Shown: one piece after another, positions 1 through 36,511 of the stretch | Position numbering within the stretch: the stretch's first letter is position 1 | Layout: every line of letters starts with the position of its first letter | Position numbers and translations under genes: made by a program | Assembly (NCBI GenBank): GCA_030648495.1 | Contig: JAUSHV010000004.1 | Coordinates: forward strand, 1 to 36,511 | Source: a bacterium | GTDB taxonomy: Bacteria; Patescibacteriota; Minisyncoccia; UBA11713; 2-01-FULL-45-33 | Direction of reading: 5' to 3' | DNA length: 36,511 nucleotides | The notes under the pieces: model-generated | What the model saw: only the letters and a program-made list of their open reading frames with translations | Told to the model about the DNA's origin: nothing | Database searches by the model: none

Positions 1-333
1 AAAAGCGTCTAAAAATATAAATACGTATCCGTACCTAAAACCGACACAGGTGGGTGAGTCGAGTAGACTCAGGTGAACGAGTGAGAGATCCTCAAGGAAC
101 TCGGCAAAAAAGCATTCGTAAGTTCGCAATATGAATTACCCCGATGACAATATAGCAATATATCGGACCTCGGGGTCGCAGCTAAAGTATGCTTGGCGAC
201 TGTTTATCAAAAACACAGCTCCCTGCAAACACGTAAGTGGAAGTATAGGGGGTGACTCCTGACCAATGCGAGAAGGTTAACGCTGGTGTTTCAATGTAGC
301 AATATGTTGGGGTGACCGGCCGAAGCCCTCGTC

Positions 334-1074
<741 letters not shown>

Positions 1075-1737
1075 GCGCAATTCCTTGTCAGGTGAGTTCT
1101 GACGCGCACGAAAGGAGCAACGACTGAGCAACTGTCTCGAGGATTCGCTCGGTGAAAATGCGATACCGGTGAAGATGCCGGTTAGGCACAGATAGACGAA
1201 AAGACCCCAGAAGCTTTACTGCAAGTTGTTATTGGCTTTACGTTTTTACTACGTAGCGTAGTGGTGAGGATTTGAAGTGTCGCTCTCGGGTGGCATGGAT
1301 CCGACGATGAAACAGCCATTTTTAAAGATGTAAAATCTAACCTGTTGAGATTAAACTCAATGGGGACAGTAGCTGCCGGGCAGTTTGTGTGGGGCGCAAT
1401 CCTCCTAAAAAGTAACGGAGGAGTTTATTAAGGTCAGCTAGGCGCGGATGGACATCGCGCTAGTCGTGTAATAGCAAAAGCTGGCTTAACTGCAAGACGG
1501 GCATGTCGCGCAGTTGCGAAAGCAGAATATAGTGAACCGACCGTAGGCACTCGATGCCGCGGAAGATTAACGGATAAAAGCTACTCTGGGGATAACAGGC
1601 TAGTTCCGTCCAAGAGTCCATATCGACGACGGAGTTCGGCACCTCGATGTCGGCTCAACTTATCCTGGGGGTGGAGAAGCTCCCAAGGGTTTGGCTGTTC
1701 GCCAATTAAAAAGTTACGTGAGCTGGGTTCAAACCGT

Positions 1738-2176
1738 TCAGAATCTAAAAAGATTTGGGTTTTGAACATGTTTGAATCCCGAGGTATAGAAAACGACATA
1801 TCACGGCGACCCTTATTAGTGATAATAAGGTGTATTAATCGACTTATATCGGTGAAGTCCATTTGTGGTAGACCAAGCCACATGTTAGGATAATACCGAG
1901 GGAAGTTTTAATTAATTTTTATGGAACAAGAAAAAATGCCTTTTTCAGAGGCAGATGAGATATTAAAAAGAGTTGAGCGAGAAACGCGATTAAAGTGGCT
2001 AGAATCGCAGGTATCATTATCTCCCGACGAACTCGAAGAATTTAATGATCTCAAAAAAGAATTAAGCGAGCCTGAAAATAAAGATTAATAACACCCGTAG
2101 AGACTGAACGTCGATACTCTCTAAATTTTAGAGAATAAGTTACAGTCCAATGCACGCAGTAATGCGTGGAAACATG
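1738..2176 (+). mobile_element. Group-I-like intron 2 in 23S rRNA (about E. coli position 2593, the I-CreI-type site), without an endonuclease gene
   Basis: The exon ends at gggttcaaaccgT (1737) and resumes at cgtgagacagg (2177). The 5' exon ends in U and the intron ends in G (2176). P7-like strings are agactga (2101-2107) and tacagtcc (2141-2148). Confidence 0.75.
1921..2088 (+). CDS. Small acidic 55-aa ORF inside intron 2 (MEQEKMPFSEADEILKRVERETRLKWLESQVSLSPDELEEFNDLKKELSEPENKD), hypothetical
   Basis: I translated this by hand; it falls below the ORF-track cutoff. It occupies the position where a homing endonuclease ORF would normally sit. There is only a weak purine-rich stretch upstream (gagggaag ~1897). 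The composition is helical and charged, with no recognisable family. Confidence 0.3.
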   Translation: MEQEKMPFSEADEILKRVERETRLKWLESQVSLSPDELEEFNDLKKELSEPENKD

Positions 2177-2239
2177 CGTGAGACAGGTTGGTCTCCTATC
2201 TACTGTGCCCGTTGATTTTTGAGGGGAGTTCTCCCTAGT

Positions 2240-3042
2240 AAATTTTGCTACTTCAGAGAGTAATCTCTGATGACAATTTGGCTAATAACGGTGGAACCTT
2301 CATAAATTTTCTGGTTGTATTTATCCACAGCCCATAGGTCCGGGGTGTGGTATCATGAAGTTACTTGAGGACCAGAAAATTTTTAAGGCAATACCGTGGG
2401 AAGTCGATCTAAAACTAAAAAGAACAAATTAAATTACGCTTACATTGCCGGATTTCTAGATGGCGATGGAAGTTTAATGCTGCAGATTAAAAAACGCAGC
2501 GATTCAAAAAAAGGTTGGCGATTTATGTCCACTATCTGTTTTTATCAGGATAGCAGGCACGATACGCCGCTTTCATGGATTCGTAAGCGTTTGGGAATTG
2601 GATATTTGTCCAGGCGAAACGATGGAATGACGGAATTGCGGATAAATGGTTATCAGCAAGTTCACGGAATTCTTAAAGTTTTGTTTCCATTTATTCAATT
2701 CAAGAAAAATCAGGCAGAAGCGCTTTTGAAAGCATCGGCTCTGCTTGCTAAAAAATCTTTAGTTGAGTTTTCGCTTGAAGAACGGCAGAAATTATTAGAT
2801 TGGATTTTAATTATTCAATCAAACAATTATGCCAGCCGGACGAAAACGACTAAAGAAACTTTGCAGAAAGTTTTAGATTTGACCCCGTAACGACTTGTGT
2901 CCCGCCATTTGGCGCGGACCGGACTCATATAAATTGGAAAGCCGTGCAATTTGCCGGCAGGTTTATATGGGTAATACGCCGACACCCGAAATATATCGGG
3001 TGAAGATATAGTCTGTGCTCCTAGAAATAGGGGGTATACATG
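2240..3042 (+). mobile_element. Group-I-like intron 3 in 23S rRNA, inserted within the sarcin-ricin loop sequence, carrying a homing endonuclease ORF
   Basis: The exon reads ...ctccctagT (2239) and resumes at acgagaggaccgg (3043). The 5' exon ends in U and the intron ends in G (3042). The P7/P3-like string gaagatatagtctg is at 3002-3015. Confidence 0.8.
2396..2890 (+). CDS. LAGLIDADG homing endonuclease (single-motif, ~164 aa), GTG start
   Basis: The ORF lies inside intron 3 and has the motif LNYAYIAGFLDGDGSLMLQI. Confidence 0.9.
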   Translation: MGSRSKTKKNKLNYAYIAGFLDGDGSLMLQIKKRSDSKKGWRFMSTICFYQDSRHDTPLSWIRKRLGIGYLSRRNDGMTELRINGYQQVHGILKVLFPFIQFKKNQAEALLKASALLAKKSLVEFSLEERQKLLDWILIIQSNNYASRTKTTKETLQKVLDLTP

Positions 3043-3122
3043 ACGAGAGGACCGGGAGGAGTTGACCTCTGGTCTACGAGCTCTGCCGCCAGGTGGATCG
3101 CTCGGTAGCTATGTCGATAAGT

Positions 3123-3153
<31 letters not shown>

Positions 3154-3324
3154 ACGCCCCAAGATTAGAAATCGTTATCAGACTCGTGGAAGATGACCAC
3201 GTTGATAGGCTCTAGGTGTAAGCATCGTAAGGTGTTCAGCCGAGGAGTACTAATGTTCGAATTGCTTTTTACGCGGCCGTTTTGTTAGAAAATGTGCTTA
3301 CGAATTAATATTTAAAAAGACGAA

Positions 3325-3353
3325 TTGACCTCTAATTAGAAAGGATGTAGTAT
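3325..3353 (+). promoter_or_regulatory. Sigma70-like promoter TTGACC-N17-TAGTAT, placed 6 nt upstream of the ATG at 3360 (leaderless geometry)
   Basis: ttgacc at 3325-3330, a 17-nt spacer, tagtat at 3348-3353, then ttattt and the ATG. Confidence 0.55.
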
Positions 3354-3359
3354 TTATTT

Positions 3360-3578
3360 ATGAGTGAACAAACACATACACCAGAATTTGATGAGGGAAC
3401 TGTCGAAATAATAAAAAACGCTATGGACGCTCTTAAAACCTTAGAGGCTGCTGCTGAAGCGGGAGATTTAGTAGAGGAACAAAGAAGTGCTATAAAAGAA
3501 TCTCTGAATGGTTTTTTTAAAGCTGTGCGCGAGTCAGGATTTTATATTGAGAGAATACATGGTTCAGAGAAAAAGTAA
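3360..3578 (+). CDS. Hypothetical 72-aa acidic helical protein encoded in the 23S-5S spacer
   Basis: A clean ORF with its own promoter-like element immediately upstream and no overlap with conserved rRNA sequence. No family is recognisable. Confidence 0.5.
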   Translation: MSEQTHTPEFDEGTVEIIKNAMDALKTLEAAAEAGDLVEEQRSAIKESLNGFFKAVRESGFYIERIHGSEKK

Positions 3579-3600
3579 AAAATAATTAAATTTTTTCATT

Positions 3601-3705
3601 CGGTGGTTTGAGGCGACGGCACTACCTCTTCCCATCCCGAACAGAGTCGTAAAACGTCGTACTACCGATGATACTCCGAAAGGGGGAAAGTAGGTAACCG
3701 CCGGT
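3601..3705 (+). rRNA. rrf: 5S rRNA
   Basis: The conserved core cccatcccgaacagagtcgtaaaacgtcgtactaccgatgatact...gtaggtaaccgcc is present. The 5' cggtggtt pairs with the 3' aaccgccg. Ends are accurate to about 5 nt. Confidence 0.85.
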
Positions 3706-3724
3706 TGAAAGGATTTAATTTAAT

Positions 3725-3760
3725 AAACAACCACCTTGTGGTGGTTGTTTGAGTTTTTTT
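3725..3760 (+). terminator. Rho-independent terminator of the rRNA operon
   Basis: A perfect hairpin aaacaaccacc-ttgt-ggtggttgttt is followed by gagttttttt. Confidence 0.85.
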
Positions 3761-3770
3761 GTGGCGCTTC

Positions 3771-3956
3771 TTAATGGAATATCACGCTTCTTTCATGTTT
3801 AGGAGAAAAAATCATTTGTAAGGCGAGTCCGGCGGCAATGGCATCCCATGCTTCATCAGGCGTCAATTTTGCGTTTAATTTGTACGATTCCCACAGTGTC
3901 ATAATCTCTTCGAGTGTGGGAGTAAAATCCTCGTGCGGATTAATTATTTTATCCAT
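3771..3956 (-). CDS. Hypothetical 61-aa protein (MDKIINPHEDFTPTLEEIMTLWESYKLNAKL...)
   Basis: This uses an internal ATG of the 118-aa track ORF, preceded on the minus strand by ataGGAGGactcttttt. The longer N-terminal extension runs into the GC-rich non-coding block. Confidence 0.5.
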   Translation of the reverse strand: MDKIINPHEDFTPTLEEIMTLWESYKLNAKLTPDEAWDAIAAGLALQMIFSPKHERSVIFH

Positions 3957-4016
3957 AAAAAGAGTCCTCCTATTTCCAATTATATCATATCTAAAATATT
4001 TTGCAGTGGGTGGTGG

Positions 4017-4045
4017 TTGAAAGAATTTAATTAGTATGCTAAGTT
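4017..4045 (+). promoter_or_regulatory. Candidate promoter TTGAAA-N17-TAAGTT (TGc-extended -10)
   Basis: ttgaaa at 4017-4022, a 17-nt spacer ending in tgc, and taagtt at 4040-4045. Confidence 0.4.
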
Positions 4046-4052
4046 TTATTTT

Positions 4053-4313
4053 GAGAGGGGGAGTAGTCGTTGCCCTAAGGGGCGGGGACAAAGACCGCAA
4101 GGATTCCAGCGGAACTCCTCTCACCAATTTGTTTTTTAAAAAGTCTTATGGGAGCGGTTTGCGTGGCTCATGGGCCGGTTGGGCTTTAAGCCCGTTTCTC
4201 CGCTTGTGGGAGAAAACCTCCTTCCCGGCTCGGCTACAGGCAGAGGAACTCTTTCCTCGCCGCTTCCGCCAATTTGATCCGCCAAACAAAAAAAGTTGGC
4301 GGGTTTTATTTTT
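4053..4313 (+). ncRNA. Candidate structured RNA(s) A. A 74-nt Y-shaped unit (4053-4126) is followed by a GC-rich structured segment ending at a terminator. Identity unknown.
   Basis: The 5' gagagg(g) pairs with (t)cctctc at 4116-4122, leaving a single-stranded acca. Internal hairpins are gccc-taag-gggc and ccgc...gcgg. gggagcgg (4151-) pairs with ccgcttcc (~4262-). The terminator is ccgccaaac-aaaaaaa-gttggcgg + gttttattttt (4278-4313). There is no credible ORF or RBS. Confidence 0.35.
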
Positions 4314-4324
4314 GTCAGATGGGC

Positions 4325-4352
4325 TTGACAAGCTCTGTGGGTTTGCTATAAT
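4325..4352 (+). promoter_or_regulatory. Consensus promoter TTGACA-N16-TATAAT with a TGc-extended -10 (copy 1 of a duplicated promoter module)
   Basis: ttgacaagctctgtgggtttgctataat differs at only one position from the copy at 4709-4736. Confidence 0.75.
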
Positions 4353-4358
4353 GCTCAA

Positions 4359-4700
4359 GACGGAGGTTGGCATTATCCGTTTGAATAACCAAGCTTGCCA
4401 ACCGGCTTGGGGTGATCGTAGAATGGCGGAACGAGCCAGCGCACCGCAACGTGCCGCGACAGACGAGGAATCCTCCTCAGATCGCAGGCGAGCCAACGTG
4501 CATAGCGGCCGCTAAGTTCTGCCGAAGGCGCCGGCGGAGGGGCTTTTAGGCCCGATCAGGGATGCGGATCATAAATCTGCATAAGCCCCTCCGCCAAAGT
4601 TTTAAAAACGCCTTTAGTCTTTGGGGTCTCAAAGACCGTAGAAGTAGACAAATGCCATTGTGCCAAGTCTACTCGCCGTGCACGACAGCACGGTTTTTTT
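4359..4700 (+). ncRNA. Candidate structured RNA 1 (~340 nt), identity unknown
   Basis: It starts about 7 nt after the consensus -10. It is GC-rich with many helices, for example the long-range pair ggcggaggggctt (4533-4545) / aagcccctccgcc (4583-4595), and the hairpins gtctttg..caaagac and gtagac..gtctac. It ends at the strong terminator at 4676-4700. ORFs are open in several frames on both strands, with no RBS. Confidence 0.55.
4676..4700 (+). terminator. Rho-independent terminator
   Basis: ccgtgc-acgaca-gcacgg followed by ttttttt. Confidence 0.8.
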
Positions 4701-4708
4701 GTTGCCTA

Positions 4709-4736
4709 TTGACAAGCTCTGTAGGTTTGCTATAAT
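4709..4736 (+). promoter_or_regulatory. Consensus promoter TTGACA-N16-TATAAT with a TGc-extended -10 (copy 2)
   Basis: ttgacaagctctgtaggtttgctataat. Confidence 0.75.
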
Positions 4737-4742
4737 GGCAAA

Positions 4743-5033
4743 GTCGGATACTCTCCCCAAGCGGGGTTCCACGGCTGCGAGCTACATGCTCGTCCATAAC
4801 GAAGCTTGGGATTTGAAAACCGCGGACTCGCCGGGCGCCGTCGAAGATACGCGCCGGGCCAGTCCTGACGCAATGGCGAAGGGGGCGCAAATTCAAAAGG
4901 TTTCCTGGGGCCTTTGATTTTTCTGGGGACCTGCACCCCCTTCGCCCAAGTTTTTTTTAAAGCCCTTAAATGGGAAGTCCTTTGAACCATAGAGTTCAAC
5001 AGGGCGGACTCGACTTCGGTCGGGTTTTTTTTT
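4743..5033 (+). ncRNA. Candidate structured RNA 2 (~290 nt), identity unknown; possibly related to RNA 1
   Basis: It has the same promoter module as RNA 1. An analogous long-range helix pairs ggcgaagggggcgca (4875-4889) with tgcacccccttcgcc (4932-4946) and is followed by T8. A second hairpin actcgac-ttcg-gtcgggt with T9 lies at 5008-5033. A further hairpin is gccgggcgc...gcgccgggc. No RBS or plausible ORF is present. Confidence 0.55.
5008..5033 (+). terminator. Rho-independent terminator (UUCG-tetraloop hairpin plus T9)
   Basis: actcgac ttcg gtcgggt followed by ttttttttt. Confidence 0.8.
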
Positions 5034-5038
5034 ATACT
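5010..5038 (+). promoter_or_regulatory. Candidate promoter TCGACT-N17-TATACT, 6 nt upstream of the ATG at 5045 (leaderless geometry), overlapping the preceding terminator
   Basis: tcgact at 5010-5015, tatact at 5033-5038, then aaacac and the ATG. No SD sequence is present. Confidence 0.4.
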
Positions 5039-5044
5039 AAACAC

Positions 5045-5803
5045 ATGCAATTATCTTGGGGAGCCAAAAAACAAATAAAGTTTTTTACCATATTTGCGTT
5101 AGCTATCTTGGCGATAGTCGCAGGAATAATTTATTTTGTCCGTCCGGAGCAGACCTGTTTTGATAAACACCAGAACCAAGATGAAGAAGGAGTCGATTGC
5201 GGAGGGGCGACTTGTATTCCGTGCTCGAACCAGATCCGTGACATTAATATTTTATGGACGCGCCCTTTCAAGATTACGGACGGCGCCTATGACTTTGCGG
5301 CCTTGGTGGAAAACACGAATTCATTTTTAAAAGCCGCCAAACTGGATTATTTCGTAAAATTTTATGACTCGGAAAATATTTTAATAGCCATCAAAGAAAA
5401 TTCAACCTTTGCCGGCGCAGGCGAAAAATTTGTTATCTTTGAACCCTCCATCATTACCCAGCACCGCATTCCTGTGCGCGCAATTCTTGAGATTGCGAAA
5501 GTTGCCTGGGATAAAGGCGGCAAAATTCCCTTGAAGCTCGATGTGCTTTCCACTAATAAATTCCTAAGCGCTTCTTCTACGCCGTCGAGAGTAGAAGCGG
5601 TTATCAAAAATCAACTGAACGCGGAATACAGCAATATAGAAGCAACTGCAATTTTGTGGGATGCAGGAGACACTGCTCTTGGGGTCTCGCGTACGTTTGT
5701 TGACCGCTTTGATATTGATGAAATCAAAACCCTGACGTTTACTTGGCCGGCGGGAATAAACGGCGTCTCGCGAGTTGAGGTCTTTTTCCGCCAGATGCCA
5801 TGA
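5045..5803 (+). CDS. Membrane-anchored hypothetical protein with the Cys motif CFDKHQNQDEEGVDCGGATCIPC
   Basis: This uses an internal ATG of the track ORF, because the upstream part overlaps the terminator. There is an N-terminal TM helix FFTIFALAILAIVAGIIYFV. The stop overlaps the rodA start (ATGA). Confidence 0.7.
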   Translation: MQLSWGAKKQIKFFTIFALAILAIVAGIIYFVRPEQTCFDKHQNQDEEGVDCGGATCIPCSNQIRDINILWTRPFKITDGAYDFAALVENTNSFLKAAKLDYFVKFYDSENILIAIKENSTFAGAGEKFVIFEPSIITQHRIPVRAILEIAKVAWDKGGKIPLKLDVLSTNKFLSASSTPSRVEAVIKNQLNAEYSNIEATAILWDAGDTALGVSRTFVDRFDIDEIKTLTFTWPAGINGVSRVEVFFRQMP

Positions 5804-6951
5804 GGTTTTTTCGAGGAGTTGATTGGGTGCTGGCCTTATCTGCCGTGGTTTTGTCGCTTTTAGGGCTCGCGGCTATGAAATCTTTTGTTATCGGAAACGG
5901 TTCGACTATTCTCACCGCAAGCGACTATTATTTCAACCGCCAGATTTTATGGCTTATTTTAAGCATTTTGGTTTTTATTACCGCTCTGCTTATTGACTGG
6001 GAATTTTTGAAAACGAACAGTATTATTCTACTTTTTTTCTATTTGGTCGCGCTTGTATTTTTAGCCGTACTTCTCTTGGGAGGAGGCAGTATTGTTAAAG
6101 GAGCGGAGAGTTGGTATAAGGTTTATTCCATAGCTTTACAGCCGGTCGAGCTTATGAAAATTATTCTGGTCCTAGTTTTGGCAAAATATTTTTCTAGGAG
6201 GCACGTTGAGATAGCAAGGTTTTTCCATATTTTTGCTTCCGGTATTTATGCGGCTGTCCCGGTTATTTTAGTTATACTTCAGCCTGATTTCGGTTCGGCT
6301 TTCATAATATCCGCTTTGTGGCTCGGCATGGCATTGATCGGAGGCATTAAAGTGCGCCATATACTTTTATTATTTGGGACGGCAGTAATTGCCGGAGTCC
6401 TTGTTTGGAATTTTGTTTTTCTTCCGTATCAGAAATCCAGGATATTGACATTTCTTGAGCCGGCCAGCGACATTCGCGGAGCAGGGTATCATGCCTTGCA
6501 ATCAACCATCGCAGTAGGGTCCGGAGAAATTTTGGGAAAGGGGATCGGCTTCGGCACGCAGTCGAGGCTTTCATTTTTGCCAGAAAAAGAATCAGATTTT
6601 ATTTTCGCCGCTTTCGCGGAAGAGTGGGGGCTCATCGGAGTGCTCATTATATTTTTATTTTTTGGAATTATGATCTGGCGTATCTTGCGGGCGGGGATTT
6701 ACGGTGAATCTAATTTTGAAAAATTATACGCCGCAGGGCTCGCCATTTTATTTGTCTCGCAAGCTTCTATCCATGTAGGCATGAACATGGGGCTTCTGCC
6801 CATAACCGGCCTTGGTATGCCTTTTATGTCTTATGGTGGCTCAAGTCTCGTCTCATCATTTCTCGCAATCGGCATCTTGGAAAGCTTCTCTATCCGCAAA
6901 AAAGGCATATTCATCGGCATGGAGGAACGATTTAAGGAGGGGGTGTTTTGA
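5800..6951 (+). CDS. rodA: SEDS-family peptidoglycan glycosyltransferase (RodA/FtsW family, RodA-like)
   Basis: A polytopic membrane protein with the motifs QPDFGSA and GYHALQSTIAVGSGEILGKGIGFGTQSRLSFLPEKESDFIFAAFAEEWGLIG. Confidence 0.9.
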   Translation: MRFFRGVDWVLALSAVVLSLLGLAAMKSFVIGNGSTILTASDYYFNRQILWLILSILVFITALLIDWEFLKTNSIILLFFYLVALVFLAVLLLGGGSIVKGAESWYKVYSIALQPVELMKIILVLVLAKYFSRRHVEIARFFHIFASGIYAAVPVILVILQPDFGSAFIISALWLGMALIGGIKVRHILLLFGTAVIAGVLVWNFVFLPYQKSRILTFLEPASDIRGAGYHALQSTIAVGSGEILGKGIGFGTQSRLSFLPEKESDFIFAAFAEEWGLIGVLIIFLFFGIMIWRILRAGIYGESNFEKLYAAGLAILFVSQASIHVGMNMGLLPITGLGMPFMSYGGSSLVSSFLAIGILESFSIRKKGIFIGMEERFKEGVF

Positions 6952-6961
6952 GATTGATTTT

Positions 6962-6991
6962 TAGACAAATTACAATCAAATATGCTATCGT
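6962..6991 (+). promoter_or_regulatory. Candidate promoter TAGACA-N18-TATCGT (TGc-extended), 6 nt upstream of the ATG at 6998
   Basis: tagaca at 6962-6967, tgc then tatcgt at 6986-6991, then ttaaat and the ATG. Confidence 0.4.
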
Positions 6992-6997
6992 TTAAAT

Positions 6998-7153
6998 ATG
7001 GAAGAGATTAAGATAGATAAAATCACAACTGATTCAAAAAATAATATGAAGGAAGAAATAGCAAAACTAATAAAACTTGTGAGATGGATTCTTATCGGGA
7101 TAATTATCATAGGATTCATTTGGCTGCTTGTCTCACCGAATTCGCCTTATTAG
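6998..7153 (+). CDS. Hypothetical 51-aa tail-anchored membrane peptide (MEEIKIDKITTDSKNNMKEEIAKLIKLVRWILIGIIIIGFIWLLVSPNSPY)
   Basis: Translated by hand; below the ORF-track cutoff. It has a C-terminal TM helix and a promoter-like element directly upstream. Confidence 0.4.
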   Translation: MEEIKIDKITTDSKNNMKEEIAKLIKLVRWILIGIIIIGFIWLLVSPNSPY

Positions 7154-7204
7154 ATTTATACACACCGATACAATAACACATCAGTTATTAAAATTTAAGA
7201 AATA

Positions 7205-7399
7205 ATGAAAAATATTATGGTTAATATGACAGCCGAATATATATGTAAAAACTACCATCGCACAAGTTATCCTTACTTGGATATTGAAGCGCAAGAAAAC
7301 AATCAGACAAAACAGACGGAAGCGCATTTGTTGTGTAAAACGTGCGGAGCAGATTTAGAGTTCGATAGAGCAAACGCCTCTCTTAAAACAAAGAAATAA
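7205..7399 (+). CDS. Hypothetical 64-aa protein with sparse Cys/His (C14, H18, C44-x2-C47)
   Basis: ORF only. No clear RBS and no recognisable family. Confidence 0.4.
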   Translation: MKNIMVNMTAEYICKNYHRTSYPYLDIEAQENNQTKQTEAHLLCKTCGADLEFDRANASLKTKK

Positions 7400-7437
7400 T
7401 CATATATTCAAAGGATCGTTTTTAAATCCATGGCGGG

Positions 7438-7466
7438 TTGCAAATTGACTCCCAATATGCTAATAT
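7438..7466 (+). promoter_or_regulatory. Promoter TTGCAA-N17-TAATAT (TGc-extended), 7 nt upstream of the ATG at 7474 (leaderless geometry)
   Basis: ttgcaa at 7438-7443, taatat at 7461-7466, then cttaaat and the ATG. Confidence 0.5.
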
Positions 7467-7473
7467 CTTAAAT

Positions 7474-7722
7474 ATGACAAGTAGCTATCTTCAAAAACAA
7501 CTCGATTATTTTAAATCCAATCAAGACGAGTTCGTAAAGAAATATAAGGGTAAATTTCTTGTAATCAAGGATCAAAAGATACAGGGTATTTATAATACGG
7601 AAATAGAAGCGTATACAGATGCTAAAAAGAAATTTGAGCTCGGTATTTTTTTAATTCAACAATGTTCCCCAGGTCAAGAAAGCTATACACAAACCTTTCA
7701 CTCTCGAGTAGCATTTTTTTGA
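7474..7722 (+). CDS. Small 82-aa protein that partners the downstream aspartic protease (pattern ...KYKGKFLVIKDQKIQGIY..., resembling the small DUF5678-like proteins that accompany such proteases)
   Basis: The internal ATG was chosen because the promoter overlaps the longer ORF start. It lies 4 nt upstream of the protease gene. The family assignment is from memory of the sequence pattern only. Confidence 0.5.
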   Translation: MTSSYLQKQLDYFKSNQDEFVKKYKGKFLVIKDQKIQGIYNTEIEAYTDAKKKFELGIFLIQQCSPGQESYTQTFHSRVAFF

Positions 7723-7726
7723 TTCC

Positions 7727-8287
7727 ATGCAACACCTTGCATTCACTATCCGATATAACGGACGAGCCCGCGTATTATTCAGCAAGGTCAATGTGTGTTT
7801 ACCAATTGCTCTAGAGGAAGCACAAACACAAAAAGTTGAATTTAAAGAATACATTGCGATTTGGGATACGGGCGCTACGCATTCTGCTATAACAAAAAAA
7901 GTTGTAGATGACTTAAAATTGCAACCCACCGGAGTACGAGAGACAAGGCATGCTGGTGGGAAATCCTCAAATAATACATATCTAGTTAATATCGCATTAC
8001 CAAATAAGGTAATGGTTCCTCATGTCCGTGTGACAGAGGTACAACTTATTCCTGACGACAACACTTCAGATGACAAGCAACCCCAACTTTTAATAGGGAT
8101 GGATATAATTGGTCTTGGTGACTTTGCAGTTACTAATGCCAACAATAAAACTACTTTTTCGTTCAGAATTCCGTCTGTTGAGGAAATAGATTTTATACCG
8201 GATACTCAAGAAAATAATGTGATGGAGAATAGCAATAGAAAGGAGCGGCGTGCTTTTGAAGCGAAGAAAAGAAGGGGACTGGTTTAA
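7727..8287 (+). CDS. Retropepsin-like (clan AA) aspartic protease
   Basis: The catalytic motif IAIWDTGATHSAI and the downstream LLIGMDIIG flap/dimerisation-type motif are present. Confidence 0.75.
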   Translation: MQHLAFTIRYNGRARVLFSKVNVCLPIALEEAQTQKVEFKEYIAIWDTGATHSAITKKVVDDLKLQPTGVRETRHAGGKSSNNTYLVNIALPNKVMVPHVRVTEVQLIPDDNTSDDKQPQLLIGMDIIGLGDFAVTNANNKTTFSFRIPSVEEIDFIPDTQENNVMENSNRKERRAFEAKKRRGLV

Positions 8288-8316
8288 GGCGATAGAATTG
8301 TCAGGCAAAAAATTTC

Positions 8317-8430
8317 AGCTCCGGTCTTGTCTCATCTTTTTTAGCAATCGGCATCTTGGAAAGCTTCTCTATCCGCAAAAAAGGCATATTCATCGGCATG
8401 GAAGAGAGGTTCAAGGAAGGCGTGTTTTAA
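8317..8430 (+). pseudogene. Displaced copy of the last 37 codons plus stop of rodA (copy 2)
   Basis: It translates as SSGLVSSFLAIGILESFSIRKKGIFIGMEERFKEGVF*, against GSSLVSSFLAIGILESFSIRKKGIFIGMEERFKEGVF* for the real end at 6838-6951. The central 58 nt (8345-8402) are identical to 6866-6923. The flanks differ almost only at synonymous positions. Confidence 0.85.
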
Positions 8431-8432
8431 CT

Positions 8433-8461
8433 TTGCCGGGCGGCCCGTGAATTGATATCAT
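8433..8461 (+). promoter_or_regulatory. Candidate promoter TTGCCG-N17-TATCAT, 6 nt upstream of the ATG at 8468 (leaderless geometry)
   Basis: ttgccg at 8433-8438, tatcat at 8456-8461, then agactc and the ATG. Confidence 0.45.
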
Positions 8462-8467
8462 AGACTC

Positions 8468-10204
8468 ATGACGACTGAAGAACAGCCCCAATTTATAAAA
8501 GAATTCTCTAGATCAGAATCGCGCGAAGAAAGAGACAGCCTGGCTCAAGAAATTCGTGAAGAACGACGAAAAGCTTTTTCTGCGGAAAATAAAAATTCCG
8601 AAAATAAAAAAGTAGATTCAATAATAAATGCCACTGAAAATTTGAGAGATAATGTTGAAATAAGTAACAATGACAAGGCGTTTCAGGGAAATATTAATAG
8701 CTTGTTGGAGATTAATAGTTTAAAAAGTCAATTTGATGAAAAATCAGGAACAAATGTGACTTTTGAAGAACGCCTCAAAACTCCCATAGGCGGCCGTCAG
8801 GGGTTAGAGGACACAAGGAAAAAGCTATCTGATTTTTATGACAAGGAAAGACAAAAATGGGCGGAAAATCCGTATACCCAAGCGGATATACAAAAATATT
8901 TTAATGAAGAAAACTTAAAATCTCTGTCAGTTGATGATTACGTGCTTTTTTTGAAGCGTTTTCCCGGTAATATGATCACTCATGTTACCAGGCAAGGAAT
9001 TAGGGATCATTACAGTATTGACAATCACATTGCGGGATTAGGAGAATTTCAAAATAATTTTAAGGATATTCTTGAAAAAAAACAGCTAAATTCCGCCATC
9101 GGTATAGAATTACAGGAATCCTCAAAAGAAAAACTAGTTTCTGATTATTTGGACCAGTTCGTGAAAGATATGCAGGAGGCCGGGTATGAACCGGACCGGG
9201 AAAGCGCTATGAGCAGATTGGAATCGAAGCTTGGATACGGCGCAATTAAAGGAAGTGTTTATAATTTTGCGGACCGATCAGCCATACATGTTGCAACAGA
9301 ACAGGTAGCAGATGCCATATATGGGGGCGAAAAAGGGAATGAAATATTTTTTGTTTTTCCGTCCGCCTACGCGGCGTCTCAAATGGAATTCGGCGGCCAA
9401 CTTAAAGATAATGTAGGCGGATCGCATAACGATCAAAGGATTTGGGCGGACCTAAAAAAAGGAATGAGTTTAGACGCAGGTATAGTTTTTATACCTGAAG
9501 AAACCGAAGTAGATGCAAAGACAGGGTCAAAATACGAGTTAGATGAAAATAACAATCCGATCATCATTGAAGAGAATTTAGCGGAGATCAGGAAGCTAAC
9601 TGATTCGGCTGATTTTCAGGAATTTGCCGGTCAATCTATAAAAATTCTTGGAAAAAGTGAAGCAAATCAAAACCTGGAGGAATTAGATGGGCTTCGTAAA
9701 ACTCTAGCAGAAAAATTTGGCATAAAAAATCAATCTATACGGGATTCTGTTTTAAATTATAGATTTTTGCATGAGGTTAAATATGCAGCCGAAGAAAAAG
9801 AGGATTATCGTAAAATAAAGACAGATAAAGAAATTAGCCAAGTTTTAATGGATAAAGAAAATTTATACTTAAAGGCAAAAGACACCGTAAAATCAAAAGA
9901 ATACTGGGAAAATTATTTTGCACAAAATCCGGAAAAGCGACCATCAAAAAGCGTCTATTATAAAGGTAGCGATCCAACAACAGCGCTAAATGAATGGAGA
10001 GAACGAAATGGAATCTCAAAAAGAGCAGAGGATGCGGATTTTGATTTTGAAGAAAATAAAAAAACTGACAAGGAGATAAATGAAAGCCCAGAACAAAGCC
10101 AGTTCATGGCAATTGCAAAAAAAATAATAGATGAGCGATTTCCCGTAAAAATTAAAGAAAAACGATCTACTTCCGATAAAGACGAGCCACCACCGCTTGA
10201 TTAG
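8468..10204 (+). CDS. Hypothetical 578-aa acidic, Lys/Glu-rich soluble protein
   Basis: A long clean ORF with no TM segment or signal peptide and no motif I can assign. Confidence 0.7.
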   Translation: MTTEEQPQFIKEFSRSESREERDSLAQEIREERRKAFSAENKNSENKKVDSIINATENLRDNVEISNNDKAFQGNINSLLEINSLKSQFDEKSGTNVTFEERLKTPIGGRQGLEDTRKKLSDFYDKERQKWAENPYTQADIQKYFNEENLKSLSVDDYVLFLKRFPGNMITHVTRQGIRDHYSIDNHIAGLGEFQNNFKDILEKKQLNSAIGIELQESSKEKLVSDYLDQFVKDMQEAGYEPDRESAMSRLESKLGYGAIKGSVYNFADRSAIHVATEQVADAIYGGEKGNEIFFVFPSAYAASQMEFGGQLKDNVGGSHNDQRIWADLKKGMSLDAGIVFIPEETEVDAKTGSKYELDENNNPIIIEENLAEIRKLTDSADFQEFAGQSIKILGKSEANQNLEELDGLRKTLAEKFGIKNQSIRDSVLNYRFLHEVKYAAEEKEDYRKIKTDKEISQVLMDKENLYLKAKDTVKSKEYWENYFAQNPEKRPSKSVYYKGSDPTTALNEWRERNGISKRAEDADFDFEENKKTDKEINESPEQSQFMAIAKKIIDERFPVKIKEKRSTSDKDEPPPLD

Positions 10205-10231
10205 CACAATCTCTTACTTGTCTGCGATAAT

Positions 10232-10278
10232 GCCTTTTCATCGGCATGGAAGAGAGGTTCAAGGAAGGCGTGTTTTGA
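10232..10278 (+). pseudogene. Displaced copy of the last ~13 codons plus stop of rodA (copy 3)
   Basis: ttcatcggcatggaagagaggttcaaggaaggcgtgttttga encodes FIGMEERFKEGVF*. It has the same synonymous variant pattern as copy 2 and is 40/40 identical to 8388-8427 up to the stop codon. Confidence 0.8.
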
Positions 10279-10280
10279 GG

Positions 10281-10308
10281 TTGACATGAATTTCAAATCC
10301 GCTATCTT
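10281..10308 (+). promoter_or_regulatory. Candidate promoter TTGACA-N16-TATCTT
   Basis: ttgaca at 10281-10286 and tatctt at 10303-10308, about 23 nt before the ATG at 10332. Confidence 0.45.
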
Positions 10309-10331
10309 GTCGTAAGAGGCAAAAAAAGAAA

Positions 10332-10661
10332 ATGCTGAAAAAGAACAAATCTCCAGAAAAAATAATAGAAGAATGGTATAAAGAAAACGAAAACGGAGAG
10401 GGCTTGAAAGAGAAAAATCAACATTTATCTTACGAAAATTTTTTAACAATCGGTTTAGATTTTTTAGAGTGCAAGGCCATGATAGAAACGGCGTTCCCTG
10501 GGGTTAGGGGCTTTATGTTTTCAAAGAAGCAACTGCGTTTTATTGTTGATGCTTCTGTAGATGAAGGTCAGAAGAAGGCTATTCGCGAGACCTGCATCGG
10601 GTTTGTTACGTTAAACAAAATTCTAAAATCTATAAATAAAACTGCTGAGGCAAAACGCTAA
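10332..10661 (+). CDS. Hypothetical 109-aa protein
   Basis: An ORF downstream of a promoter-like element. No family is recognised. Confidence 0.5.
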   Translation: MLKKNKSPEKIIEEWYKENENGEGLKEKNQHLSYENFLTIGLDFLECKAMIETAFPGVRGFMFSKKQLRFIVDASVDEGQKKAIRETCIGFVTLNKILKSINKTAEAKR

Positions 10662-10758
10662 AGCGGTTTTTTATTACAAATTTGGCATGAATTTGACACG
10701 AAATCATTGGGGCTTGACAGGTTTTTGGCGTCTGCTAGGGTAGTGGATAAGACAGGAT

Positions 10759-10787
10759 TTGACACTTTTTTATAAGTTTGCTAATAT
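10759..10787 (+). promoter_or_regulatory. Promoter TTGACA-N17-TAATAT (TGc-extended). A second TTGACA-N16-TAGGGT lies at ~10716-10743.
   Basis: ttgaca at 10759-10764 and taatat at 10782-10787. There are three TTGACA boxes within 90 nt. Confidence 0.55.
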
Positions 10788-10817
10788 AGTCATAATAATA
10801 TGAAAGGAGAATTACCC

Positions 10818-11834
10818 ATGCACCCCGAGGAAGTAACAACTAAGCTTTTCCAGGTATTGCCAAAGAGGACCAAGGATGTACTTGATCAGCGTTTTGGGCT
10901 GGCAAAAAACCCAAACCGGATGACATTAGACGCTATAGGCCAGCGTTATGGCATTACCCGTGAGAGGGTTCGTCAGATTGAAGCGGACGGGCTTAACCGG
11001 ATAAGAAAATCTTCCACTATGACTGATATGAAGCCGGTGTTCGTCGCGCTCGAAAAGTATTTTGAAGACCAGGGAGGCGTTTTGCCGGAAGCGCAGGCTT
11101 TGAATGCTTTGGCGTCGCATCCCAAACACGAAAACCATGTTTATTTTTTGCTCGCCTTGCACGACCCGTTCGTCAGAATGCATGAAAACGAACATATGCA
11201 CGACCGATGGGCTTACGGCAAAGGAGCCGAGGAAAAAGCAGATAAGGTTTTGAAGAACGCGGTTGATTCTTTGCGTAAGATTGGCGCGCCGGTGGAAGAG
11301 AAAAAATTATACGAAGTAATGGCTTCCAGTGCCCAGACTATTTTGGGTTCAGGCGTCGCTTCTGCTGTTTTAGAAAATTGGCTGGGTCTTTCCAAGCTTA
11401 TTGCTAAAAATTATTTCGGTGAATGGGGGCTTACGGAATTTTCTTCCATCAAGCCCAGGGGAATGAAAGATCTTTCTTTCATGGTGCTTTCAAAAAAAGG
11501 CGAACCTATGCATTTTTCTGAAGTAGCCCAAGGCATAGGTAAGCTTATTGGCCGGGGCGTCCATGTGCAGACCGTGCACAATGAACTCATCAAAGACGTG
11601 CGTTTTGTTCTGGTAGGCCGCGGACTTTACGCGCTTAAAGAATGGGGCTATGAGCCGGGCGTAGTGCGCGATGTAATTTCAAATATGCTTAAAAACAACG
11701 GACCTATGGCAAAAGAAAAAATAATCTCCCTGGTTTCCGAGAAGCGGTTCGTCAAACCAAACACAATACTTATAAATTTAGAGAATAAAAAACACTTTAA
11801 AAAGCTGACTGATGGTCGGTACTCTGTTCGATAA
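10818..11834 (+). CDS. DNA-binding protein with an N-terminal sigma-70 region-4-like HTH and a C-terminal HARE-HTH-like winged helix
   Basis: The RBS aaaggaga lies 8 nt before the ATG at 10818. The N-terminus reads VLDQRFGL...MTLDAIGQRYGITRERVRQIEADGLNRIRK. The C-terminus reads MHFSEVAQGI...VHNELIKDVRFVLVGRGLYALKEWGY. Confidence 0.7.
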   Translation: MHPEEVTTKLFQVLPKRTKDVLDQRFGLAKNPNRMTLDAIGQRYGITRERVRQIEADGLNRIRKSSTMTDMKPVFVALEKYFEDQGGVLPEAQALNALASHPKHENHVYFLLALHDPFVRMHENEHMHDRWAYGKGAEEKADKVLKNAVDSLRKIGAPVEEKKLYEVMASSAQTILGSGVASAVLENWLGLSKLIAKNYFGEWGLTEFSSIKPRGMKDLSFMVLSKKGEPMHFSEVAQGIGKLIGRGVHVQTVHNELIKDVRFVLVGRGLYALKEWGYEPGVVRDVISNMLKNNGPMAKEKIISLVSEKRFVKPNTILINLENKKHFKKLTDGRYSVR

Positions 11835-13092
11835 CCCGATTTTTTTAGGAGGTCTTTTCCTTTTGGCCAGGACCTGGTCAATATGGCTTCCGGTGGCACT
11901 TTTTTTTATTTTTTGGAGCACTTGGACCGGCTATGTTCGGTCTTATTTTATGGCCAGAACGAAATGGGTTCTGCTTGAGATAAAAGTACCGCGCGAACAA
12001 ACAAAAAGTCCTAAAGCGATGGAAAGCATTTTGGCCGGTATTAACGGCACCAACCGCCTCGGCAATATGCGGGAAAGATATTGGAACGGATGGCTGACGC
12101 CGTGGTTCTCGCTTGAGATAACGGGCGATGCGACCGGAGTGCATTTTTACGTGCGTACTACAGAATTTTTAAAAAGAATGATTGAGTCGCAAATTTATGC
12201 GCAGTACCCGGCGTGTGAGATCAAGGTTGTTGAAGACTATACCAAAGCAACTCCGCCGGTAATGCCTACCGTCGGGTGGACGATTTGGGGAAGCGAATAC
12301 ATACATACAAAACCTGATGCTTACCCGATACGCACCTATGAAGATTTTGAATTGGTCGGGATAAGCTCAAAAGAGGAAGACACAAAAATTGACCCTCTTT
12401 CTTCTTTGATTGAATTTTTCGGGACTTTTAAGGCAAGCGAACGAATGTGGCTGCAGATGATTGTGCGCCCGGCCGGGGAAAATTGGATAAAGGAAGGGCA
12501 GACGATAGTTGATAAATTAGGCGGCAAAAAAACTGAAGGACATAAACCGTTGCTCGGAAAAGTTGTCGGCGTAATCGATGATATCATAGGCGGAGTGGCC
12601 GGATCGGCTCCACCGGAAAAAAATCAAAAAAGGGAATCCTTAAATGTAGGTTTTTTTGGGCTTTCTCCGGGCATGATACAAAGCATAAAAGCGCTTGAAC
12701 TCAATATGCAAAAGATCGGTTTTGAAGTAGGTATTCGCTGGACGTATCTTGCCAAGAACGAAGATTATAACGCGTTGGCTATTCCCGCGATCAACGGCAT
12801 ATTCAAGCAATTTGCGTCGCCGAACCTTAATGGATTTAAACTTAATAAAAAAGTAACCACAAGCATAGATTATATTTTTAGAAAAACAAGATTAACTTAC
12901 AGACAGAAAAGAATTTACAACGCATATCGCTGGCGCTCGTTTTTTCATCCACCTTACCGCGGCAAAACAATAGTTCTTTCCAGCTCGGAACTTGCGACGA
13001 TTTATCATTTTCCTGGCATGGTTGTCGGCGCTCCGGCAATGGAACGCATCGACGCCAAGCGCGGCGCTCCTCCAACAAATTTGCCGATTTAA
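11812..13092 (+). CDS. Membrane-anchored protein of unknown function (two N-terminal TM helices), upstream partner of the T4CP-like ATPase
   Basis: The N-terminus is FLGGLFLLARTWSIWLPVALFFIFWSTW, followed by a soluble domain (VLLEIKVPREQTKSPKAME...). It overlaps the previous gene by 23 nt and ends 24 nt upstream of the ATPase gene. Confidence 0.7.
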   Translation: MVGTLFDNPIFLGGLFLLARTWSIWLPVALFFIFWSTWTGYVRSYFMARTKWVLLEIKVPREQTKSPKAMESILAGINGTNRLGNMRERYWNGWLTPWFSLEITGDATGVHFYVRTTEFLKRMIESQIYAQYPACEIKVVEDYTKATPPVMPTVGWTIWGSEYIHTKPDAYPIRTYEDFELVGISSKEEDTKIDPLSSLIEFFGTFKASERMWLQMIVRPAGENWIKEGQTIVDKLGGKKTEGHKPLLGKVVGVIDDIIGGVAGSAPPEKNQKRESLNVGFFGLSPGMIQSIKALELNMQKIGFEVGIRWTYLAKNEDYNALAIPAINGIFKQFASPNLNGFKLNKKVTTSIDYIFRKTRLTYRQKRIYNAYRWRSFFHPPYRGKTIVLSSSELATIYHFPGMVVGAPAMERIDAKRGAPPTNLPI

Positions 13093-13116
13093 GTTTTTTG
13101 TAGTATAATTGTTGAA

Positions 13117-15174
13117 GTGAACGACGATCAGAAAATTACATATTTTGGAGAGGCTAATTACCGCAATTTGCAGAGTCGTTTTGGCATCAAAAAAATCGAC
13201 CGTAGGAAGCATATGTATGTGATAGGGAAAACCGGCATGGGCAAGACCACTCTTTTGGAAAACATGGCGATGCAGGATATTCAGTCGGGAGAAGGAATTG
13301 CTTTTATTGATCCGCATGGAGAAACGGCCTATAAATTACTAGATTTTGTTCCCAAAGAGCGCATGAAAGATGTGATTTATTTTGATCCGGCGGACAGTGA
13401 TTTTCCGATCGGATTCAACGTTATGGAAAATGTTGATCCGGACCGAAGGCATTTTATTGCTTCCGGACTTATGGGAGTTTTCAAAAAAATATTCGGACCA
13501 GATGTATGGTCTGCTCGTATGGAATATATTTTAGGAAATACGGTTTTGGCGCTTCTTGAGTATCCGAATTCTACTCTTCTATCAATAAACCCAATGCTTG
13601 CGGTAAAAGAATACAGAAAAAAAGTTGTTGACAATGTTACCGACCCGGTTATAAAAGCTTTTTGGACGCAGGAGTTTGCGAAATACACAGAACGCTTTGC
13701 TGCTGAAGCTACGCCGGCAATTCAAAATAAAGTCGGACAGTTTACTTCGAACGCACTCATTCGCAATATAATAGGCCAGCCAAAATCAACATTTGATTTC
13801 AGAAAAGCGATGGACGAGAAAAAAATTCTTATAATCAATCTGGCAAAAGGGAGGGTTGGAGAAGACGCTTCAAGGCTTTTGGGCGCGATGATAGTGACGA
13901 AACTTTATTTGGCCGCCATGAGCCGCGTGGATATTGAAGACGAAGAGCACAGGCCAGACTTTTATTTATATGTTGATGAGTTCCAGAATTTTGCGACGGA
14001 GTCTTTCGCTAATATTTTATCGGAGGCCAGGAAATACCGCCTTTGTCTGATACTCGCGCACCAATATATGGCCCAGCTTGCCGAGGAGGTAAGAGACGCG
14101 GTGGTCGGCAACGTGGGCACAATGGTTTCTTTCAGAGTTGGCGCGGAAGACGCGGAATTTTTGGAAAAGGAATTTGGCCCCGATTTTATGGCAACAGACA
14201 TAGTCAATCTGGGATTTGCGCAGGTTTATTTGAAATTAATGATAGACGGCGTGGCTTCCCATCCATTTTCTTCAACAACTTTGCCGCCGATACAGGTTCC
14301 TCATGAATCGTTTAAAGCTGAAATTGTCGCACTTTCTCGAAAGCAATTTGGCACTCCCCGCCAAAAAGTTGATGATATGATTAATGAGTGGTCAAAGACT
14401 ATCTCCGGCGAGATCGGTGAAAAAAAATCTTTTGGCGGAGCGATGGCCAGTCCCGGCGCATCTGCCCACGCAAATACATCAAATCCTGCAAGTTTTGCGC
14501 CTCCGCGGCAGGACATTTCGCAAGCCCGCCTGCCGGACGGGCAGGTTAAAATGTATGATGCGGTATGTGTTGTTTGCAATAAAAAGATACAAGTTCCTTT
14601 TTTGCCCGATCCAAACCGTCCGGTTTTTTGTAAAGACCATATTGGGCTTGCGGGAGAATATAAAGCTAAAACCCGCCTGAATGAATCGGTCGGGCAGATG
14701 CCTGCCCGCAATGCAACTGGTGCAGGCGGGCCGCAACGCCCCACAGAACCGCAGCGCTCAGAACTGCCTCAGGAACCGCGCTTCACAAGACCAGAACCAA
14801 GGCCCGCGCCCCGCCCGATGGACTCGCCCGCAGGGCTACGCCCGAGAGCAGGCGAATTTGTTGCGCGTTTGCCTGTCAATCAGGCAGGGCCAAGGATAGA
14901 ACAACGCGCGTCATTAAAAGACTTAGAGCCGGCGCGGGACGGGGCTTCGCAAGATGAGCGTCATCAACAATTTTCCCGGCCACGGTTCGAGCAACCCTTC
15001 AAGAAAAATGAAAATCTCCAGGCATTGCGCGAAGCGTTGAAAAAATCAATGGAATCGACGCGCGAAGAAAAACAAGAAGAAAAAATAACTCCGGAAATAA
15101 AACCTCAAGCGCCGATACAAAATAATTCTTCTACCTCCGGCACCCTCCGCCCCGGCGAGAGAATCGAGCTATAG
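13117..15174 (+). CDS. VirD4/TraD/TrwB-like (type IV coupling protein / FtsK-HerA superfamily) ATPase without its own TM segment, with a Pro/Arg/Gln-rich C-terminal tail containing a zinc-ribbon-like motif
   Basis: Walker A VIGKTGMGKTT; FIDPHGE; Walker B FYLYVDEFQNFAT; ARKYRLCLILAHQYMAQL. The C-terminus has CVVCNKKIQVPFLPDPNRPVFCKDH. The start codon is GTG. Confidence 0.75.
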   Translation: MNDDQKITYFGEANYRNLQSRFGIKKIDRRKHMYVIGKTGMGKTTLLENMAMQDIQSGEGIAFIDPHGETAYKLLDFVPKERMKDVIYFDPADSDFPIGFNVMENVDPDRRHFIASGLMGVFKKIFGPDVWSARMEYILGNTVLALLEYPNSTLLSINPMLAVKEYRKKVVDNVTDPVIKAFWTQEFAKYTERFAAEATPAIQNKVGQFTSNALIRNIIGQPKSTFDFRKAMDEKKILIINLAKGRVGEDASRLLGAMIVTKLYLAAMSRVDIEDEEHRPDFYLYVDEFQNFATESFANILSEARKYRLCLILAHQYMAQLAEEVRDAVVGNVGTMVSFRVGAEDAEFLEKEFGPDFMATDIVNLGFAQVYLKLMIDGVASHPFSSTTLPPIQVPHESFKAEIVALSRKQFGTPRQKVDDMINEWSKTISGEIGEKKSFGGAMASPGASAHANTSNPASFAPPRQDISQARLPDGQVKMYDAVCVVCNKKIQVPFLPDPNRPVFCKDHIGLAGEYKAKTRLNESVGQMPARNATGAGGPQRPTEPQRSELPQEPRFTRPEPRPAPRPMDSPAGLRPRAGEFVARLPVNQAGPRIEQRASLKDLEPARDGASQDERHQQFSRPRFEQPFKKNENLQALREALKKSMESTREEKQEEKITPEIKPQAPIQNNSSTSGTLRPGERIEL

Positions 15175-15222
15175 ACAAAAATAACAGGGTGTGCTAGACT
15201 ATTGTAAGAAAGGGGAATCAGT

Positions 15223-15540
15223 ATGGATCCTGCGAATTTGATAGGGGTTTACGTAATGTCAGTTTTTCTCTCATTCTTTTTGGGTGTTTTTATTAGCACA
15301 ATTCCTTTGTGGATTCCTGCAATTCTAGAAAGCATAAGAAACCGCGTGAGGGATAAGAAGATTTATAACTATTTGAGTTCTTTAAATAAGGGGACACTAA
15401 GCGATAACGAAAGAGAAAGTTTTTTAGCCCAATATGGCCATGAAGTTGGCTTACAAACTCCATCGCATTTAAAATGCGGGAATTCAAAATGCGGTTGCAA
15501 CTTTGTTAAAGTTTCTCATCATATGTTTTGGTATGGATGA
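15223..15540 (+). CDS. Cassette 1: hypothetical 105-aa protein with an N-terminal TM region and a Cys-rich C-terminus (CGNSKCGC)
   Basis: The promoter TAGACA(15172-15177)-N17-TAGACT(15195-15200) overlaps the ATPase stop codon. The RBS is aaagggga. A hairpin at 15550-15577 is followed by a T-tract. Confidence 0.6.
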   Translation: MDPANLIGVYVMSVFLSFFLGVFISTIPLWIPAILESIRNRVRDKKIYNYLSSLNKGTLSDNERESFLAQYGHEVGLQTPSHLKCGNSKCGCNFVKVSHHMFWYG

Positions 15541-15575
15541 ATGTTGTTGGCCGGTTGAGCGATATCGCTTGCCGG

Positions 15576-15690
15576 CTTTTATTTTTTCTCGGCACGTTCT
15601 ACGTATTCGCCGGTTTATCTTCTCTAATTCGCGCGAATTAGAGATATAGTCGAAATGCTGGACAAAAATAGTAATTCTATGTTATTCTTT
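15576..15690 (+). repeat. Junction repeat R1: efp 3'-end copy (15579-15611), a perfect 24-bp palindrome (15621-15644) and a promoter module TGGACA-N18-TATTCT
   Basis: The reverse complement of 15579-15611 is ggc gaa tac gta gaa cgt gcc gag aaa aaa taa, encoding GEYVERAEKK*. The palindrome is tctctaattcgc|gcgaattagaga. Confidence 0.85.
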
Positions 15691-15723
15691 ATCAAGAACA
15701 GGATCAAGAAAAGGAAGGTTTTT

Positions 15724-16023
15724 ATGGATAAAGAAGGGTTCGCAAAGAAGCTCGTTGATAAAGGGGTTTCAGATAGAATGGCTTTTAAGGCGCTTTTAGA
15801 GTATTTAAGAAAAGCTCCTGCAGAGGACGAAGAATTTTCTAAATTTGTGGCATCACAGCGCCCGGAGGTCTGGAAAAAATTTACTGAATACGTTACTGAT
15901 GGGCACGAATATTGCTGCGGTCCAAACACCATTCAGGACAACGACAGTCATTTAGTCAAAGCATATAAAAGTATGCGGGCTTTTTGCTCGAGAATTAAAT
16001 GGTTTTTAAAATATGGCGAGTAA
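15724..16023 (+). CDS. Cassette 2: hypothetical 99-aa soluble protein
   Basis: This uses the internal ATG preceded by aaaaggaagg. The upstream part of the track ORF overlaps the promoter module. The terminator aaaccgc-attta-gcgggttt with a T-tract lies at 16024-16056. Confidence 0.55.
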   Translation: MDKEGFAKKLVDKGVSDRMAFKALLEYLRKAPAEDEEFSKFVASQRPEVWKKFTEYVTDGHEYCCGPNTIQDNDSHLVKAYKSMRAFCSRIKWFLKYGE

Positions 16024-16042
16024 AAAAACCGCATTTAGCGGG

Positions 16043-16143
16043 TTTTTATTTTTTCTCCGTGCGTTTATTTATGTTCTCTAATTCGCGCGAATAGGAGAAT
16101 AGTAAATCGAGCTATAGACAAAAATAACAGGGTGTGCTAGGAA
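16043..16143 (+). repeat. Junction repeat R2: a degenerate efp tail (16046-16066), an imperfect palindrome (16075-16098), and the ATPase 3' end plus promoter (16105-16143)
   Basis: 16105-16140 is 36/36 identical to 15162-15197 (aatcgagctatagacaaaaataacagggtgtgctag). Confidence 0.85.
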
Positions 16144-16168
16144 TTTAGGAAGAGGAGGGTGAATAAAT

Positions 16169-16495
16169 ATGAAAAAATACACAGGTTTTTTATTGGGATT
16201 GCTCTTTTTTCTTATCGCATCACCGACGAAAGCGGAAGTAGTGGTTGATAATGGAAATTATGCATATATTCGCTTGCGTAAATCAAATTGCGATGGCAAT
16301 CTTGGGCTGACGTTGTCAGTAGAAATTGATGCTTGGGTTAAATCCAAGCAAGAGATTTTTAAACGAGAATCAAAAGAGACGCTTAGAACAAAGGTTCTTA
16401 AAATACAATCAACGGCGCCTCAACTTGAAATAGGATGTTTTGGTTCGTTTGTTTCCGCCGTGGTCGGCATACATATTTTTTATAGCAAAGACTAG
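16169..16495 (+). CDS. Cassette 3: hypothetical secreted 108-aa protein
   Basis: The RBS is gaggagggtg. The signal peptide is MKKYTGFLLGLLFFLIASPTKAEV. A hairpin with a T-tract lies at 16505-16537. Confidence 0.65.
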   Translation: MKKYTGFLLGLLFFLIASPTKAEVVVDNGNYAYIRLRKSNCDGNLGLTLSVEIDAWVKSKQEIFKRESKETLRTKVLKIQSTAPQLEIGCFGSFVSAVVGIHIFYSKD

Positions 16496-16522
16496 TTTTT
16501 TAGAGCCGTTACTTGTTAGCGG

Positions 16523-16622
16523 CTTTTATTTTTTTTCGGCGCGTTCCCTTTTCTCTAATTCGCGCGAATAGGCGAATAGTAAATCGAGCTATAGACAAGA
16601 ATAGTAGAGCGTGCTAGGAATG
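16523..16622 (+). repeat. Junction repeat R3: efp tail (16526-16546, same allele type as the real efp end), an imperfect palindrome (16552-16575), and a diverged ATPase 3' end plus promoter (16582-16620)
   Basis: ttattttttttcggcgcgttc is identical to 18026-18046. The diverged part reads aatcgagctatagacaagaatagtagagcgtgctag. Confidence 0.85.
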
Positions 16623-16642
16623 TATGCAGAAAGGAGATTTTC

Positions 16643-17074
16643 GTGAAAAAAATAAATAAAGGTTACGGTGCTTTAATCGTATTACTGGCTCTGTTTTTTG
16701 CATCTGCTGTTTATGCGCACCCATTGCATTGGCCGCGAGGAGTGCCAGCAGGGGCAGTAATTGTAGCCGGAGAAGTGGTTGAAAAACCTTTCGTTTGGCC
16801 GGAAACCGGTGTACAGGTTTTGAAAATCAAAAATTCGGCTGATTGTAGTTTCGTTGGGATGTATAGCGATACTGTATATAAAGTTAATAAAGGCGACTAT
16901 GTTGTAGTGTATGGAATAATCGGAGGTCCAGATGTTCAAATTTACAATTTAGTCAAAATTACTCGCAGCATAGAATTAGGTGAGAAAAATCTTACTGCCA
17001 ACAAGGAATTTGGAGAGTTTCATCTTTCTTTTGGTCAGTGTGGTAATAAAGTCCCGAGCGTTCCTGTAAAATAA
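16643..17074 (+). CDS. Cassette 4: hypothetical secreted 143-aa protein (GTG start)
   Basis: The RBS is aaaggaga. The signal peptide is MKKINKGYGALIVLLALFFASAVYAHP. A hairpin overlapping the stop codon is followed by a T-tract (17056-17092). Confidence 0.65.
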   Translation: MKKINKGYGALIVLLALFFASAVYAHPLHWPRGVPAGAVIVAGEVVEKPFVWPETGVQVLKIKNSADCSFVGMYSDTVYKVNKGDYVVVYGIIGGPDVQIYNLVKITRSIELGEKNLTANKEFGEFHLSFGQCGNKVPSVPVK

Positions 17075-17080
17075 GGAGCG

Positions 17081-17210
17081 CTTTTATTTTTTCTCGGCAC
17101 GTCCTAAAAATAACAAAATCAAATTAATTTGCTATAGCAGATTAATCGGTAATTGATATTTCGTATTGTAACCGTGCTCTAGATAAAAATGTGGTGGCAT
17201 GCTAGCCTTA
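17081..17210 (+). repeat. Junction repeat R4: efp tail (17084-17103), a diverged linker, and the promoter TAGATA-N17-TAGCCT (17180-17208)
   Basis: ttattttttctcggcacgtcc encodes (G)RAEKK* on the reverse strand. The linker has no palindrome copy. Confidence 0.7.
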
Positions 17211-17231
17211 TGTACAGAAAGGAGATATAAG

Positions 17232-17666
17232 GTGGCGAAAAAGATTACTGAAAGAACTAGTTTGAAAAAGGGAGATATCGTACGTTATCCATCGGGAGAC
17301 GAGTTTTTTGTGGGGATTGTTGTGCGGCGTGAAAAATTTTTAGGGAGAGACGGTTTTTATGCTTTTAGGCGCCACCCTGATGACGAAACAGATAAAGAGT
17401 TAAAGAAGGAAGGAGTTGATTTGTATCAGCGATTGCATATAAAAGATTTAGCTCGCATAACAGCAGAATTAATCGAGCCAGCTGAACTTATGCTTATGTA
17501 CCGAAATGCTCAGACAACGATAGCAAGTTTGAAGTACGAACTTGTTCCTTGTCAAAACGATACACTGGAAAATTGTCTCAAGAAACGGGGGCAATTGATC
17601 GAAAAGATAAAAAAATACGACGAAAAAATCGATGAAATAAGAGGCGATACTCTTGTAACGATCTAA
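17232..17666 (+). CDS. Cassette 5: hypothetical 144-aa soluble protein (GTG start)
   Basis: The RBS aaaggaga lies 6 nt before the GTG. The track ATG at 17199 lies inside the promoter. The terminator acccag-ctat-ctgggt with a T-tract is at 17687-17720. Confidence 0.6.
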   Translation: MAKKITERTSLKKGDIVRYPSGDEFFVGIVVRREKFLGRDGFYAFRRHPDDETDKELKKEGVDLYQRLHIKDLARITAELIEPAELMLMYRNAQTTIASLKYELVPCQNDTLENCLKKRGQLIEKIKKYDEKIDEIRGDTLVTI

Positions 17667-17703
17667 TAAAGAAATATAAAAATGAAAAACCCAGCTATCT
17701 GGG

Positions 17704-17755
17704 TTTTTTTATTTTTTCTCGGCACTGGACAAAAATTTTATGGTATGCTAGGAAT
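17704..17755 (+). repeat. Junction repeat R5: a short efp tail (17709-17725) fused directly to the promoter TGGACA-N17-TAGGAA (17726-17754)
   Basis: ttattttttctcggcac encodes AEKK* on the reverse strand. The sequence then continues tggacaaaaattttatggtatgctaggaa. Confidence 0.75.
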
Positions 17756-17782
17756 ATAGATAGAAAGGAGGATAGTAGCGTT

Positions 17783-17971
17783 ATGTTTATCGACGATTAT
17801 AGAGACGATGACGTTTCTCCTGAAGCTCTATTGGCGCGTAGAGGTGTACCATTGGAAAAGGACAAGATTACTGACCCTCAAGCCTTGCTAGTTCTGGCTT
17901 ATGGCGGCTCTCGAGATAAAGCTATCGCAATTCAAAATGCCAATCGGCTCCAATCGCTATTACGAACTTGA
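17783..17971 (+). CDS. Cassette 6: hypothetical 62-aa protein
   Basis: The RBS is aaaggagga. The terminator cctcgctg-tcaa-cggcgggg (18003-18022) uses the efp stop-codon region as its T-tract. Confidence 0.5.
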   Translation: MFIDDYRDDDVSPEALLARRGVPLEKDKITDPQALLVLAYGGSRDKAIAIQNANRLQSLLRT

Positions 17972-18025
17972 ACATCGACAAAATTTTAAGTGTTCCCTAT
18001 ACCCTCGCTGTCAACGGCGGGGCTT

Positions 18026-18601
18026 TTATTTTTTTTCGGCGCGTTCGACGTATTCACCAATTGAGGTGTTTACGCGGATGGTGTCGCCTTCGTTGATAAA
18101 CATCGGAACTTGCATGTTGAGACCATTTTCTAAAACTACCGTTTTTGAGCCGCCGGTGGCCGTGTCGCCCTTGTATGACGGTGGGGCTTCCACGACTTTG
18201 TAGTCAATTTTTACCGGAAGTTCGATATTGATTATTTTATCGTCAAATTTATATGCGACTACTTCGGTATTTGGAAGCAGGTAAGGGGCTTGGTCGGCGA
18301 TTTGTTCTTCTTTGAAAGAAAAACGATTTTTTAGATTGCCTTTTTCCGCAAACCAATACTCATCTTTATTTTCATATAAAAATACTATTGATTGTTTATC
18401 TATTTCCGCTTCTAGAAAAGCATCACTGCCTTGAAAAGCTTTTTGTACAATTTTGCCTGTAATAAGATTTTTCAGCTTGGTTTGCACCGTCGGTTTTCTT
18501 TGTTGCATGCGCAAAAAAGTATATTCCAAAACAATGTACGGTTCGCCGTCCATTACGAAAAGCACTCCTTTAGTTAAATCAGTATATGACAACATATGCA
18601 A
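18026..18601 (-). CDS. efp: Elongation factor P
   Basis: EF-P fold strings are present: DLTKGVLFVMDGEPYIVLEY..., KVVEAPPSYKGDTATGGSKTVVLENGLNMQVPMFINEGDTIRVNT. An alternative start lies at 18595. Confidence 0.9.
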   Translation of the reverse strand: MHMLSYTDLTKGVLFVMDGEPYIVLEYTFLRMQQRKPTVQTKLKNLITGKIVQKAFQGSDAFLEAEIDKQSIVFLYENKDEYWFAEKGNLKNRFSFKEEQIADQAPYLLPNTEVVAYKFDDKIINIELPVKIDYKVVEAPPSYKGDTATGGSKTVVLENGLNMQVPMFINEGDTIRVNTSIGEYVERAEKK

Positions 18602-18621
18602 AATAGTGTATATTATTTCTC

Positions 18622-20052
18622 ATGGAATGGCAAATTACAGTTGGGCTTGAGGTTCACGCGGAGCTTCGGACAAATACGAAGATGTTTTGCGGTTGCAAAA
18701 ATGACCCAGACGAAAAACATCCCAACATAAATATTTGTCCCGTTTGCATGGGACACCCCGGGACTTTGCCTGTCGCAAACGAGGCGGCGATAAAGCATGT
18801 GCAAAGAGTCGGGCTCGCTTTGGGCAGTGAATTACAAAAAACTTCGCATTTCGACCGCAAAAATTATTTTTATCCGGATATTCCAAAGGGATACCAGATC
18901 TCGCAATATAAAGACCCGCTTGTTTTGGGAGGGGCGTTGAAAGGCGTGAAAATTACACGAGTGCATTTGGAAGAGGATACCGCAAGGTCGCAGCATAATA
19001 CAAAAAATAAAGTGAGCTATGTTGATTTTAACAGGGCAGGCGTGCCATTGATGGAGCTTGTCACCGAACCGGATATTACGAGCGCAAAGCAAGCGCGGGA
19101 ATTCGCGGAGGAACTGCAATTGGTTTTTCAATATCTGGGCGCTTCTGAAGCAAATATGGAAAAAGGGGAGATGCGTTGCGAGGCAAACATTTCGGTTTAT
19201 CAAGATTCGGATCGTCTCTCAGGCACTAAAGTTGAAGTAAAAAATCTCAACTCGTTCCGTTCAGTTGAAAAAGCAATAGAATTTGAATTTGAAAGACAAG
19301 TAAAGTTATTGGAAGAAGGCGGCAAAGTGAAGCAAGAGACAAGGGGGTGGGATGAAAATAAGGAAGTAACTTTCTCGCAGCGCTCAAAGGAATCGGCGCA
19401 CGATTACCGCTATTTTCCGGAGCCGGATTTACCCCCGATGGAGTTTAGTGAAGAATATTTTGATGAGCTTCGTACAACGATTCCCGAATTGCCGGAAGCC
19501 AAAAGGAATCGTTTTATTGATGAGTATAAATTGGACGCTGTGGCAGCGGAAATTTTAATGAATGATAAAGATTTGTCGGCTTTTTGGGAGAAGATGGCTT
19601 CGGAGGTGAGGGAATGGGATTCGGATAAATATCCGGAGTCTATTAAATTGGCTTCGAATTATTTTACCTCCGATCTTTTGGGTTTGATGAAAGAAAAAGA
19701 AATCCCAGCTTCTGAATTATTAATTGACCCGGAAAATTTTGCGGAATTGATTAAAATGATTGTGAAAAAAGAAATTACCTCGCGCGTGGCCAAAGATGTT
19801 TTAAGGCATATGGTTGAAGAGGGAGGGGATCCGTCAAACTGGGTAGAAAAATTGGGCCTCGCACAAGTGAGCGATACGGGCGCGCTGGAGGCGATAGCTA
19901 AAAAAATAATTGGTGCAAATCCTAAGGCAATTGAGGATTATAAAAAAGGCAAAGCCAACGCTGTTCAATTTCTCGTCGGCCAAATGATGAAAGAAACCAG
20001 AGGCGCGGCAAATCCGGACACAATCAAAGAGATATTGACAAAGTTGATATAG
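18622..20052 (+). CDS. gatB: Asp-tRNA(Asn)/Glu-tRNA(Gln) amidotransferase subunit B
   Basis: VGLEVHAELRTNTKMFCGC...CPVCMGHPGTLP...NRAGVPLMELVTEPD; the C-terminal YqeY-like tail reads GKANAVQFLVGQMMKETRGAANP. Confidence 0.95.
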   Translation: MEWQITVGLEVHAELRTNTKMFCGCKNDPDEKHPNINICPVCMGHPGTLPVANEAAIKHVQRVGLALGSELQKTSHFDRKNYFYPDIPKGYQISQYKDPLVLGGALKGVKITRVHLEEDTARSQHNTKNKVSYVDFNRAGVPLMELVTEPDITSAKQAREFAEELQLVFQYLGASEANMEKGEMRCEANISVYQDSDRLSGTKVEVKNLNSFRSVEKAIEFEFERQVKLLEEGGKVKQETRGWDENKEVTFSQRSKESAHDYRYFPEPDLPPMEFSEEYFDELRTTIPELPEAKRNRFIDEYKLDAVAAEILMNDKDLSAFWEKMASEVREWDSDKYPESIKLASNYFTSDLLGLMKEKEIPASELLIDPENFAELIKMIVKKEITSRVAKDVLRHMVEEGGDPSNWVEKLGLAQVSDTGALEAIAKKIIGANPKAIEDYKKGKANAVQFLVGQMMKETRGAANPDTIKEILTKLI

Positions 20053-20084
20053 GTGATAAACTGCTCTTCAGAGGAGGATTTTTG

Positions 20085-20360
20085 ATGTTTAATTTCTTTT
20101 TGGGTTTGTATTTTGGCGGTCTTTTGACGCTCTTGGTTTATGACTATGAAACGGTGGGATTCTTTGTTTTTATTTCCTGGAGAGAAACGTTAGTGAGTCT
20201 TGTTTTAATACTCTTTTACCCAATAACGATCTTGGCATCTATTATCATAAATATTTATTCTCATAGGCAGTATAGAAAAAAAGTTGAGCGTATTCAAGCG
20301 GCTAGAGAACAAAATATGGAAGATCGTAAGACCATTTTTAACGAAGAAAAAGGCGATTAA
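20085..20360 (+). CDS. Hypothetical small membrane protein (91 aa)
   Basis: The RBS gaggagga precedes the ATG. There are three predicted TM helices. A hairpin aggcg-attaac-cgcct with a T-tract follows the stop. Confidence 0.6.
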   Translation: MFNFFLGLYFGGLLTLLVYDYETVGFFVFISWRETLVSLVLILFYPITILASIIINIYSHRQYRKKVERIQAAREQNMEDRKTIFNEEKGD

Positions 20361-20438
20361 CCGCCTTTTTTATTTTATTCCTCTGATATTGACAAAATTG
20401 CTAGATGCTATAAAATGCAATAAGAAAGAAGGTGTTTT

Positions 20439-20789
20439 ATGCGCGTGCCTGTACCTATTCTTGTTGACGATGTTCCTGAGAGCGTGATTGTCGGCGTTAT
20501 CTCATTTCTTGGCGGTTGGTATATGTTTGGCTTGTCTTTTGGCATCCCAGCTGGCATCGTGGCGTTTTACATTGCTTTATTTGGCAGCATGGGAGTGATT
20601 TTTTGCTCCATAGCAATGCTTGTTACCATCTTTTTGAATTTAGATTACCTGATTCCCGGTACGTTAGCCGGGTTTGCGCTAGGAATTTTATATTGCCTCT
20701 CGACAGCTTGTATGTTTTTTCATGCCAAACGCAAACAAAAAAGTGAAGATAGGCGTTATTATGGAGAAGACGACGAGGATGGTTGGTAA
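20439..20789 (+). CDS. Hypothetical membrane protein (116 aa) with an acidic C-terminal tail
   Basis: The RBS is gaaggtg. There are three to four TM helices. Confidence 0.6.
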   Translation: MRVPVPILVDDVPESVIVGVISFLGGWYMFGLSFGIPAGIVAFYIALFGSMGVIFCSIAMLVTIFLNLDYLIPGTLAGFALGILYCLSTACMFFHAKRKQKSEDRRYYGEDDEDGW

Positions 20790-20800
20790 AAGGAGAGGGT

Positions 20801-20914
20801 ATGGCGATAACCTTGAAAAGGAAAAAACCAAGAAAGTTTAAGAGATTGATTGAGGCGGCCGGAAGGTATAAAAAAATATTAGATCAGCAAAAAAAATTGA
20901 GCAAGAAAAAATAA
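20801..20914 (+). CDS. Possible 37-aa highly basic peptide (MAITLKRKKPRKFKRLIEAAGRYKKILDQQKKLSKKK)
   Basis: Translated by hand; below the ORF-track cutoff. aaaggagagggt lies directly before the ATG. Confidence is low. Confidence 0.25.
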   Translation: MAITLKRKKPRKFKRLIEAAGRYKKILDQQKKLSKKK

Positions 20915-20922
20915 GCATTATT

Positions 20923-21996
20923 TTATGAGGAGATCCAGCGGATCTCCTTGTTTTTTTTGAACCAGGTCATTTGCCGCTTGGCATAGTGCCAAGTCGCGAT
21001 TTCAAGTTCGCAGATAAATTCTTTTTTCGTAAGTTTTTTTTGTAGATAGAGCGAAGAGTAGCGGTATTCAAGGCCCAGCTCAAAAAGGCGTTTCCAGGAA
21101 ACTCCGTCTCGGTGAAGTTTTTTTACTTCGCGGATTATTCTCGGAAGTCTCGCAAGCAGTCTTTTGTGAATCCGTTTTTTTAATTCTTCGGGTGGGCGTT
21201 TGATTCCTAGCCAAATAATTTTCTTCGGAGAAACTAATGCACCCTCTTCACTCATTCTCGCTCCGCCAGCGCGGAGCTCCGAGGGTTCCGCTCGTTTTTG
21301 CCCCTTCGTCCGCCAGTCGGCGGACTCGTGGACCGTGCCAAAAACGGCGGAAAACCCGTTCAGAGGGTCATTGGTTTCTCCTTTGCCAAGCGAATCATCT
21401 TCTTGGAGAAAACCTTGCGCAGCGCGACGGCGCGAGCAGAGCAATTCGTCAGTAGACGAATATGCGTGTTTTCGTAAAGAAGCATGATTCGCTGTGGCTA
21501 TCTCAATCGCTCGGATTAGCCGCCGAGGATTTTTTTGTTCGACGGTTTTCGCGCGTTCCGGGTCAAGTTTCTTGAGTGTTGTGAGAAGTTTCGCGGTTGA
21601 GTAGTTTTCGAGTTTTCGGCGAAGCGCATGATTGGGCGGTACTCCGCCCAATTTTACGCGCCCGAGCGCCGCATCAATATAAAATCCAGTCCCACCAACA
21701 ATAATCGGCGTTTTGCCGCGCGATAATATGTCCGCGATTGCTTTTTCTGCACAATTTTTAAAATCGATGGCGGAGAAAGCTTTTTTTGGATTGGCAATGC
21801 TTAAGCAATGATGCGGAACTCCCCGCATTTCTTTTTTTGTGATTTTTCCGGAGCCGATGTCGAGCCTTTTATATACTTGCCGCGAATCAGCCGAAATAAT
21901 TTCGCCATTAACTTTTTTTGCTATCTTTACCCCAAAATCCGATTTTCCACTCGCATTCGGCCCGACTATTACAATTATTTTTGATTTTTTGCGCAT
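20923..21996 (-). CDS. miaA: tRNA dimethylallyltransferase, carrying a ~70-aa in-frame insertion
   Basis: The P-loop is IVGPNASGKS. Other strings are ISADSRQVYKRLDIGSGKITKKEMRGVPHH, NPRRLIRAIEIA and YAKRQMTWFKK. For the insertion see the findings. Confidence 0.9.
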   Translation of the reverse strand: MRKKSKIIVIVGPNASGKSDFGVKIAKKVNGEIISADSRQVYKRLDIGSGKITKKEMRGVPHHCLSIANPKKAFSAIDFKNCAEKAIADILSRGKTPIIVGGTGFYIDAALGRVKLGGVPPNHALRRKLENYSTAKLLTTLKKLDPERAKTVEQKNPRRLIRAIEIATANHASLRKHAYSSTDELLCSRRRAAQGFLQEDDSLGKGETNDPLNGFSAVFGTVHESADWRTKGQKRAEPSELRAGGARMSEEGALVSPKKIIWLGIKRPPEELKKRIHKRLLARLPRIIREVKKLHRDGVSWKRLFELGLEYRYSSLYLQKKLTKKEFICELEIATWHYAKRQMTWFKKNKEIRWISS

Positions 21997-23171
21997 TTAT
22001 CCAAAAATTCTTCAAGCCCCATTGCTCCAAGATCTCCTTTGCCTCTTTCGCGCACCGCGACTTTGCCGGCAGAAGCTTCTTTTTCACCGATAACCAAAAG
22101 GTAGGGGATTCGCTGAAGCTCTGCTTCTCTTATTTTTTTGCCGATACTTTCGTTTCTTGAATCCAATTCAATTCTAATATTTTTACTTTTGAGCTCTGCG
22201 GTTATTTTATTAGCATAGTCCAAAACTTTGTCATTTATTGTAAGTATCTGAACTTGCACTGGCGAAAGCCAAAAGGGAAGCGCGCCGTCAAAATGTTCGA
22301 GCAATATTCCGATGAATCTTTCAAATGTTCCGATAATCGCGCGGTGAATCATTATTGGCTGCTTTCTGTCTCCATTTTCATCTACGTAATATAAATCCAT
22401 GCGTTCGGGGGTTTGAAAATCTAATTGAATGGTTGCAATGGCAAATTCTCTATTTTGAGAATCTGTAGCCTTGATATCTATTTTTGGGCCATAAAACGCC
22501 CCTTCCTTTTCATCAATTTTATATTTTACTTTAGTTTTTTTTAGAACATTATCTAAAGCTTCTTCCGCCTTTTTCCATATTGCAGGGTCTCCCATTGCGT
22601 CATCAGGACGTGTCGCCAGATTAAACGAAAGCGGCATATTGATTAGCCCATAAAATTCTTTAATAAACTCCATCAATTTAGTAATTTCTTCTTCTATTTG
22701 ATCCGGTCGCACATAAATATGCGCATCGTCTTGTGCCATTTGGCGGACACGCAAAAGTCCTCCCAAGGTTCCAGAAAGTTCATTTCTATGAATACGGCCT
22801 GTGATCTCCGAAAGCCTGATCGGCAGATCGCGGTACGATCTTACGCGCGAGGAGTAAATCAATGTGCTCTCGGGGCAATTCATCGGTTTTAACGCATAGA
22901 TTTCTTTTTCAACTTCCAAGGTAAACATGTTTTTTTGGTAGTGTTCCCAATGACCAGATTTTTCAAAAAGAGATTTTTTTACCATTATTGGTGTGGAGAC
23001 TTCCTCATAGCCCTCTTTGTCGAGCTTGTCTCTTAAATATTTTTCCAGGACACGCCAAATAATCATGCCTTTGCCGTGCCAAAAAACGGTTCCGGGCGCT
23101 ACGTCGTGGAAAGAAAATAAATCCATTTCCTGGCCTAGTTCGCGATGGTCTCTATGTTTGTTTTCGGGCAT
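21975..23171 (-). CDS. thrS: Threonyl-tRNA synthetase, catalytic plus anticodon-binding domains only (398 aa)
   Basis: It starts at the class II core (RDHRELGQEMDLFSFHDVAPGTVFWHGKGMIIW..., HRNELSGTLGGLLRVR, GAFYGPKID). The C-terminal anticodon-binding domain is present (PVQVQILTI...). No TGS or editing domain is present. Confidence 0.85.
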   Translation of the reverse strand: MPENKHRDHRELGQEMDLFSFHDVAPGTVFWHGKGMIIWRVLEKYLRDKLDKEGYEEVSTPIMVKKSLFEKSGHWEHYQKNMFTLEVEKEIYALKPMNCPESTLIYSSRVRSYRDLPIRLSEITGRIHRNELSGTLGGLLRVRQMAQDDAHIYVRPDQIEEEITKLMEFIKEFYGLINMPLSFNLATRPDDAMGDPAIWKKAEEALDNVLKKTKVKYKIDEKEGAFYGPKIDIKATDSQNREFAIATIQLDFQTPERMDLYYVDENGDRKQPIMIHRAIIGTFERFIGILLEHFDGALPFWLSPVQVQILTINDKVLDYANKITAELKSKNIRIELDSRNESIGKKIREAELQRIPYLLVIGEKEASAGKVAVRERGKGDLGAMGLEEFLDKCAKNQK

Positions 23172-23192
23172 TTATTAATATTATCAGCTTTT

Positions 23193-26100
23193 TTATATTT
23201 TCCTAATCTCTTCGGCAATTATTGAGACGGAATCACTTCCTCTTGAATCTTTGCGAAAGGAATAGTTGCCGGTTATGAGGATACAATTATTATCAATAAT
23301 ATGCTCGCCGTATTGCTGGAGAGTGCGCGGGAAGACAACGCACTCTATTTCATCGGTCATGTCCTGCAGCTTCAAAAAGAGCATCGATTCTCCTTTTTTT
23401 GTTGTAATACGGCGAGAGGTTAATATAAGAGCGGCGAGCGTGCCAGATGGGCCGTAAGTTCCTCCCTTTTTAATTTTGAAAGAAGAAATGCTTATGATGC
23501 TGTTGTTTTTCCCGCTCTTTTTGTTTTCGTTGTGGAATTTCTCCAGCGGATGCCCGGAGACGTAGAGTCCCAAAAGCTCGTGCTCCCAAGCGAGTCTTTC
23601 TTCCAAAGTTGCAGGCGCGGTTTTAGCCAATCTTAATTGTGGGAGGGAAGATTTGTCCGACATTCCGGAGAAAAGCGACGATTGATTGTCGGAGCCGGCT
23701 TTGCGATGAGTCTTGGTATATTCCAAAACTTTTTCCATATTTTTTATGATATTATTTCTTTCAGCAAGCTCGTCCAGTGCCCCGGCTTTTGCCAAAGATT
23801 CCAGCGATTTTTTATTTAAGTCTTTGGAATCAACTCTTTCCAAAAATTCCGCTAATGTTCTAAAAGCGCCGTTTGCATCGCGTTCCCTGATAATCGCCTC
23901 AACAACATTTTCTCCAACATTTTTAATAGATGTAAGGCCGAACCTGATTTCATTCGTATCCTTGCCAGGGATCGAAAACATTTTTCGGCTGTGGTTTATC
24001 GATGGCGGGAGAACCGCAAGGCCCATTTCCTTACATTCTTTTATCAGATAAGCAATGCGGTCGGTGTCTTTTTTATCGTTATTAAAAAGCGAGGTCATGA
24101 ACTCGATGGGGTAGTAATATTTGAGCCAGGCGGTGTGAGCACCGATTATCGCGTATGCGGCCGCATGTGCCTTGTTGAAACCATACCTTGCGAAAGGCTC
24201 CAATAATTCTCCAAGTTCGCGGGCAATTTTGGCATCAATGCCGTTTTTTATCATGCCATCTACGAATTTCCCCTTTTGTTCTTCAAGAAGAGAGCGTATT
24301 TTTTTTCCGATAGCTTTCCGCAAAATATCAGCTTCGGCCATGGTGAATCCGGCCATATCGCGCGCCATCTGCATAACCTGTTCCTGATAAATCATGACTC
24401 CGTAGGTGGGAGACAATATTTGTTCCAATTTCGGATGGATGTAAGTAACTTTTTCGCGCCCGTGTTTCCGCGCGATGAATGTAGGGATGTGCTCCATGGA
24501 CCCCGGACGAAAAAGCGAAATCATCGCGATAATATCTTCTATATTATTCGGCTCAAGTTCCACTAAATATTTGGTCATGCCGGATCCTTCCAGCTGAAAA
24601 ATGCCGACAGTTTTGCCCTCACGCAGTATTTTATAAGGCAGGGGGTCGCTTACATCTATGTTTGTGATATCAATATCTTTGCCGTGCCTTTCTTTTATCA
24701 GATTGACGGTATTTTCCATGATCGAGAGGTTTTTTAAGCCCAAAAAATCCATTTTGAGAAGTCCTAGGTCGACGATGCCGTGCATATCGTATTGTGTGAC
24801 GATAGCTTCGCGCCTCGTATCGTCGTCTCCGCGGACAGCAGCGCGCTGAAGAGGCACTATATCGGTCAGAGGATTTTTTGTGATAACTACGCCGGACGCG
24901 TGAATGGACGCATGTCTACAGACGCCTTCCAGTTTCATCGCGGCGTCCAGCATTTTTTTGGCGTCAGGATTTGTTTCATAAATATTTTTAAGCTCAGAGA
25001 CTTCTTTCAGGCATTTTGCTAAATACCCCTCTTTTTCTCCCTGATTTGGGTTGAAAGGTATCATTTTGGAAGTTTGGTCGGCCAATTGCAGGCTGATTCC
25101 CAGCGCCCGGCCGGCATCTCTTATCGCGGCGCGCGCCGCCATTGTCCCGAAAGTTATAATTTGGGCAACGCGGTCTCTTCCATATTTTTGCGAAACATAT
25201 TCAATTACTTCGTCTCTCCGCGTATCAGCAAAATCCATATCAATGTCCGGAGGTTCAACGCGTTCCGGGTTCAAGAATCTCTCAAAAATCAGATTGTATT
25301 TTATCGGGTCAACGTTTGTTATTTCTAGGACATAAGCCACCAAAGATCCTGCAGCAGAACCTCTTCCCGGTCCTACAACTATTTTGTTTTTTTTGGCCCA
25401 GGCGACAAAATCCCAAACCACCAAAAAATATTCAACAAATCCTGTTTTCTGTAAAACCGAAAGCTCATAAGCTAGGCGTTTTTCTATTTCTTCTCCAGGT
25501 TTTTCTCCATAGCGTTTTTTCAGACCTTCTTTGCAGAGTTTTTCCAAGTACGAAATTGAAGTCTCGCCGGCGGGAAGGGGAAAACTCGGTATCTGGATTT
25601 TGCCCAGCTCAATTGTCAGGTCGCACATGTCGGCAATTTTCAATGTATTTGTTATTGCTTCGGGCGTTTCTTTAAAAAGTTCGGCCATCTCTTCGGGCGA
25701 GCGCAACGAATAATCATCACCTTTCATGGTTAGCCGGTCTTCGTCATCGAGCCTTGTGTTGGTCTGCACTGCCAGGAGAACGTCGTGCGCGGAAGCGTCT
25801 TCTTTTTTTAAATAATGAATATCTTGCGTGGCGACGAGCGGAGCTCCGTGTTTTTTTGCAAATTTAACCAGGCTCTGCATCAATTTTGGATAATTTGGAA
25901 CGCCGGGATGAGAACCTATCTCAATGAAAAAATTTTCTTTTCCAAAAATATTTTGATATTCGTGAAGGAGCTCTGCCGCTTTTTCTTCATCGTTATTTAA
26001 AAGCGCGCGCGGGATTTCCCCGCTCATGCATCCTGATAAACCGATAAGCCCGGCCGAATATTTTTTCAGATTTTCATGGTCAATCCGGGGTTTGTAATAG

Positions 26101-26438
26101 AAGCCTTCGAGATTCGCCAGCGTTATCAATTTTACGAGATTTTTATAGCCTTCCAAATTTTTTGAAAGCAATATTAAATGGAAGCGCTTATCGTCTATGC
26201 CGGGGCGCTTCTCATAAAGTGAGCCCTGGGCGACATAGGCCTCTACGCCGATAATCGGTTTTATCTCGGCTTTTTTGCAAGCCTTATAAAATTCAATTGC
26301 ACCATAAAGATTGCCGTGGTCGGTAATAGCCAAAGCAGGCATGCCCATTTTTTTTGCTTCTTTTACTAAGCCGTCAATCTTGGCGAGTCCGTCAAGAAGA
26401 GAATAGTGCGAATGAGTATGTAGATGGACGAAAGACAT
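23193..26438 (-). CDS. dnaE: DNA polymerase III alpha subunit
   Basis: The PHP domain starts FVHLHTHSHYSLLDG...ITDHGNLYG. Palm and fingers strings include PDIDMDF, GLLKMDFLGL and FNKAHAAAYA. There is an OB fold at the C-terminus. Confidence 0.95.
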   Translation of the reverse strand: MSFVHLHTHSHYSLLDGLAKIDGLVKEAKKMGMPALAITDHGNLYGAIEFYKACKKAEIKPIIGVEAYVAQGSLYEKRPGIDDKRFHLILLSKNLEGYKNLVKLITLANLEGFYYKPRIDHENLKKYSAGLIGLSGCMSGEIPRALLNNDEEKAAELLHEYQNIFGKENFFIEIGSHPGVPNYPKLMQSLVKFAKKHGAPLVATQDIHYLKKEDASAHDVLLAVQTNTRLDDEDRLTMKGDDYSLRSPEEMAELFKETPEAITNTLKIADMCDLTIELGKIQIPSFPLPAGETSISYLEKLCKEGLKKRYGEKPGEEIEKRLAYELSVLQKTGFVEYFLVVWDFVAWAKKNKIVVGPGRGSAAGSLVAYVLEITNVDPIKYNLIFERFLNPERVEPPDIDMDFADTRRDEVIEYVSQKYGRDRVAQIITFGTMAARAAIRDAGRALGISLQLADQTSKMIPFNPNQGEKEGYLAKCLKEVSELKNIYETNPDAKKMLDAAMKLEGVCRHASIHASGVVITKNPLTDIVPLQRAAVRGDDDTRREAIVTQYDMHGIVDLGLLKMDFLGLKNLSIMENTVNLIKERHGKDIDITNIDVSDPLPYKILREGKTVGIFQLEGSGMTKYLVELEPNNIEDIIAMISLFRPGSMEHIPTFIARKHGREKVTYIHPKLEQILSPTYGVMIYQEQVMQMARDMAGFTMAEADILRKAIGKKIRSLLEEQKGKFVDGMIKNGIDAKIARELGELLEPFARYGFNKAHAAAYAIIGAHTAWLKYYYPIEFMTSLFNNDKKDTDRIAYLIKECKEMGLAVLPPSINHSRKMFSIPGKDTNEIRFGLTSIKNVGENVVEAIIRERDANGAFRTLAEFLERVDSKDLNKKSLESLAKAGALDELAERNNIIKNMEKVLEYTKTHRKAGSDNQSSLFSGMSDKSSLPQLRLAKTAPATLEERLAWEHELLGLYVSGHPLEKFHNENKKSGKNNSIISISSFKIKKGGTYGPSGTLAALILTSRRITTKKGESMLFLKLQDMTDEIECVVFPRTLQQYGEHIIDNNCILITGNYSFRKDSRGSDSVSIIAEEIRKI

Positions 26439-26504
26439 AATTTTGTTGATATTTCATTTTTGCATTTTTTGTGCTTCAATGCCAATAGATTTGAGCGGTT
26501 TCGC

Positions 26505-27398
26505 ATGATCTTTAAATTTCTCGGATGGCTATACACCGCGGGCGGTAGTTGGGAAGAGGCAGAGCCTAAAGTAAAAGCGTTGCTTGATAAAGGTTTTAGC
26601 GTAACAAGCGATATTTTGGGTGAATTTGTAAAAGAGCCGGAAAGCGTTATCGCCGCAGTTGCTGAATATATTGACCATATAAAAATTCTTGGCGAGCTAC
26701 AAAGAGACCGCGGAACGGGCAATATTGTGAGTGTGGCAATTAAGCCTTCACGCATTGGGCTTGAGATAAGCCAATTGAATTTTCAAAAAAACCTTATGGA
26801 TATTTTGCGATGTTCGAGGAATTGCGGGGTTTTCGTCTGGATAGATGCGGAAGAGAAAAAAGACAGGGAGGCGGTGCTCTCTATTGTTTTGCGGATGAGA
26901 ACATTTAATTATATGAATATCGGGCTTGCGATCCAGTGCGTGCATTCTGACGCGAAAGAAGTAGCAAGACAGCTTTGGGAAAAGCATATCGCTATCAGGT
27001 TAGTAATGGGTGCTTATACCGATTGCGACCTGAAAAAGAAAAGCGAGATAATAAAAAATTTCAAGGATGTTTTTTGGACAGCGCTTTTTTATTATAAAAA
27101 TTCAGCGGAGAAAGGTGTCGTCGCGCTCGCCTCACACAACAGCGAATTGGTCGATTATGGCCGCGCTTTTTATATTGACCAGGATTTGCGGGGAGTCATT
27201 CAATTCCAGATGCTCTATGGTATTCGCGCGAAATTGCAAAGGGAACTTGTCGCGCTCGGATATGATGTTCTGATTTACACAGGATGGGGCCGCGACCGGT
27301 TTGGGTTCCTAATGCGGAGGATTTTGGAAGGTATCCGTCCCTCAGCACTCTGGTTATTTTTGAGAAATATCCCGGAGGCATGGAAGTATGGTGTTTAA
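26505..27398 (+). CDS. Proline dehydrogenase family protein (PutA-PRODH-like TIM barrel)
   Basis: The strings SDILGEFV ... FQMLYGIRAKLQRELVALGYDVLIYTGWG ... MRRILE resemble the PRODH family ends. The internal ATG was chosen because the upstream part overlaps the dnaE start. Confidence 0.55.
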   Translation: MIFKFLGWLYTAGGSWEEAEPKVKALLDKGFSVTSDILGEFVKEPESVIAAVAEYIDHIKILGELQRDRGTGNIVSVAIKPSRIGLEISQLNFQKNLMDILRCSRNCGVFVWIDAEEKKDREAVLSIVLRMRTFNYMNIGLAIQCVHSDAKEVARQLWEKHIAIRLVMGAYTDCDLKKKSEIIKNFKDVFWTALFYYKNSAEKGVVALASHNSELVDYGRAFYIDQDLRGVIQFQMLYGIRAKLQRELVALGYDVLIYTGWGRDRFGFLMRRILEGIRPSALWLFLRNIPEAWKYGV

Positions 27399-27440
27399 GC
27401 CGCGTCAAAACGCGGCTTTTATTTTTGTCTGAAAGATTTT

Positions 27441-28055
27441 ATGATTATCATTGTGAACAAAAAATATTTGATTGGAATAGATGAAGTTGGAAGAGGGCCT
27501 TTGGCGGGACCGATGATGGTTGGTGCTATTGCGATTGCTGGAGAGCCGCCCGCGGCTCAATTTTTGGAAGGCATCAAAGATTCAAAGAAGCTTACTAAAT
27601 TGCAGCGCGAGAAATGGAGCAAGAAAATTTGGGCGGAAAAAGAGAAAGCAGGCAACATCAATATCGCGATAGTTTCTATAAGTCCGGCGGTTATTGATAA
27701 GTTCGGAATATCGCCATCGCTCAAGCTCGCAGTTGCCAAATGCCTTAAAATATTGGTTGGGCAGGATGATGAGTATCAGATTATGCTTGACGGCAGTCTT
27801 TATGCGCCGGAAAAATATAAAAATCAGCAGACTATAATAAAGGGCGATGAAAAAATCCCCATAATTTCCGCGGCATCGGTTGTCGCTAAAGTATACCGTG
27901 ATAATCTCATGCAAAAGCTCCACAAAAAATATCCGGAGTACGGTTTTGATGCGCACAAAGGCTATGGCACCGCTGCGCACATTGCAGCCATCAAAAAACA
28001 CGGCCTTTCCACGCTCCACCGCCGGAGTTTTTGCAGAAATATTAACTTATCTTAG
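27441..28055 (+). CDS. rnhB: Ribonuclease HII
   Basis: IGIDEVGRGPLAGPMMVGA, DSKKLTKLQRE, GDEKIPIISAASVVAKVYRD, GYGTAAH. Confidence 0.9.
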   Translation: MIIIVNKKYLIGIDEVGRGPLAGPMMVGAIAIAGEPPAAQFLEGIKDSKKLTKLQREKWSKKIWAEKEKAGNINIAIVSISPAVIDKFGISPSLKLAVAKCLKILVGQDDEYQIMLDGSLYAPEKYKNQQTIIKGDEKIPIISAASVVAKVYRDNLMQKLHKKYPEYGFDAHKGYGTAAHIAAIKKHGLSTLHRRSFCRNINLS

Positions 28056-28059
28056 TAAG

Positions 28060-28090
28060 AAAAAACCCGCCAGTTGTGAGAACTAGCGGG
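28060..28090 (-). terminator. Terminator for the minus-strand gene 28116-28538
   Basis: On the minus strand, cccgc-tagttctcacaactg-gcggg is followed by tttttt. Confidence 0.6.
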
Positions 28091-28115
28091 GGCAGTCGGT
28101 TGCCAGCCTTATTGC

Positions 28116-28538
28116 TTAGAGATACCACTCTTTCGGGATGGGATTATCGAGTTTGAATACCATCCCATGTCGACTCTGTGGGTTGAAGACGGCCTCCCAT
28201 TGCCACTCGTTGAGCTCGTAGGGCGCTCTCGTAGTGTGGTTAATGTAATTCGGATGGGTTTCGCGAGGGATCAGAAACCGACCCAGACATCGGACGTTGC
28301 GCGGCTCATTCGCTCCGTGTCCCAACTTGGTTGTTGCTCCGTGGAGAGCCACTTCGAATGGGAGCTTGAATTCGCCCCGATGGCCAAGTAACTTCTCACC
28401 AGAACACATTGGGACTACTGTGAGTTCCAACACGAAGCGGTTGCCATGCTTCTCGTATGCTTTGACCTCTTCCGCCACGAGGCGGAAAGGCCCTGGTGCG
28501 TCCTTGATACCGAAATATATTTTCTCGTCTGCTGCCAT
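28116..28538 (-). CDS. Hypothetical 140-aa protein, visibly GC-richer than its neighbours
   Basis: This uses the internal ATG preceded by gaaGGAGGccgtt. No family is recognised. Confidence 0.6.
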   Translation of the reverse strand: MAADEKIYFGIKDAPGPFRLVAEEVKAYEKHGNRFVLELTVVPMCSGEKLLGHRGEFKLPFEVALHGATTKLGHGANEPRNVRCLGRFLIPRETHPNYINHTTRAPYELNEWQWEAVFNPQSRHGMVFKLDNPIPKEWYL

Positions 28539-28826
28539 AACGGCCTCCTTCTTTCTTTGTTTATTTTGTCTGTATTTTATCAGCCCACAGACAACCTGAG
28601 CTCTTACCAGCAACATAACGCCTCTGGCGACCCGTACATTGGTGCGGGGATTTCACCATATTTCAACATGGATCTCTTTGTTAATTATAGCAAATCCATA
28701 GAATTTGTCAATAGCATCGTTTTTAATTTTCAATTTTAATGCGACTTTGTCAGGCCGAAAGCAGATAAAGGCTTTTGCAGAAAATTTATTTAGTGCTACT
28801 CTGAAAGCAGAAAAAGAGAGCAGATT

Positions 28827-29291
28827 ATGCAACTCGAAAGCAGTTATGATACTGCGTTTATTGAAGAAGAGCTAAATGCCCTTCAGGATTATTTTGAAAT
28901 TTTTGAGGATATTATAACTGAAAAGAATATCAATGACCGCGTGGTAGAATCTTGCAAGGCAATATCAAAAACTCATCAGTCGCTTGTCGATTGCGATATG
29001 GACACTGTTATCGAGATGATTTATGAATATTTTTTGAGGCCATTAAAGACGATTATTCCGGAAAGATTTAACTTAGGCGCAATGCTTTGGACTAAAATAG
29101 ATCCGGAAAATTTATTGTCGAGATTGTATGTTCAGATGATCTCACATGCAGAGACTGAAGCCTTTATTAAAAGAATAATTTCAAGACCCGATTCAAGGGT
29201 ATCTATGTTTGGAGAAAGAGGCCAAAAATATTGGGTGGTTATCATTCGGATGGAAAAGATTAATGTGTTCCCTCAAAAGCTCTTAAAATAA
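28827..29291 (+). CDS. Hypothetical 154-aa acidic protein
   Basis: ORF only. No family is recognised. Confidence 0.5.
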   Translation: MQLESSYDTAFIEEELNALQDYFEIFEDIITEKNINDRVVESCKAISKTHQSLVDCDMDTVIEMIYEYFLRPLKTIIPERFNLGAMLWTKIDPENLLSRLYVQMISHAETEAFIKRIISRPDSRVSMFGERGQKYWVVIIRMEKINVFPQKLLK

Positions 29292-29309
29292 AACCGACCC
29301 GCCCAGCTA

Positions 29310-29338
29310 TTGCTTTCGGCGGGTTTTTAATATATAAT
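29310..29338 (+). promoter_or_regulatory. Promoter TTGCTT-N17-TATAAT, 8 nt upstream of the rpmF ATG (near-leaderless)
   Basis: ttgctt at 29310-29315 and tataat at 29333-29338. Confidence 0.55.
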
Positions 29339-29346
29339 CTATTCAT

Positions 29347-29589
29347 ATGACAGTAAGGATGAGGCATACGCCTTCACATTCGGCGAACAGGAGGAGCCAC
29401 CACGCTCTTTCGGGAATAGCTTCAATTAAATGCCCCAAATGCGGAGTGGACGCTTTGCCGCACCATGTTTGCGCGAACTGCGGGTTTTACAAGGGCAGGG
29501 AAGCGGTGGATGTTTTAAAAAAACTTACCAAAAAGGAAAGAAAGGCCAAAGAAAAAGAATTAGAAGATTCAAAAAAAACTGAATCATAA
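29347..29589 (+). CDS. rpmF: 50S ribosomal protein L32 with a Lys/Glu-rich C-terminal extension
   Basis: RHTPSHSANRRSHHAL...CPKCGVDALPHHVCANCGFYKGREAV. Confidence 0.9.
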   Translation: MTVRMRHTPSHSANRRSHHALSGIASIKCPKCGVDALPHHVCANCGFYKGREAVDVLKKLTKKERKAKEKELEDSKKTES

Positions 29590-29664
29590 ATAAATTGCAG
29601 GAAATTGAAATCATTTTGCAACTTAACAATTTAACCACCTAACTGTCCCACTATTTAAGAAACT

Positions 29665-30588
29665 ATGGCAAACAGGCATTTATCAAGATCTATCGCCATG
29701 CAGTCTCTTTTTGAAATGGATTTTTATGGCGGGCTTTTAAAAAAATCTACAAAAGCGAGTAAGAAAAAAGAATTGGACGCGATACTCGAACGCACCATTG
29801 AGGAATTCGGACCAGGGCTCGACGACGGCAGTTTTGCTAAAAAACTTACATTTGGAGTTTTGGATAAGCAGGAAGAGATAGACGATATTATTCAAAAAGC
29901 CGCGCCCGAGTGGCCAATCGCACAAATCGCCCCTGTCGACAGGAATGTTCTCCGTGTGGGGCTTTTTGAGCTTCTTTTTGGAGAAAGAAAAGAAGTACCG
30001 CCGAAAGTGGCCATCAATGAGTCCATTGAGCTTGCCAAAAGTTTTGGCGGAGATTCTTCAGGAAAATTTGTTAACGGTGTTTTGGGAACGGTTTACCGCG
30101 AGCTTGGCGAACCCGGCAAAAATGACAAAGGGAAAAAAGGAGAGCCTCTCGATTTCAATAAATTGCCCAAGGAAGAATTGGGAGGCGCCGTTGTAGTGCG
30201 CCATGAAAGAGATGGTGTTCTTTTTGCCATGGTACATGATGTTTTCGGCAGATGGACATTTTCTAAAGGACATTTGGAAAATGGCGAAACCATCGAGGAC
30301 GGGACCACCCGTAAAATAAAAGAGGAATTTGGCATAAAAAATTTGAAATTATTAAAAAAACTGAGCGAGAATGAATATATCGCGTCTGATCCGGAAACCG
30401 GTCCCACAAGGCGTCATGTGAGTTATTTTTTGGCCGAGACAAAGGATAAGGATTTGAAAGTAGACAGGTCCGGAGGATTGGATGACGCGCGCTGGTTTGA
30501 TTTGGAAGACGTGCGCTCTCTTAAGATGTACGATGATATTAAACACCTTTTAGACGAAGCGGTGGAAGCTTTGAAGATAAAAAAATGA
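29665..30588 (+). CDS. nusB: NusB (transcription antitermination) fused to a C-terminal NUDIX hydrolase domain
   Basis: The NusB part reads SRSIAMQSLFEMDF...VDRNVLRVGLFELLF...INESIELAKSFGGDSSGKFVNGVLGTV. The Nudix box is GHLENGETIEDGTTRKIKEEFGI (G-x5-E-x7-R-x-U-x-E-E-x-G-U). Confidence 0.85.
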   Translation: MANRHLSRSIAMQSLFEMDFYGGLLKKSTKASKKKELDAILERTIEEFGPGLDDGSFAKKLTFGVLDKQEEIDDIIQKAAPEWPIAQIAPVDRNVLRVGLFELLFGERKEVPPKVAINESIELAKSFGGDSSGKFVNGVLGTVYRELGEPGKNDKGKKGEPLDFNKLPKEELGGAVVVRHERDGVLFAMVHDVFGRWTFSKGHLENGETIEDGTTRKIKEEFGIKNLKLLKKLSENEYIASDPETGPTRRHVSYFLAETKDKDLKVDRSGGLDDARWFDLEDVRSLKMYDDIKHLLDEAVEALKIKK

Positions 30589-31286
30589 TAGATTTTGCGG
30601 AGTTCGAAAAAAATATAGGCGTTGAATTTAAAGACAAAGAGATCTTAAAGACGGCGCTAACCCACCGTTCTTATTTAAACGAAAATGTCTCAACTTCGGG
30701 AGAGAAAAGAGAGCACAACGAGCGTTTGGAATTTTTGGGAGATGCCGTTTTGGAGCTCGTCATTACCGAACATCTCTATAAGCTTTTTCCCGATAAACCG
30801 GAAGGCGATCTGACCAGTTTCCGAGCTTCGCTGGTAAACGCGAATATGCTTGGAGAGGTAGCCCGCGACCTTGATTATAATAAATTCTTAATGCTTTCCA
30901 GAGGAGAAGCGAAAGATGTGGGCCGTGCCCGCCGGTCTATTTTGGCGAACGCATTTGAATCCGTTGCCGGCGCGATATATCTTGATCGGGGTTATGACGT
31001 GGTCAAAGATTTCCTTTTGCGTGTATTGGGGCCGAAGATAGGGGAGATAGTTGAGAAAAAATTATACCGCGACGCAAAAAGTTTTTTTCAGGAGGAAGCT
31101 CAGGAAAGGGAAAGCGTTACACCAACATATAAAGTTGTTAAAGAGTGGGGGCCGGACCATGACAGACACTTTGTTGTCGGGGTCTATTTGGACAAGGACC
31201 TCATCGCCGAAGGCGAAGGGCCTTCGAAACAAGCAGCACAGCAGAAGGCCGCAGAGATTGCGCTTAAAACAAAAGGGTGGGGATAG
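30585..31286 (+). CDS. rnc: Ribonuclease III
   Basis: The signature is NERLEFLGDAVLELVITEHLY. There is a C-terminal dsRBD (PTYKVVKEWGPDHDRHFVVGVYL...GEGPSKQAAQQKAAEIAL). It overlaps the nusB stop (ATGA). Confidence 0.95.
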   Translation: MIDFAEFEKNIGVEFKDKEILKTALTHRSYLNENVSTSGEKREHNERLEFLGDAVLELVITEHLYKLFPDKPEGDLTSFRASLVNANMLGEVARDLDYNKFLMLSRGEAKDVGRARRSILANAFESVAGAIYLDRGYDVVKDFLLRVLGPKIGEIVEKKLYRDAKSFFQEEAQERESVTPTYKVVKEWGPDHDRHFVVGVYLDKDLIAEGEGPSKQAAQQKAAEIALKTKGWG

Positions 31287-31291
31287 AAAAA

Positions 31292-31319
31292 ACCGCCAAG
31301 CTGCTGCGCTTAGCGGTTC
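31292..31319. terminator. Bidirectional hairpin between the convergent genes rnc and 31325-32422
   Basis: aaccgc-caagctgctgcgctta-gcggtt, with A-run and T-run flanks. Confidence 0.55.
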
Positions 31320-31324
31320 TATTT

Positions 31325-32422
31325 TTACTTTAGGGGAATGAAGTCTTTGGAGACTTCAGCCCAGATTTCGGCATCGGACGACAGATTCGGAATAGTAATC
31401 GCGGGGTCTTTCCGAAGCATGTCGCAATGACCGAATGTTTGCTGGAGATAAAGGAGAGGCTCACTATGTTCAATTTCGCCGTATTCCTTTATCAGCTTAT
31501 CCAGAAGAATCATTATTCCGTAAGCGTGTTTTTTGTAGAAGTTGCGCGTAGTAAGTGCCATGATTGGAAGAATTTCCGGAGCCTCTGTTTCGCCCTCGGC
31601 GCCTACCTCATTAATCTTTCCGATAACTTCTTTTATCCAGAAAAAGAACACTTCATGGTCGACGGCCTTTTCTTTGTCGAGCCGGTCGTATTGGAAAAGA
31701 TGCGCCAGGCGCTCAAAAAGCGCATCGCTAATCGGTGTTTTATTGTCCGGAAGATATAATGTATTGCCTTCGCTATCGGTTCTTATGCGTAACGCATTTA
31801 AACCGGTCTCTTCTAAAAGTTCATATAGAGCTCTCAAGTCCGCATAATGGATAAGCGTGTCTCCAAAATCGGAGCCATTTTTTAGAAGCTCTTTGATTTT
31901 CGGCGATTCAAAAAACGAATTAATCCGATCACTCTCTTTATGATCAAATTCCTCTATTTTGCCCCATGGCAGCCCATAACGATCAGGTTTTGGCGCGTAA
32001 TAAAATCTGTCATAATATACGCCATTTTTCGTTTCGACCCATTCGCTGTAATTTGCCTCGGGGAAAATCATATTGAGCAGGAATTTCGGCATGCGTCTTT
32101 TTTGCAGCATTTCATCAAGGGTCTTTGCCTTGTTTTCTTCCGAAGCCCTCAATGTCCGCATGACAAGATTCCTATGATTTGGAACCTCTCTCAATTCAAA
32201 GGCGTTTTTTTGTCTGTCCCAAACATTGAGAAGTCCGCCTGCGACCCAGGTGCGTACATAAATTGCTCTTTTCGCGTTAAAAACGGAGAGAACAGAGCCT
32301 TTTTTAAGGAGCTCTTCGGTCACCACAACTTCCTGCTTGCCTGAGCGTTTCATTGCTTCAGCTATCATTTCATCTGTCATCTCCGGCAGATGAATGCATC
32401 CTACAGAGCCTGATGTAATCAT
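31325..32422 (-). CDS. Hypothetical 365-aa protein
   Basis: A long clean ORF. On the minus strand aggaggagga lies just upstream of the ATG. No family is recognised. Confidence 0.65.
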   Translation of the reverse strand: MITSGSVGCIHLPEMTDEMIAEAMKRSGKQEVVVTEELLKKGSVLSVFNAKRAIYVRTWVAGGLLNVWDRQKNAFELREVPNHRNLVMRTLRASEENKAKTLDEMLQKRRMPKFLLNMIFPEANYSEWVETKNGVYYDRFYYAPKPDRYGLPWGKIEEFDHKESDRINSFFESPKIKELLKNGSDFGDTLIHYADLRALYELLEETGLNALRIRTDSEGNTLYLPDNKTPISDALFERLAHLFQYDRLDKEKAVDHEVFFFWIKEVIGKINEVGAEGETEAPEILPIMALTTRNFYKKHAYGIMILLDKLIKEYGEIEHSEPLLYLQQTFGHCDMLRKDPAITIPNLSSDAEIWAEVSKDFIPLK

Positions 32423-32578
32423 AAAATCCTCCTCCTAATACACTAGCATTTTAAGCTAAAACAGTCAACTGTGCGCTTTGTGAAAGTTTATTAATATTAT
32501 CCACATCTTGCGTTTTGTGCCATTTCAATATATTCTAATTTAAGAGCTTTTTCGCTCGGAAAGGGGGTGAAATAACAA

Positions 32579-32863
32579 ATGAGAGGACGATTATTGGCAT
32601 TGGTTTTGGCCGTGTCGTTGTTGGGTCTGTTGAGCGCATGCTCAACGGTAGTAAATGTCGGTCATGATGCGGCGATGGGAATTCACAATACAGTGGTTGG
32701 CGAAGTCGAGCTTGGAGCAGGTCTCGTTCAGGAAACATTAACGAATCCGTCGCATGCCACATTGTGGCATTGGTTGCTTTCACCGGTGGATGCGGCTAAG
32801 GTGTTGGTAGACAGCGTTCATGGGGCGTTGCACGGTATGGGGCATCACCTCCACGGACATTAG
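32579..32863 (+). CDS. Small lipoprotein with a His-rich C-terminus (…HGALHGMGHHLHGH), GC-richer than its surroundings
   Basis: The lipobox is LLGLLSAC. The RBS is aaaggggg. Confidence 0.6.
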   Translation: MRGRLLALVLAVSLLGLLSACSTVVNVGHDAAMGIHNTVVGEVELGAGLVQETLTNPSHATLWHWLLSPVDAAKVLVDSVHGALHGMGHHLHGH

Positions 32864-32872
32864 TTTGTATTT

Positions 32873-32911
32873 AGCGGGCGTACCTATCTATGTATGCCCG
32901 CGCTTTTTTTA
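32873..32911 (+). terminator. Rho-independent terminator
   Basis: agcgggcg-...-cgcccgct-type hairpin (gcgggc / gcccgc) followed by ttttttt. Confidence 0.7.
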
Positions 32912-32944
32912 TTTCTTTCATTTTGTTATAGTTTTACTAATATT

Positions 32945-35119
32945 ATGTTGCTTAAACGCCTCGAAATAAATGGCTTCAAATCCTTTGCCAAATCGGCGGT
33001 TTTGGAATTCCCCACGAAAATTACCGCCATCGTCGGTCCAAATGGCTCGGGTAAGTCCAACGTAGCCGACTCTTTGAGGTGGGTTTTGGGCGAGCAATCA
33101 ATAAAAAGTCTCCGCGGGAAAAAAGGCGAGGACTTGATATTCGGCGGTTCACAGCAAGTCGCGCGGATGGGAAAAGCATCGGCGTCTTTGGTTTTCGACA
33201 ATAAAAAAAAGGTTTTTCCGGTCGAATTTGACGAAGTAATAATTTCGCGAAGAATTTACCGGGACGGCTCGAACGAATATTTGTTGAACGAAAGCCAGGT
33301 GCGTTTAAAAGACATTATTGAGCTTCTCTCCAAAGTCGGACTCGGCGCTTCGCAGCACCACATTATTGCCCAGGGCGACGCGGACCGGATTCTTTACGCT
33401 TCGCCCAAAGAAAGGAAGTCCATGATTGAAGAAGCATTGGGGCTTAAAATTTTTGAATTAAAAAAAACCGAAGCCGAGAGAAAGCTTGCCGGCACGGCTG
33501 AAAATATAAAACAGGTTGAGTCGCTTCGGCGGGAGATACAGCCGCATCTTAAATATCTGGACCAGCAGGCCCAGAAAATGAAAAACGCGTCGGAATTTAG
33601 GAAAGAATTGGAAATTTTGACGGCAGAATATGTTTCCAGGGAAATGAAAACGCTTTCGGATGAAGAAGCAGATATAAAGAAAGGAAAGTCTCCGCTGGTT
33701 GATAAATTAAAAGCACTTGAATCGGCTCTTCGGGAGGCGGAGAATATTTTGGGCAAAGAATCGGGAGCGTCTTCTGCACAGATTTTTTTTGGCGCGCAAA
33801 AAAAACTGGACGTTTCGCTTGCAGAACTTACGGAGAGGCGCCGTGAAGCTGAACGGGATATTGCAAAAATGGAAGCCGTAGCTGAACGTCCTCAGGAAGG
33901 AAAAGAAGACTCGCTTCCAAAAGAAAAAGTTAAAGCAGTACTTTTGGATTTGGTGGAAGACCTGGAATCAGCCTCCCGTTCGGGGACGATGGAGGCCGTC
34001 AGGAATACGATATTTTCAGCGACTCAAAAAATATATAATTTTTTGGAATCAATGGGAGGAGCTAAATACCAACAAGGAAAAGAGAATTTTGGCGGACAAC
34101 TGAAACAAAGAAAAGAAGAGGTATTAAAAATAGATAAAGAAGAAGAAGAATTTAAGCAAAAAAAACTCGCATTAGAAAAAGATTATTCCGATAAAGCCGA
34201 GAAAATCGCCAATGAAGGGGCGCTTTTCCGCCAAAAGACCGAAGCAATAGCGGGGACTAGAGACGAGCTCCGGAATATGGCGTCCCGCGAAGAGAAGTTT
34301 GTGATGCAGAAAAAAGAATTCGAACTGGATTTTAACGGGCGGCCGGAAAAGTCGCGTCCCGGAGGTGAAACTTTGTCCGAAGCAGAACGGGTCCAGATGA
34401 GAAAAAAAATAGAGCGCCTGAAAATTCGGCTGGAAGAAGCGGGAGGAGTAGATGAGAATGTCATTAAGGAATATGACGAGACCAAAAAGCGCGACGAATT
34501 TCTTGGAAAAGAATTGGAAGATCTCAAAAAAGCCGCCGAGAGCTTGGGCTCTGTTTTTGAAGATCTGGCCGGCAGGATAGAGAAAGATTTTGACCAGGGG
34601 CTCTCAAAGATAAATAAACTTTTTGGAGAATTTTTCAATGAAATTTTCGGCGGAGGAAAAGCCGAGATAAAGCTTATGAAACCGAAGAAGAAAAAACCCC
34701 TTGCTGAAGAAGAGGAGGAGGAAGTATGGGAAAGCGAGCTGGAAGAGGAGGAAGAAGGAATAGAGATAGTAGTAGATATTCCGCGGAAGCGCATAAAAAG
34801 CTTAAATATGCTCTCGGGAGGCGAACGCGCGCTTACTTCCATTGCTTTGCTTTTTGCGATGTCTACCGTCAACCCACCGCCGTTTTTGGTTTTAGACGAG
34901 ACAGACGCCGCATTAGACGAAGCCAACTCCAACCGCTACGCTTCGATGCTCCGTGAGCTCGGCAAAAAAACCCAGCTTATAGTTGTGACTCACAACCGCG
35001 AAACAATGAAAGCCGCTGATGTTCTTTACGGCGTTACCATGGGCAACGACGGCGTCTCAAAACTTTTATCTATTAAATTTGAAGAGGCGGAGGATGTGCT
35101 GGCAAAAAAACACAGCTAA
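32945..35119 (+). CDS. smc: SMC-family ATPase, unusually short (724 aa), with no recognisable hinge domain
   Basis: The N-terminal head reads LKRLEINGFKSFAKSAVLEFPTKITAIVGPNGSGKSNVADSLRWVLGEQS. The C-terminal head reads LSGGERALTSIALLFAM...FLVLDETDAALDE...IVVTHN. The middle is charged coiled-coil sequence. Confidence 0.8.
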   Translation: MLLKRLEINGFKSFAKSAVLEFPTKITAIVGPNGSGKSNVADSLRWVLGEQSIKSLRGKKGEDLIFGGSQQVARMGKASASLVFDNKKKVFPVEFDEVIISRRIYRDGSNEYLLNESQVRLKDIIELLSKVGLGASQHHIIAQGDADRILYASPKERKSMIEEALGLKIFELKKTEAERKLAGTAENIKQVESLRREIQPHLKYLDQQAQKMKNASEFRKELEILTAEYVSREMKTLSDEEADIKKGKSPLVDKLKALESALREAENILGKESGASSAQIFFGAQKKLDVSLAELTERRREAERDIAKMEAVAERPQEGKEDSLPKEKVKAVLLDLVEDLESASRSGTMEAVRNTIFSATQKIYNFLESMGGAKYQQGKENFGGQLKQRKEEVLKIDKEEEEFKQKKLALEKDYSDKAEKIANEGALFRQKTEAIAGTRDELRNMASREEKFVMQKKEFELDFNGRPEKSRPGGETLSEAERVQMRKKIERLKIRLEEAGGVDENVIKEYDETKKRDEFLGKELEDLKKAAESLGSVFEDLAGRIEKDFDQGLSKINKLFGEFFNEIFGGGKAEIKLMKPKKKKPLAEEEEEEVWESELEEEEEGIEIVVDIPRKRIKSLNMLSGGERALTSIALLFAMSTVNPPPFLVLDETDAALDEANSNRYASMLRELGKKTQLIVVTHNRETMKAADVLYGVTMGNDGVSKLLSIKFEEAEDVLAKKHS

Positions 35120-35123
35120 CCTT

Positions 35124-35378
35124 TTAGCTGTGTTCTGTGAATTTTGCAATCACTTTATCAAGTTTTTTAGTTATCTTGGGCATGCGGTCGATTATAATGA
35201 TCAATATCAACCAAGCTATAAAAAATAATATGAACAAAAATCCTTTATCTTTAGGCATTACTTTATCGGCAAGACTGCTAAATTCAAGTACCCAATAGGC
35301 CACTGCGCAAAAGCAGATTACTGCTATAAGCATAAGCAGCATCGGGCGTTTAAAGAAAAATCCTATTAGACTGCTCAT
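35124..35378 (-). CDS. Hypothetical small membrane protein (84 aa)
   Basis: The RBS is AGGAGG (minus strand: ttaggaggagcacattgttATG). There are two TM helices. Confidence 0.65.
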   Translation of the reverse strand: MSSLIGFFFKRPMLLMLIAVICFCAVAYWVLEFSSLADKVMPKDKGFLFILFFIAWLILIIIIDRMPKITKKLDKVIAKFTEHS

Positions 35379-35434
35379 AACAATGTGCTCCTCCTAAAAA
35401 CAATATAGCACACTAGATGCTATATTGTCAAGCC

Positions 35435-36412
35435 TTATTGAGTTTTTAGCGCAGGTTTGTAGAAATCCGGGTCTATCGTTCGGTCAAAGCAGGCACGGCC
35501 GGCGTCGTGGTCCCAGTTTTGGCCGATGCCCCCGATTGAATACGGCTTAGATGCGTAAGGCACAGCTGGCATGGGCTCTCTTGAAGTTTGCTGCAGGTTC
35601 GGTAAAGCAAAATCGGCGCAAAGCGAGAAATCAAGCGCGCCTCTAGTATTGTATTCATACGGAGCTCCAGTTTCCGGGTCCTGCGGAGGCACAAATCCGC
35701 TGATGCTGTCGCGGAGCGCTTCAAGATTTGGAGGCAGAGATCCTTTTTGCTGCCAGTAATAAACTATTTGACCTTGTAGCTCCTGGAGATTCTGCGCTCT
35801 AGTATTATCAATTTGCATGAGCCGTGCCGATTGTGGAGAACCGGCTACAAAAAATCCCGCAACGACCGCTACTAAAAGAACCGTCGAAACTGCGTAAGCA
35901 AATATTTTATACGGAGCGCTTTGTTTCAAGTCCATCAGATAATATTTGAAAACCGTGGCGGAGACCAAAAGCACAGCCAATATTTTATAAAGAAATCTTC
36001 CGGTCAGTTCGCCTTGCAGGAAATTGTAAATTAAAGTAACCAAGTCTCCGATTATAATTATTGCCATCGCGAAAAGCGTAAAATAAAGCAGCCATTTTCT
36101 GACCTTTAGCTCCAATTTTACGGGCTCGCTTTTGTATTCTTTATTCAAAAACCAGCTTGACCAGAAATAAACGGGGAAGACCACAATAAGTATCGAGACA
36201 GACCAGCGCATAGAGGCGTAAGCCGACTGAATTGAATAATAATTTCCCTCAAGTGCCGGATCGGGCAGCCAGATATTTATATATTGAAATATCAGTGCGA
36301 TAAAACTGCCTACGCTTACGTAGAGCATGATAATTGCCAAAAGGTGTAAAAATACGTCTTTTGGCCCCGCCTTTTCGGCGGGCAAGCCTGTTTTTGTTTG
36401 ATTATTTTCCAT
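35435..36412 (-). CDS. Polytopic membrane protein with an extracytoplasmic C-terminal domain (DUF5671-like architecture, recalled from memory)
   Basis: This uses the internal ATG (MENNQTKTGLPAEKAG...). It is preceded on the minus strand by tgcTACAAT and then 6 nt. There are about 5 TM helices, followed by a soluble Pro-rich domain. Confidence 0.7.
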   Translation of the reverse strand: MENNQTKTGLPAEKAGPKDVFLHLLAIIMLYVSVGSFIALIFQYINIWLPDPALEGNYYSIQSAYASMRWSVSILIVVFPVYFWSSWFLNKEYKSEPVKLELKVRKWLLYFTLFAMAIIIIGDLVTLIYNFLQGELTGRFLYKILAVLLVSATVFKYYLMDLKQSAPYKIFAYAVSTVLLVAVVAGFFVAGSPQSARLMQIDNTRAQNLQELQGQIVYYWQQKGSLPPNLEALRDSISGFVPPQDPETGAPYEYNTRGALDFSLCADFALPNLQQTSREPMPAVPYASKPYSIGGIGQNWDHDAGRACFDRTIDPDFYKPALKTQ

Positions 36413-36439
36413 TTGTTGATTGTAGCATATTGCATAAAA

Positions 36440-36470
36440 AATGCATAAAAAAAGGCCCGACACGGCGGGC
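36440..36470 (-). terminator. Terminator of a minus-strand gene lying beyond the right edge of the window
   Basis: On the minus strand, ggcccgccgtgtcgggcc is followed by ttttttt. Confidence 0.55.
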
Positions 36471-36511
36471 CTGGTACAAGTTATAGCGGCATAGCTTTTT
36501 TTATACGTAAT

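Follow-up and report, generated by a model that had tools for sequence, protein, structure and literature searches.

A candidate island of structured non-coding RNA genes beside the rRNA operon of a Candidatus Giovannonibacteria-like genome

A GC-rich, non-coding block of about 1 kb lies downstream of the 5S rRNA gene in a Candidatus Giovannonibacteria-like genome. We read this block, positions 4017-5036 of the 36,511-nucleotide stretch of DNA analysed here (the window), as an island of four structured non-coding RNA genes, arranged in three transcription units and belonging to three lineage-specific, uncatalogued families. We put the probability of this reading at roughly 0.55. The comparison loci carry labels between L001 and L177; the seven E2 sequences and 12 U-family copies compared come from one genus-level clade, several of them from close relatives. 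Relatives hold the same RNAs at the same locus.

Layout of the island

The island has the rRNA operon on one side and an apparently leaderless membrane-protein/rodA operon on the other. GC content is 52-56% over 4051-4950, compared with 31-47% in the flanks. The first-pass annotation had singled out a GC-richer stretch of about 1 kb, and it was right on composition; every element that it described was recovered in place. Its two RNAs, here called A and B, both stand. Its tally does not. Specifically, the first 300 nt (4017-4313) hold two further RNAs, E1 and E2, with their own promoter-like element and terminator, and the block therefore comprises four RNAs in three transcription units (Table 1). 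At a loose setting, the promoter scan reports seven sites versus 2.2 expected from shuffles, and the pattern TTGAC-N17-19-TAWAAT has one further match in the 36.5-kb window, at 20389. Pfam searches of the neighboring genes found no partner RNA-binding protein beside the block.

Table 1. Features of the block and of the adjoining end of the rRNA operon (window coordinates)
Feature	Position	Strand	Basis
5S rRNA (end of rRNA operon)	3599..3706	+	Rfam RF00001, 62 bits
Hairpin and T-run terminator after 5S rRNA	3724-3760	+	terminator scan
E1/E2 promoter-like element	4017..4045	+	TTGAAA 4017-4022, 17-nt spacer, TGc-TAAGTT 4037-4045; read from sequence
E1 RNA, 74 nt	4053..4126	+	fold; three-sequence alignment
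E2 RNA, 122 nt	4150..4271	+	seven-variant pair count, folds, covariance model
E2 invariant single-stranded CCUCC(U/C)U(U/C)CC motif	4216..4225	+	in 7/7 variants
E1/E2 intrinsic terminator	4279..4313	+	CCGCCAA, 10-nt loop, UUGGCGG, then GUUUUAUUUUU; read from sequence
RNA A promoter	4325..4352	+	TTGACA-N16-TGcTATAAT; 12/12 match with TG
RNA A, about 345 nt	~4358..4700	+	fold z = -5.06, inverted repeat, family pair count
RNA B promoter	4709..4736	+	TTGACA-N16-TGcTATAAT; 12/12 match with TG
RNA B, about 295 nt	~4742..5036	+	fold z = -3.08, similarity to L157/L176, family pair count, terminator

RNAs A and B, a modular family

The two TG-extended promoters, described at first pass as near-perfect, are full matches to the consensus (Table 1) and share 88% identity over 40 nt. 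The same promoter type (16-nt spacer, TGn) precedes the homologous RNA in L001, L002, L158, L161, and L162; in L177, it is fused directly to module V.

RNA A, whose putative 5' end is placed from the -10 box, starts with AAG, followed by the helix ACGGA/UCCGU (4360-4364/4376-4380), UUGAAUAA, and the helix CCAAGC/GCUUGG (4389-4394/4405-4410). Its middle and 3' part consist of a GGCGGAAC/GUUCUGCC domain, a closing helix called E, AAAGUUUU, two hairpins, and a terminator (4675-4700). The E helix (4533-4545/4583-4595) comprises 13 bp, is 100% complementary, and encloses a 37-nt insert. No close orthologue of RNA A was found in the other loci compared. In RNA B, the helix CCCAAGC/GCUUGGG (4754-4760/4803-4809) leads into AUUUGAAAACC (4810-4820) and a GGACU...AGUCC hairpin domain. 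An E helix follows (4875-4889/4932-4946; 15 bp, 93% complementary, 42-nt insert), and then CAAGUUUUUUUU, two hairpins, and a terminator (5006-5036). RNA B shares 87.6% identity with L157 in its 3' part and 80.6% with L176 in its E insert. RNA B is the family's copy in the ancestral position. The fold z-scores of both RNAs (Table 1) were computed against dinucleotide shuffles.

Further claims of the first-pass annotation hold here. It had described two long-range helices, each followed by AAG and a T-run, and (C)AAGTTTT indeed stands directly after each E helix. The strong terminators that it proposed are hairpins at 4675-4694 and 5006-5027, both followed by a T-run. Its suggestion that A and B are paralogous is upheld by what the two have in common: the promoter, the 5' start AAG-N-CGGA, the CCAAGC/GCUUGG helix, and the closing helix with its AAGUUUU tail. 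Comparison of their sequences and predicted folds thus shows A and B to be paralogues of one modular family, termed U, in which a conserved core carries swappable inserts. The core comprises AAGUNGGA on the 5' side, a helix with AUUUGAAAA after it, and the closing helix GCGAAGGGG/CCCCUUCGC followed by NAAGUUU. Interchangeable apical inserts sit on the closing helix, and optional 3' extensions occur in some relatives. Possible pseudoknots involving the short E insert, or pairing AUUUGAAAA with the AAGUUUU tail, were inspected by eye and are not conserved.

RNAs E1 and E2, a shared transcription unit

E1 and E2 have in common a single terminator and a weak putative promoter. The -35 part of the promoter-like element duplicates GGTTGAAAGGATTTAAT, which abuts the 3' end of 5S rRNA. 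Elements of this type also stand upstream of E2 or X1 in L002, L003, L046, L158, and L162, with -10 boxes that range from TATAAT (L158) to TAGTCT. The -10 box in the window, TAAGTT, suggests a weak promoter, and we assign promoter function by inference only, because the element scores too weakly for the promoter scan. The terminator likewise escaped its scan, because that scan takes loops of 3-8 nt only; comparable hairpin and T-run terminators lie downstream of E2 in L001, L002, L003, and L046. Against dinucleotide shuffles, the fold z-score of 4000-4324 is -2.86.

In the predicted fold of E1, two hairpins sit within a closing helix, GAGAGGG/UCCUCUC; after them come CGGAAC, the 3' strand of that helix, and ACCA. 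E1 resembles a reduced form of the "X2" RNAs of L158 and L162, a tentative assignment given that the alignment comprises three sequences, in which the closing helix is retained with one compensatory pair. E2, which measures 107-145 nt across its variants, is built from P1 (GGGAGCGG/CCGCUUCC), P2, P3, two variable hairpins, the single-stranded ACCUCCUUCC, and a 3' hairpin, and then ends in GCCA. Its apical hairpins differ in number and sequence, and its 3' hairpin has no conserved loop. The invariant CCUCCUU motif is predicted to be mostly unpaired in six of the seven variants (probability mostly 0.7-1.0, with a minimum of 0.54 in L158); the value is about 0.43 in L001. This motif resembles what we take to be the 16S 3' tail (the anti-Shine-Dalgarno), the host's own 16S lying outside the window.

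A predicted terminal helix followed by single-stranded RCCA, the arrangement of a tRNA-like RNase P substrate, occurs in 6/7 E2 variants and in all three E1/X2 RNAs. Neither E2 nor its CCA is obligatory, because the locus contains no E2 in L162/L164 and L176, and the E2 of L158 is without CCA. The broader notion that all closing helices of the island end in a tRNA-like NCCA is true of E1/E2 only. It fails for A and B because there the CC belongs to the helix (GGCG.../...CGCC); in relatives, CGCU-GAAG or the like stands in its place.

Structure maintained in relatives

The predicted helices of E2 and of the U family are kept by compensatory changes. Among seven E2 variants, 98.9% of alignment cells are paired and 15 of 27 pairs have changed on both sides, a result equalled by 0 of 500 shuffles; slid controls give 41-54% paired. 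For the two core helices of the U family, 12 copies (two from the window and two from L002) yield 99.5% paired cells and 17 of 22 compensatory pairs. Again, no shuffle among 500 does as well, and slid controls give 38-51%. The pair counts use hand alignments, made with N as a placeholder and with the helices in mind, which biases them towards pairing; this route was taken because MAFFT/RNAalifold aligned E2 and the U RNAs poorly. Single-sequence folds reproduce the same E2 helices in six of the seven variants. Despite the hand-alignment bias, the single-sequence folds and the slid controls concur. The proposal of structured RNAs made at first pass is therefore borne out among relatives, where the regions are conserved and the general mark of a structured non-coding RNA, namely compensatory maintenance of helices in homologues, is found for E2 and the U core.

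Locus content varies. L003/L046 have E2 only, L162 and L176 are without E2, and L176 and L177 hold only fragments. Copy number differs between relatives, and modules some 150 nt long have been added or dropped; the window's copies are without the 150-nt module found in relatives. An E2 covariance model finds the RNA once per locus; across 203 kb of related loci, it detects no additional copy. A metagenome scan with a loose E2 DNA pattern returned at least 120 matches, mostly random, among which at least five are true loci, from three lineages.

Known RNAs and alternative explanations

The earlier choice was between very divergent versions of a universal RNA and a new family. The second option is favored and the first disfavored: the RNAs come and go, copy number varies, modules are gained or lost, and hallmarks are missing. 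The first-pass annotation had listed RNase P, tmRNA, and SRP hallmarks as absent, and a mismatch-tolerant motif search agrees, finding none common to homologues. Similarly, the suspicion that no known family would match has held. All 4227 models of Rfam 15 were run at E<=10 on window positions 3700-5300 and on L158 (1-1400), at E<=1 on seven further loci, and also at gathering thresholds. Matches over the window and related loci are confined to rRNA, tRNA (L007), and group I introns, and the RNAs of the block remain without a match even at E<=10. Covariance models for bacterial type A/B RNase P RNA have no match under these thresholds (window and L158 at E<=10; seven loci at E<=1), and those for OLE, GOLLD, ROOL, raiA, HEARO, and other catalogued large ncRNAs have none either. 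ARAGORN, run for tRNA, tmRNA, and permuted tmRNA, comes back empty for the window and for the U-bearing loci. In L003, L007, and L010, where it does make calls, these fall outside U RNAs, and the "tRNA-His" call in L003 is spurious, being a T-arm-like hairpin within E2.

Could A, B, or E2 nevertheless be an RNase P RNA, tmRNA, SRP/4.5S RNA, or 6S RNA so divergent that covariance models miss it? The sizes would fit universal RNAs (A/B 295-345 nt, E2 107-145 nt), strong promoters and a site beside the rRNA operon would suit housekeeping RNAs, the paired ends of E2 followed by RCCA recall tmRNA and other tRNA-like RNase P substrates, and individual homologues contain lone near-matches to RNase P motifs, such as GAGGAAAGACC in L160. 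We consider this very unlikely. No universal family matches in nine loci by Rfam, and close relatives differ by gain, loss, duplication, and truncation of these RNAs, a pattern that essential RNAs do not show. Taking the candidates in turn, a fuzzy search for RNase P CR-I (GAGGAAAGUCC) and CR-V (ACAGAAnnnGGCUUA) gives scattered single-locus near-matches on either strand, none common to homologues. Local resemblances (GGAGGAAAGACC in L160; CAGAAUUUCGGCUAC in L002 and L162) pair locally and are not common to the homologues, most of which cannot form P4. For tmRNA, neither ARAGORN (window and L001-L015) nor Rfam gives a match. The sole T-loop motif (GGUUCRAnUCC type) sits in a hairpin of E2 in the L003/L046 lineage, and this hairpin is optional. 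A tag frame at the conserved GAAGCGGUA ranges from 5 to more than 60 codons with varying sequence (L001, L002, L157, L160, L161, and L162), and the GAAGCGGUA module is missing from the window's copies. SRP (4.5S) RNA has no Rfam match, and its helix 8 motif, GGAAGCAGCC, is absent within 2-3 mismatches at any consistent position. For 6S RNA, there is no match at E<=10, and the predicted folds are multi-branched or multi-hairpin as opposed to the 6S rod of about 180 nt with its central bubble; this rejection is weaker than the others because 6S models are known to be insensitive. Finally, ARAGORN detects no tRNA cloverleaf in the window, and the internal hairpins of E1 do not correspond to D, anticodon, and T arms. 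Literature searches on CPR ncRNAs, tmRNA, and RNase P turned up no relevant work.

A different possibility is that the RNAs act in cis, A and B as an extended leader that regulates the membrane-protein/rodA operon (a riboswitch or attenuator), and E1 and E2 as processing or termination structures of the rRNA trailer. Synteny lends the idea its appeal: wherever the upstream region is readable, the same gene, co-oriented, directly follows a U RNA, a U fragment (L176, L177), or a different RNA (L174), and E2 comes directly after 5S in L002, L003, and L046. It is quite unlikely all the same. The downstream gene, at 5045, looks leaderless because, in the window as in the relatives read, its own -10-like box (TAnnnT) sits exactly 6 nt before the ATG and there is no Shine-Dalgarno (SD) sequence. 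A strong terminator stands before it. No Rfam riboswitch model matches, each RNA closes with a canonical terminator, there is no obvious alternative antiterminator pairing, and a leader made of two tandem copies, each under a promoter of its own, would be senseless. On the other side, a terminator and an opposite-strand ORF separate the rRNA operon from E1/E2 in the window, and in the distant relatives L007 and L008, 5S and the gene are joined with almost nothing between them. The mosaic nature of the locus (duplicated promoter pieces, partial 5S copies, inserted small ORFs, deletions between short repeats in L177), together with content that varies among genomes whose flanking protein is 76-85% identical, could instead mark a recombination hot-spot of decaying or selfish DNA, that is, repeat or mobile-element debris whose hairpins have no RNA-level function. 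We hold this to be highly improbable, for perfect promoters and terminators are retained in 6-8 lineages and helices are kept by compensatory change, which is unlike debris. The closing-helix motif is found at this locus only, in about 217 kb of related sequence, and is therefore not a dispersed repeat; a scan of viral contigs with one 18-nt closing-helix motif gave chance matches only and no homologue. To the remaining idea, that the block encodes small proteins, we assign almost no weight. Both strands contain overlapping open frames of 85-159 aa, and in relatives, GGAGGA is followed by short frames within the long insert. Coding is unlikely because similarity to relatives is not frame-specific: tblastn finds the same segments similar in 2-3 frames on both strands. 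The window's ORFs have no SD and start within promoters or terminators, the long ORFs have no Pfam match, substitutions in stems are compensatory, and the mini-ORFs of relatives vary in frame, length, and stop position. The earlier view of the open frames as non-coding is thus sustained.

Possible roles and known counterparts

If the block is an island of RNA genes, all four products would be stable, trans-acting RNAs rather than leaders of the neighboring gene. Promoter quality suggests that A and B may be abundant. The invariant CCUCCUU of E2, presented in a multi-branch loop, could be a copy of the 16S anti-Shine-Dalgarno tail, and E2 most likely would pair with GGAGG-type sequences. Candidate partners are the few SD-bearing mRNAs of this SD-poor genome or the GGAGGA module of relatives' U RNAs; alternatively, E2 might titrate a factor that recognizes the 16S tail. 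E2 is a possible Shine-Dalgarno binder. A general SD sponge would have few clients, because, of the window's 25 genes, only about five have an SD sequence. The motif behind the anti-SD idea is 7-10 nt long. The terminal helix and RCCA of E1 and E2 probably let tRNA enzymes (RNase P at the 5' end, trimming at the 3' end) excise both from a precursor. The U-family RNAs most likely would act as protein- or RNA-binding scaffolds, with the sequence-invariant closing helix and the A/U-rich linkers as recognition sites. In copies with the long insert, the CU-rich loop of the first U hairpin (UUCCUC) may also contact the insert's GGAGGA.

Put together, these ideas give a picture that we regard as unlikely: the island would supply translation-linked RNAs peculiar to this CPR lineage. 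As a free-standing copy of the 16S anti-SD tail, made alongside rRNA and matured like a tRNA, E2 would set the competition between the few SD-bearing mRNAs and the predominant leaderless ones. A and B would represent a new modular class of RNP scaffold, in which inserts retarget the RNA and paralogues differ in specificity.

Several known systems offer points of comparison. Like OLE, GOLLD, ROOL, and raiA-motif RNAs, the RNAs of the island are GC-rich and highly structured, have their own promoters and terminators, and combine a conserved core with variable peripheral domains; those known RNAs span 200-800 nt, and the discovery logic, a GC-rich intergenic region in an AT-rich genome, is the same. 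GOLLD and ROOL often adjoin tRNA genes. A and B differ from all four in being smaller (295-345 nt), in having no Rfam match, in occurring as tandem paralogues with no evident associated protein gene, and in being confined so far to one CPR genus-level clade. As two paralogous and probably strongly promoted stable RNAs, A and B also recall the 6S-1/6S-2 pair of Bacillus; unlike that pair, they are predicted to be multi-hairpin, with no rod and central bubble, are 1.5-2.5 times larger, and have no Rfam 6S match at E<=10.

For E2, functional analogies may be drawn to C/U-rich sRNAs that pair with SD sequences (RsaE/RoxS type) and to spacer-derived sponge RNAs (3'ETS-leuZ). The points in common are the conserved single-stranded CCUCCUU in an otherwise tight fold and the location of E2, in several relatives, within the trailer of a housekeeping RNA operon. 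The likeness would be one of function only: E2 is unrelated to them in sequence, exceeds them in size, and has a terminal helix with RCCA after it, and its host uses few SD sequences. Finally, E1 and E2 resemble RNAs matured by the tRNA machinery (the tmRNA domain, the 4.5S precursor, and YrlA/Y-RNA-like RNAs) in their terminal helix of 7-8 bp, the hairpin stacked by the 3' strand, and the (A/G)CCA; E2 of one lineage even has a perfect T-arm-like hairpin, GGGGUUCAAAUCCCC. They differ from these RNAs in having no conserved T-loop, D-loop, cloverleaf, or tag reading frame, and no Rfam match to tmRNA or Y-RNA-type families.

Significance

One kilobase with consensus promoters appears to contain no fewer than three families of structured RNA that Rfam 15 does not list, which would imply heavy investment by a genome of less than 1 Mb. 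If these are ordinary lineage-specific sRNAs, their value lies mainly in new Rfam families and in annotation, as with the spurious tRNA call that E2 explains. They may instead include candidate new classes of RNA: one that exposes a mimic of the 16S tail in an organism mostly without Shine-Dalgarno sequences, and another, the U family, with an unusual cassette-like architecture. Across relatives, the locus would allow the birth, duplication, and remodelling of RNA genes to be studied.

Organization of the post-5S RNA block

The block downstream of the 5S rRNA, read through its first 300 nt and compared with its relatives, contains four RNA genes, organised as three transcription units (table). 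The first-pass annotation had described a GC-rich region beside the rRNA operon containing two promoter-driven RNAs. Those two stand, and the first 300 nt, left undissected there, adds E1 and E2. GC content is 52–56% over 4051–4950 versus 31–47% in both flanks, and the folding of three block segments beats dinucleotide shuffles (z = -5.1, -3.1, and -2.9). A promoter scan recovered both near-perfect promoters, which lie inside a 40-nt duplication with copies 88% identical (repeat finder). The intrinsic terminators and the analogous long-range helices noted for both transcripts are likewise present, each helix followed by (C)AAGUUUU.

Features of the block and its upstream flank
Feature	Window position	Description
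5S rRNA	3599-3706	3' half of 23S rRNA upstream
rRNA-operon terminator	3724-3760	
Weak promoter-like element	4017-4045	TTGAAA-N17-TGcTAAGTT, before E1
E1 RNA	4053-4126	
E2 RNA	4150-4271	
Terminator after E2	4279-4313	Hairpin and T-run
Promoter A	4325-4352	Perfect TTGACA-N16-TATAAT, TG-extended -10
RNA A	~4358-4700	
Long-range helix of A	4533-4545/4583-4595	13 bp, perfect
Terminator of A	4675-4694	T-run
Promoter B	4709-4736	Perfect TTGACA-N16-TATAAT, TG-extended -10
RNA B	~4742-5036	
Long-range helix of B	4875-4889/4932-4946	15 bp, one mismatch
Terminator of B	5006-5027	T-run

The -35 part of the E1/E2 promoter-like element duplicates GGTTGAAAGGATTTAAT, which touches the 5S 3' end. GGTTGAAAGGATTTAATT at the 5S 3' end (3703-3720) has its second copy ahead of E1 (4015-4032). 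In related loci (L numbers), the 5S 3' half recurs as partial second copies, all ending in this element (L001 1500-1600 and 1865-1935; L002 480-600; L161 2440-2595). The post-5S interval has the look of a hot-spot for recombination and insertion.

Upstream, within 1-3600, several group I introns split the 23S rRNA. Sub-threshold Intron_gpI matches fall at 815-1034, 1933-2169, and 2783-3034, while ORFs for LAGLIDADG endonucleases lie at 453-941 and 2396-2890. Its 3' end falls at 1912 according to cmscan; a GC-rich stretch at ~2850-3300, before the 5S, may contain the real last exon.

Relatives and distribution

The 252-aa protein encoded downstream served as the anchor for a search of GTDB genomes, which places the window in Candidatus Giovannonibacteria (top match 85% identical). 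Further contigs came from a protein search with subsequent contig look-ups, plus one metagenome pattern scan. In this clade, RNA genes form a mosaic between the 5S and the anchor. E2 occurs in the window, L001, L002, L003, L046, L158, and L161. The promoter-driven U family, to which A and B belong, occurs in the window (two copies), L001, L002, L157, L158, L159, L160, L161, and L162/L164, with a minimal form in L176. L158 and L162/L164 have small RNAs of two further kinds, X1 and X2. In more distant relatives (Vogelbacteria and others, L007-L010), the 5S and the gene are joined with almost nothing between.

X1 and X2 lie directly 3' of the 5S (L158 310-445 and 523-605; L162 62-190 and 222-315). 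Both X2 copies contain an identical stretch with the palindrome GCUCGAGC, which may mediate dimerisation. Judged from three sequences, E1 of the window looks like a reduced X2. L174 has a different ~400-nt RNA in the same position (480-910) with a related promoter.

E2 RNA

The first-pass annotation proposed seeking covarying homologues in relatives; these were found, with compensatory changes in both E2 and U-family helices in hand alignments. Specifically, seven E2 variants from related sequences, aligned by hand with variable hairpins taken out, have four helices in which 98.9% of cells are paired, with both-side changes in 15 of 27 pairs. This pair count was matched by 0 of 500 shuffles, and structures slid by 1-3 columns gave 41-54% pairing. 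Single-sequence thermodynamic folds also recover the helices in six of the seven variants.

One to three lineage-specific hairpins lie between helix P3 and its return strand. They are followed by an invariant CCUCC(U/C)U(U/C)CC, predicted to be unpaired in 6/7 variants (probability mostly 0.7-1.0). The motif resembles the 16S 3' tail as generally found in bacteria and is read here as a putative anti-Shine-Dalgarno copy; the host's own 16S lies outside the window. In six of seven variants, (A/G)CCA comes after the terminal helix.

In L003 and L046, the inserted hairpin GGGGTTCAAATCCCC is a perfect T-arm look-alike. A 92-nt ARAGORN "tRNA-His" at L003 2409-2500 (also in L046, L051, L091, and L098) is spurious: it overlaps E2 and is triggered by the T-arm-like hairpin. 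Public annotations of these genomes may contain a false tRNA.

The U family

The paralogy suggested for A and B is upheld by their duplicated promoter and common core: a 5' end, AAGUNGGA, then a helix, A(A/U)UUGAAAA, a hairpin domain, and a closing helix, GCGAAGGGG.../...CCCCUUCGC, followed by NAAGUUU. In a hand alignment of 12 copies from related sequences, 99.5% of cells in the first and closing helices pair, with both-side changes in 17/22 pairs; 0/500 shuffles were as good, and slid controls reached 38-51%. Across about 217 kb of related sequence, the closing-helix motif is confined to this locus. Six other lineages have kept the promoter, including its unusual 16-nt spacer and TGn.

The closing helix has an apical insert that takes interchangeable forms. 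The insert is 37-42 nt in A and B, and the form in B is common to L176 (80.6% identical). A long form of about 150-190 nt, with nested helices and conserved GUGGAGGA...UGUUGAAG, occurs in L001, L002, L157, L160, L161, and L162. Among relatives, the first hairpin has a CU-rich loop in 4/4 copies with the GGAGGA-containing long insert and 0/3 without it, a co-occurrence that hints at a tertiary loop contact. L158 and L161 have an extra 3' module of 200-280 nt. In L177 (1-300), this 3' extension module is all that follows the U-family promoter, to which it is directly fused, apparently by deletion between two GCCnAAGUU repeats.

B occupies the ancestral position, as the 87.6% identity between its 3' part and L157 shows. 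No close orthologue of A was found among related loci, and A looks like a lineage-specific duplicate whose promoter was kept almost unchanged.

Coding, universal-RNA, and leader readings

The first-pass annotation regarded the block as structured non-coding sequence, and protein coding is indeed unlikely. Pfam has no match for the long ORFs, translated similarity to relatives covers the same segments in several frames on both strands, and mini-frames behind GGAGGA in relatives vary in frame and length. That annotation left open a divergent universal RNA or a new family, having seen no RNase P, tmRNA, or SRP hallmark strings. When mismatches were allowed, RNase P CR-I, CR-IV, and CR-V, T-loop, and SRP helix-8 strings gave scattered single-locus matches only, none recurring, and ARAGORN found no tRNA or tmRNA in the block. 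The Rfam scan it proposed (Rfam 15, window 3700-5300) matched no known family even at E<=10; homologous regions of L158, L157, L160, L161, L162, L174, L176, and L177 returned nothing beyond 5S, 23S, and group I introns. Presence, copy number, and module content shift between genomes that share 50-85% identity in the flanking protein, which disfavours identity with rnpB, ssrA, or ffs and with it the universal-RNA option. Full-text literature searches turned up no description of these families. The block RNAs are new families, absent from Rfam 15.

A cis-regulatory leader for the membrane-protein gene (start 5045) would fit the position of the block. It is unlikely, since the gene has its own -10, the window carries two units in tandem, and every RNA ends at a terminator. 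TATACT lies exactly 6 nt before the ATG (5033-5047) with no Shine-Dalgarno (SD) sequence, and a -10-like TAnnnT at the same distance, again with no SD, occurs in every lineage read (L001, L002, L005, L158, L161, L162, L174, and L176). This arrangement points to a leaderless mRNA. Among 25 window genes, an SD precedes only about 5, and several others have an apparent -10-like box just ahead of the start codon.

A small opposite-strand ORF (3771-3956) lies between the rRNA-operon terminator and the E1 promoter-like element. Small ORFs with a strong SD recur opposite the RNA block in L161 (2643-2855 and 2893-3087, minus strand) and L162 (362-577, minus strand), where the ORF's consensus promoter stands back-to-back with that of the U RNA. 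The product is 61 aa in the window, when the internal ATG at 3956 is taken as the start, and 64-71 aa in relatives, with no Pfam match. Farther downstream, a Sigma70_r4/HARE-HTH gene lies close behind rodA in L157, L158, L161, and L174, with zero to two small ORFs between. In the window, an extra ~3.8 kb (6950-10800) separates them and includes a retropepsin-like aspartyl protease (7727-8287) and a 578-aa ORF (8468-10204) with no Pfam match.

Possible functions

From sequence and predicted structure, the block RNAs are most likely stable, trans-acting molecules. The E1 and E2 terminal helix with RCCA resembles the determinants by which tRNA-like substrates mature through RNase P and 3'-end trimming; by analogy, such processing would split E1 from E2 in a joint transcript. 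The simplest reading of E2 is that its anti-Shine-Dalgarno copy, in a predicted open multiloop, pairs with GGAGG-type sequences. Candidate partners are the few SD-bearing mRNAs, such as the small ORF alongside with UAGGAGGA, and the GGAGGA module of U RNAs in relatives. Alternatively, E2 could titrate a 16S-tail-binding factor. The sequence-invariant closing helix of A and B, together with their A/U-rich linkers and cassette-like inserts, suggests a scaffold that would be bound by a protein or another RNA.

Follow-up and report, generated by a model that had tools for sequence, protein, structure and literature searches.

Three unrelated cassettes of low GC content lie behind the 3′ end of rodA in a 36,511-nt contig (hereafter the window), where they were very probably stacked by a series of recombinational insertions at the end of the gene. 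Insertion is tentatively read here as homology-driven, of the RecA type, with duplicated gene ends serving as portable homology, in preference to the action of an integrase in trans. The cassettes are non-autonomous, each made up of one to four small genes with a promoter but without a recombinase. The preliminary description of this arrangement was confirmed as a whole by a repeat search, a codon comparison and a degenerate-pattern scan.

The rodA Gene and Its Displaced Ends

The insertion target, rodA, is intact (5800..6951; this and all other features of the site lie on the + strand) and encodes a protein of 383 aa with a Pfam match to FTSW_RODA_SPOVE (E = 3e-85) and 84–89% amino-acid identity to the RodA of close relatives. 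Its functional 3′ end, with about 5 nt past the stop, constitutes the left repeat, copy 1 (6838..6956). Copy 2 (8317..8435) is a displaced end of 37 codons and a stop with flanks of a foreign allele, and copy 3 (~10237..10283) is a displaced end of 13 codons, a stop and about 5 nt, all three having been delimited by repeat search and codon comparison. The repeat search aligned 6839–6956 with 8318–8435 at 86% identity over 118 nt and returned a 55-nt family of three copies (6902–6956, 8381–8435, 10229–10283), the homology of copy 3 beginning at ~10237 (TTCATCGG...). A degenerate 40-nt pattern of the rodA tail matched exactly the three copy sites and none of 100 shuffles; the repeats are far above chance expectation. 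The content and sites of the three copies are as first described, with small corrections to their coordinates. Copy 2 lacks an upstream start, and no ORF of at least 30 aa lies in its rodA frame.

Copies 1 and 2 differ across 6847–6948 by 11 bases in 9 codons, and the codon comparison shows each of these changes to be synonymous (P = 6.5e-8 for 0/11 nonsynonymous under neutral change); the copies therefore diverged as working genes. Their stop codons are TGA and TAA, respectively. Within MEERFKEGVF six codons are changed and none nonsynonymously, as had been reported. The claim that the copies differ only at synonymous sites holds over this range but not for the first three codons of the repeat as originally delimited, which read GSS versus SSG and form the uneven left boundary of the homologous stretch. 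One variant is common to copies 2 and 3, again as proposed, with identity over 10237–10276 (the first 40 nt of copy 3) and the stop codon, TAA versus TGA, as the sole difference in the coding part. This AGG/GGC variant matches none of six sampled alleles, which together with the synonymous divergence upholds the derivation of the displaced ends from a different, once-functional rodA allele.

The identical core of copies 1 and 2, previously put at 58 nt, measures 59 nt (6865..6923, equal to 8344–8402; permutation P = 5e-5). It is bordered by diverged sequence on both sides, differs from other rodA alleles at 5–13 of its 59 positions, and is a candidate crossover or conversion tract. Inside it lies the 14-mer TTCATCGGCATGGA, which alignment places in every displaced copy.

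Cassettes in the Window

Cassette 1 (6957..8316, GC 0.35) contains four ORFs, namely a 51-aa membrane peptide (6998–7153) with a weak T4SS_pilin match below the Pfam cut-off, a 64-aa ORF (7205–7399), a DUF5678 protein (7474–7722) and a retropepsin-like aspartic protease (Asp_protease_2, 7727–8287). Copies of the DUF5678–protease module with 83% nucleotide identity exist in unrelated CPR contexts. Cassette 2 (8436..10236, GC 0.37) encodes a single acidic protein of 578 aa (8468–10204, pI 5.05), a member of a widespread CPR family with no match in Pfam, PHROG, NCBIfam, PADLOC or PDB. These gene contents, identified by ORF list and Pfam, agree with the preliminary description, which had counted two stacked islands; the number of cassettes is three, the 109-aa ORF beyond them being variable cargo too. 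Cassette 3 (10284..10712, GC 0.35) comprises this ORF (10332–10661) and a terminator-like hairpin, is without a distal rodA copy, and is bracketed by a 13-nt direct repeat (TTGACATGAATTT at 10281–10293, TTGGCATGAATTT at 10682–10694). It is absent from relatives, homology to L001 restarting at 10733 and a conserved CTTGACAGG boundary lying at 10713. There begins the conserved right border (10713..11834), a promoter region and a Sigma70_r4/HARE-HTH gene, which stands directly 3′ of rodA in empty-site relatives. Two of the three insertions behind rodA left a spare gene-end copy.

The GC content of the cargo, 0.35–0.37, compares with 0.43–0.46 in the flanking genes. Each island had been said to start with its own promoter; consensus promoter-like hexamers do directly follow each rodA-end copy (6948/6962, 8433 and 10281), but hexamer matches are not enriched over shuffles across the region as a whole.

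The rodA Site Among Relatives

The region from rodA to the next conserved gene was compared among relatives in a Giovannonibacteria-like genus. This region is empty in two lineages (L034/L035 and L064), is filled with unrelated cargo in five others (L001, L036, L037, L048-52), and is a real insertion hotspot with cargo turnover. In L002, an independent assembly from another study, four rodA-end copies separate other mini-cassettes, one of which is a DUF4258/DUF2283 pair. Copy d of this array bears a foreign ATCCGC signature versus AATCGC in L002’s own rodA, the repeats extend 70 nt past the stop into a promoter −35 box, three copies have left edges that nearly coincide, immediately after a terminator T-run, and copies a and c have a 130-nt module in common. 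An ancient fixed structure without cargo variation was looked for in the relatives and was not what they displayed; the empty sites, the varied cargo and the separate L002 array therefore leave the originally proposed repeated insertion at the rodA 3′ end standing.

Repeat extents vary from 47 to ~130 nt. The left edges of the five displaced rodA copies of the window and L002 lie at −113, −47, ~−51, −60 and −60 (four of the five between −47 and −60), each abutting unrelated cargo sequence, and all five have in common the region −47 to 0 with the 14-mer invariant.

A Second Array at efp

At a distance of 12 kb from the rodA site, an array of the same architecture occupies 15131..18058. Six copies of the efp 3′ end, in reverse complement and starting at 15571, 16038, 16518, 17076, 17701 and 18018 (the last of these being the gene's own end), separate six small ORFs on the + strand, in keeping with the earlier statement that efp bears the same footprint. 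One copy spans 11 codons with 4 synonymous changes. Three junctions carry a 22-nt palindrome, a copy of the last 4 codons of a TrwB-like gene and a promoter. The repeated junction also contains a duplicate of the end of the gene on the opposite flank. L001, L037 and L048 have retained this junction element.

Possible Mechanisms of Insertion

Under the homology-driven reading, the cassettes would have accreted in tandem behind rodA, one after another, with the two rodA-proximal insertions resulting from one single crossover each between the resident rodA 3′ end and a homologous rodA-end segment on incoming DNA, itself from the rodA locus of another lineage. The crossover would have been focused on the longest identical stretch between the diverged alleles, leaving rodA intact and a spare untranslated gene-end copy on the far side of the cargo, and the same process would be at work at efp. 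Integration may have followed a Campbell-type route from looped-out circles, or an unequal interchromatid route from taken-up linear ‘end-cargo-end’ fragments, as in transformation-induced merodiploids. Natural competence of the lineage is assumed from CPR bacteria generally, and the succession of events, the nature of the intermediate, the enzyme responsible and the way in which DNA entered the cell are all inferred.

Fragments that are partly repeated on the chromosome give rise on transformation to tandem duplications via alternative pairing (PMC3784515). In the merodiploids of Streptococcus pneumoniae, as proposed for rodA, RecA integrates repeat-bearing taken-up DNA unequally, producing a duplication whose junction holds a hybrid repeat, without the need for a site-specific enzyme (PMC3784515). 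Those duplications comprise 100–900 kb of self DNA between IS copies, unlike the rodA units with their 47–130 nt repeats and foreign cargo, and the process is not known from CPR bacteria.

Homology-driven recombination is favoured by the presence in one genome of one architecture at two unrelated targets, by the duplication at efp of the opposite flanking gene's end, by the variable repeat extents and by the absence of integrase or transposase domains from the ~20 cassettes scanned and from the 8–10 kb around the site. Exchange by tyrosine recombinases proceeds over an overlap of 6–8 nt, and the 59-nt tract looks like a crossover or conversion tract and not like a short site-specific overlap; its identity could also stem from later gene conversion between the repeats, which would be silent on the original insertion. 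Against this reading count the restriction of rodA-end arrays to two genomes and the first ‘end-cargo-end’ unit, which pure homologous recombination leaves unexplained and which must have been founded by an illegitimate or site-specific event. A fixed recombination site would also yield the common −47 to 0 region, the 14-mer and the clustered left edges.

Such a site is central to a second, possible but less probable explanation, in which CIME- or integron-like units accreted through a tyrosine or serine integrase acting in trans from a gene elsewhere in the genome or on a transient element, with the rodA-end segment as attP and the crossover in or near TTCATCGGCATGGA. The region and 14-mer common to all displaced copies agree with this, and in a six-allele codon alignment synonymous changes are fewest, across the entire gene, in an 11-codon window that coincides exactly with the same block, although the statistical support for its conservation is marginal and a seventh allele (L064) departs from it. 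The copy 3 junction forms an ATGCC-N8-GGCAT inverted repeat. At other loci, relatives of both larger cargo modules adjoin tRNA genes with duplicated tRNA 3′ ends (L039, L063), tRNA-Tyr and tRNA-Ala beside the close homologues; this is a classic integrase footprint and counts against homology-driven insertion. Precedents are e14 in icd (PMC13626634), CIME accretion (PMC5704250), ssrA islands (PMC3146451) and stacked tycheposons (bioRxiv 10.1101/2020.12.28.424599). Against an integrase, domain scans agree with the preliminary description, which had noted no recombinase gene nearby, in detecting no recombinase in the scanned window ORFs of at least 80 aa and no integrase or transposase in ~20 cassettes across at least seven genomes or within 8–10 kb of the rodA site in relatives. 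Furthermore, the unrelated rodA and efp would require two specificities, the repeats are heterogeneous in extent and far longer than needed, a 6–8-nt overlap exchange would not predict the 59-nt tract, the 13-nt repeat of cassette 3 falls outside the putative core, and none of the viral contigs carries the site.

It is unlikely that the insertions arose by homology-facilitated illegitimate recombination after DNA uptake, a mechanism documented in competent bacteria (PMC3240628), in which a linear ‘rodA...end-cargo’ donor anchored in rodA would have its far end joined illegitimately upstream of the resident stop, displacing the resident gene end as a truncated copy. The differing left edges against unrelated cargo and the signature of another allele in displaced copies fit this, but three L002 copies with nearly one left edge after a T-run would hardly come from independent joins, the 130-nt module of copies a and c implies a reusable unit and not one-off joins, and the 59-nt mosaic core is left unexplained.

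An old, fixed local duplication with repeats retained for a function (e.g., as terminators or regulatory RNA) and no ongoing insertion is very improbable. The efp junction element, with its gene end, palindrome and promoter, is kept across relatives with 71–87% RodA identity, as such a duplication would have it, but close relatives have empty sites and complete cargo turnover, and synonymous-only divergence shows evolution inside working genes, not in decaying or regulatory duplicates. The rodA-end repeats, unlike integron attC, fold no better than shuffles (z = 0 to +2.2), and the only Rfam family matched in the window is rRNA.

Least credible is a chimeric contig assembled from strains that occurred together and differed in rodA allele and downstream cargo. 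In its favour, the source is evidently a metagenome bin, exact repeats of 59 and 40 nt could confuse short k-mer graphs, and no other record contains this exact RodA protein. At the left junctions of copies 2 and 3, however, cargo runs into diverged rodA-like sequence; these junctions are not shared k-mers and therefore cannot be created by a graph mis-join. Four copies also occur in the independent L002 assembly, and the efp junction element in three relatives.

Comparison With Known Systems

Neither the duplication of gene ends by integration nor accretion in tandem is new in principle, both being well documented; unusual here are the tiny, promoter-bearing, recombinase-less cassettes and the two protein-coding targets, rodA and efp. 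In Escherichia coli, the cryptic prophage e14 and phage 21 integrate in the 3′ end of icd, with icdC as the displaced pseudogene (PMC13626634). As at rodA, e14 inserts within the 3′ end of a protein-coding housekeeping gene, an alternative gene end arrives with the incoming DNA and keeps the target intact, and a C-terminal fragment is displaced to the distal side of the insert; the old and new gene ends differ mainly by synonymous changes (PMC13626634). However, e14 is a single prophage of 15 kb that encodes its own integrase and excises on SOS induction, whereas the rodA site has three stacked recombinase-less cassettes of 0.4–1.8 kb and a counterpart at a second target gene.

In the ICE/IME-CIME accretion of ICESt1-related elements of Streptococcus thermophilus, att copies containing the target 3′ end likewise delimit stacked islands, and CIMEs resemble the rodA cassettes in being recombinase-less units kept between att sites (PMC5704250). 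CIMEs are decayed ICEs or IMEs of several kb that depend on the integrase of a related element, whereas the ~20 cassettes compared across genomes are all tiny single-operon units, with no integrase-bearing partner at the site in at least seven genomes. The ssrA islands of Dehalococcoides share with rodA the direct repeats (at least 12) of the 3′ end of a single-copy gene downstream of it, which bound tandem islands that are specific to individual strains and in some cases lack an integration module (PMC3146451); they differ in their RNA gene target, fixed 20-bp repeat, 10-kb scale and, mostly, possession of the serine recombinase DsiB. Prochlorococcus tycheposons are similar in that each new integration at the shared site displaces older elements outward and leaves partial target-gene copies between elements (bioRxiv 10.1101/2020.12.28.424599), but they target tRNA genes and encode tyrosine recombinases and replication modules.

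Chromosomal integrons, like the rodA site, are arrays of small, mostly single-gene cassettes between similar repeats, including toxin-antitoxin-like cassettes, with the recombinase outside the cassettes. No IntI or attI platform was found in the window; the rodA repeats are coding-sense copies of the end of the neighbouring gene, unlike attC hairpins, and the cassettes, unlike those of integrons, have their own promoter-like sites. The host is a tiny-genome (CPR) bacterium, and rodA is a cell-wall gene.

The rodA 3' End and Its Displaced Copies

The window belongs to a CPR/Patescibacteria genome whose nearest relatives are Candidatus Giovannonibacteria bins, and carries an intact rodA gene (5800-6951) encoding a 383-aa FtsW/RodA/SpoVE protein (Pfam). 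The preliminary description had reported that the 3' end of this gene is repeated downstream, and a repeat search confirmed two further copies, both in unchanged orientation. Positions 6839-6956 and 8318-8435 share 86% identity across 118 nt, and a 55-nt repeat family has three members, at 6902-6956, 8381-8435 and 10229-10283. A degenerate 40-nt pattern of the rodA tail matched at these three copies only, with matches in 0 of 100 shuffles.

Copies 1 and 2 differ at 11 bases over 6847-6948, all 11 synonymous (P ~6.5e-8, with ~78% of random changes here expected to be nonsynonymous). The codon comparison thus shows the two copies to have diverged as working genes. In the rodA frame, copy 2 lacks a usable start codon. 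The earlier claim of exclusively synonymous divergence thus holds for this segment but fails for the first three codons of the range then compared, GSS vs SSG, which form the ragged edge of homology. Inside the segment, 59 nt (6865-6923) are identical in both copies while the flanks on either side have diverged (permutation over synonymous-capable sites, P = 5e-5). This identity is not a matter of general conservation, since six further alleles of rodA from the genus differ from the tract at 5-13 positions. Copies 2 and 3 share one variant (AGG for Arg, GGC for Gly), as had been proposed, which is absent from the sampled alleles; the two are identical over 40 nt. Assignment of either copy 1 or copies 2 and 3 as the native allele was abandoned, their distances to relatives being too alike to decide.

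Cassettes Delimited by the Copies

Both islands recognised previously were upheld. Cassette 1 (6957-8316) encodes a 51-aa membrane peptide, a 64-aa ORF and a pair formed by a DUF5678 protein and a retropepsin-like protease, while cassette 2 (8436-10236) encodes a single acidic protein of 578 aa (pI 5.05). The count of two, however, has to be raised. Homology to the closest relatives ends ~21 nt past the rodA stop and does not return until 10733 (10713 counting the conserved motif CTTGACAGG); therefore the 109-aa ORF at 10332-10661 constitutes a third cassette (10284-10712). This one has a 13-nt direct repeat on either side, located outside the TTCATCGGCATGGA region, and no rodA copy behind it. 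The GC content of the cargo is 0.35-0.37, compared with 0.43 in rodA and 0.46 in the conserved downstream genes, and promoter-like consensus hexamers, identified by pattern match only, directly follow every rodA-end copy. In agreement with the preliminary description, which had seen no recombinase nearby, Pfam detected no integrase, resolvase or transposase domain in the scanned ORFs of the window.

The Same Site in Relatives

What lies between rodA and the Sigma70_r4/HARE-HTH gene differs among relatives whose RodA is 84-89% identical. The gap is empty (~105 nt) in contigs L034/L035 and L064, and is occupied by two unknown ORFs in L036, an NYN-domain gene in L037, and an 86-aa ORF, an NYN gene and a 186-aa ORF in L001; in a group with 71% RodA identity (L048-52) the cargo is an unknown ORF of 187/206 aa. 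Apart from the NYN gene of L001 and L037, no cargo was common to different loci or genomes. These empty sites and the turnover of cargo support the proposal of recurrent foreign insertion at the rodA end, and since gap contents differ among relatives, they do not match the fixed structure, unvarying in cargo, that would have spoken against it.

In L002, an independent assembly whose RodA is 86% identical, four rodA-end copies precede the end of the contig and separate three small cassettes, one of them a DUF4258/DUF2283 toxin-antitoxin-like pair on the minus strand. Copies a and c have in common a 130-nt module that extends as far as a TTGACA box, 70 nt beyond the stop. Copy d reads ATCCGC where L002's own rodA has AATCGC, the signature of a foreign allele.

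No recombinase was found by Pfam in the cargo of L001, L002, L036, L048 and L049, and none is annotated within 8-10 kb of the site in L037 and L048-52 (precomputed domains). An exact look-up of the RodA protein found it in no other assembly, and a metagenome scan with the rodA core returned two contigs only, both L001-like, with no further arrays. A phage or plasmid carrier of the site was rejected, as viral-contig DNA scans with the rodA core, a longer rodA block and the efp palindrome, and a protein scan with the 578-aa cargo, gave no match.

The efp Array and the Intervening Cluster

The efp gene (18026-18601, minus strand) has the same architecture as rodA, and the footprint suspected there proved to comprise six copies of its last 5-11 codons, starting at 15571, 16038, 16518, 17076, 17701 and 18018 within an array at 15131-18058. 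Each copy is preceded by the terminator hairpin of a small plus-strand ORF, a different one every time, and the copy at 15574 reads GEYVERAEKK-stop, departing from the real end by four synonymous changes. A perfect 22-nt palindrome (TCTCTAATTCG/CGAATTAGAGA; a TCTCTAATTCGCGAATTAGAGA-like 22-mer) is present at three junctions and absent from the other three. At the same three, the final four codons of the TrwB/VirD4-like ATPase gene, the opposite flanking gene of the array, are copied together with its TAGACA promoter, and this junction element is kept in L001, L037 and L048. Signal-peptide-like N-termini occur in two of the six small ORFs.

Between them, the rodA and efp arrays bracket a conserved cluster (10800-15174) of Sigma70_r4/HARE-HTH, DUF8128 and TrwB/VirD4-like coupling ATPase genes, the ATPase having a treble-clef zinc finger. 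Its gene order is kept in L001, L036, L037 and L048-52.

Proposed Mechanism of Insertion

The anatomy is the classic outcome of a single crossover that inserts DNA at the end of a gene, and this is most probably how it arose. Incoming DNA would carry a homologue of the target's end, by which rodA would be reconstituted; the displaced end would mark the far border of the insert, and repeated insertion would stack inserts. Regarding the process responsible, homology-driven recombination is preferred, albeit tentatively, for several reasons: the 59-nt tract of identity lies between diverged flanks; the repeats are long and variable in extent (47-118 nt in the window), reaching into promoters; rodA and efp, unrelated in sequence, show the same footprint, and at efp the ends of both flanking genes are duplicated; and ~20 cassettes all lack recombinase genes.

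Somewhat less likely, a site-specific integrase acting in trans catalyses insertion. This would agree with the 14-mer TTCATCGGCATGGA, invariant and common to all rodA-end copies (the allele of L064 is without the motif), with the clustering of the left edges of the repeats at -47 to -60, and with the tRNA-end repeats that adjoin related cargo elsewhere. The RKKGIFIGM block is the window of rodA with the least synonymous variation across six alleles; the statistic is marginal, another window comes nearly as low, and a seventh allele, L064, breaks the pattern. A selectively conserved DNA site within rodA was discarded on these grounds.

A broader and unlikely reading is that Giovannonibacteria-like CPR bacteria possess a cassette-capture system other than the integron, in which promoter-bearing one-gene cassettes would use as attachment site a coding-sense copy of a housekeeping gene's final 13-40 codons. 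Cassettes would be mobilised without a recombinase in cis, either by an undiscovered trans-acting enzyme or by DNA uptake and RecA alone, and would form arrays at rodA and efp; the TrwB/VirD4-like DNA-translocase cluster flanked by these two sites might be the import route, and the 578-aa family, which recurs between housekeeping genes or next to tRNA genes, could belong to the mobility machinery. One-sided illegitimate recombination is improbable as the source of the copies, and descent from an old functional duplication highly so. Least credible is an assembly artefact, given that the junctions of cargo with copy do not consist of shared k-mers and that L002 shows the pattern independently.

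The genomes of CPR/Patescibacteria are tiny, and little is understood of their mobile elements. If accessory genes of small size do enter through recombination at the ends of essential genes with no recombinase of the element, strain-level gene turnover in these lineages would be explained, and the rodA and efp ends would provide PCR-testable sites at which to watch gene gain and loss in natural populations. Such arrays also produce apparent 'pseudogene' fragments, which annotation pipelines may misread.

Comparison With Known Systems

Integron arrays combine a small-cassette look with attC structure, intI and promoterless cassettes. The present arrays are integron-like in that small, mostly single-gene cassettes lie between related repeats (three in the window, at least three in L002 and six at efp). 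However, attC sites are imperfect palindromes that fold as single-stranded hairpins, whereas the rodA-end repeats fold no better than shuffles (z -0.67 to +2.2, no long hairpin; copies 2 and 3 and L002 copy c on both strands, copy 1 on the plus strand), and on these grounds the attC reading was rejected. Furthermore, an integron array is headed by intI with attI and Pc, while here rodA takes that place and the scanned ORFs have no integrase domain; nor are the rodA cassettes promoterless, as they carry promoter-like sites.

Tandem accretion of IMEs and CIMEs is another parallel. Direct repeats of the target end bound the islands and the target stays intact, as with the three rodA ends and the intact rodA here, and relatives have empty sites and alternative cargo in both cases. 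In contrast, sites of IME and CIME accretion have a gene for a tyrosine or serine recombinase within one or more islands or next to the site, and none was found here in the scanned ORFs or the cargo scanned in relatives. Their att copies have one common core, for which TTCATCGGCATGGA, shared by all rodA-end copies, would be the candidate; repeat extents vary, however, the repeat of cassette 3 lies outside it and the L064 allele is without the motif. Elements that depend on Xer/dif (IMEX, pdif) have at each junction a dif-like site of 28 nt, with two ~11-nt inverted arms and a 6-nt spacer. The rodA junctions have no such palindrome; of the efp junctions, three carry the perfect 22-nt palindrome and three do not. 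DDE/IS transposons leave a short target duplication of fixed length and have terminal inverted repeats and a transposase, whereas the repeats here are variable; the repeat search found no terminal inverted repeats and the scanned ORFs no transposase domain.

The gene-end logic, synonymous differences included, is that of e14 in icd with its icdC pseudogene (PMC13626634), and stacking as seen here is found in CIME/ICE accretion (PMC5704250), in the Dehalococcoides ssrA islands (PMC3146451) and in tycheposons. For homology-driven recombination there is a documented route, in which transformation with DNA partly repeated in the chromosome yields tandem duplications by alternative pairing (PMC3784515). 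The insertion principle is therefore already known; what is distinctive is the combination of tiny, promoter-bearing, recombinase-less cassettes, two protein-coding targets in one genome and a CPR host.

Cargo Elsewhere in CPR

The DUF5678-protease module occurs in many CPR lineages, with 80-91% protein identity and 83% DNA identity over 7454-8278, although RodA is only ~50% identical in the lineages that share it. Together with its occurrence mostly on 1-2 kb contigs, this suggests a two-gene module that began to spread very recently. Arrays of the present kind break short-read assemblies, as the many homologues on such short contigs illustrate. Contexts are unrelated: the module follows a type III restriction gene, or lies near a tRNA-Ala gene with a duplicated 21-nt 3' end. 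No direct repeats surround it after type III restriction genes in other genomes, the tRNA-Ala 3'-end repeat of contig L063 being the sole repeat found near it elsewhere. There (2742-2896), an exact 21-nt copy of the tRNA 3' end lies 57 nt downstream with a hairpin alone between, and a TIR-like N-terminal gene fragment comes next; the arrangement resembles a scar left by an insertion since excised or decayed. The pair itself (7454-8287 in the window; L053-L063 elsewhere) has a weak PADLOC match to PDC-M08B (E = 0.0017).

The family of the 578-aa protein (8468-10204) is likewise widespread in CPR. Its genes are set into unrelated housekeeping contexts: directly after tRNA-Lys (L043), within a por operon (L045), after gltX (L044) and, in L039, after tRNA-Tyr between repeats of 124-131 nt in which the tRNA 3' end is included. 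A confident AlphaFold model (pLDDT 79.7, pTM 0.76) has no fold match in PDB or viral structure sets, and the sequence has none in Pfam, PHROG, NCBIfam, PADLOC or PDB; a role as recombinase finds no support in these fold and sequence-library comparisons. Many His, Asp and Glu residues are invariant in the family.

In L039, a Niyogibacteria contig, a 124-nt unit occurs three times in tandem behind the tRNA-Tyr gene (within 5386-5843); the unit contains the tRNA 3' end and, in inverted form, the T-arm. It occurs a fourth time (8230-8360) beyond the 595-aa cargo gene, from which a GC-rich non-coding stretch of ~440 nt separates it. Close to the 578-aa family genes, 23S_rRNA_IVP (four-helix-bundle) genes are found within a por operon (L045/L046) and, in L044, between a Glyco_transf_28 (MurG-like) gene and gltX, so that two different unknown genes interrupt the same conserved operons (L044-L046). 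At 1-3706 of the window, the 23S rRNA gene is interrupted by LAGLIDADG homing-endonuclease ORFs (453-941 and 2396-2890), the 5S rRNA lies ~1.7 kb past the annotated 23S end, and a promoter-like 40-nt repeat occurs at 4325-4364 and 4709-4748.

Follow-up and report, generated by a model that had tools for sequence, protein, structure and literature searches.

A six-unit gene array between an ATPase gene and efp of a Candidatus Giovannonibacteria contig and its possible origin by stacking of imported alleles

How can six small genes, separated by copies of both neighbouring gene ends, come to lie in one intergenic slot with no integrase in view? The analysed DNA (the window) is a 36,511-nt contig of Candidatus Giovannonibacteria (CPR). 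The host is a groundwater bacterium with a tiny genome. The left border of the slot is a T4CP-like (TrwB/TraG-type) ATPase gene with a treble-clef zinc finger (13117–15174, + strand; Pfam PF10412, PF12696 and PF23477), whose synteny with DUF8128 and a sigma-r4/HARE-HTH gene is kept in relatives. The right border is efp, encoding elongation factor P (18026–18595, − strand, stop codon at 18026–18028; PF09285 and PF08207). These two genes are convergent, and mapping placed six small + strand ORFs, c1 to c6, between both stops, as a preliminary description of the sequence had stated. The same description saw no integrase; a domain search bore this out, with no recombinase domain in any window ORF of at least 100 aa and none among the called genes within 6–8 kb of the slot in L208, L209, L217, L219, L231 and L245, six loci of relatives.

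No similarity was detected when the six ORFs were compared with each other. Cassette 1 (15223–15540) encodes 105 aa with a hydrophobic N-terminal segment and has no family match; cassette 6 (17783–17971, 62 aa) likewise matches no family. The product of cassette 2 (15724–16023, 99 aa) shows 57% amino acid identity to that of the gene directly following the ATPase in L010. Signal-peptide-like N-termini are found in cassette 3 (16169–16495, 108 aa), a near-orphan for which a set of 1.84 billion representative proteins yielded one partial relative, and in cassette 4 (16643–17074, 143 aa, GTG start), a complete orphan. Cassette 5 (17232–17666, 144 aa, GTG start) belongs to a family of 11 proteins found only at this slot.

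Every cassette is equipped with a promoter, a ribosome-binding site and a hairpin/T-tract terminator of its own, an architecture proposed earlier and upheld by promoter word counts, folding and a terminator scan. The word TRGACAAAAAT, with at most one mismatch, occurs 13 times in the window against 3.8 expected, and six of these matches, all on the + strand, are the cassette promoters, which form one family of about 50 nt, T(A/G)GACAAAAAT...TG(C/G)TAGGAAT...CAGAAAGGAG. At junction 0 (15162–15222, promoter scan) the genuine ATPase tail (AATCGAGCTATAG) runs into the promoter TAGACA-N17-TAGACT, with a TG, and a ribosome-binding site; the ATPase TAG stop (15172–15174) also supplies the first three bases of the −35 box TAGACA. 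The promoter scan also placed the cassette 2 promoter, TGGACA-N18-TATTCT (TG-extended), with its leader at 15659–15723, and by-eye comparison showed both to be homologous to those of the cassette 2 homolog in L010. The promoter of cassette 6 (17726–17782, TGGACA-N17-TAGGAA, with ribosome-binding site) was found by the promoter word scan. At the 3' end, all six cassettes have a hairpin followed by TTTTATTTTTT, with folding z-scores of −2.5 to −6.1 against shuffles, and the terminator scan also calls four of the six.

The terminators overlap copies of the efp 3' end, designated E1 to E5. The efp-tail word TTTTATTTTTTYTCGGCRC, with up to three mismatches, has eight matches in the window against 0.33 expected, six of which are the five junction copies and the real efp end. 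The longest copy, E1, follows the cassette 1 hairpin (15549–15616, + strand, fold z −3.8). Beyond the T-tract, 34 of its 36–37 nt agree with the genuine efp tails found in L243, L010 and L007. The reverse complement of 15579–15614 encodes TGEYVERAEKK-stop, and the resident efp ends in SIGEYVERAEKK-stop; translation confirmed that over GEYVERAEKK-stop the two differ at four positions, all synonymous. Moreover, E1 encodes T-G-E-Y, as do L243, L010 and L007, and the resident gene I-G-E-Y. The remaining copies, also on the + strand behind their cassette hairpins, are shorter (15–23 nt), giving a range of 15 to 37 nt for all efp fossils: E2 (16020–16065, folding; allele CTCCGTGCG, agreeing with the efp tail of L002 at 19/20 positions), E3 (16502–16546, terminator scan and folding; allele TTCGGCGCG, agreeing with the resident efp tail at 21/21), E4 (17056–17102, terminator scan and folding; allele CTCGGCAC) and E5 (17684–17725, terminator scan and folding; 17 nt). 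E5 is joined straight to the next promoter without a linker, and the same fusion of an efp fossil to TGGACA occurs in L241 and L002. For cassette 6 (18003–18034, + strand, terminator scan and folding) the genuine efp stop and Lys-Lys codons, read on the opposite strand, form the T-tract. Two efp-tail allele types had been recognized before; the number is corrected to three, CTCGGCAC, CTCCGTGCG and TTCGGCGCG. E1 and E2 fit efp alleles from other lineages better than the resident one.

Copies of the ATPase tail precede the promoters of cassettes 3 to 5, all on the + strand. Alignment verified that 15162–15197 and 16105–16140 are identical at 36 of 36 positions, the latter opening the cassette 3 promoter region (16105–16168, TAGACA-N17-TAGGAA with ribosome-binding site), and that a diverged fossil precedes the cassette 4 promoter and ribosome-binding site (16582–16642); here, 16074–16144 and 16551–16621 share 91.5% identity over 71 nt. 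Within the array, there are exact repeats of 19–36 nt. The ATPase tail had been assigned to three junctions; those copies are real, but junction 4 also holds a diverged fossil (GTGCTCTAG, 17172–17180), ahead of the cassette 5 promoter TAGATA-N17-TAGCCT and ribosome-binding site (17170–17231), a region that aligns with the ATPase-stop/promoter regions of the cassette 5 homologs in L243, L241, L242 and L231.

Between efp and ATPase fossils lie palindromes. The linker word TCTCTAATTCGCGCGAAT has six matches in the window against 0.06 expected, and word, repeat and alignment searches located three copies of a 32-nt palindrome, P: 15617–15648 (perfect type, ...TCTCTAATTCGCGCGAATTAGAGA...), 16071–16102 (AGGAGAATAG type) and 16548–16579 (AGGCGAATAG type). 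The palindromic linker reported previously is thus present in three of five internal junctions, while junction 4 contains a different palindrome, Q (17108–17161, AATTAATTTGCTATAGCAGATTAAT core), recognized by alignment to L208 and L231 junctions and having a symmetric variant in CP066687.1, and junction 5 has none. P is widespread, its motif occurring in more than 120 metagenome stretches, where a small ArsR-family gene is its typical neighbour; in 22 loci P flanks this gene and overlaps its promoter, and in L077 a distant ArsR-like gene has a variant palindrome on its upstream side. Against an operator role, no ArsR-like gene was found in the 36.5-kb window, and in this array family the gap that separates P and the −35 box ranges between 0 and 12 nt, with no fixed operator-promoter geometry. 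From its sequence context, P probably serves as operator for a small ArsR-family repressor whose gene lies elsewhere; P and Q would then be protein-binding regulatory sites travelling with the promoter region and not recombination joints. Given the wide distribution of P in metagenome contigs and its tie to the ArsR-family gene, the linker was rejected as a circle joint.

Comparison with relatives showed that cassette number and order do vary, as had been anticipated, with 0, 1, 2, 3 or 6 units per slot. Empty slots, with 1–12 nt between the two stop codons, are found in L007, L008, L005 and L217/218; one unit in L003/219/220, L004, L209–216 and L243; two to three in L001, L208, L011 and L231–240; and six in the window. 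Every occupied locus has TAG as ATPase stop, within TAGACA, and empty loci have a TAA that abuts the efp stop. Four genes are shared between loci, always in this slot but in varied positions: cassette 2 (second in the window, first in L010), cassette 5 (fifth in the window, first in L231, L241 and L242, sole unit in L243), a DUF5680 gene (L208 and CP066687.1) and a basic peptide of 37–40 aa (first in L001, L011, L208 and L209). The regions upstream of cassette 5 align through the ATPase stop, that is, promoter and leader move with the ORF. An independent case is seen in the complete genome CP066687.1 (L245), where the DUF5680 gene is followed by a 36-nt donor-type efp tail (AGEYVERAEKK-stop), a hairpin and the resident efp end (GEYVERAEKM-stop), and the two tails differ at about 10 positions, mostly synonymous.

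On balance, these data favour, by a modest degree of confidence, the view that the ATPase-efp site is an integrase-free exchange slot and a horizontal-transfer hotspot, belonging to the minimal mobile element type, where alleles of several donors became stacked; the six units were most likely brought together by ordinary recombination of imported DNA and not by an integron-like machine. The simplest occupied slot would hold one unit, its −35 box placed on the ATPase stop (TAG-ACA) and its terminator T-tract formed by the reverse complement of efp E-K-K-stop, TTATTTTTTCTC. Because promoter and terminator overlap the ends of the two genes, a functional unit copied out of the slot brings a few codons of both, which accounts for the flank copies. 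The window array would then be a head-to-tail stack of six single-slot units, alleles of one locus. Such concatenation yields the order efp tail, linker, ATPase tail without circular intermediates, and the three efp-tail alleles imply import from at least three lineages. Integration of circular units by single crossover, the other option first raised, may be possible but is not needed to explain this order. Tandem stacking of allelic versions from different donors, one of the options originally considered, is the best fit to the foreign efp-tail alleles and to a cassette 5 family confined to the slot. As to the route, DNA of relatives may be taken up, competence being assumed, and processed by housekeeping recombination; a flanking core gene or a 20–70-nt junction module would anchor one end, and short-homology or illegitimate joining would attach the other (homology-facilitated illegitimate recombination), so that the incoming unit would land beside the resident one without replacing it. 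One-sided homologous plus illegitimate joining has been described (PMC3240628). Later unequal crossing-over between repeated junction modules may duplicate, delete or reshuffle units. The spread of fossil lengths agrees with imprecise joints. Counting against stacking, P occupies in three junctions precisely the space that separates efp fossil from ATPase fossil.

Junction modules are about 90% conserved between genomes although the ORFs on both sides differ: the E2-P module shows 91% identity over 57–59 nt to junctions in L001 and L208, and the E4-Q module 89–91% over 73–75 nt to junctions in L208 and L231. Joints made at random by illegitimate recombination would not recreate the same module in several genomes, which calls either for common descent, with homologous recombination spreading the modules, or for a site-directed process. 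In the latter case a recombinase from elsewhere in the genome, or from another element, would move the units through P/Q as attC-like sites or through the efp tail as an att core. Besides the conserved modules, this is favoured by P splitting unrelated genes in arrays elsewhere (L138 at 2057, 3158, 3694 and 4028, and L120), by the cassette-like ArsR-like gene between two P copies, by the cutting of the efp fossil at the same position before TGGACA in window junction 5, L241 and L002, and by the terminal 'empty' unit of L208 (efp fossil, P, promoter, then efp). However, it is unlikely: the recombinase searches in the window and around the six related slots were negative, the junctions share no common site (three P, one Q, one none), no array has an efp-tail copy at its left border, where attL is expected, and the fossils are of unequal length. 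In addition, P overlaps the ArsR gene promoter like an operator, its outer arms lack the covariation expected of a folded recombination hairpin, and few P-like sites occur in the 1.58 Mb of loci from relatives.

Growth in situ, with an ancestral promoter/terminator junction repeatedly duplicated by slippage or unequal crossing-over and with local, fast-evolving or de novo ORFs instead of import, agrees with the single promoter family, the 91.5% identity of junctions 2 and 3 over 71 nt, the full identity of junctions 0 and 2 over 36 nt, and the orphan or unmatched status of cassettes 1, 3, 4 and 6. It is nevertheless improbable, since other lineages carry orthologs of cassettes 2 and 5 in this very slot, behind promoters that have diverged along with them, E1 and E2 are closer to foreign efp alleles, and the ORFs lack detectable mutual similarity. 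A chaining of co-existing single-cassette strains through shared promoter/terminator repeats during assembly is very improbable: the array is known from one metagenome contig with exact repeats, and related Logan contigs break inside the slot, but P, Q and the truncated fossils are absent from single-cassette alleles and cannot be created by chaining, the same modules recur in independent assemblies (L001, L208, ten contigs L231–240 from different samples, and CP066687.1), and the Logan breaks coincide with the middle of a perfect palindrome, which assemblers are known to handle poorly.

The array was initially likened to integron cassettes. The cassette-like, variable character stands, but integrons possess a common attC-like site, whereas the junctions described here carry P, Q or nothing; each defining test failed and the analogy was rejected. 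With the efp tail as att core, the site-directed alternative would resemble the tandem accretion of integrase-less, cis-mobilizable elements at a gene 3' end. The favoured reading, stacking of imported alleles, places the locus among minimal mobile elements, as defined in PMC3082526; hotspots that lack an integrase and gain their diversity through recombination at the core genes on their flanks are documented, especially in transformable species (PMC5635113).

Between the T4CP-like ATPase gene (13117-15174, + strand) and the convergent efp gene (18026-18595, - strand) of the window, six ORFs (c1-c6), all on the + strand, have been identified. Each of them revealed the same characteristic features: (i) an upstream predicted promoter T(A/G)GACA-N17/18-TA...T, mostly TG-extended; (ii) a GGAG-type ribosome-binding site; (iii) a downstream hairpin, followed by TTTTATTTTTT. 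The preliminary description had proposed six unrelated + strand ORFs, each with its own promoter and terminator, and the signals are indeed present in six out of six. No significant Pfam or PHROGs family match was obtained for c1-c6, and an exact-protein look-up of c3 gave no match; c4 is a complete orphan and c3 a near-orphan. The c4 and c5 proteins are recorded from the window contig alone, and thus the array has no second assembly. Rfam searches of 15000-18200 (permissive E-values) and of the whole window (gathering scores) indicated no family for the linkers or junctions, the output being terminator-like noise, 23S and 5S rRNA and nothing else. The window is a single metagenome contig of 36,511 nt. 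The surroundings of the array are those of an ordinary chromosome (23S and 5S rRNA, ftsW, dnaE, proS-like, miaA, gatB, rnc, smc), and the ATPase shares 78% identity with its counterpart in a Candidatus Giovannonibacteria MAG (CPR/Parcubacteria). The contig begins within the 23S rRNA gene (1-1912), with the 5S rRNA after it (3599-3706). Two LAGLIDADG endonuclease ORFs are present, one (453-941) inside the 23S match as an intron-type insertion and the other (2396-2890) downstream.

The junctions between the units (promoter, ORF and terminator) carry repeats derived from both flanking genes, in agreement with the claim first made for them. The efp-tail word TTTTATTTTTTYTCGGCRC has eight matches in the window (at most three mismatches) against 0.33 expected, six of the eight being accounted for by the genuine efp end together with a copy at each of the five internal junctions, while the ATPase tail at 15162-15197 is identical to 16105-16140 at 36 of 36 positions. 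Segments 16074-16144 and 16551-16621 share 91.5% identity over 71 nt, and junction 4 keeps a diverged ATPase-tail copy. The promoter word TRGACAAAAAT gives 13 matches against 3.8 expected, of which six are the cassette promoters, and the linker word six against 0.06. The possibility that promoter and terminator are generic signals of the genome has been rejected, since these words are over-represented and six matches of each are array sites.

The efp-tail copies, or fossils (E1-E5, at internal junctions 1-5), are located at the right side of every unit and are of unequal length, 15-37 nt. E1 retains 12 efp codons beyond the T-tract, its reverse complement reading TGEYVERAEKK-stop, and E2-E5 retain 15-23 nt. 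No efp-tail copy lies between the ATPase stop and the first promoter in any array examined. Two efp-tail allele types had been claimed; three are seen, namely CTCGGCAC in E1, E4 and E5, CTCCGTGCG in E2, and TTCGGCGCG in E3 and the real efp. In comparison with loci of other genomes and metagenomes (L-numbers), E1 agrees at 34 of 36-37 nt with the efp tails of L243, L010 and L007, and shares with them a Thr codon in place of the Ile of the resident efp; E2 matches the L002 efp tail at 19 of 20 positions. By these alignments, E1 and E2 are of foreign allele type.

The copying of flank ends is accounted for by the position of the signals. In every occupied locus the ATPase gene ends with a TAG that forms the first half of the -35 box TAGACA, and in the empty ones it ends with TAA; in every locus the terminator of the last unit takes the efp stop and Lys-Lys codons as its T-tract. 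Because promoter and terminator overlap the stops of the neighbours, a functional unit is always copied with a few codons of both. The efp tail is followed by the ATPase tail at each joint because the units are concatenated head-to-tail. The permuted order reported earlier is real, and the circular unit invoked to explain it is unnecessary, since head-to-tail concatenation gives the same order. An independent and simpler case is provided by the complete genome CP066687.1 (L245), in which the sequence beyond a DUF5680 gene consists of a 36-nt donor-type efp tail (AGEYVERAEKK-stop), a hairpin and the resident efp end (GEYVERAEKM-stop), the two ends differing at about 10 positions, mostly synonymous. 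The end of the donor efp evidently comes in with the cassette.

The gene order sigma-r4/HARE-HTH gene, DUF8128, ATPase, slot (the ATPase-efp interval), convergent efp and gatB is conserved in L001-L005, L007, L008, L010, L011, L208-L220 and L231-L245. The slot is accordingly bounded by two genes kept across lineages, as in a minimal mobile element or a hotspot free of mobile genetic elements, and its whole-gene cassettes differ between lineages, from zero to six units. It is empty in L007 and L008, with 1 nt between the stops (GAGTTATAA followed by TTATTTTTTCTC), and in L005 and L217/218, with 12 nt. One unit is present in L003/219/220, L004, L209-216 and L243, two to three in L001, L208, L011 and L231-240, and six in the window. 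Cassette number, content and rank (position counted from the ATPase) differ among relatives, as the preliminary description had anticipated, and the same six ORFs are not found throughout. The layout is the same across samples of one population in eight contigs (L209-216) and in ten (L231-240); no within-population variation was seen among either set, and the variation of the slot is therefore between lineages. The L208 array ends with an "empty" unit (~8570-8680), composed of an efp-tail fossil, the palindrome P described below and a TAGACA promoter-like site without an ORF; this unit abuts the real efp stop, and its transcription, if active, would be antisense to efp. A second variable slot is located between DUF8128 and the ATPase, with a 100-103 aa gene in L208 (11600-11902) and L209 (9163-9474) and only 24 nt in the window (13092-13117).

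Several cassettes recur at this slot in other lineages. The c2 protein is 57% identical to the product of the L010 gene directly after the ATPase, and the DUF5680 gene adjoins efp in both L208 and CP066687.1. The c5 family comprises 11 proteins among 5.8 billion searched, and all members with readable context are placed at the ATPase-efp slot, at rank 1 of 2 in L231-240, at rank 1 in L241 and L242, and with no other unit beside it in L243. Upstream of the c5 homologs, the alignment runs from the ATPase stop to the start codon and takes in the promoter and the ribosome-binding site, and the moving unit is therefore promoter, ORF and terminator. On this evidence the cassettes are best regarded as alleles of one locus. 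A gene for an extremely basic peptide of 37-40 aa (..KPKKLWRTPKGAKRYK..) is ATPase-proximal (rank 1) in L001 (interval ORF 146-268), L011, L208 and L209-216, and is absent from the window. A non-coding stretch of about 250-300 nt, with its own TATAAT box and terminator (GTCYCTACCGAGTYRCACAGAGGAGGGRCTATGCTGGCC...), occupies the slot in L010 (~10690-10950) and L242 (~6340-6459); it is conserved between these two lineages, has no Rfam match and is a candidate small RNA carried as a cassette.

Two unrelated palindromes serve as linkers in the array. Palindrome P, CTATTCTCTAATTCGCGCGAAT(TAGA/AGGC)GAATAG, 32 nt, is found at junctions 1-3 and thus in three copies in the window, all within the array. 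In the relatives' loci (1.58 Mb) about three P-like sites occur, in L001, in L208 and, degenerate, in L010. This density is far too low for a DNA-uptake-type over-represented word, and that candidate has been rejected. A scan of a metagenome collection with the 16-nt core of P gave at least 120 stretches, part of them chance 16-mers, and the extended motif defines at least 92 distinct sites, the window, L001 and L208 among them. A dispersed palindromic repeat of the REP/MITE type would have many copies per genome, most of them outside genes, and these are the counts against which that reading of P was weighed. The scan of viral contigs returned seven matches for P, all without the extended motif, and no match for palindrome Q.

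The commonest neighbour of P, at no fewer than 22 loci, is a gene of about 90 aa of the ArsR family (PF01022, 27-38 bits with the cutoff at 22). A P copy lies on either side of this gene, the two being spaced by 303-365 nt, as in L092 (3660-3984), L182 (527-845), L175 (1974-2354), L186 (553-899) and L138 (3694-4043). A TATAAT-like -10 box directly follows the upstream P, which overlaps the promoter of the gene, and the downstream P contains its stop codon (..CTC TAA TTC..). A palindrome over the regulator's own promoter, as in an operator, is therefore found in these other loci and not in the window, where tblastn detected no ArsR-like gene in the 36.5 kb. A distant ArsR-like gene in L077 is preceded by a variant palindrome that shares the outer arms of P (CTATTCTCAAATTCTCAAGAATTTGAGAATAG). 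From its sequence context, P would be a conserved site to which a protein binds, the simplest candidate being the operator of an ArsR-family regulator. The next commonest neighbour is a treble-clef zinc-finger protein of about 570 aa (at least 8 loci). Tandem sets also occur: L138 has three P-like copies about 80 nt apart (~1985-2210), and L120 (reverse strand, ~3186, 4030 and 4610) has P within a repeat of about 90 nt, in three copies between unrelated genes.

Two further interpretations of P have been considered. A folded RNA or ssDNA hairpin with a covarying outer stem was rejected as a general property, the pairs outside the 32-nt core being complementary in 40-49% against 37-43% in shuffled controls (92 sites), with a few loci having perfect palindromes of 38-42 nt. 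Genuine coding genes also contain full-length P, translated as ..SLIRANRRI.. or ..SNSRELEN..: MurD-like genes (L173 2244-3557; L150 1-1175; L099 6002-7366, at a different position), MnmA (L105 5366-6697; L117), Tgt (L131 1581-2828), a cysteine desulfurase-like gene (L135 7392-8546) and Dus (L116, L200). A simple in-frame insertion of the Rickettsia palindromic element type does not fit, as the MurD segment with P (L150/L173) has the same length as P-free MurD (L099) and the protein is not lengthened. Neither the operator idea nor simple insertion accounts for these copies.

Palindrome Q (junction 4, 17108-17161) recurs with the efp fossil as a conserved segment of 73-75 nt in L208 and L231. 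In CP066687.1 a symmetric variant (TCCGC...GCGGA for TTTGC...GCAGA) immediately follows the ATPase stop and precedes DUF5680. At junction 5 of the window, in L241 and at the L002 junctions, the efp fossil is joined straight to TGGACA without a linker. Three independent Logan contigs (L246, L247, L250) end at the exact centre of a perfect 32-nt Q-like palindrome, ACCAATTAATCCGCTATAGCGGATTAATTGGT (compare L245 ~7290-7330). These ends are probably assembler breaks at a palindrome, which would explain the frequent cutting of slot arrays in short-read assemblies.

The slot is variable, and its units are self-contained, locus-specific and reassorted in rank, with donor-type flank ends of unequal length. 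We infer that the array is a minimal-mobile-element-like slot in which alleles pile up. DNA would be taken up from outside and incorporated by housekeeping recombination. A flanking core gene or a junction module would anchor one end, and the second end would be closed by an imprecise joint, the unit being added and not substituted. Unequal crossing-over among the 20-70 nt repeats may then follow. The foreign-type efp-tail fossils argue for import from homologous loci. In L002 the efp identity rises by segment from 72% to 84% toward the 3' end, which may reflect mosaicism or equally constraint. No recombinase domain (Phage_integrase or other) was found in any ORF of at least 100 aa in the 36.5-kb window, upholding the earlier remark that no integrase is visible there, and the genes called up to 6-8 kb from the slot of L208, L209, L217, L219, L231 and L245 likewise gave none.

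Two observations, however, speak against uptake and housekeeping recombination: the modules of efp fossil with P or Q keep about 90% conservation from one genome to another with different ORFs beside them, and P lies exactly between both fossils three times. Descent, together with the spread of junction modules through homologous recombination, is taken to explain them; a site-directed process acting on P and Q is considered rather unlikely. The more specific proposal that P and Q are the recombination sites of an undescribed CPR cassette platform, in which hairpin-directed housekeeping enzymes, or a recombinase with its gene elsewhere, move the promoter-to-terminator units, is improbable. If it were true, the P-bracketed ArsR-like gene and the P-delimited arrays of L138 and L120 would be mobile units, moving between P/Q sites in many genomic contexts, and the ATPase-efp array would be one landing pad of an integron-like system without an adjacent integrase. 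On present evidence the array does not amount to a new system of recombination. Local gene birth after duplication in situ fits less well and is similarly improbable. Assembly chimerism also fits less well and is very improbable indeed.

CPR bacteria have genomes of about 0.6 Mb and few recognizable mobile elements, and to our knowledge the ways in which they gain and try out new genes are poorly known. The array is a clear, readable case of gene gain in such a genome. As a record the slot is unusually legible, for each added unit keeps donor flanking codons, from which one can tell the allele type of the donor and, in principle, which unit came before which. The locus is permissive because the stop regions of two convergent core genes supply the -35 box and the T-tract, and any ORF dropped into it is predicted to be expressed and insulated. 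The proteins carried are small and are secreted, membrane-associated or orphan; their genes adjoin a conserved T4CP-like ATPase cluster and, speculatively, they may be relevant to the cell-surface and host-interaction biology of these episymbionts. The 32-nt palindrome and the ArsR-family gene form a candidate conserved regulon in these bacteria.

Compared to ArsR/SmtB-family operators, P is similar as a long palindrome (14-4-14) over the promoter of the family gene at many loci, with a variant upstream of a distant member. In contrast to such operators, it is placed 9-12 nt upstream of the -35 box in the window with no regulator gene in view, and some copies are inside coding genes.

The array resembles integron arrays in its tandem, same-strand, small and mostly orphan ORFs, in the repeats of about 60-150 nt with imperfect palindromes between them, and in cassette content and order that vary among relatives. 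Unlike integrons, it lacks intI, attI and a shared Pc promoter, the units are each equipped with a predicted promoter and terminator, and the repeats derive from flanking genes. No common attC-type site was found, as P is present at three junctions, Q at one and neither at one, and the only element common to all junctions is the efp-tail/T-tract. No IntI gene adjoins the array in the 36.5-kb window or in 6-8 kb of six relatives, and promoterless cassettes under Pc are replaced by units with a promoter-like site and a terminator. Integron membership has accordingly been rejected on all three counts (integrase, attC, promoterless cassettes), and the integron-like logic proposed at the outset is reduced to a likeness in outline.

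Integrative and cis-mobilizable elements are known to accrete in tandem at tRNA genes and gene 3' ends, as in CIME/ICE accretion in streptococci. Similarly, efp 3'-end direct repeats mark every junction here, and the intact efp end is restored at the last unit. In contrast, the array has repeats of unequal length and no integrase, and the second flanking gene, the ATPase, is also copied. The same target repeat was not found at both borders and every junction, the left border being bare, and the likeness to att-repeat accretion is on the efp side only.

The closest counterparts are the minimal mobile elements of Neisseria (Saunders and Snyder 2002, following the definition in PMC3082526) and the horizontal-transfer hotspots without integrase that lie between core genes (Oliveira et al. 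2017, PMC5635113). The import mechanism inferred here matches the descriptions in these two sources and that of homology-facilitated illegitimate recombination (PMC3240628). As in those systems, two conserved genes enclose a site whose whole-gene cassettes vary with the lineage, without mobility genes inside, and exchange is ascribed to housekeeping recombination of imported DNA. The array differs from them in several respects: its units are stacked, up to six, where those systems exchange one cassette for another; a unit comprises the whole module from promoter to terminator, 0.3-0.6 kb in length; the junctions hold fossils of both flanking gene ends together with conserved palindromic modules; and the host, a CPR bacterium, has a genome of about 0.65 Mb.

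Follow-up and report, generated by a model that had tools for sequence, protein, structure and literature searches.

How does MiaA, an essential tRNA-modification enzyme, come to carry a long, hairpin-rich segment in a bacterium with a sub-megabase genome, and what is that segment? The gene (tRNA dimethylallyltransferase) lies at 20923-21996 on the minus strand of the window, that is, the whole stretch of 36,511 nucleotides analyzed here, from a Giovannonibacteria-like genome of 823,655 bp (0.82 Mb; G000) whose nearest named relatives are Candidatus Giovannonibacteria. Its 357-aa product matches Pfam IPPT (PF01715; 6.7e-57, 193 bits) in two stretches, one on each side of the insert, possesses the P-loop N-terminus, and matches the MiaA structures 2qgn, 3d3q, and 2zm5 in the PDB. 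In the 2qgn alignment, query residues 4-171 and 252-355 correspond to chain residues 2-173 and 184-287. The two blocks are contiguous in solved structures and, therefore, ~80 residues are extra at one site, as an earlier note on this DNA had proposed; distant relatives have ~20 residues in this loop.

That note had also described the inserted DNA as GC-rich, open in several frames, and dense in hairpins, all of which was borne out. GC content in 100-nt windows reaches 0.59–0.66 at 21250-21399, compared to 0.43 for the genome, and ORFs are present on the plus strand at 21200-21487 and 21237-21455. The hairpins GUCCGCC-GACU-GGCGGAC and CUCCGC-GCUG-GCGGAG are both part of the minimum-energy fold. 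The folding energy of 21200-21490 on the miaA sense strand is -129.7 kcal/mol versus -93.4 ± 5.1 for shuffles (z = -7.10), and the opposite strand gives a near-identical value (z = -7.09). AlphaFold2, supplied with an alignment of 13 orthologues, returned a confident MiaA fold in which most 10-residue blocks have a pLDDT of 80–94. The only long low-confidence stretch in the model is residues 173-252 (codons at 21241-21480, minus strand), a coil with block means of pLDDT ~24–36 between a helix (157-172) and a strand (260-266). The model thus predicts a normal fold for the MiaA core and a disordered loop for the insert. We take this site to be the one at which, in MiaA-tRNA complexes, the MiaA chain leaves the helical tRNA-clamping domain and re-enters the core.

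Two dispersed repeats within miaA

A BLASTN search of the insert against its own 823,655-bp genome recovered further copies, and iterated nhmmer searches then separated two adjacent, dispersed palindromic repeats, referred to here as elements A and B. The earlier proposal of a small, structured, MITE-like mobile insertion carried as a surface loop was therefore essentially right, except that there are two elements and not one.

Element B (~158 nt, 21224-21381, minus strand; nhmmer) is a palindromic multi-helix repeat read in its usual frame. In miaA it encodes GETNDPLNGF...ARMSEEGALVSP, and its orientation and frame match those of the copy in uvrC. Three copies of B are present in the genome, namely the one in miaA, a complete one in uvrC (C13:11465-11645), and an incomplete one on C33. 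At the tip of B is an apical hairpin, gtccgcc-agtc-ggcggac on the plus strand (21308-21325), which among aligned B copies occurs only in the miaA copies of G000 and G002 (alignment columns 98-109). This hairpin holds the 9-mer GCGGACTCG, on which the earlier note had partly based a kinship between the insert and an ncRNA block at 4-5 kb. The 9-mer does occur at 4822, 5004, and 21320, but the kinship did not hold up, as the contexts are unrelated and share nothing else; it has four occurrences genome-wide, that at 5004 being a terminator stem. At the start of the window, within 1-3706, a partial 23S rRNA match spreads 1313 model positions over 1912 bases, with ~600 nt extra, and 453-941 is an open frame. 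Beyond this partial match, ~1.7 kb separate it from the 5S gene, with an ORF at 2396-2890 in between.

A 6-nt junction (21382-21387), delimited by the ends of the B match and of the A covariance-model match, separates B from element A. The A copy (~105 nt, 21388-21491, plus strand, and hence antisense to miaA) is a three-way-junction palindromic repeat, detected with nhmmer (E = 1.2e-19) and with covariance model R1 (91.3 bits, E = 4.4e-22). Its core (21408-21478) is conserved, and its outer arms are a variant shared with the miaA copy of a relative, G004. Element A has a length of ~105 nt, equal to 35 codons, and the consensus TGCCGAAGGCACAAGTTTTGCAAGACCTTGCGCAGCGCGACGGCGCGAGCAGAGCAATTCnnCAGCAGnnGAATATGCGTGTCCTTGCAAAATCTGGTGCCGAGG. 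Beyond the miaA insert, the A and B models match nothing else on the window's contig.

Host genes, reading frame, and folding

Element A has 16 copies in the 0.82-Mb genome, 12 of which are within long open frames of 187–1084 aa (the 187-aa frame ends at a contig end) that extend tens to hundreds of codons on either side of the copy. These 12 in-gene copies are all in sense orientation and in a single codon phase (phase 1), encoding the peptide ...PKAQVLQDLAQRDGASRAIxQQxNMRVLAKxGAEA. A thirteenth, degenerate copy (C43) again has the NMRVL frame. A head-to-head pair of copies on C42 (14775-15046) falls in a frame of 167 aa, which is short and probably no real gene, and the comEC copy is located at C42:33511. 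Stop codons do not account for the single phase of A, because most copies are open in other sense frames. Hosts of A identified with Pfam include UvrC, MurB, methylpurine-DNA glycosylase (MPG), ComEC, a class-V aminotransferase (Aminotran_5), two GT1 glycosyltransferases, a PMT_2 glycosyltransferase, and a ComF-like protein, and another, read from the sequence and its KMSKS motif, is a 1084-aa class-I synthetase. Sense copies of A in one phase thus occupy at least 12 different host genes. Near-identical PMT_2-type segments with an A insert are found on C25:1-86 and C63:8407-8511, one of which stops at a contig end within the repeat; strain heterogeneity, or a break in the assembly at element A, may explain this duplication.

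Relatives give a similar picture for sense copies. Of 20 A copies from other genera, six are sense in long frames, all in phase 1, and five are antisense inside long frames, with more than one phase used; the A copies of G008 and G009 are mostly outside long frames. The A copy of G010 sits at the same position as the G000 copy in the KMSKS synthetase. In G001, a relative from the same genus as G000, gatB (L013 2860-3010) has an in-frame sense A copy (PTAQVLQDLAQTDVASRAIPQQRDMRVLTKPGAEA). The window's gatB (18622-20052) is without A and has a short unrelated stretch at the corresponding position.

All copies of element A fold as one three-way junction, composed of a long outer stem and two hairpins. 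Across 17 copies, 88.6% of cells are paired, versus 78.0% in shuffled alignments and at most 57% in slid controls; 19 pairs changed on both sides, and none of 500 shuffles attained the observed values. In the central hairpin of A, every pair is Watson-Crick, and a single position may show as many as three pair types. For B, 13 copies from six genera support 34 pairs with 96.3% of cells paired (shuffled 81.8%, slid at most 51%), 19 of them covarying (0 of 500 shuffles), and invariant unpaired blocks (AA.CCTCGGAG, CGCTGG, and CGAGAATGAG) lie between the stems. Both elements have terminal inverted arms, those of A pairing over ~20 bp and the outer stem of B comprising nine pairs. No target-site duplication was visible at the ends of aligned copies, and the filled and empty gatB pair is too diverged to resolve one. 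Pfam contains no family for the peptides encoded by A and B.

We considered strand-specific selection on RNA and rejected it, since G-U and A-C counts showed no clear asymmetry. G-U pairs make up ~1% of cells in B and, outside one invariant U-G, G-U and A-C are balanced in A (24 vs 16). With G-U rare or balanced, pairing in A and B is equally good on both strands, and a DNA-level hairpin fits better than a strand-specific RNA. This bears on the suggestion that the insert is removed from the transcript, either as a compact intron (a self-splicing one in the earlier note) or as an intervening sequence excised at a hairpin. Although the fold is very stable (z = -7.1) and the 23S rRNA gene on the same contig is ~600 nt longer than the matched model region, we regard removal at the RNA level as highly improbable. 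Every in-gene copy preserves the frame of its host, and 18 of 18 sense A copies share one phase with the other frames mostly open; such a constraint speaks against excision, because an excised element would feel none. Rfam 15 gave no match at the gathering threshold for the insert in a scan of the window and none at E <= 1 for any of the element copies scanned (L001, L006, and L007), group I and II introns and ribozymes included. Furthermore, two unrelated elements are involved, one of them antisense to the gene, both are found inverted in relatives, and pairing is almost purely Watson-Crick on both strands. The self-splicing proposal was accordingly abandoned.

The MiaA loop in relatives and its evolutionary signature

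The variable region of MiaA lies between 'RRLIRAIEI' and 'WLGIKRPPEEL'. It has ~20 residues in two genomes from other families (G036 and G025) and ~25 in G012, and the short form predominates, with most Paceibacteria MiaA matches being ~830–860 nt long. Element A is present in sense orientation in G004, with the same variant outer arms as the window copy in the opposite orientation, and in G001, together with another segment. B occupies the loop in G011 and G009, is inverted with a complementary open frame in G008, and may be recognized in G003 as a remnant resembling inverted B. A different segment (KKRHFVDFAGF...EESKINK) is found in G005, G015, and G019. The combination of antisense A and B is common to G000 and G002 (Ca. 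Giovannonibacteria RIFCSPHIGHO2_02_FULL_44_11), the latter with an intact miaA. Judged from these sequences, the MiaA loop is a hotspot for A, B, or other segments in either orientation.

Other parts of miaA also vary. Relatives (G004 and G019; G002 and G012) have further small, in-frame hairpin inserts elsewhere in the gene, one of which is KASLSSRRGGITAKAV around ATCCCGCCGTGGCGGGAT, similar to the central hairpin of element A, and another NPPSGGG around CCGCCATCTGGCGG. The MiaA match in G010, G022, G026, and G028 is in three pieces, with ~40–60 to ~120 nt extra after residue ~56, which suggests a second insertion-prone site near the N-terminus. In the window's miaA, a separate perfect 9-4-9 hairpin, ATTGGGCGG-TACT-CCGCCCAAT (21631-21652), located in a conserved portion of the gene, encodes KLGGVPPN. 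Over the stretch around it (aa 106-120), G000 and G002 share 97.8% identity, with third positions 93% identical against a background of ~45%, and the residues at the hairpin differ in other families (G036 and G025).

Across the family, the covariance model detected A in 14 of 20 genomes (0–24 copies each), and B was found in 10 of 20, with 1–6 copies in relatives. Elsewhere in the phylum, A was found in 4 of 300 sampled genomes, all belonging to the same class. Within this sampling, A and B are restricted to Giovannonibacteria-like Paceibacteria.

Two independent public groundwater assemblies provide contigs that span the junctions, with X1 covering 20900-21441 and X2 covering 21418-21627, neither with a mismatch. 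Depth over the A core (21418-21454) spikes ~30-fold (X1) to 150-fold (X3) in such assemblies, and X1 contigs break in the A core at 21441. Assemblies break at repeats of this kind, and the X1 break could be read as a sign that the insert is itself a chimera assembled at a repeat. We give this reading almost no credence, since the X1 and X2 contigs match exactly, G002 has the same antisense A and B in an intact miaA, and G011 and G009 share the B junction. In a related population (X5), 39 other letters replace 21387-21482. In the two public samples closest to the window, a search for an empty site at strain level gave no highly identical joint.

Comparison of G000 and G002 revealed contrasting modes of evolution in the gene and in its insert. 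The flanks differ by 27/9/78 and 17/5/40 at codon positions 1/2/3, with 96 synonymous versus 40 non-synonymous codon differences; this is normal purifying selection, and miaA is therefore functional. For the insert, the corresponding figures are 11/12/3 and 2 synonymous versus 18 non-synonymous codons, which is unlike a loop under selection as protein, a check on codon positions that had been named beforehand. Third-position identity is 93–100% over residues 181-255, compared to ~40–55% along the gene, and third positions of B are still 75–100% identical to those of G011, which belongs to a different genus. Overall, G000 and G002 share 97% identity over B in miaA, and identity to G011 is 85%. 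The A hairpin, orthologous in G000 and G002, differs between them by a compensatory change from GTC/GAC to GCC/GGC, and in G002 the arms of A show decay.

These patterns leave virtually no room for a common protein loop, specific to the lineage, that arose at this site through selection on the protein. In favor of that explanation, the insert is in frame and MiaA has a variable loop here throughout the family, but the occurrence of the same DNA in unrelated genes already refutes it, and both the codon-position differences (11/12/3; 2 synonymous vs 18 non-synonymous) and the predicted disorder run against it. The lineage-specific disordered loop put forward in the earlier note thus describes the outcome for the protein (pLDDT < 50, coil) and fails as an account of its origin, because the insert is without codon-position conservation. 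Long 'lineage-specific insertions' in the proteins of these bacteria should be interpreted with caution, as they may be repeat DNA and not evolved domains.

Intragenomic gene conversion was rejected as the cause of B conservation. The other B copies in G000 and G002 are merely 70–72% identical to the miaA copy, and neither genome has a near-identical donor. The conservation could instead reflect selection for the nucleic acid as such, or a recent recombination event confined to the element. Conservation of B beyond the synonymous sites of its host is not what a purely selfish, decaying passenger would predict, and it raises the question of a function for the DNA or RNA structure.

Spread and persistence of the elements, and known repeat systems

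We consider it probable (roughly 80%) that the insert consists of two juxtaposed, hairpin-forming dispersed repeats that are in frame, read through, and tolerated as a surface loop. A and B would both have landed in the hinge loop of MiaA, which leads from the last helix of the helical domain to the next core strand. Their frame and phase suggest that the ribosome reads through both elements and that the resulting peptide is tolerated at the protein surface. Patchy copy numbers, different host genes, and the use of either orientation at one site point to spread as DNA, and selection may act on the DNA hairpin itself.

An alternative that shares this origin and differs on why the insert persists is that A, and especially B, is a functional nucleic-acid module embedded in the gene and kept for its DNA or RNA structure, with the peptide as a by-product. 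Such a module might bind a protein, serve as a recombination site, influence mRNA stability, pause translation, or be a substrate of RAYT-like enzymes. It would fit the identity of B in miaA (97% between G000 and G002, 85% with G011) where third positions in the flanks are saturated, the invariant single-stranded blocks between covarying stems, the lack of a donor copy for gene conversion, and the compensatory GTC/GAC to GCC/GGC change in A. However, A and B each occur both ways round in the miaA genes of relatives, which speaks against a fixed role at the mRNA level, the close relatives G001 and G003 are without B at this site, and the arms of A are decaying in G002. On balance, we think a functional module of this kind unlikely. 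A bolder version, which we offer tentatively as a possibility worth keeping in mind, is that A and B are selected hairpin cassettes with invariant loops, copied, replaced, or inverted at fixed addresses by a RAYT-like or other hairpin-specific system. This would explain the conservation beyond synonymous sites, the orientation flips, and the stacking of two elements in one loop; if true, the loops of essential proteins would be written and rewritten by a DNA-hairpin system.

Enzymes of a candidate class are encoded in the genome. Six Y1/HUH ORFs (RAYT/IS200-type; 211–253 aa) have intact HUH and tyrosine motifs, at C13:9699-10388, C63:4392-5048, C8:9757-10404, C55:3767-4402, C54:4787-5437, and C42:19688-20449. 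Five of the six are above the Pfam cut-off; RAYT (TnpA-REP) HUH tyrosine transposases belong to family PF01797. Four of the six genes have 25-nt hairpins (CACTTGG-stem-loop-stem-CCAAGTG) with covarying inner stems on either side; a hairpin-specific enzyme class is therefore present in the genome. Dispersed CACTTGG hairpins also occur in frame, encoding 'LGVQDAK' within MPG and one of the RAYT genes, and 'DLVVGQPSG' within the aminotransferase gene. Y1/HUH ORFs were found in 19 of 20 family genomes, with 1–9 each. A direct role of the RAYT genes as mobilizers of A and B was nonetheless rejected. Searches with nhmmer using the A and B models gave no match in 400-nt flanks of all six Y1 genes, and neither Y1 counts nor C13-type orthologues correlated with A copy number among family genomes, so that no paralogue tracks the abundance of A. 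By analogy, RAYT-type HUH transposases as a class are still candidates for spreading A and B.

REP or REPIN sequences together with their RAYT, termed 'REPtrons', are known from Proteobacteria, where classical REPs are extragenic. The genome described here resembles these systems in having six Y1/HUH ORFs, four of them bracketed by hairpins, and repeats that are hairpins conserved in structure. However, A and B are 4–6 times longer than REPs, are without the CACTTGG motif, and lie inside genes; moreover, they flank no RAYT gene, and their copy number shows no co-variation with any RAYT paralogue.

Several bacterial MITEs, including ERIC, BOX, Correia, Nezha, and others, have been described as making in-frame fusions (PMC10969869). 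Like these, A and B are small and non-autonomous, with terminal inverted arms and a patchy copy number among relatives. Unlike MITEs, aligned copies of A and B show no target-site duplication, searches next to the Y1 genes gave no parental insertion sequence with the same ends, and an intragenic, frame-preserving location is the rule and not the exception. PARCELs are similar in that they are coding sequences with dyad symmetry, spread among genes and translated, but they consist of tandem 25-residue repeats in surface proteins whose function is not known, whereas A and B are single insertions in conserved enzymes.

The likeness is most extensive to the Rickettsia palindromic elements (RPEs), described as ~150-bp repeats located in frame in unrelated genes, each with a conserved peptide (Ogata et al. 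2000 Science 290:347 and Ogata et al. 2002, both summarized in PMC10969869). Such in-frame 'coding palindromes' have been regarded as a near peculiarity of Rickettsia (PMC10969869). Similarly, A and B are ~100–150 bp long, have dyad symmetry, and reside in frame in housekeeping genes of a reduced genome. They also encode a conserved peptide in one frame, and RPEs are thought to be tolerated where the protein fold permits (PMC10969869). The likeness is one of behavior; we do not claim membership of A or B in RPE-1 to RPE-10, and the phylum is a different one, Patescibacteria. In contrast to RPEs, A and B are read in frame in both orientations at the same site, they fold into junctions of several helices in which unpaired blocks are invariant, the miaA copy of B is more conserved than synonymous sites, and part of the A and B family is intergenic.

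A full-text literature search combining palindromic, MITE, and RAYT terms with CPR or Patescibacteria returned no description of such elements in these bacteria. The results here extend RPE-like behavior to Patescibacteria, with at least two unrelated element families in an essential tRNA-modification enzyme, and illustrate one way in which gene-dense, sub-megabase genomes host repeats, namely in permissive protein loops. The novel features are that two families are stacked in one loop, that orientation flips at a single site, and that conservation extends beyond synonymous sites.
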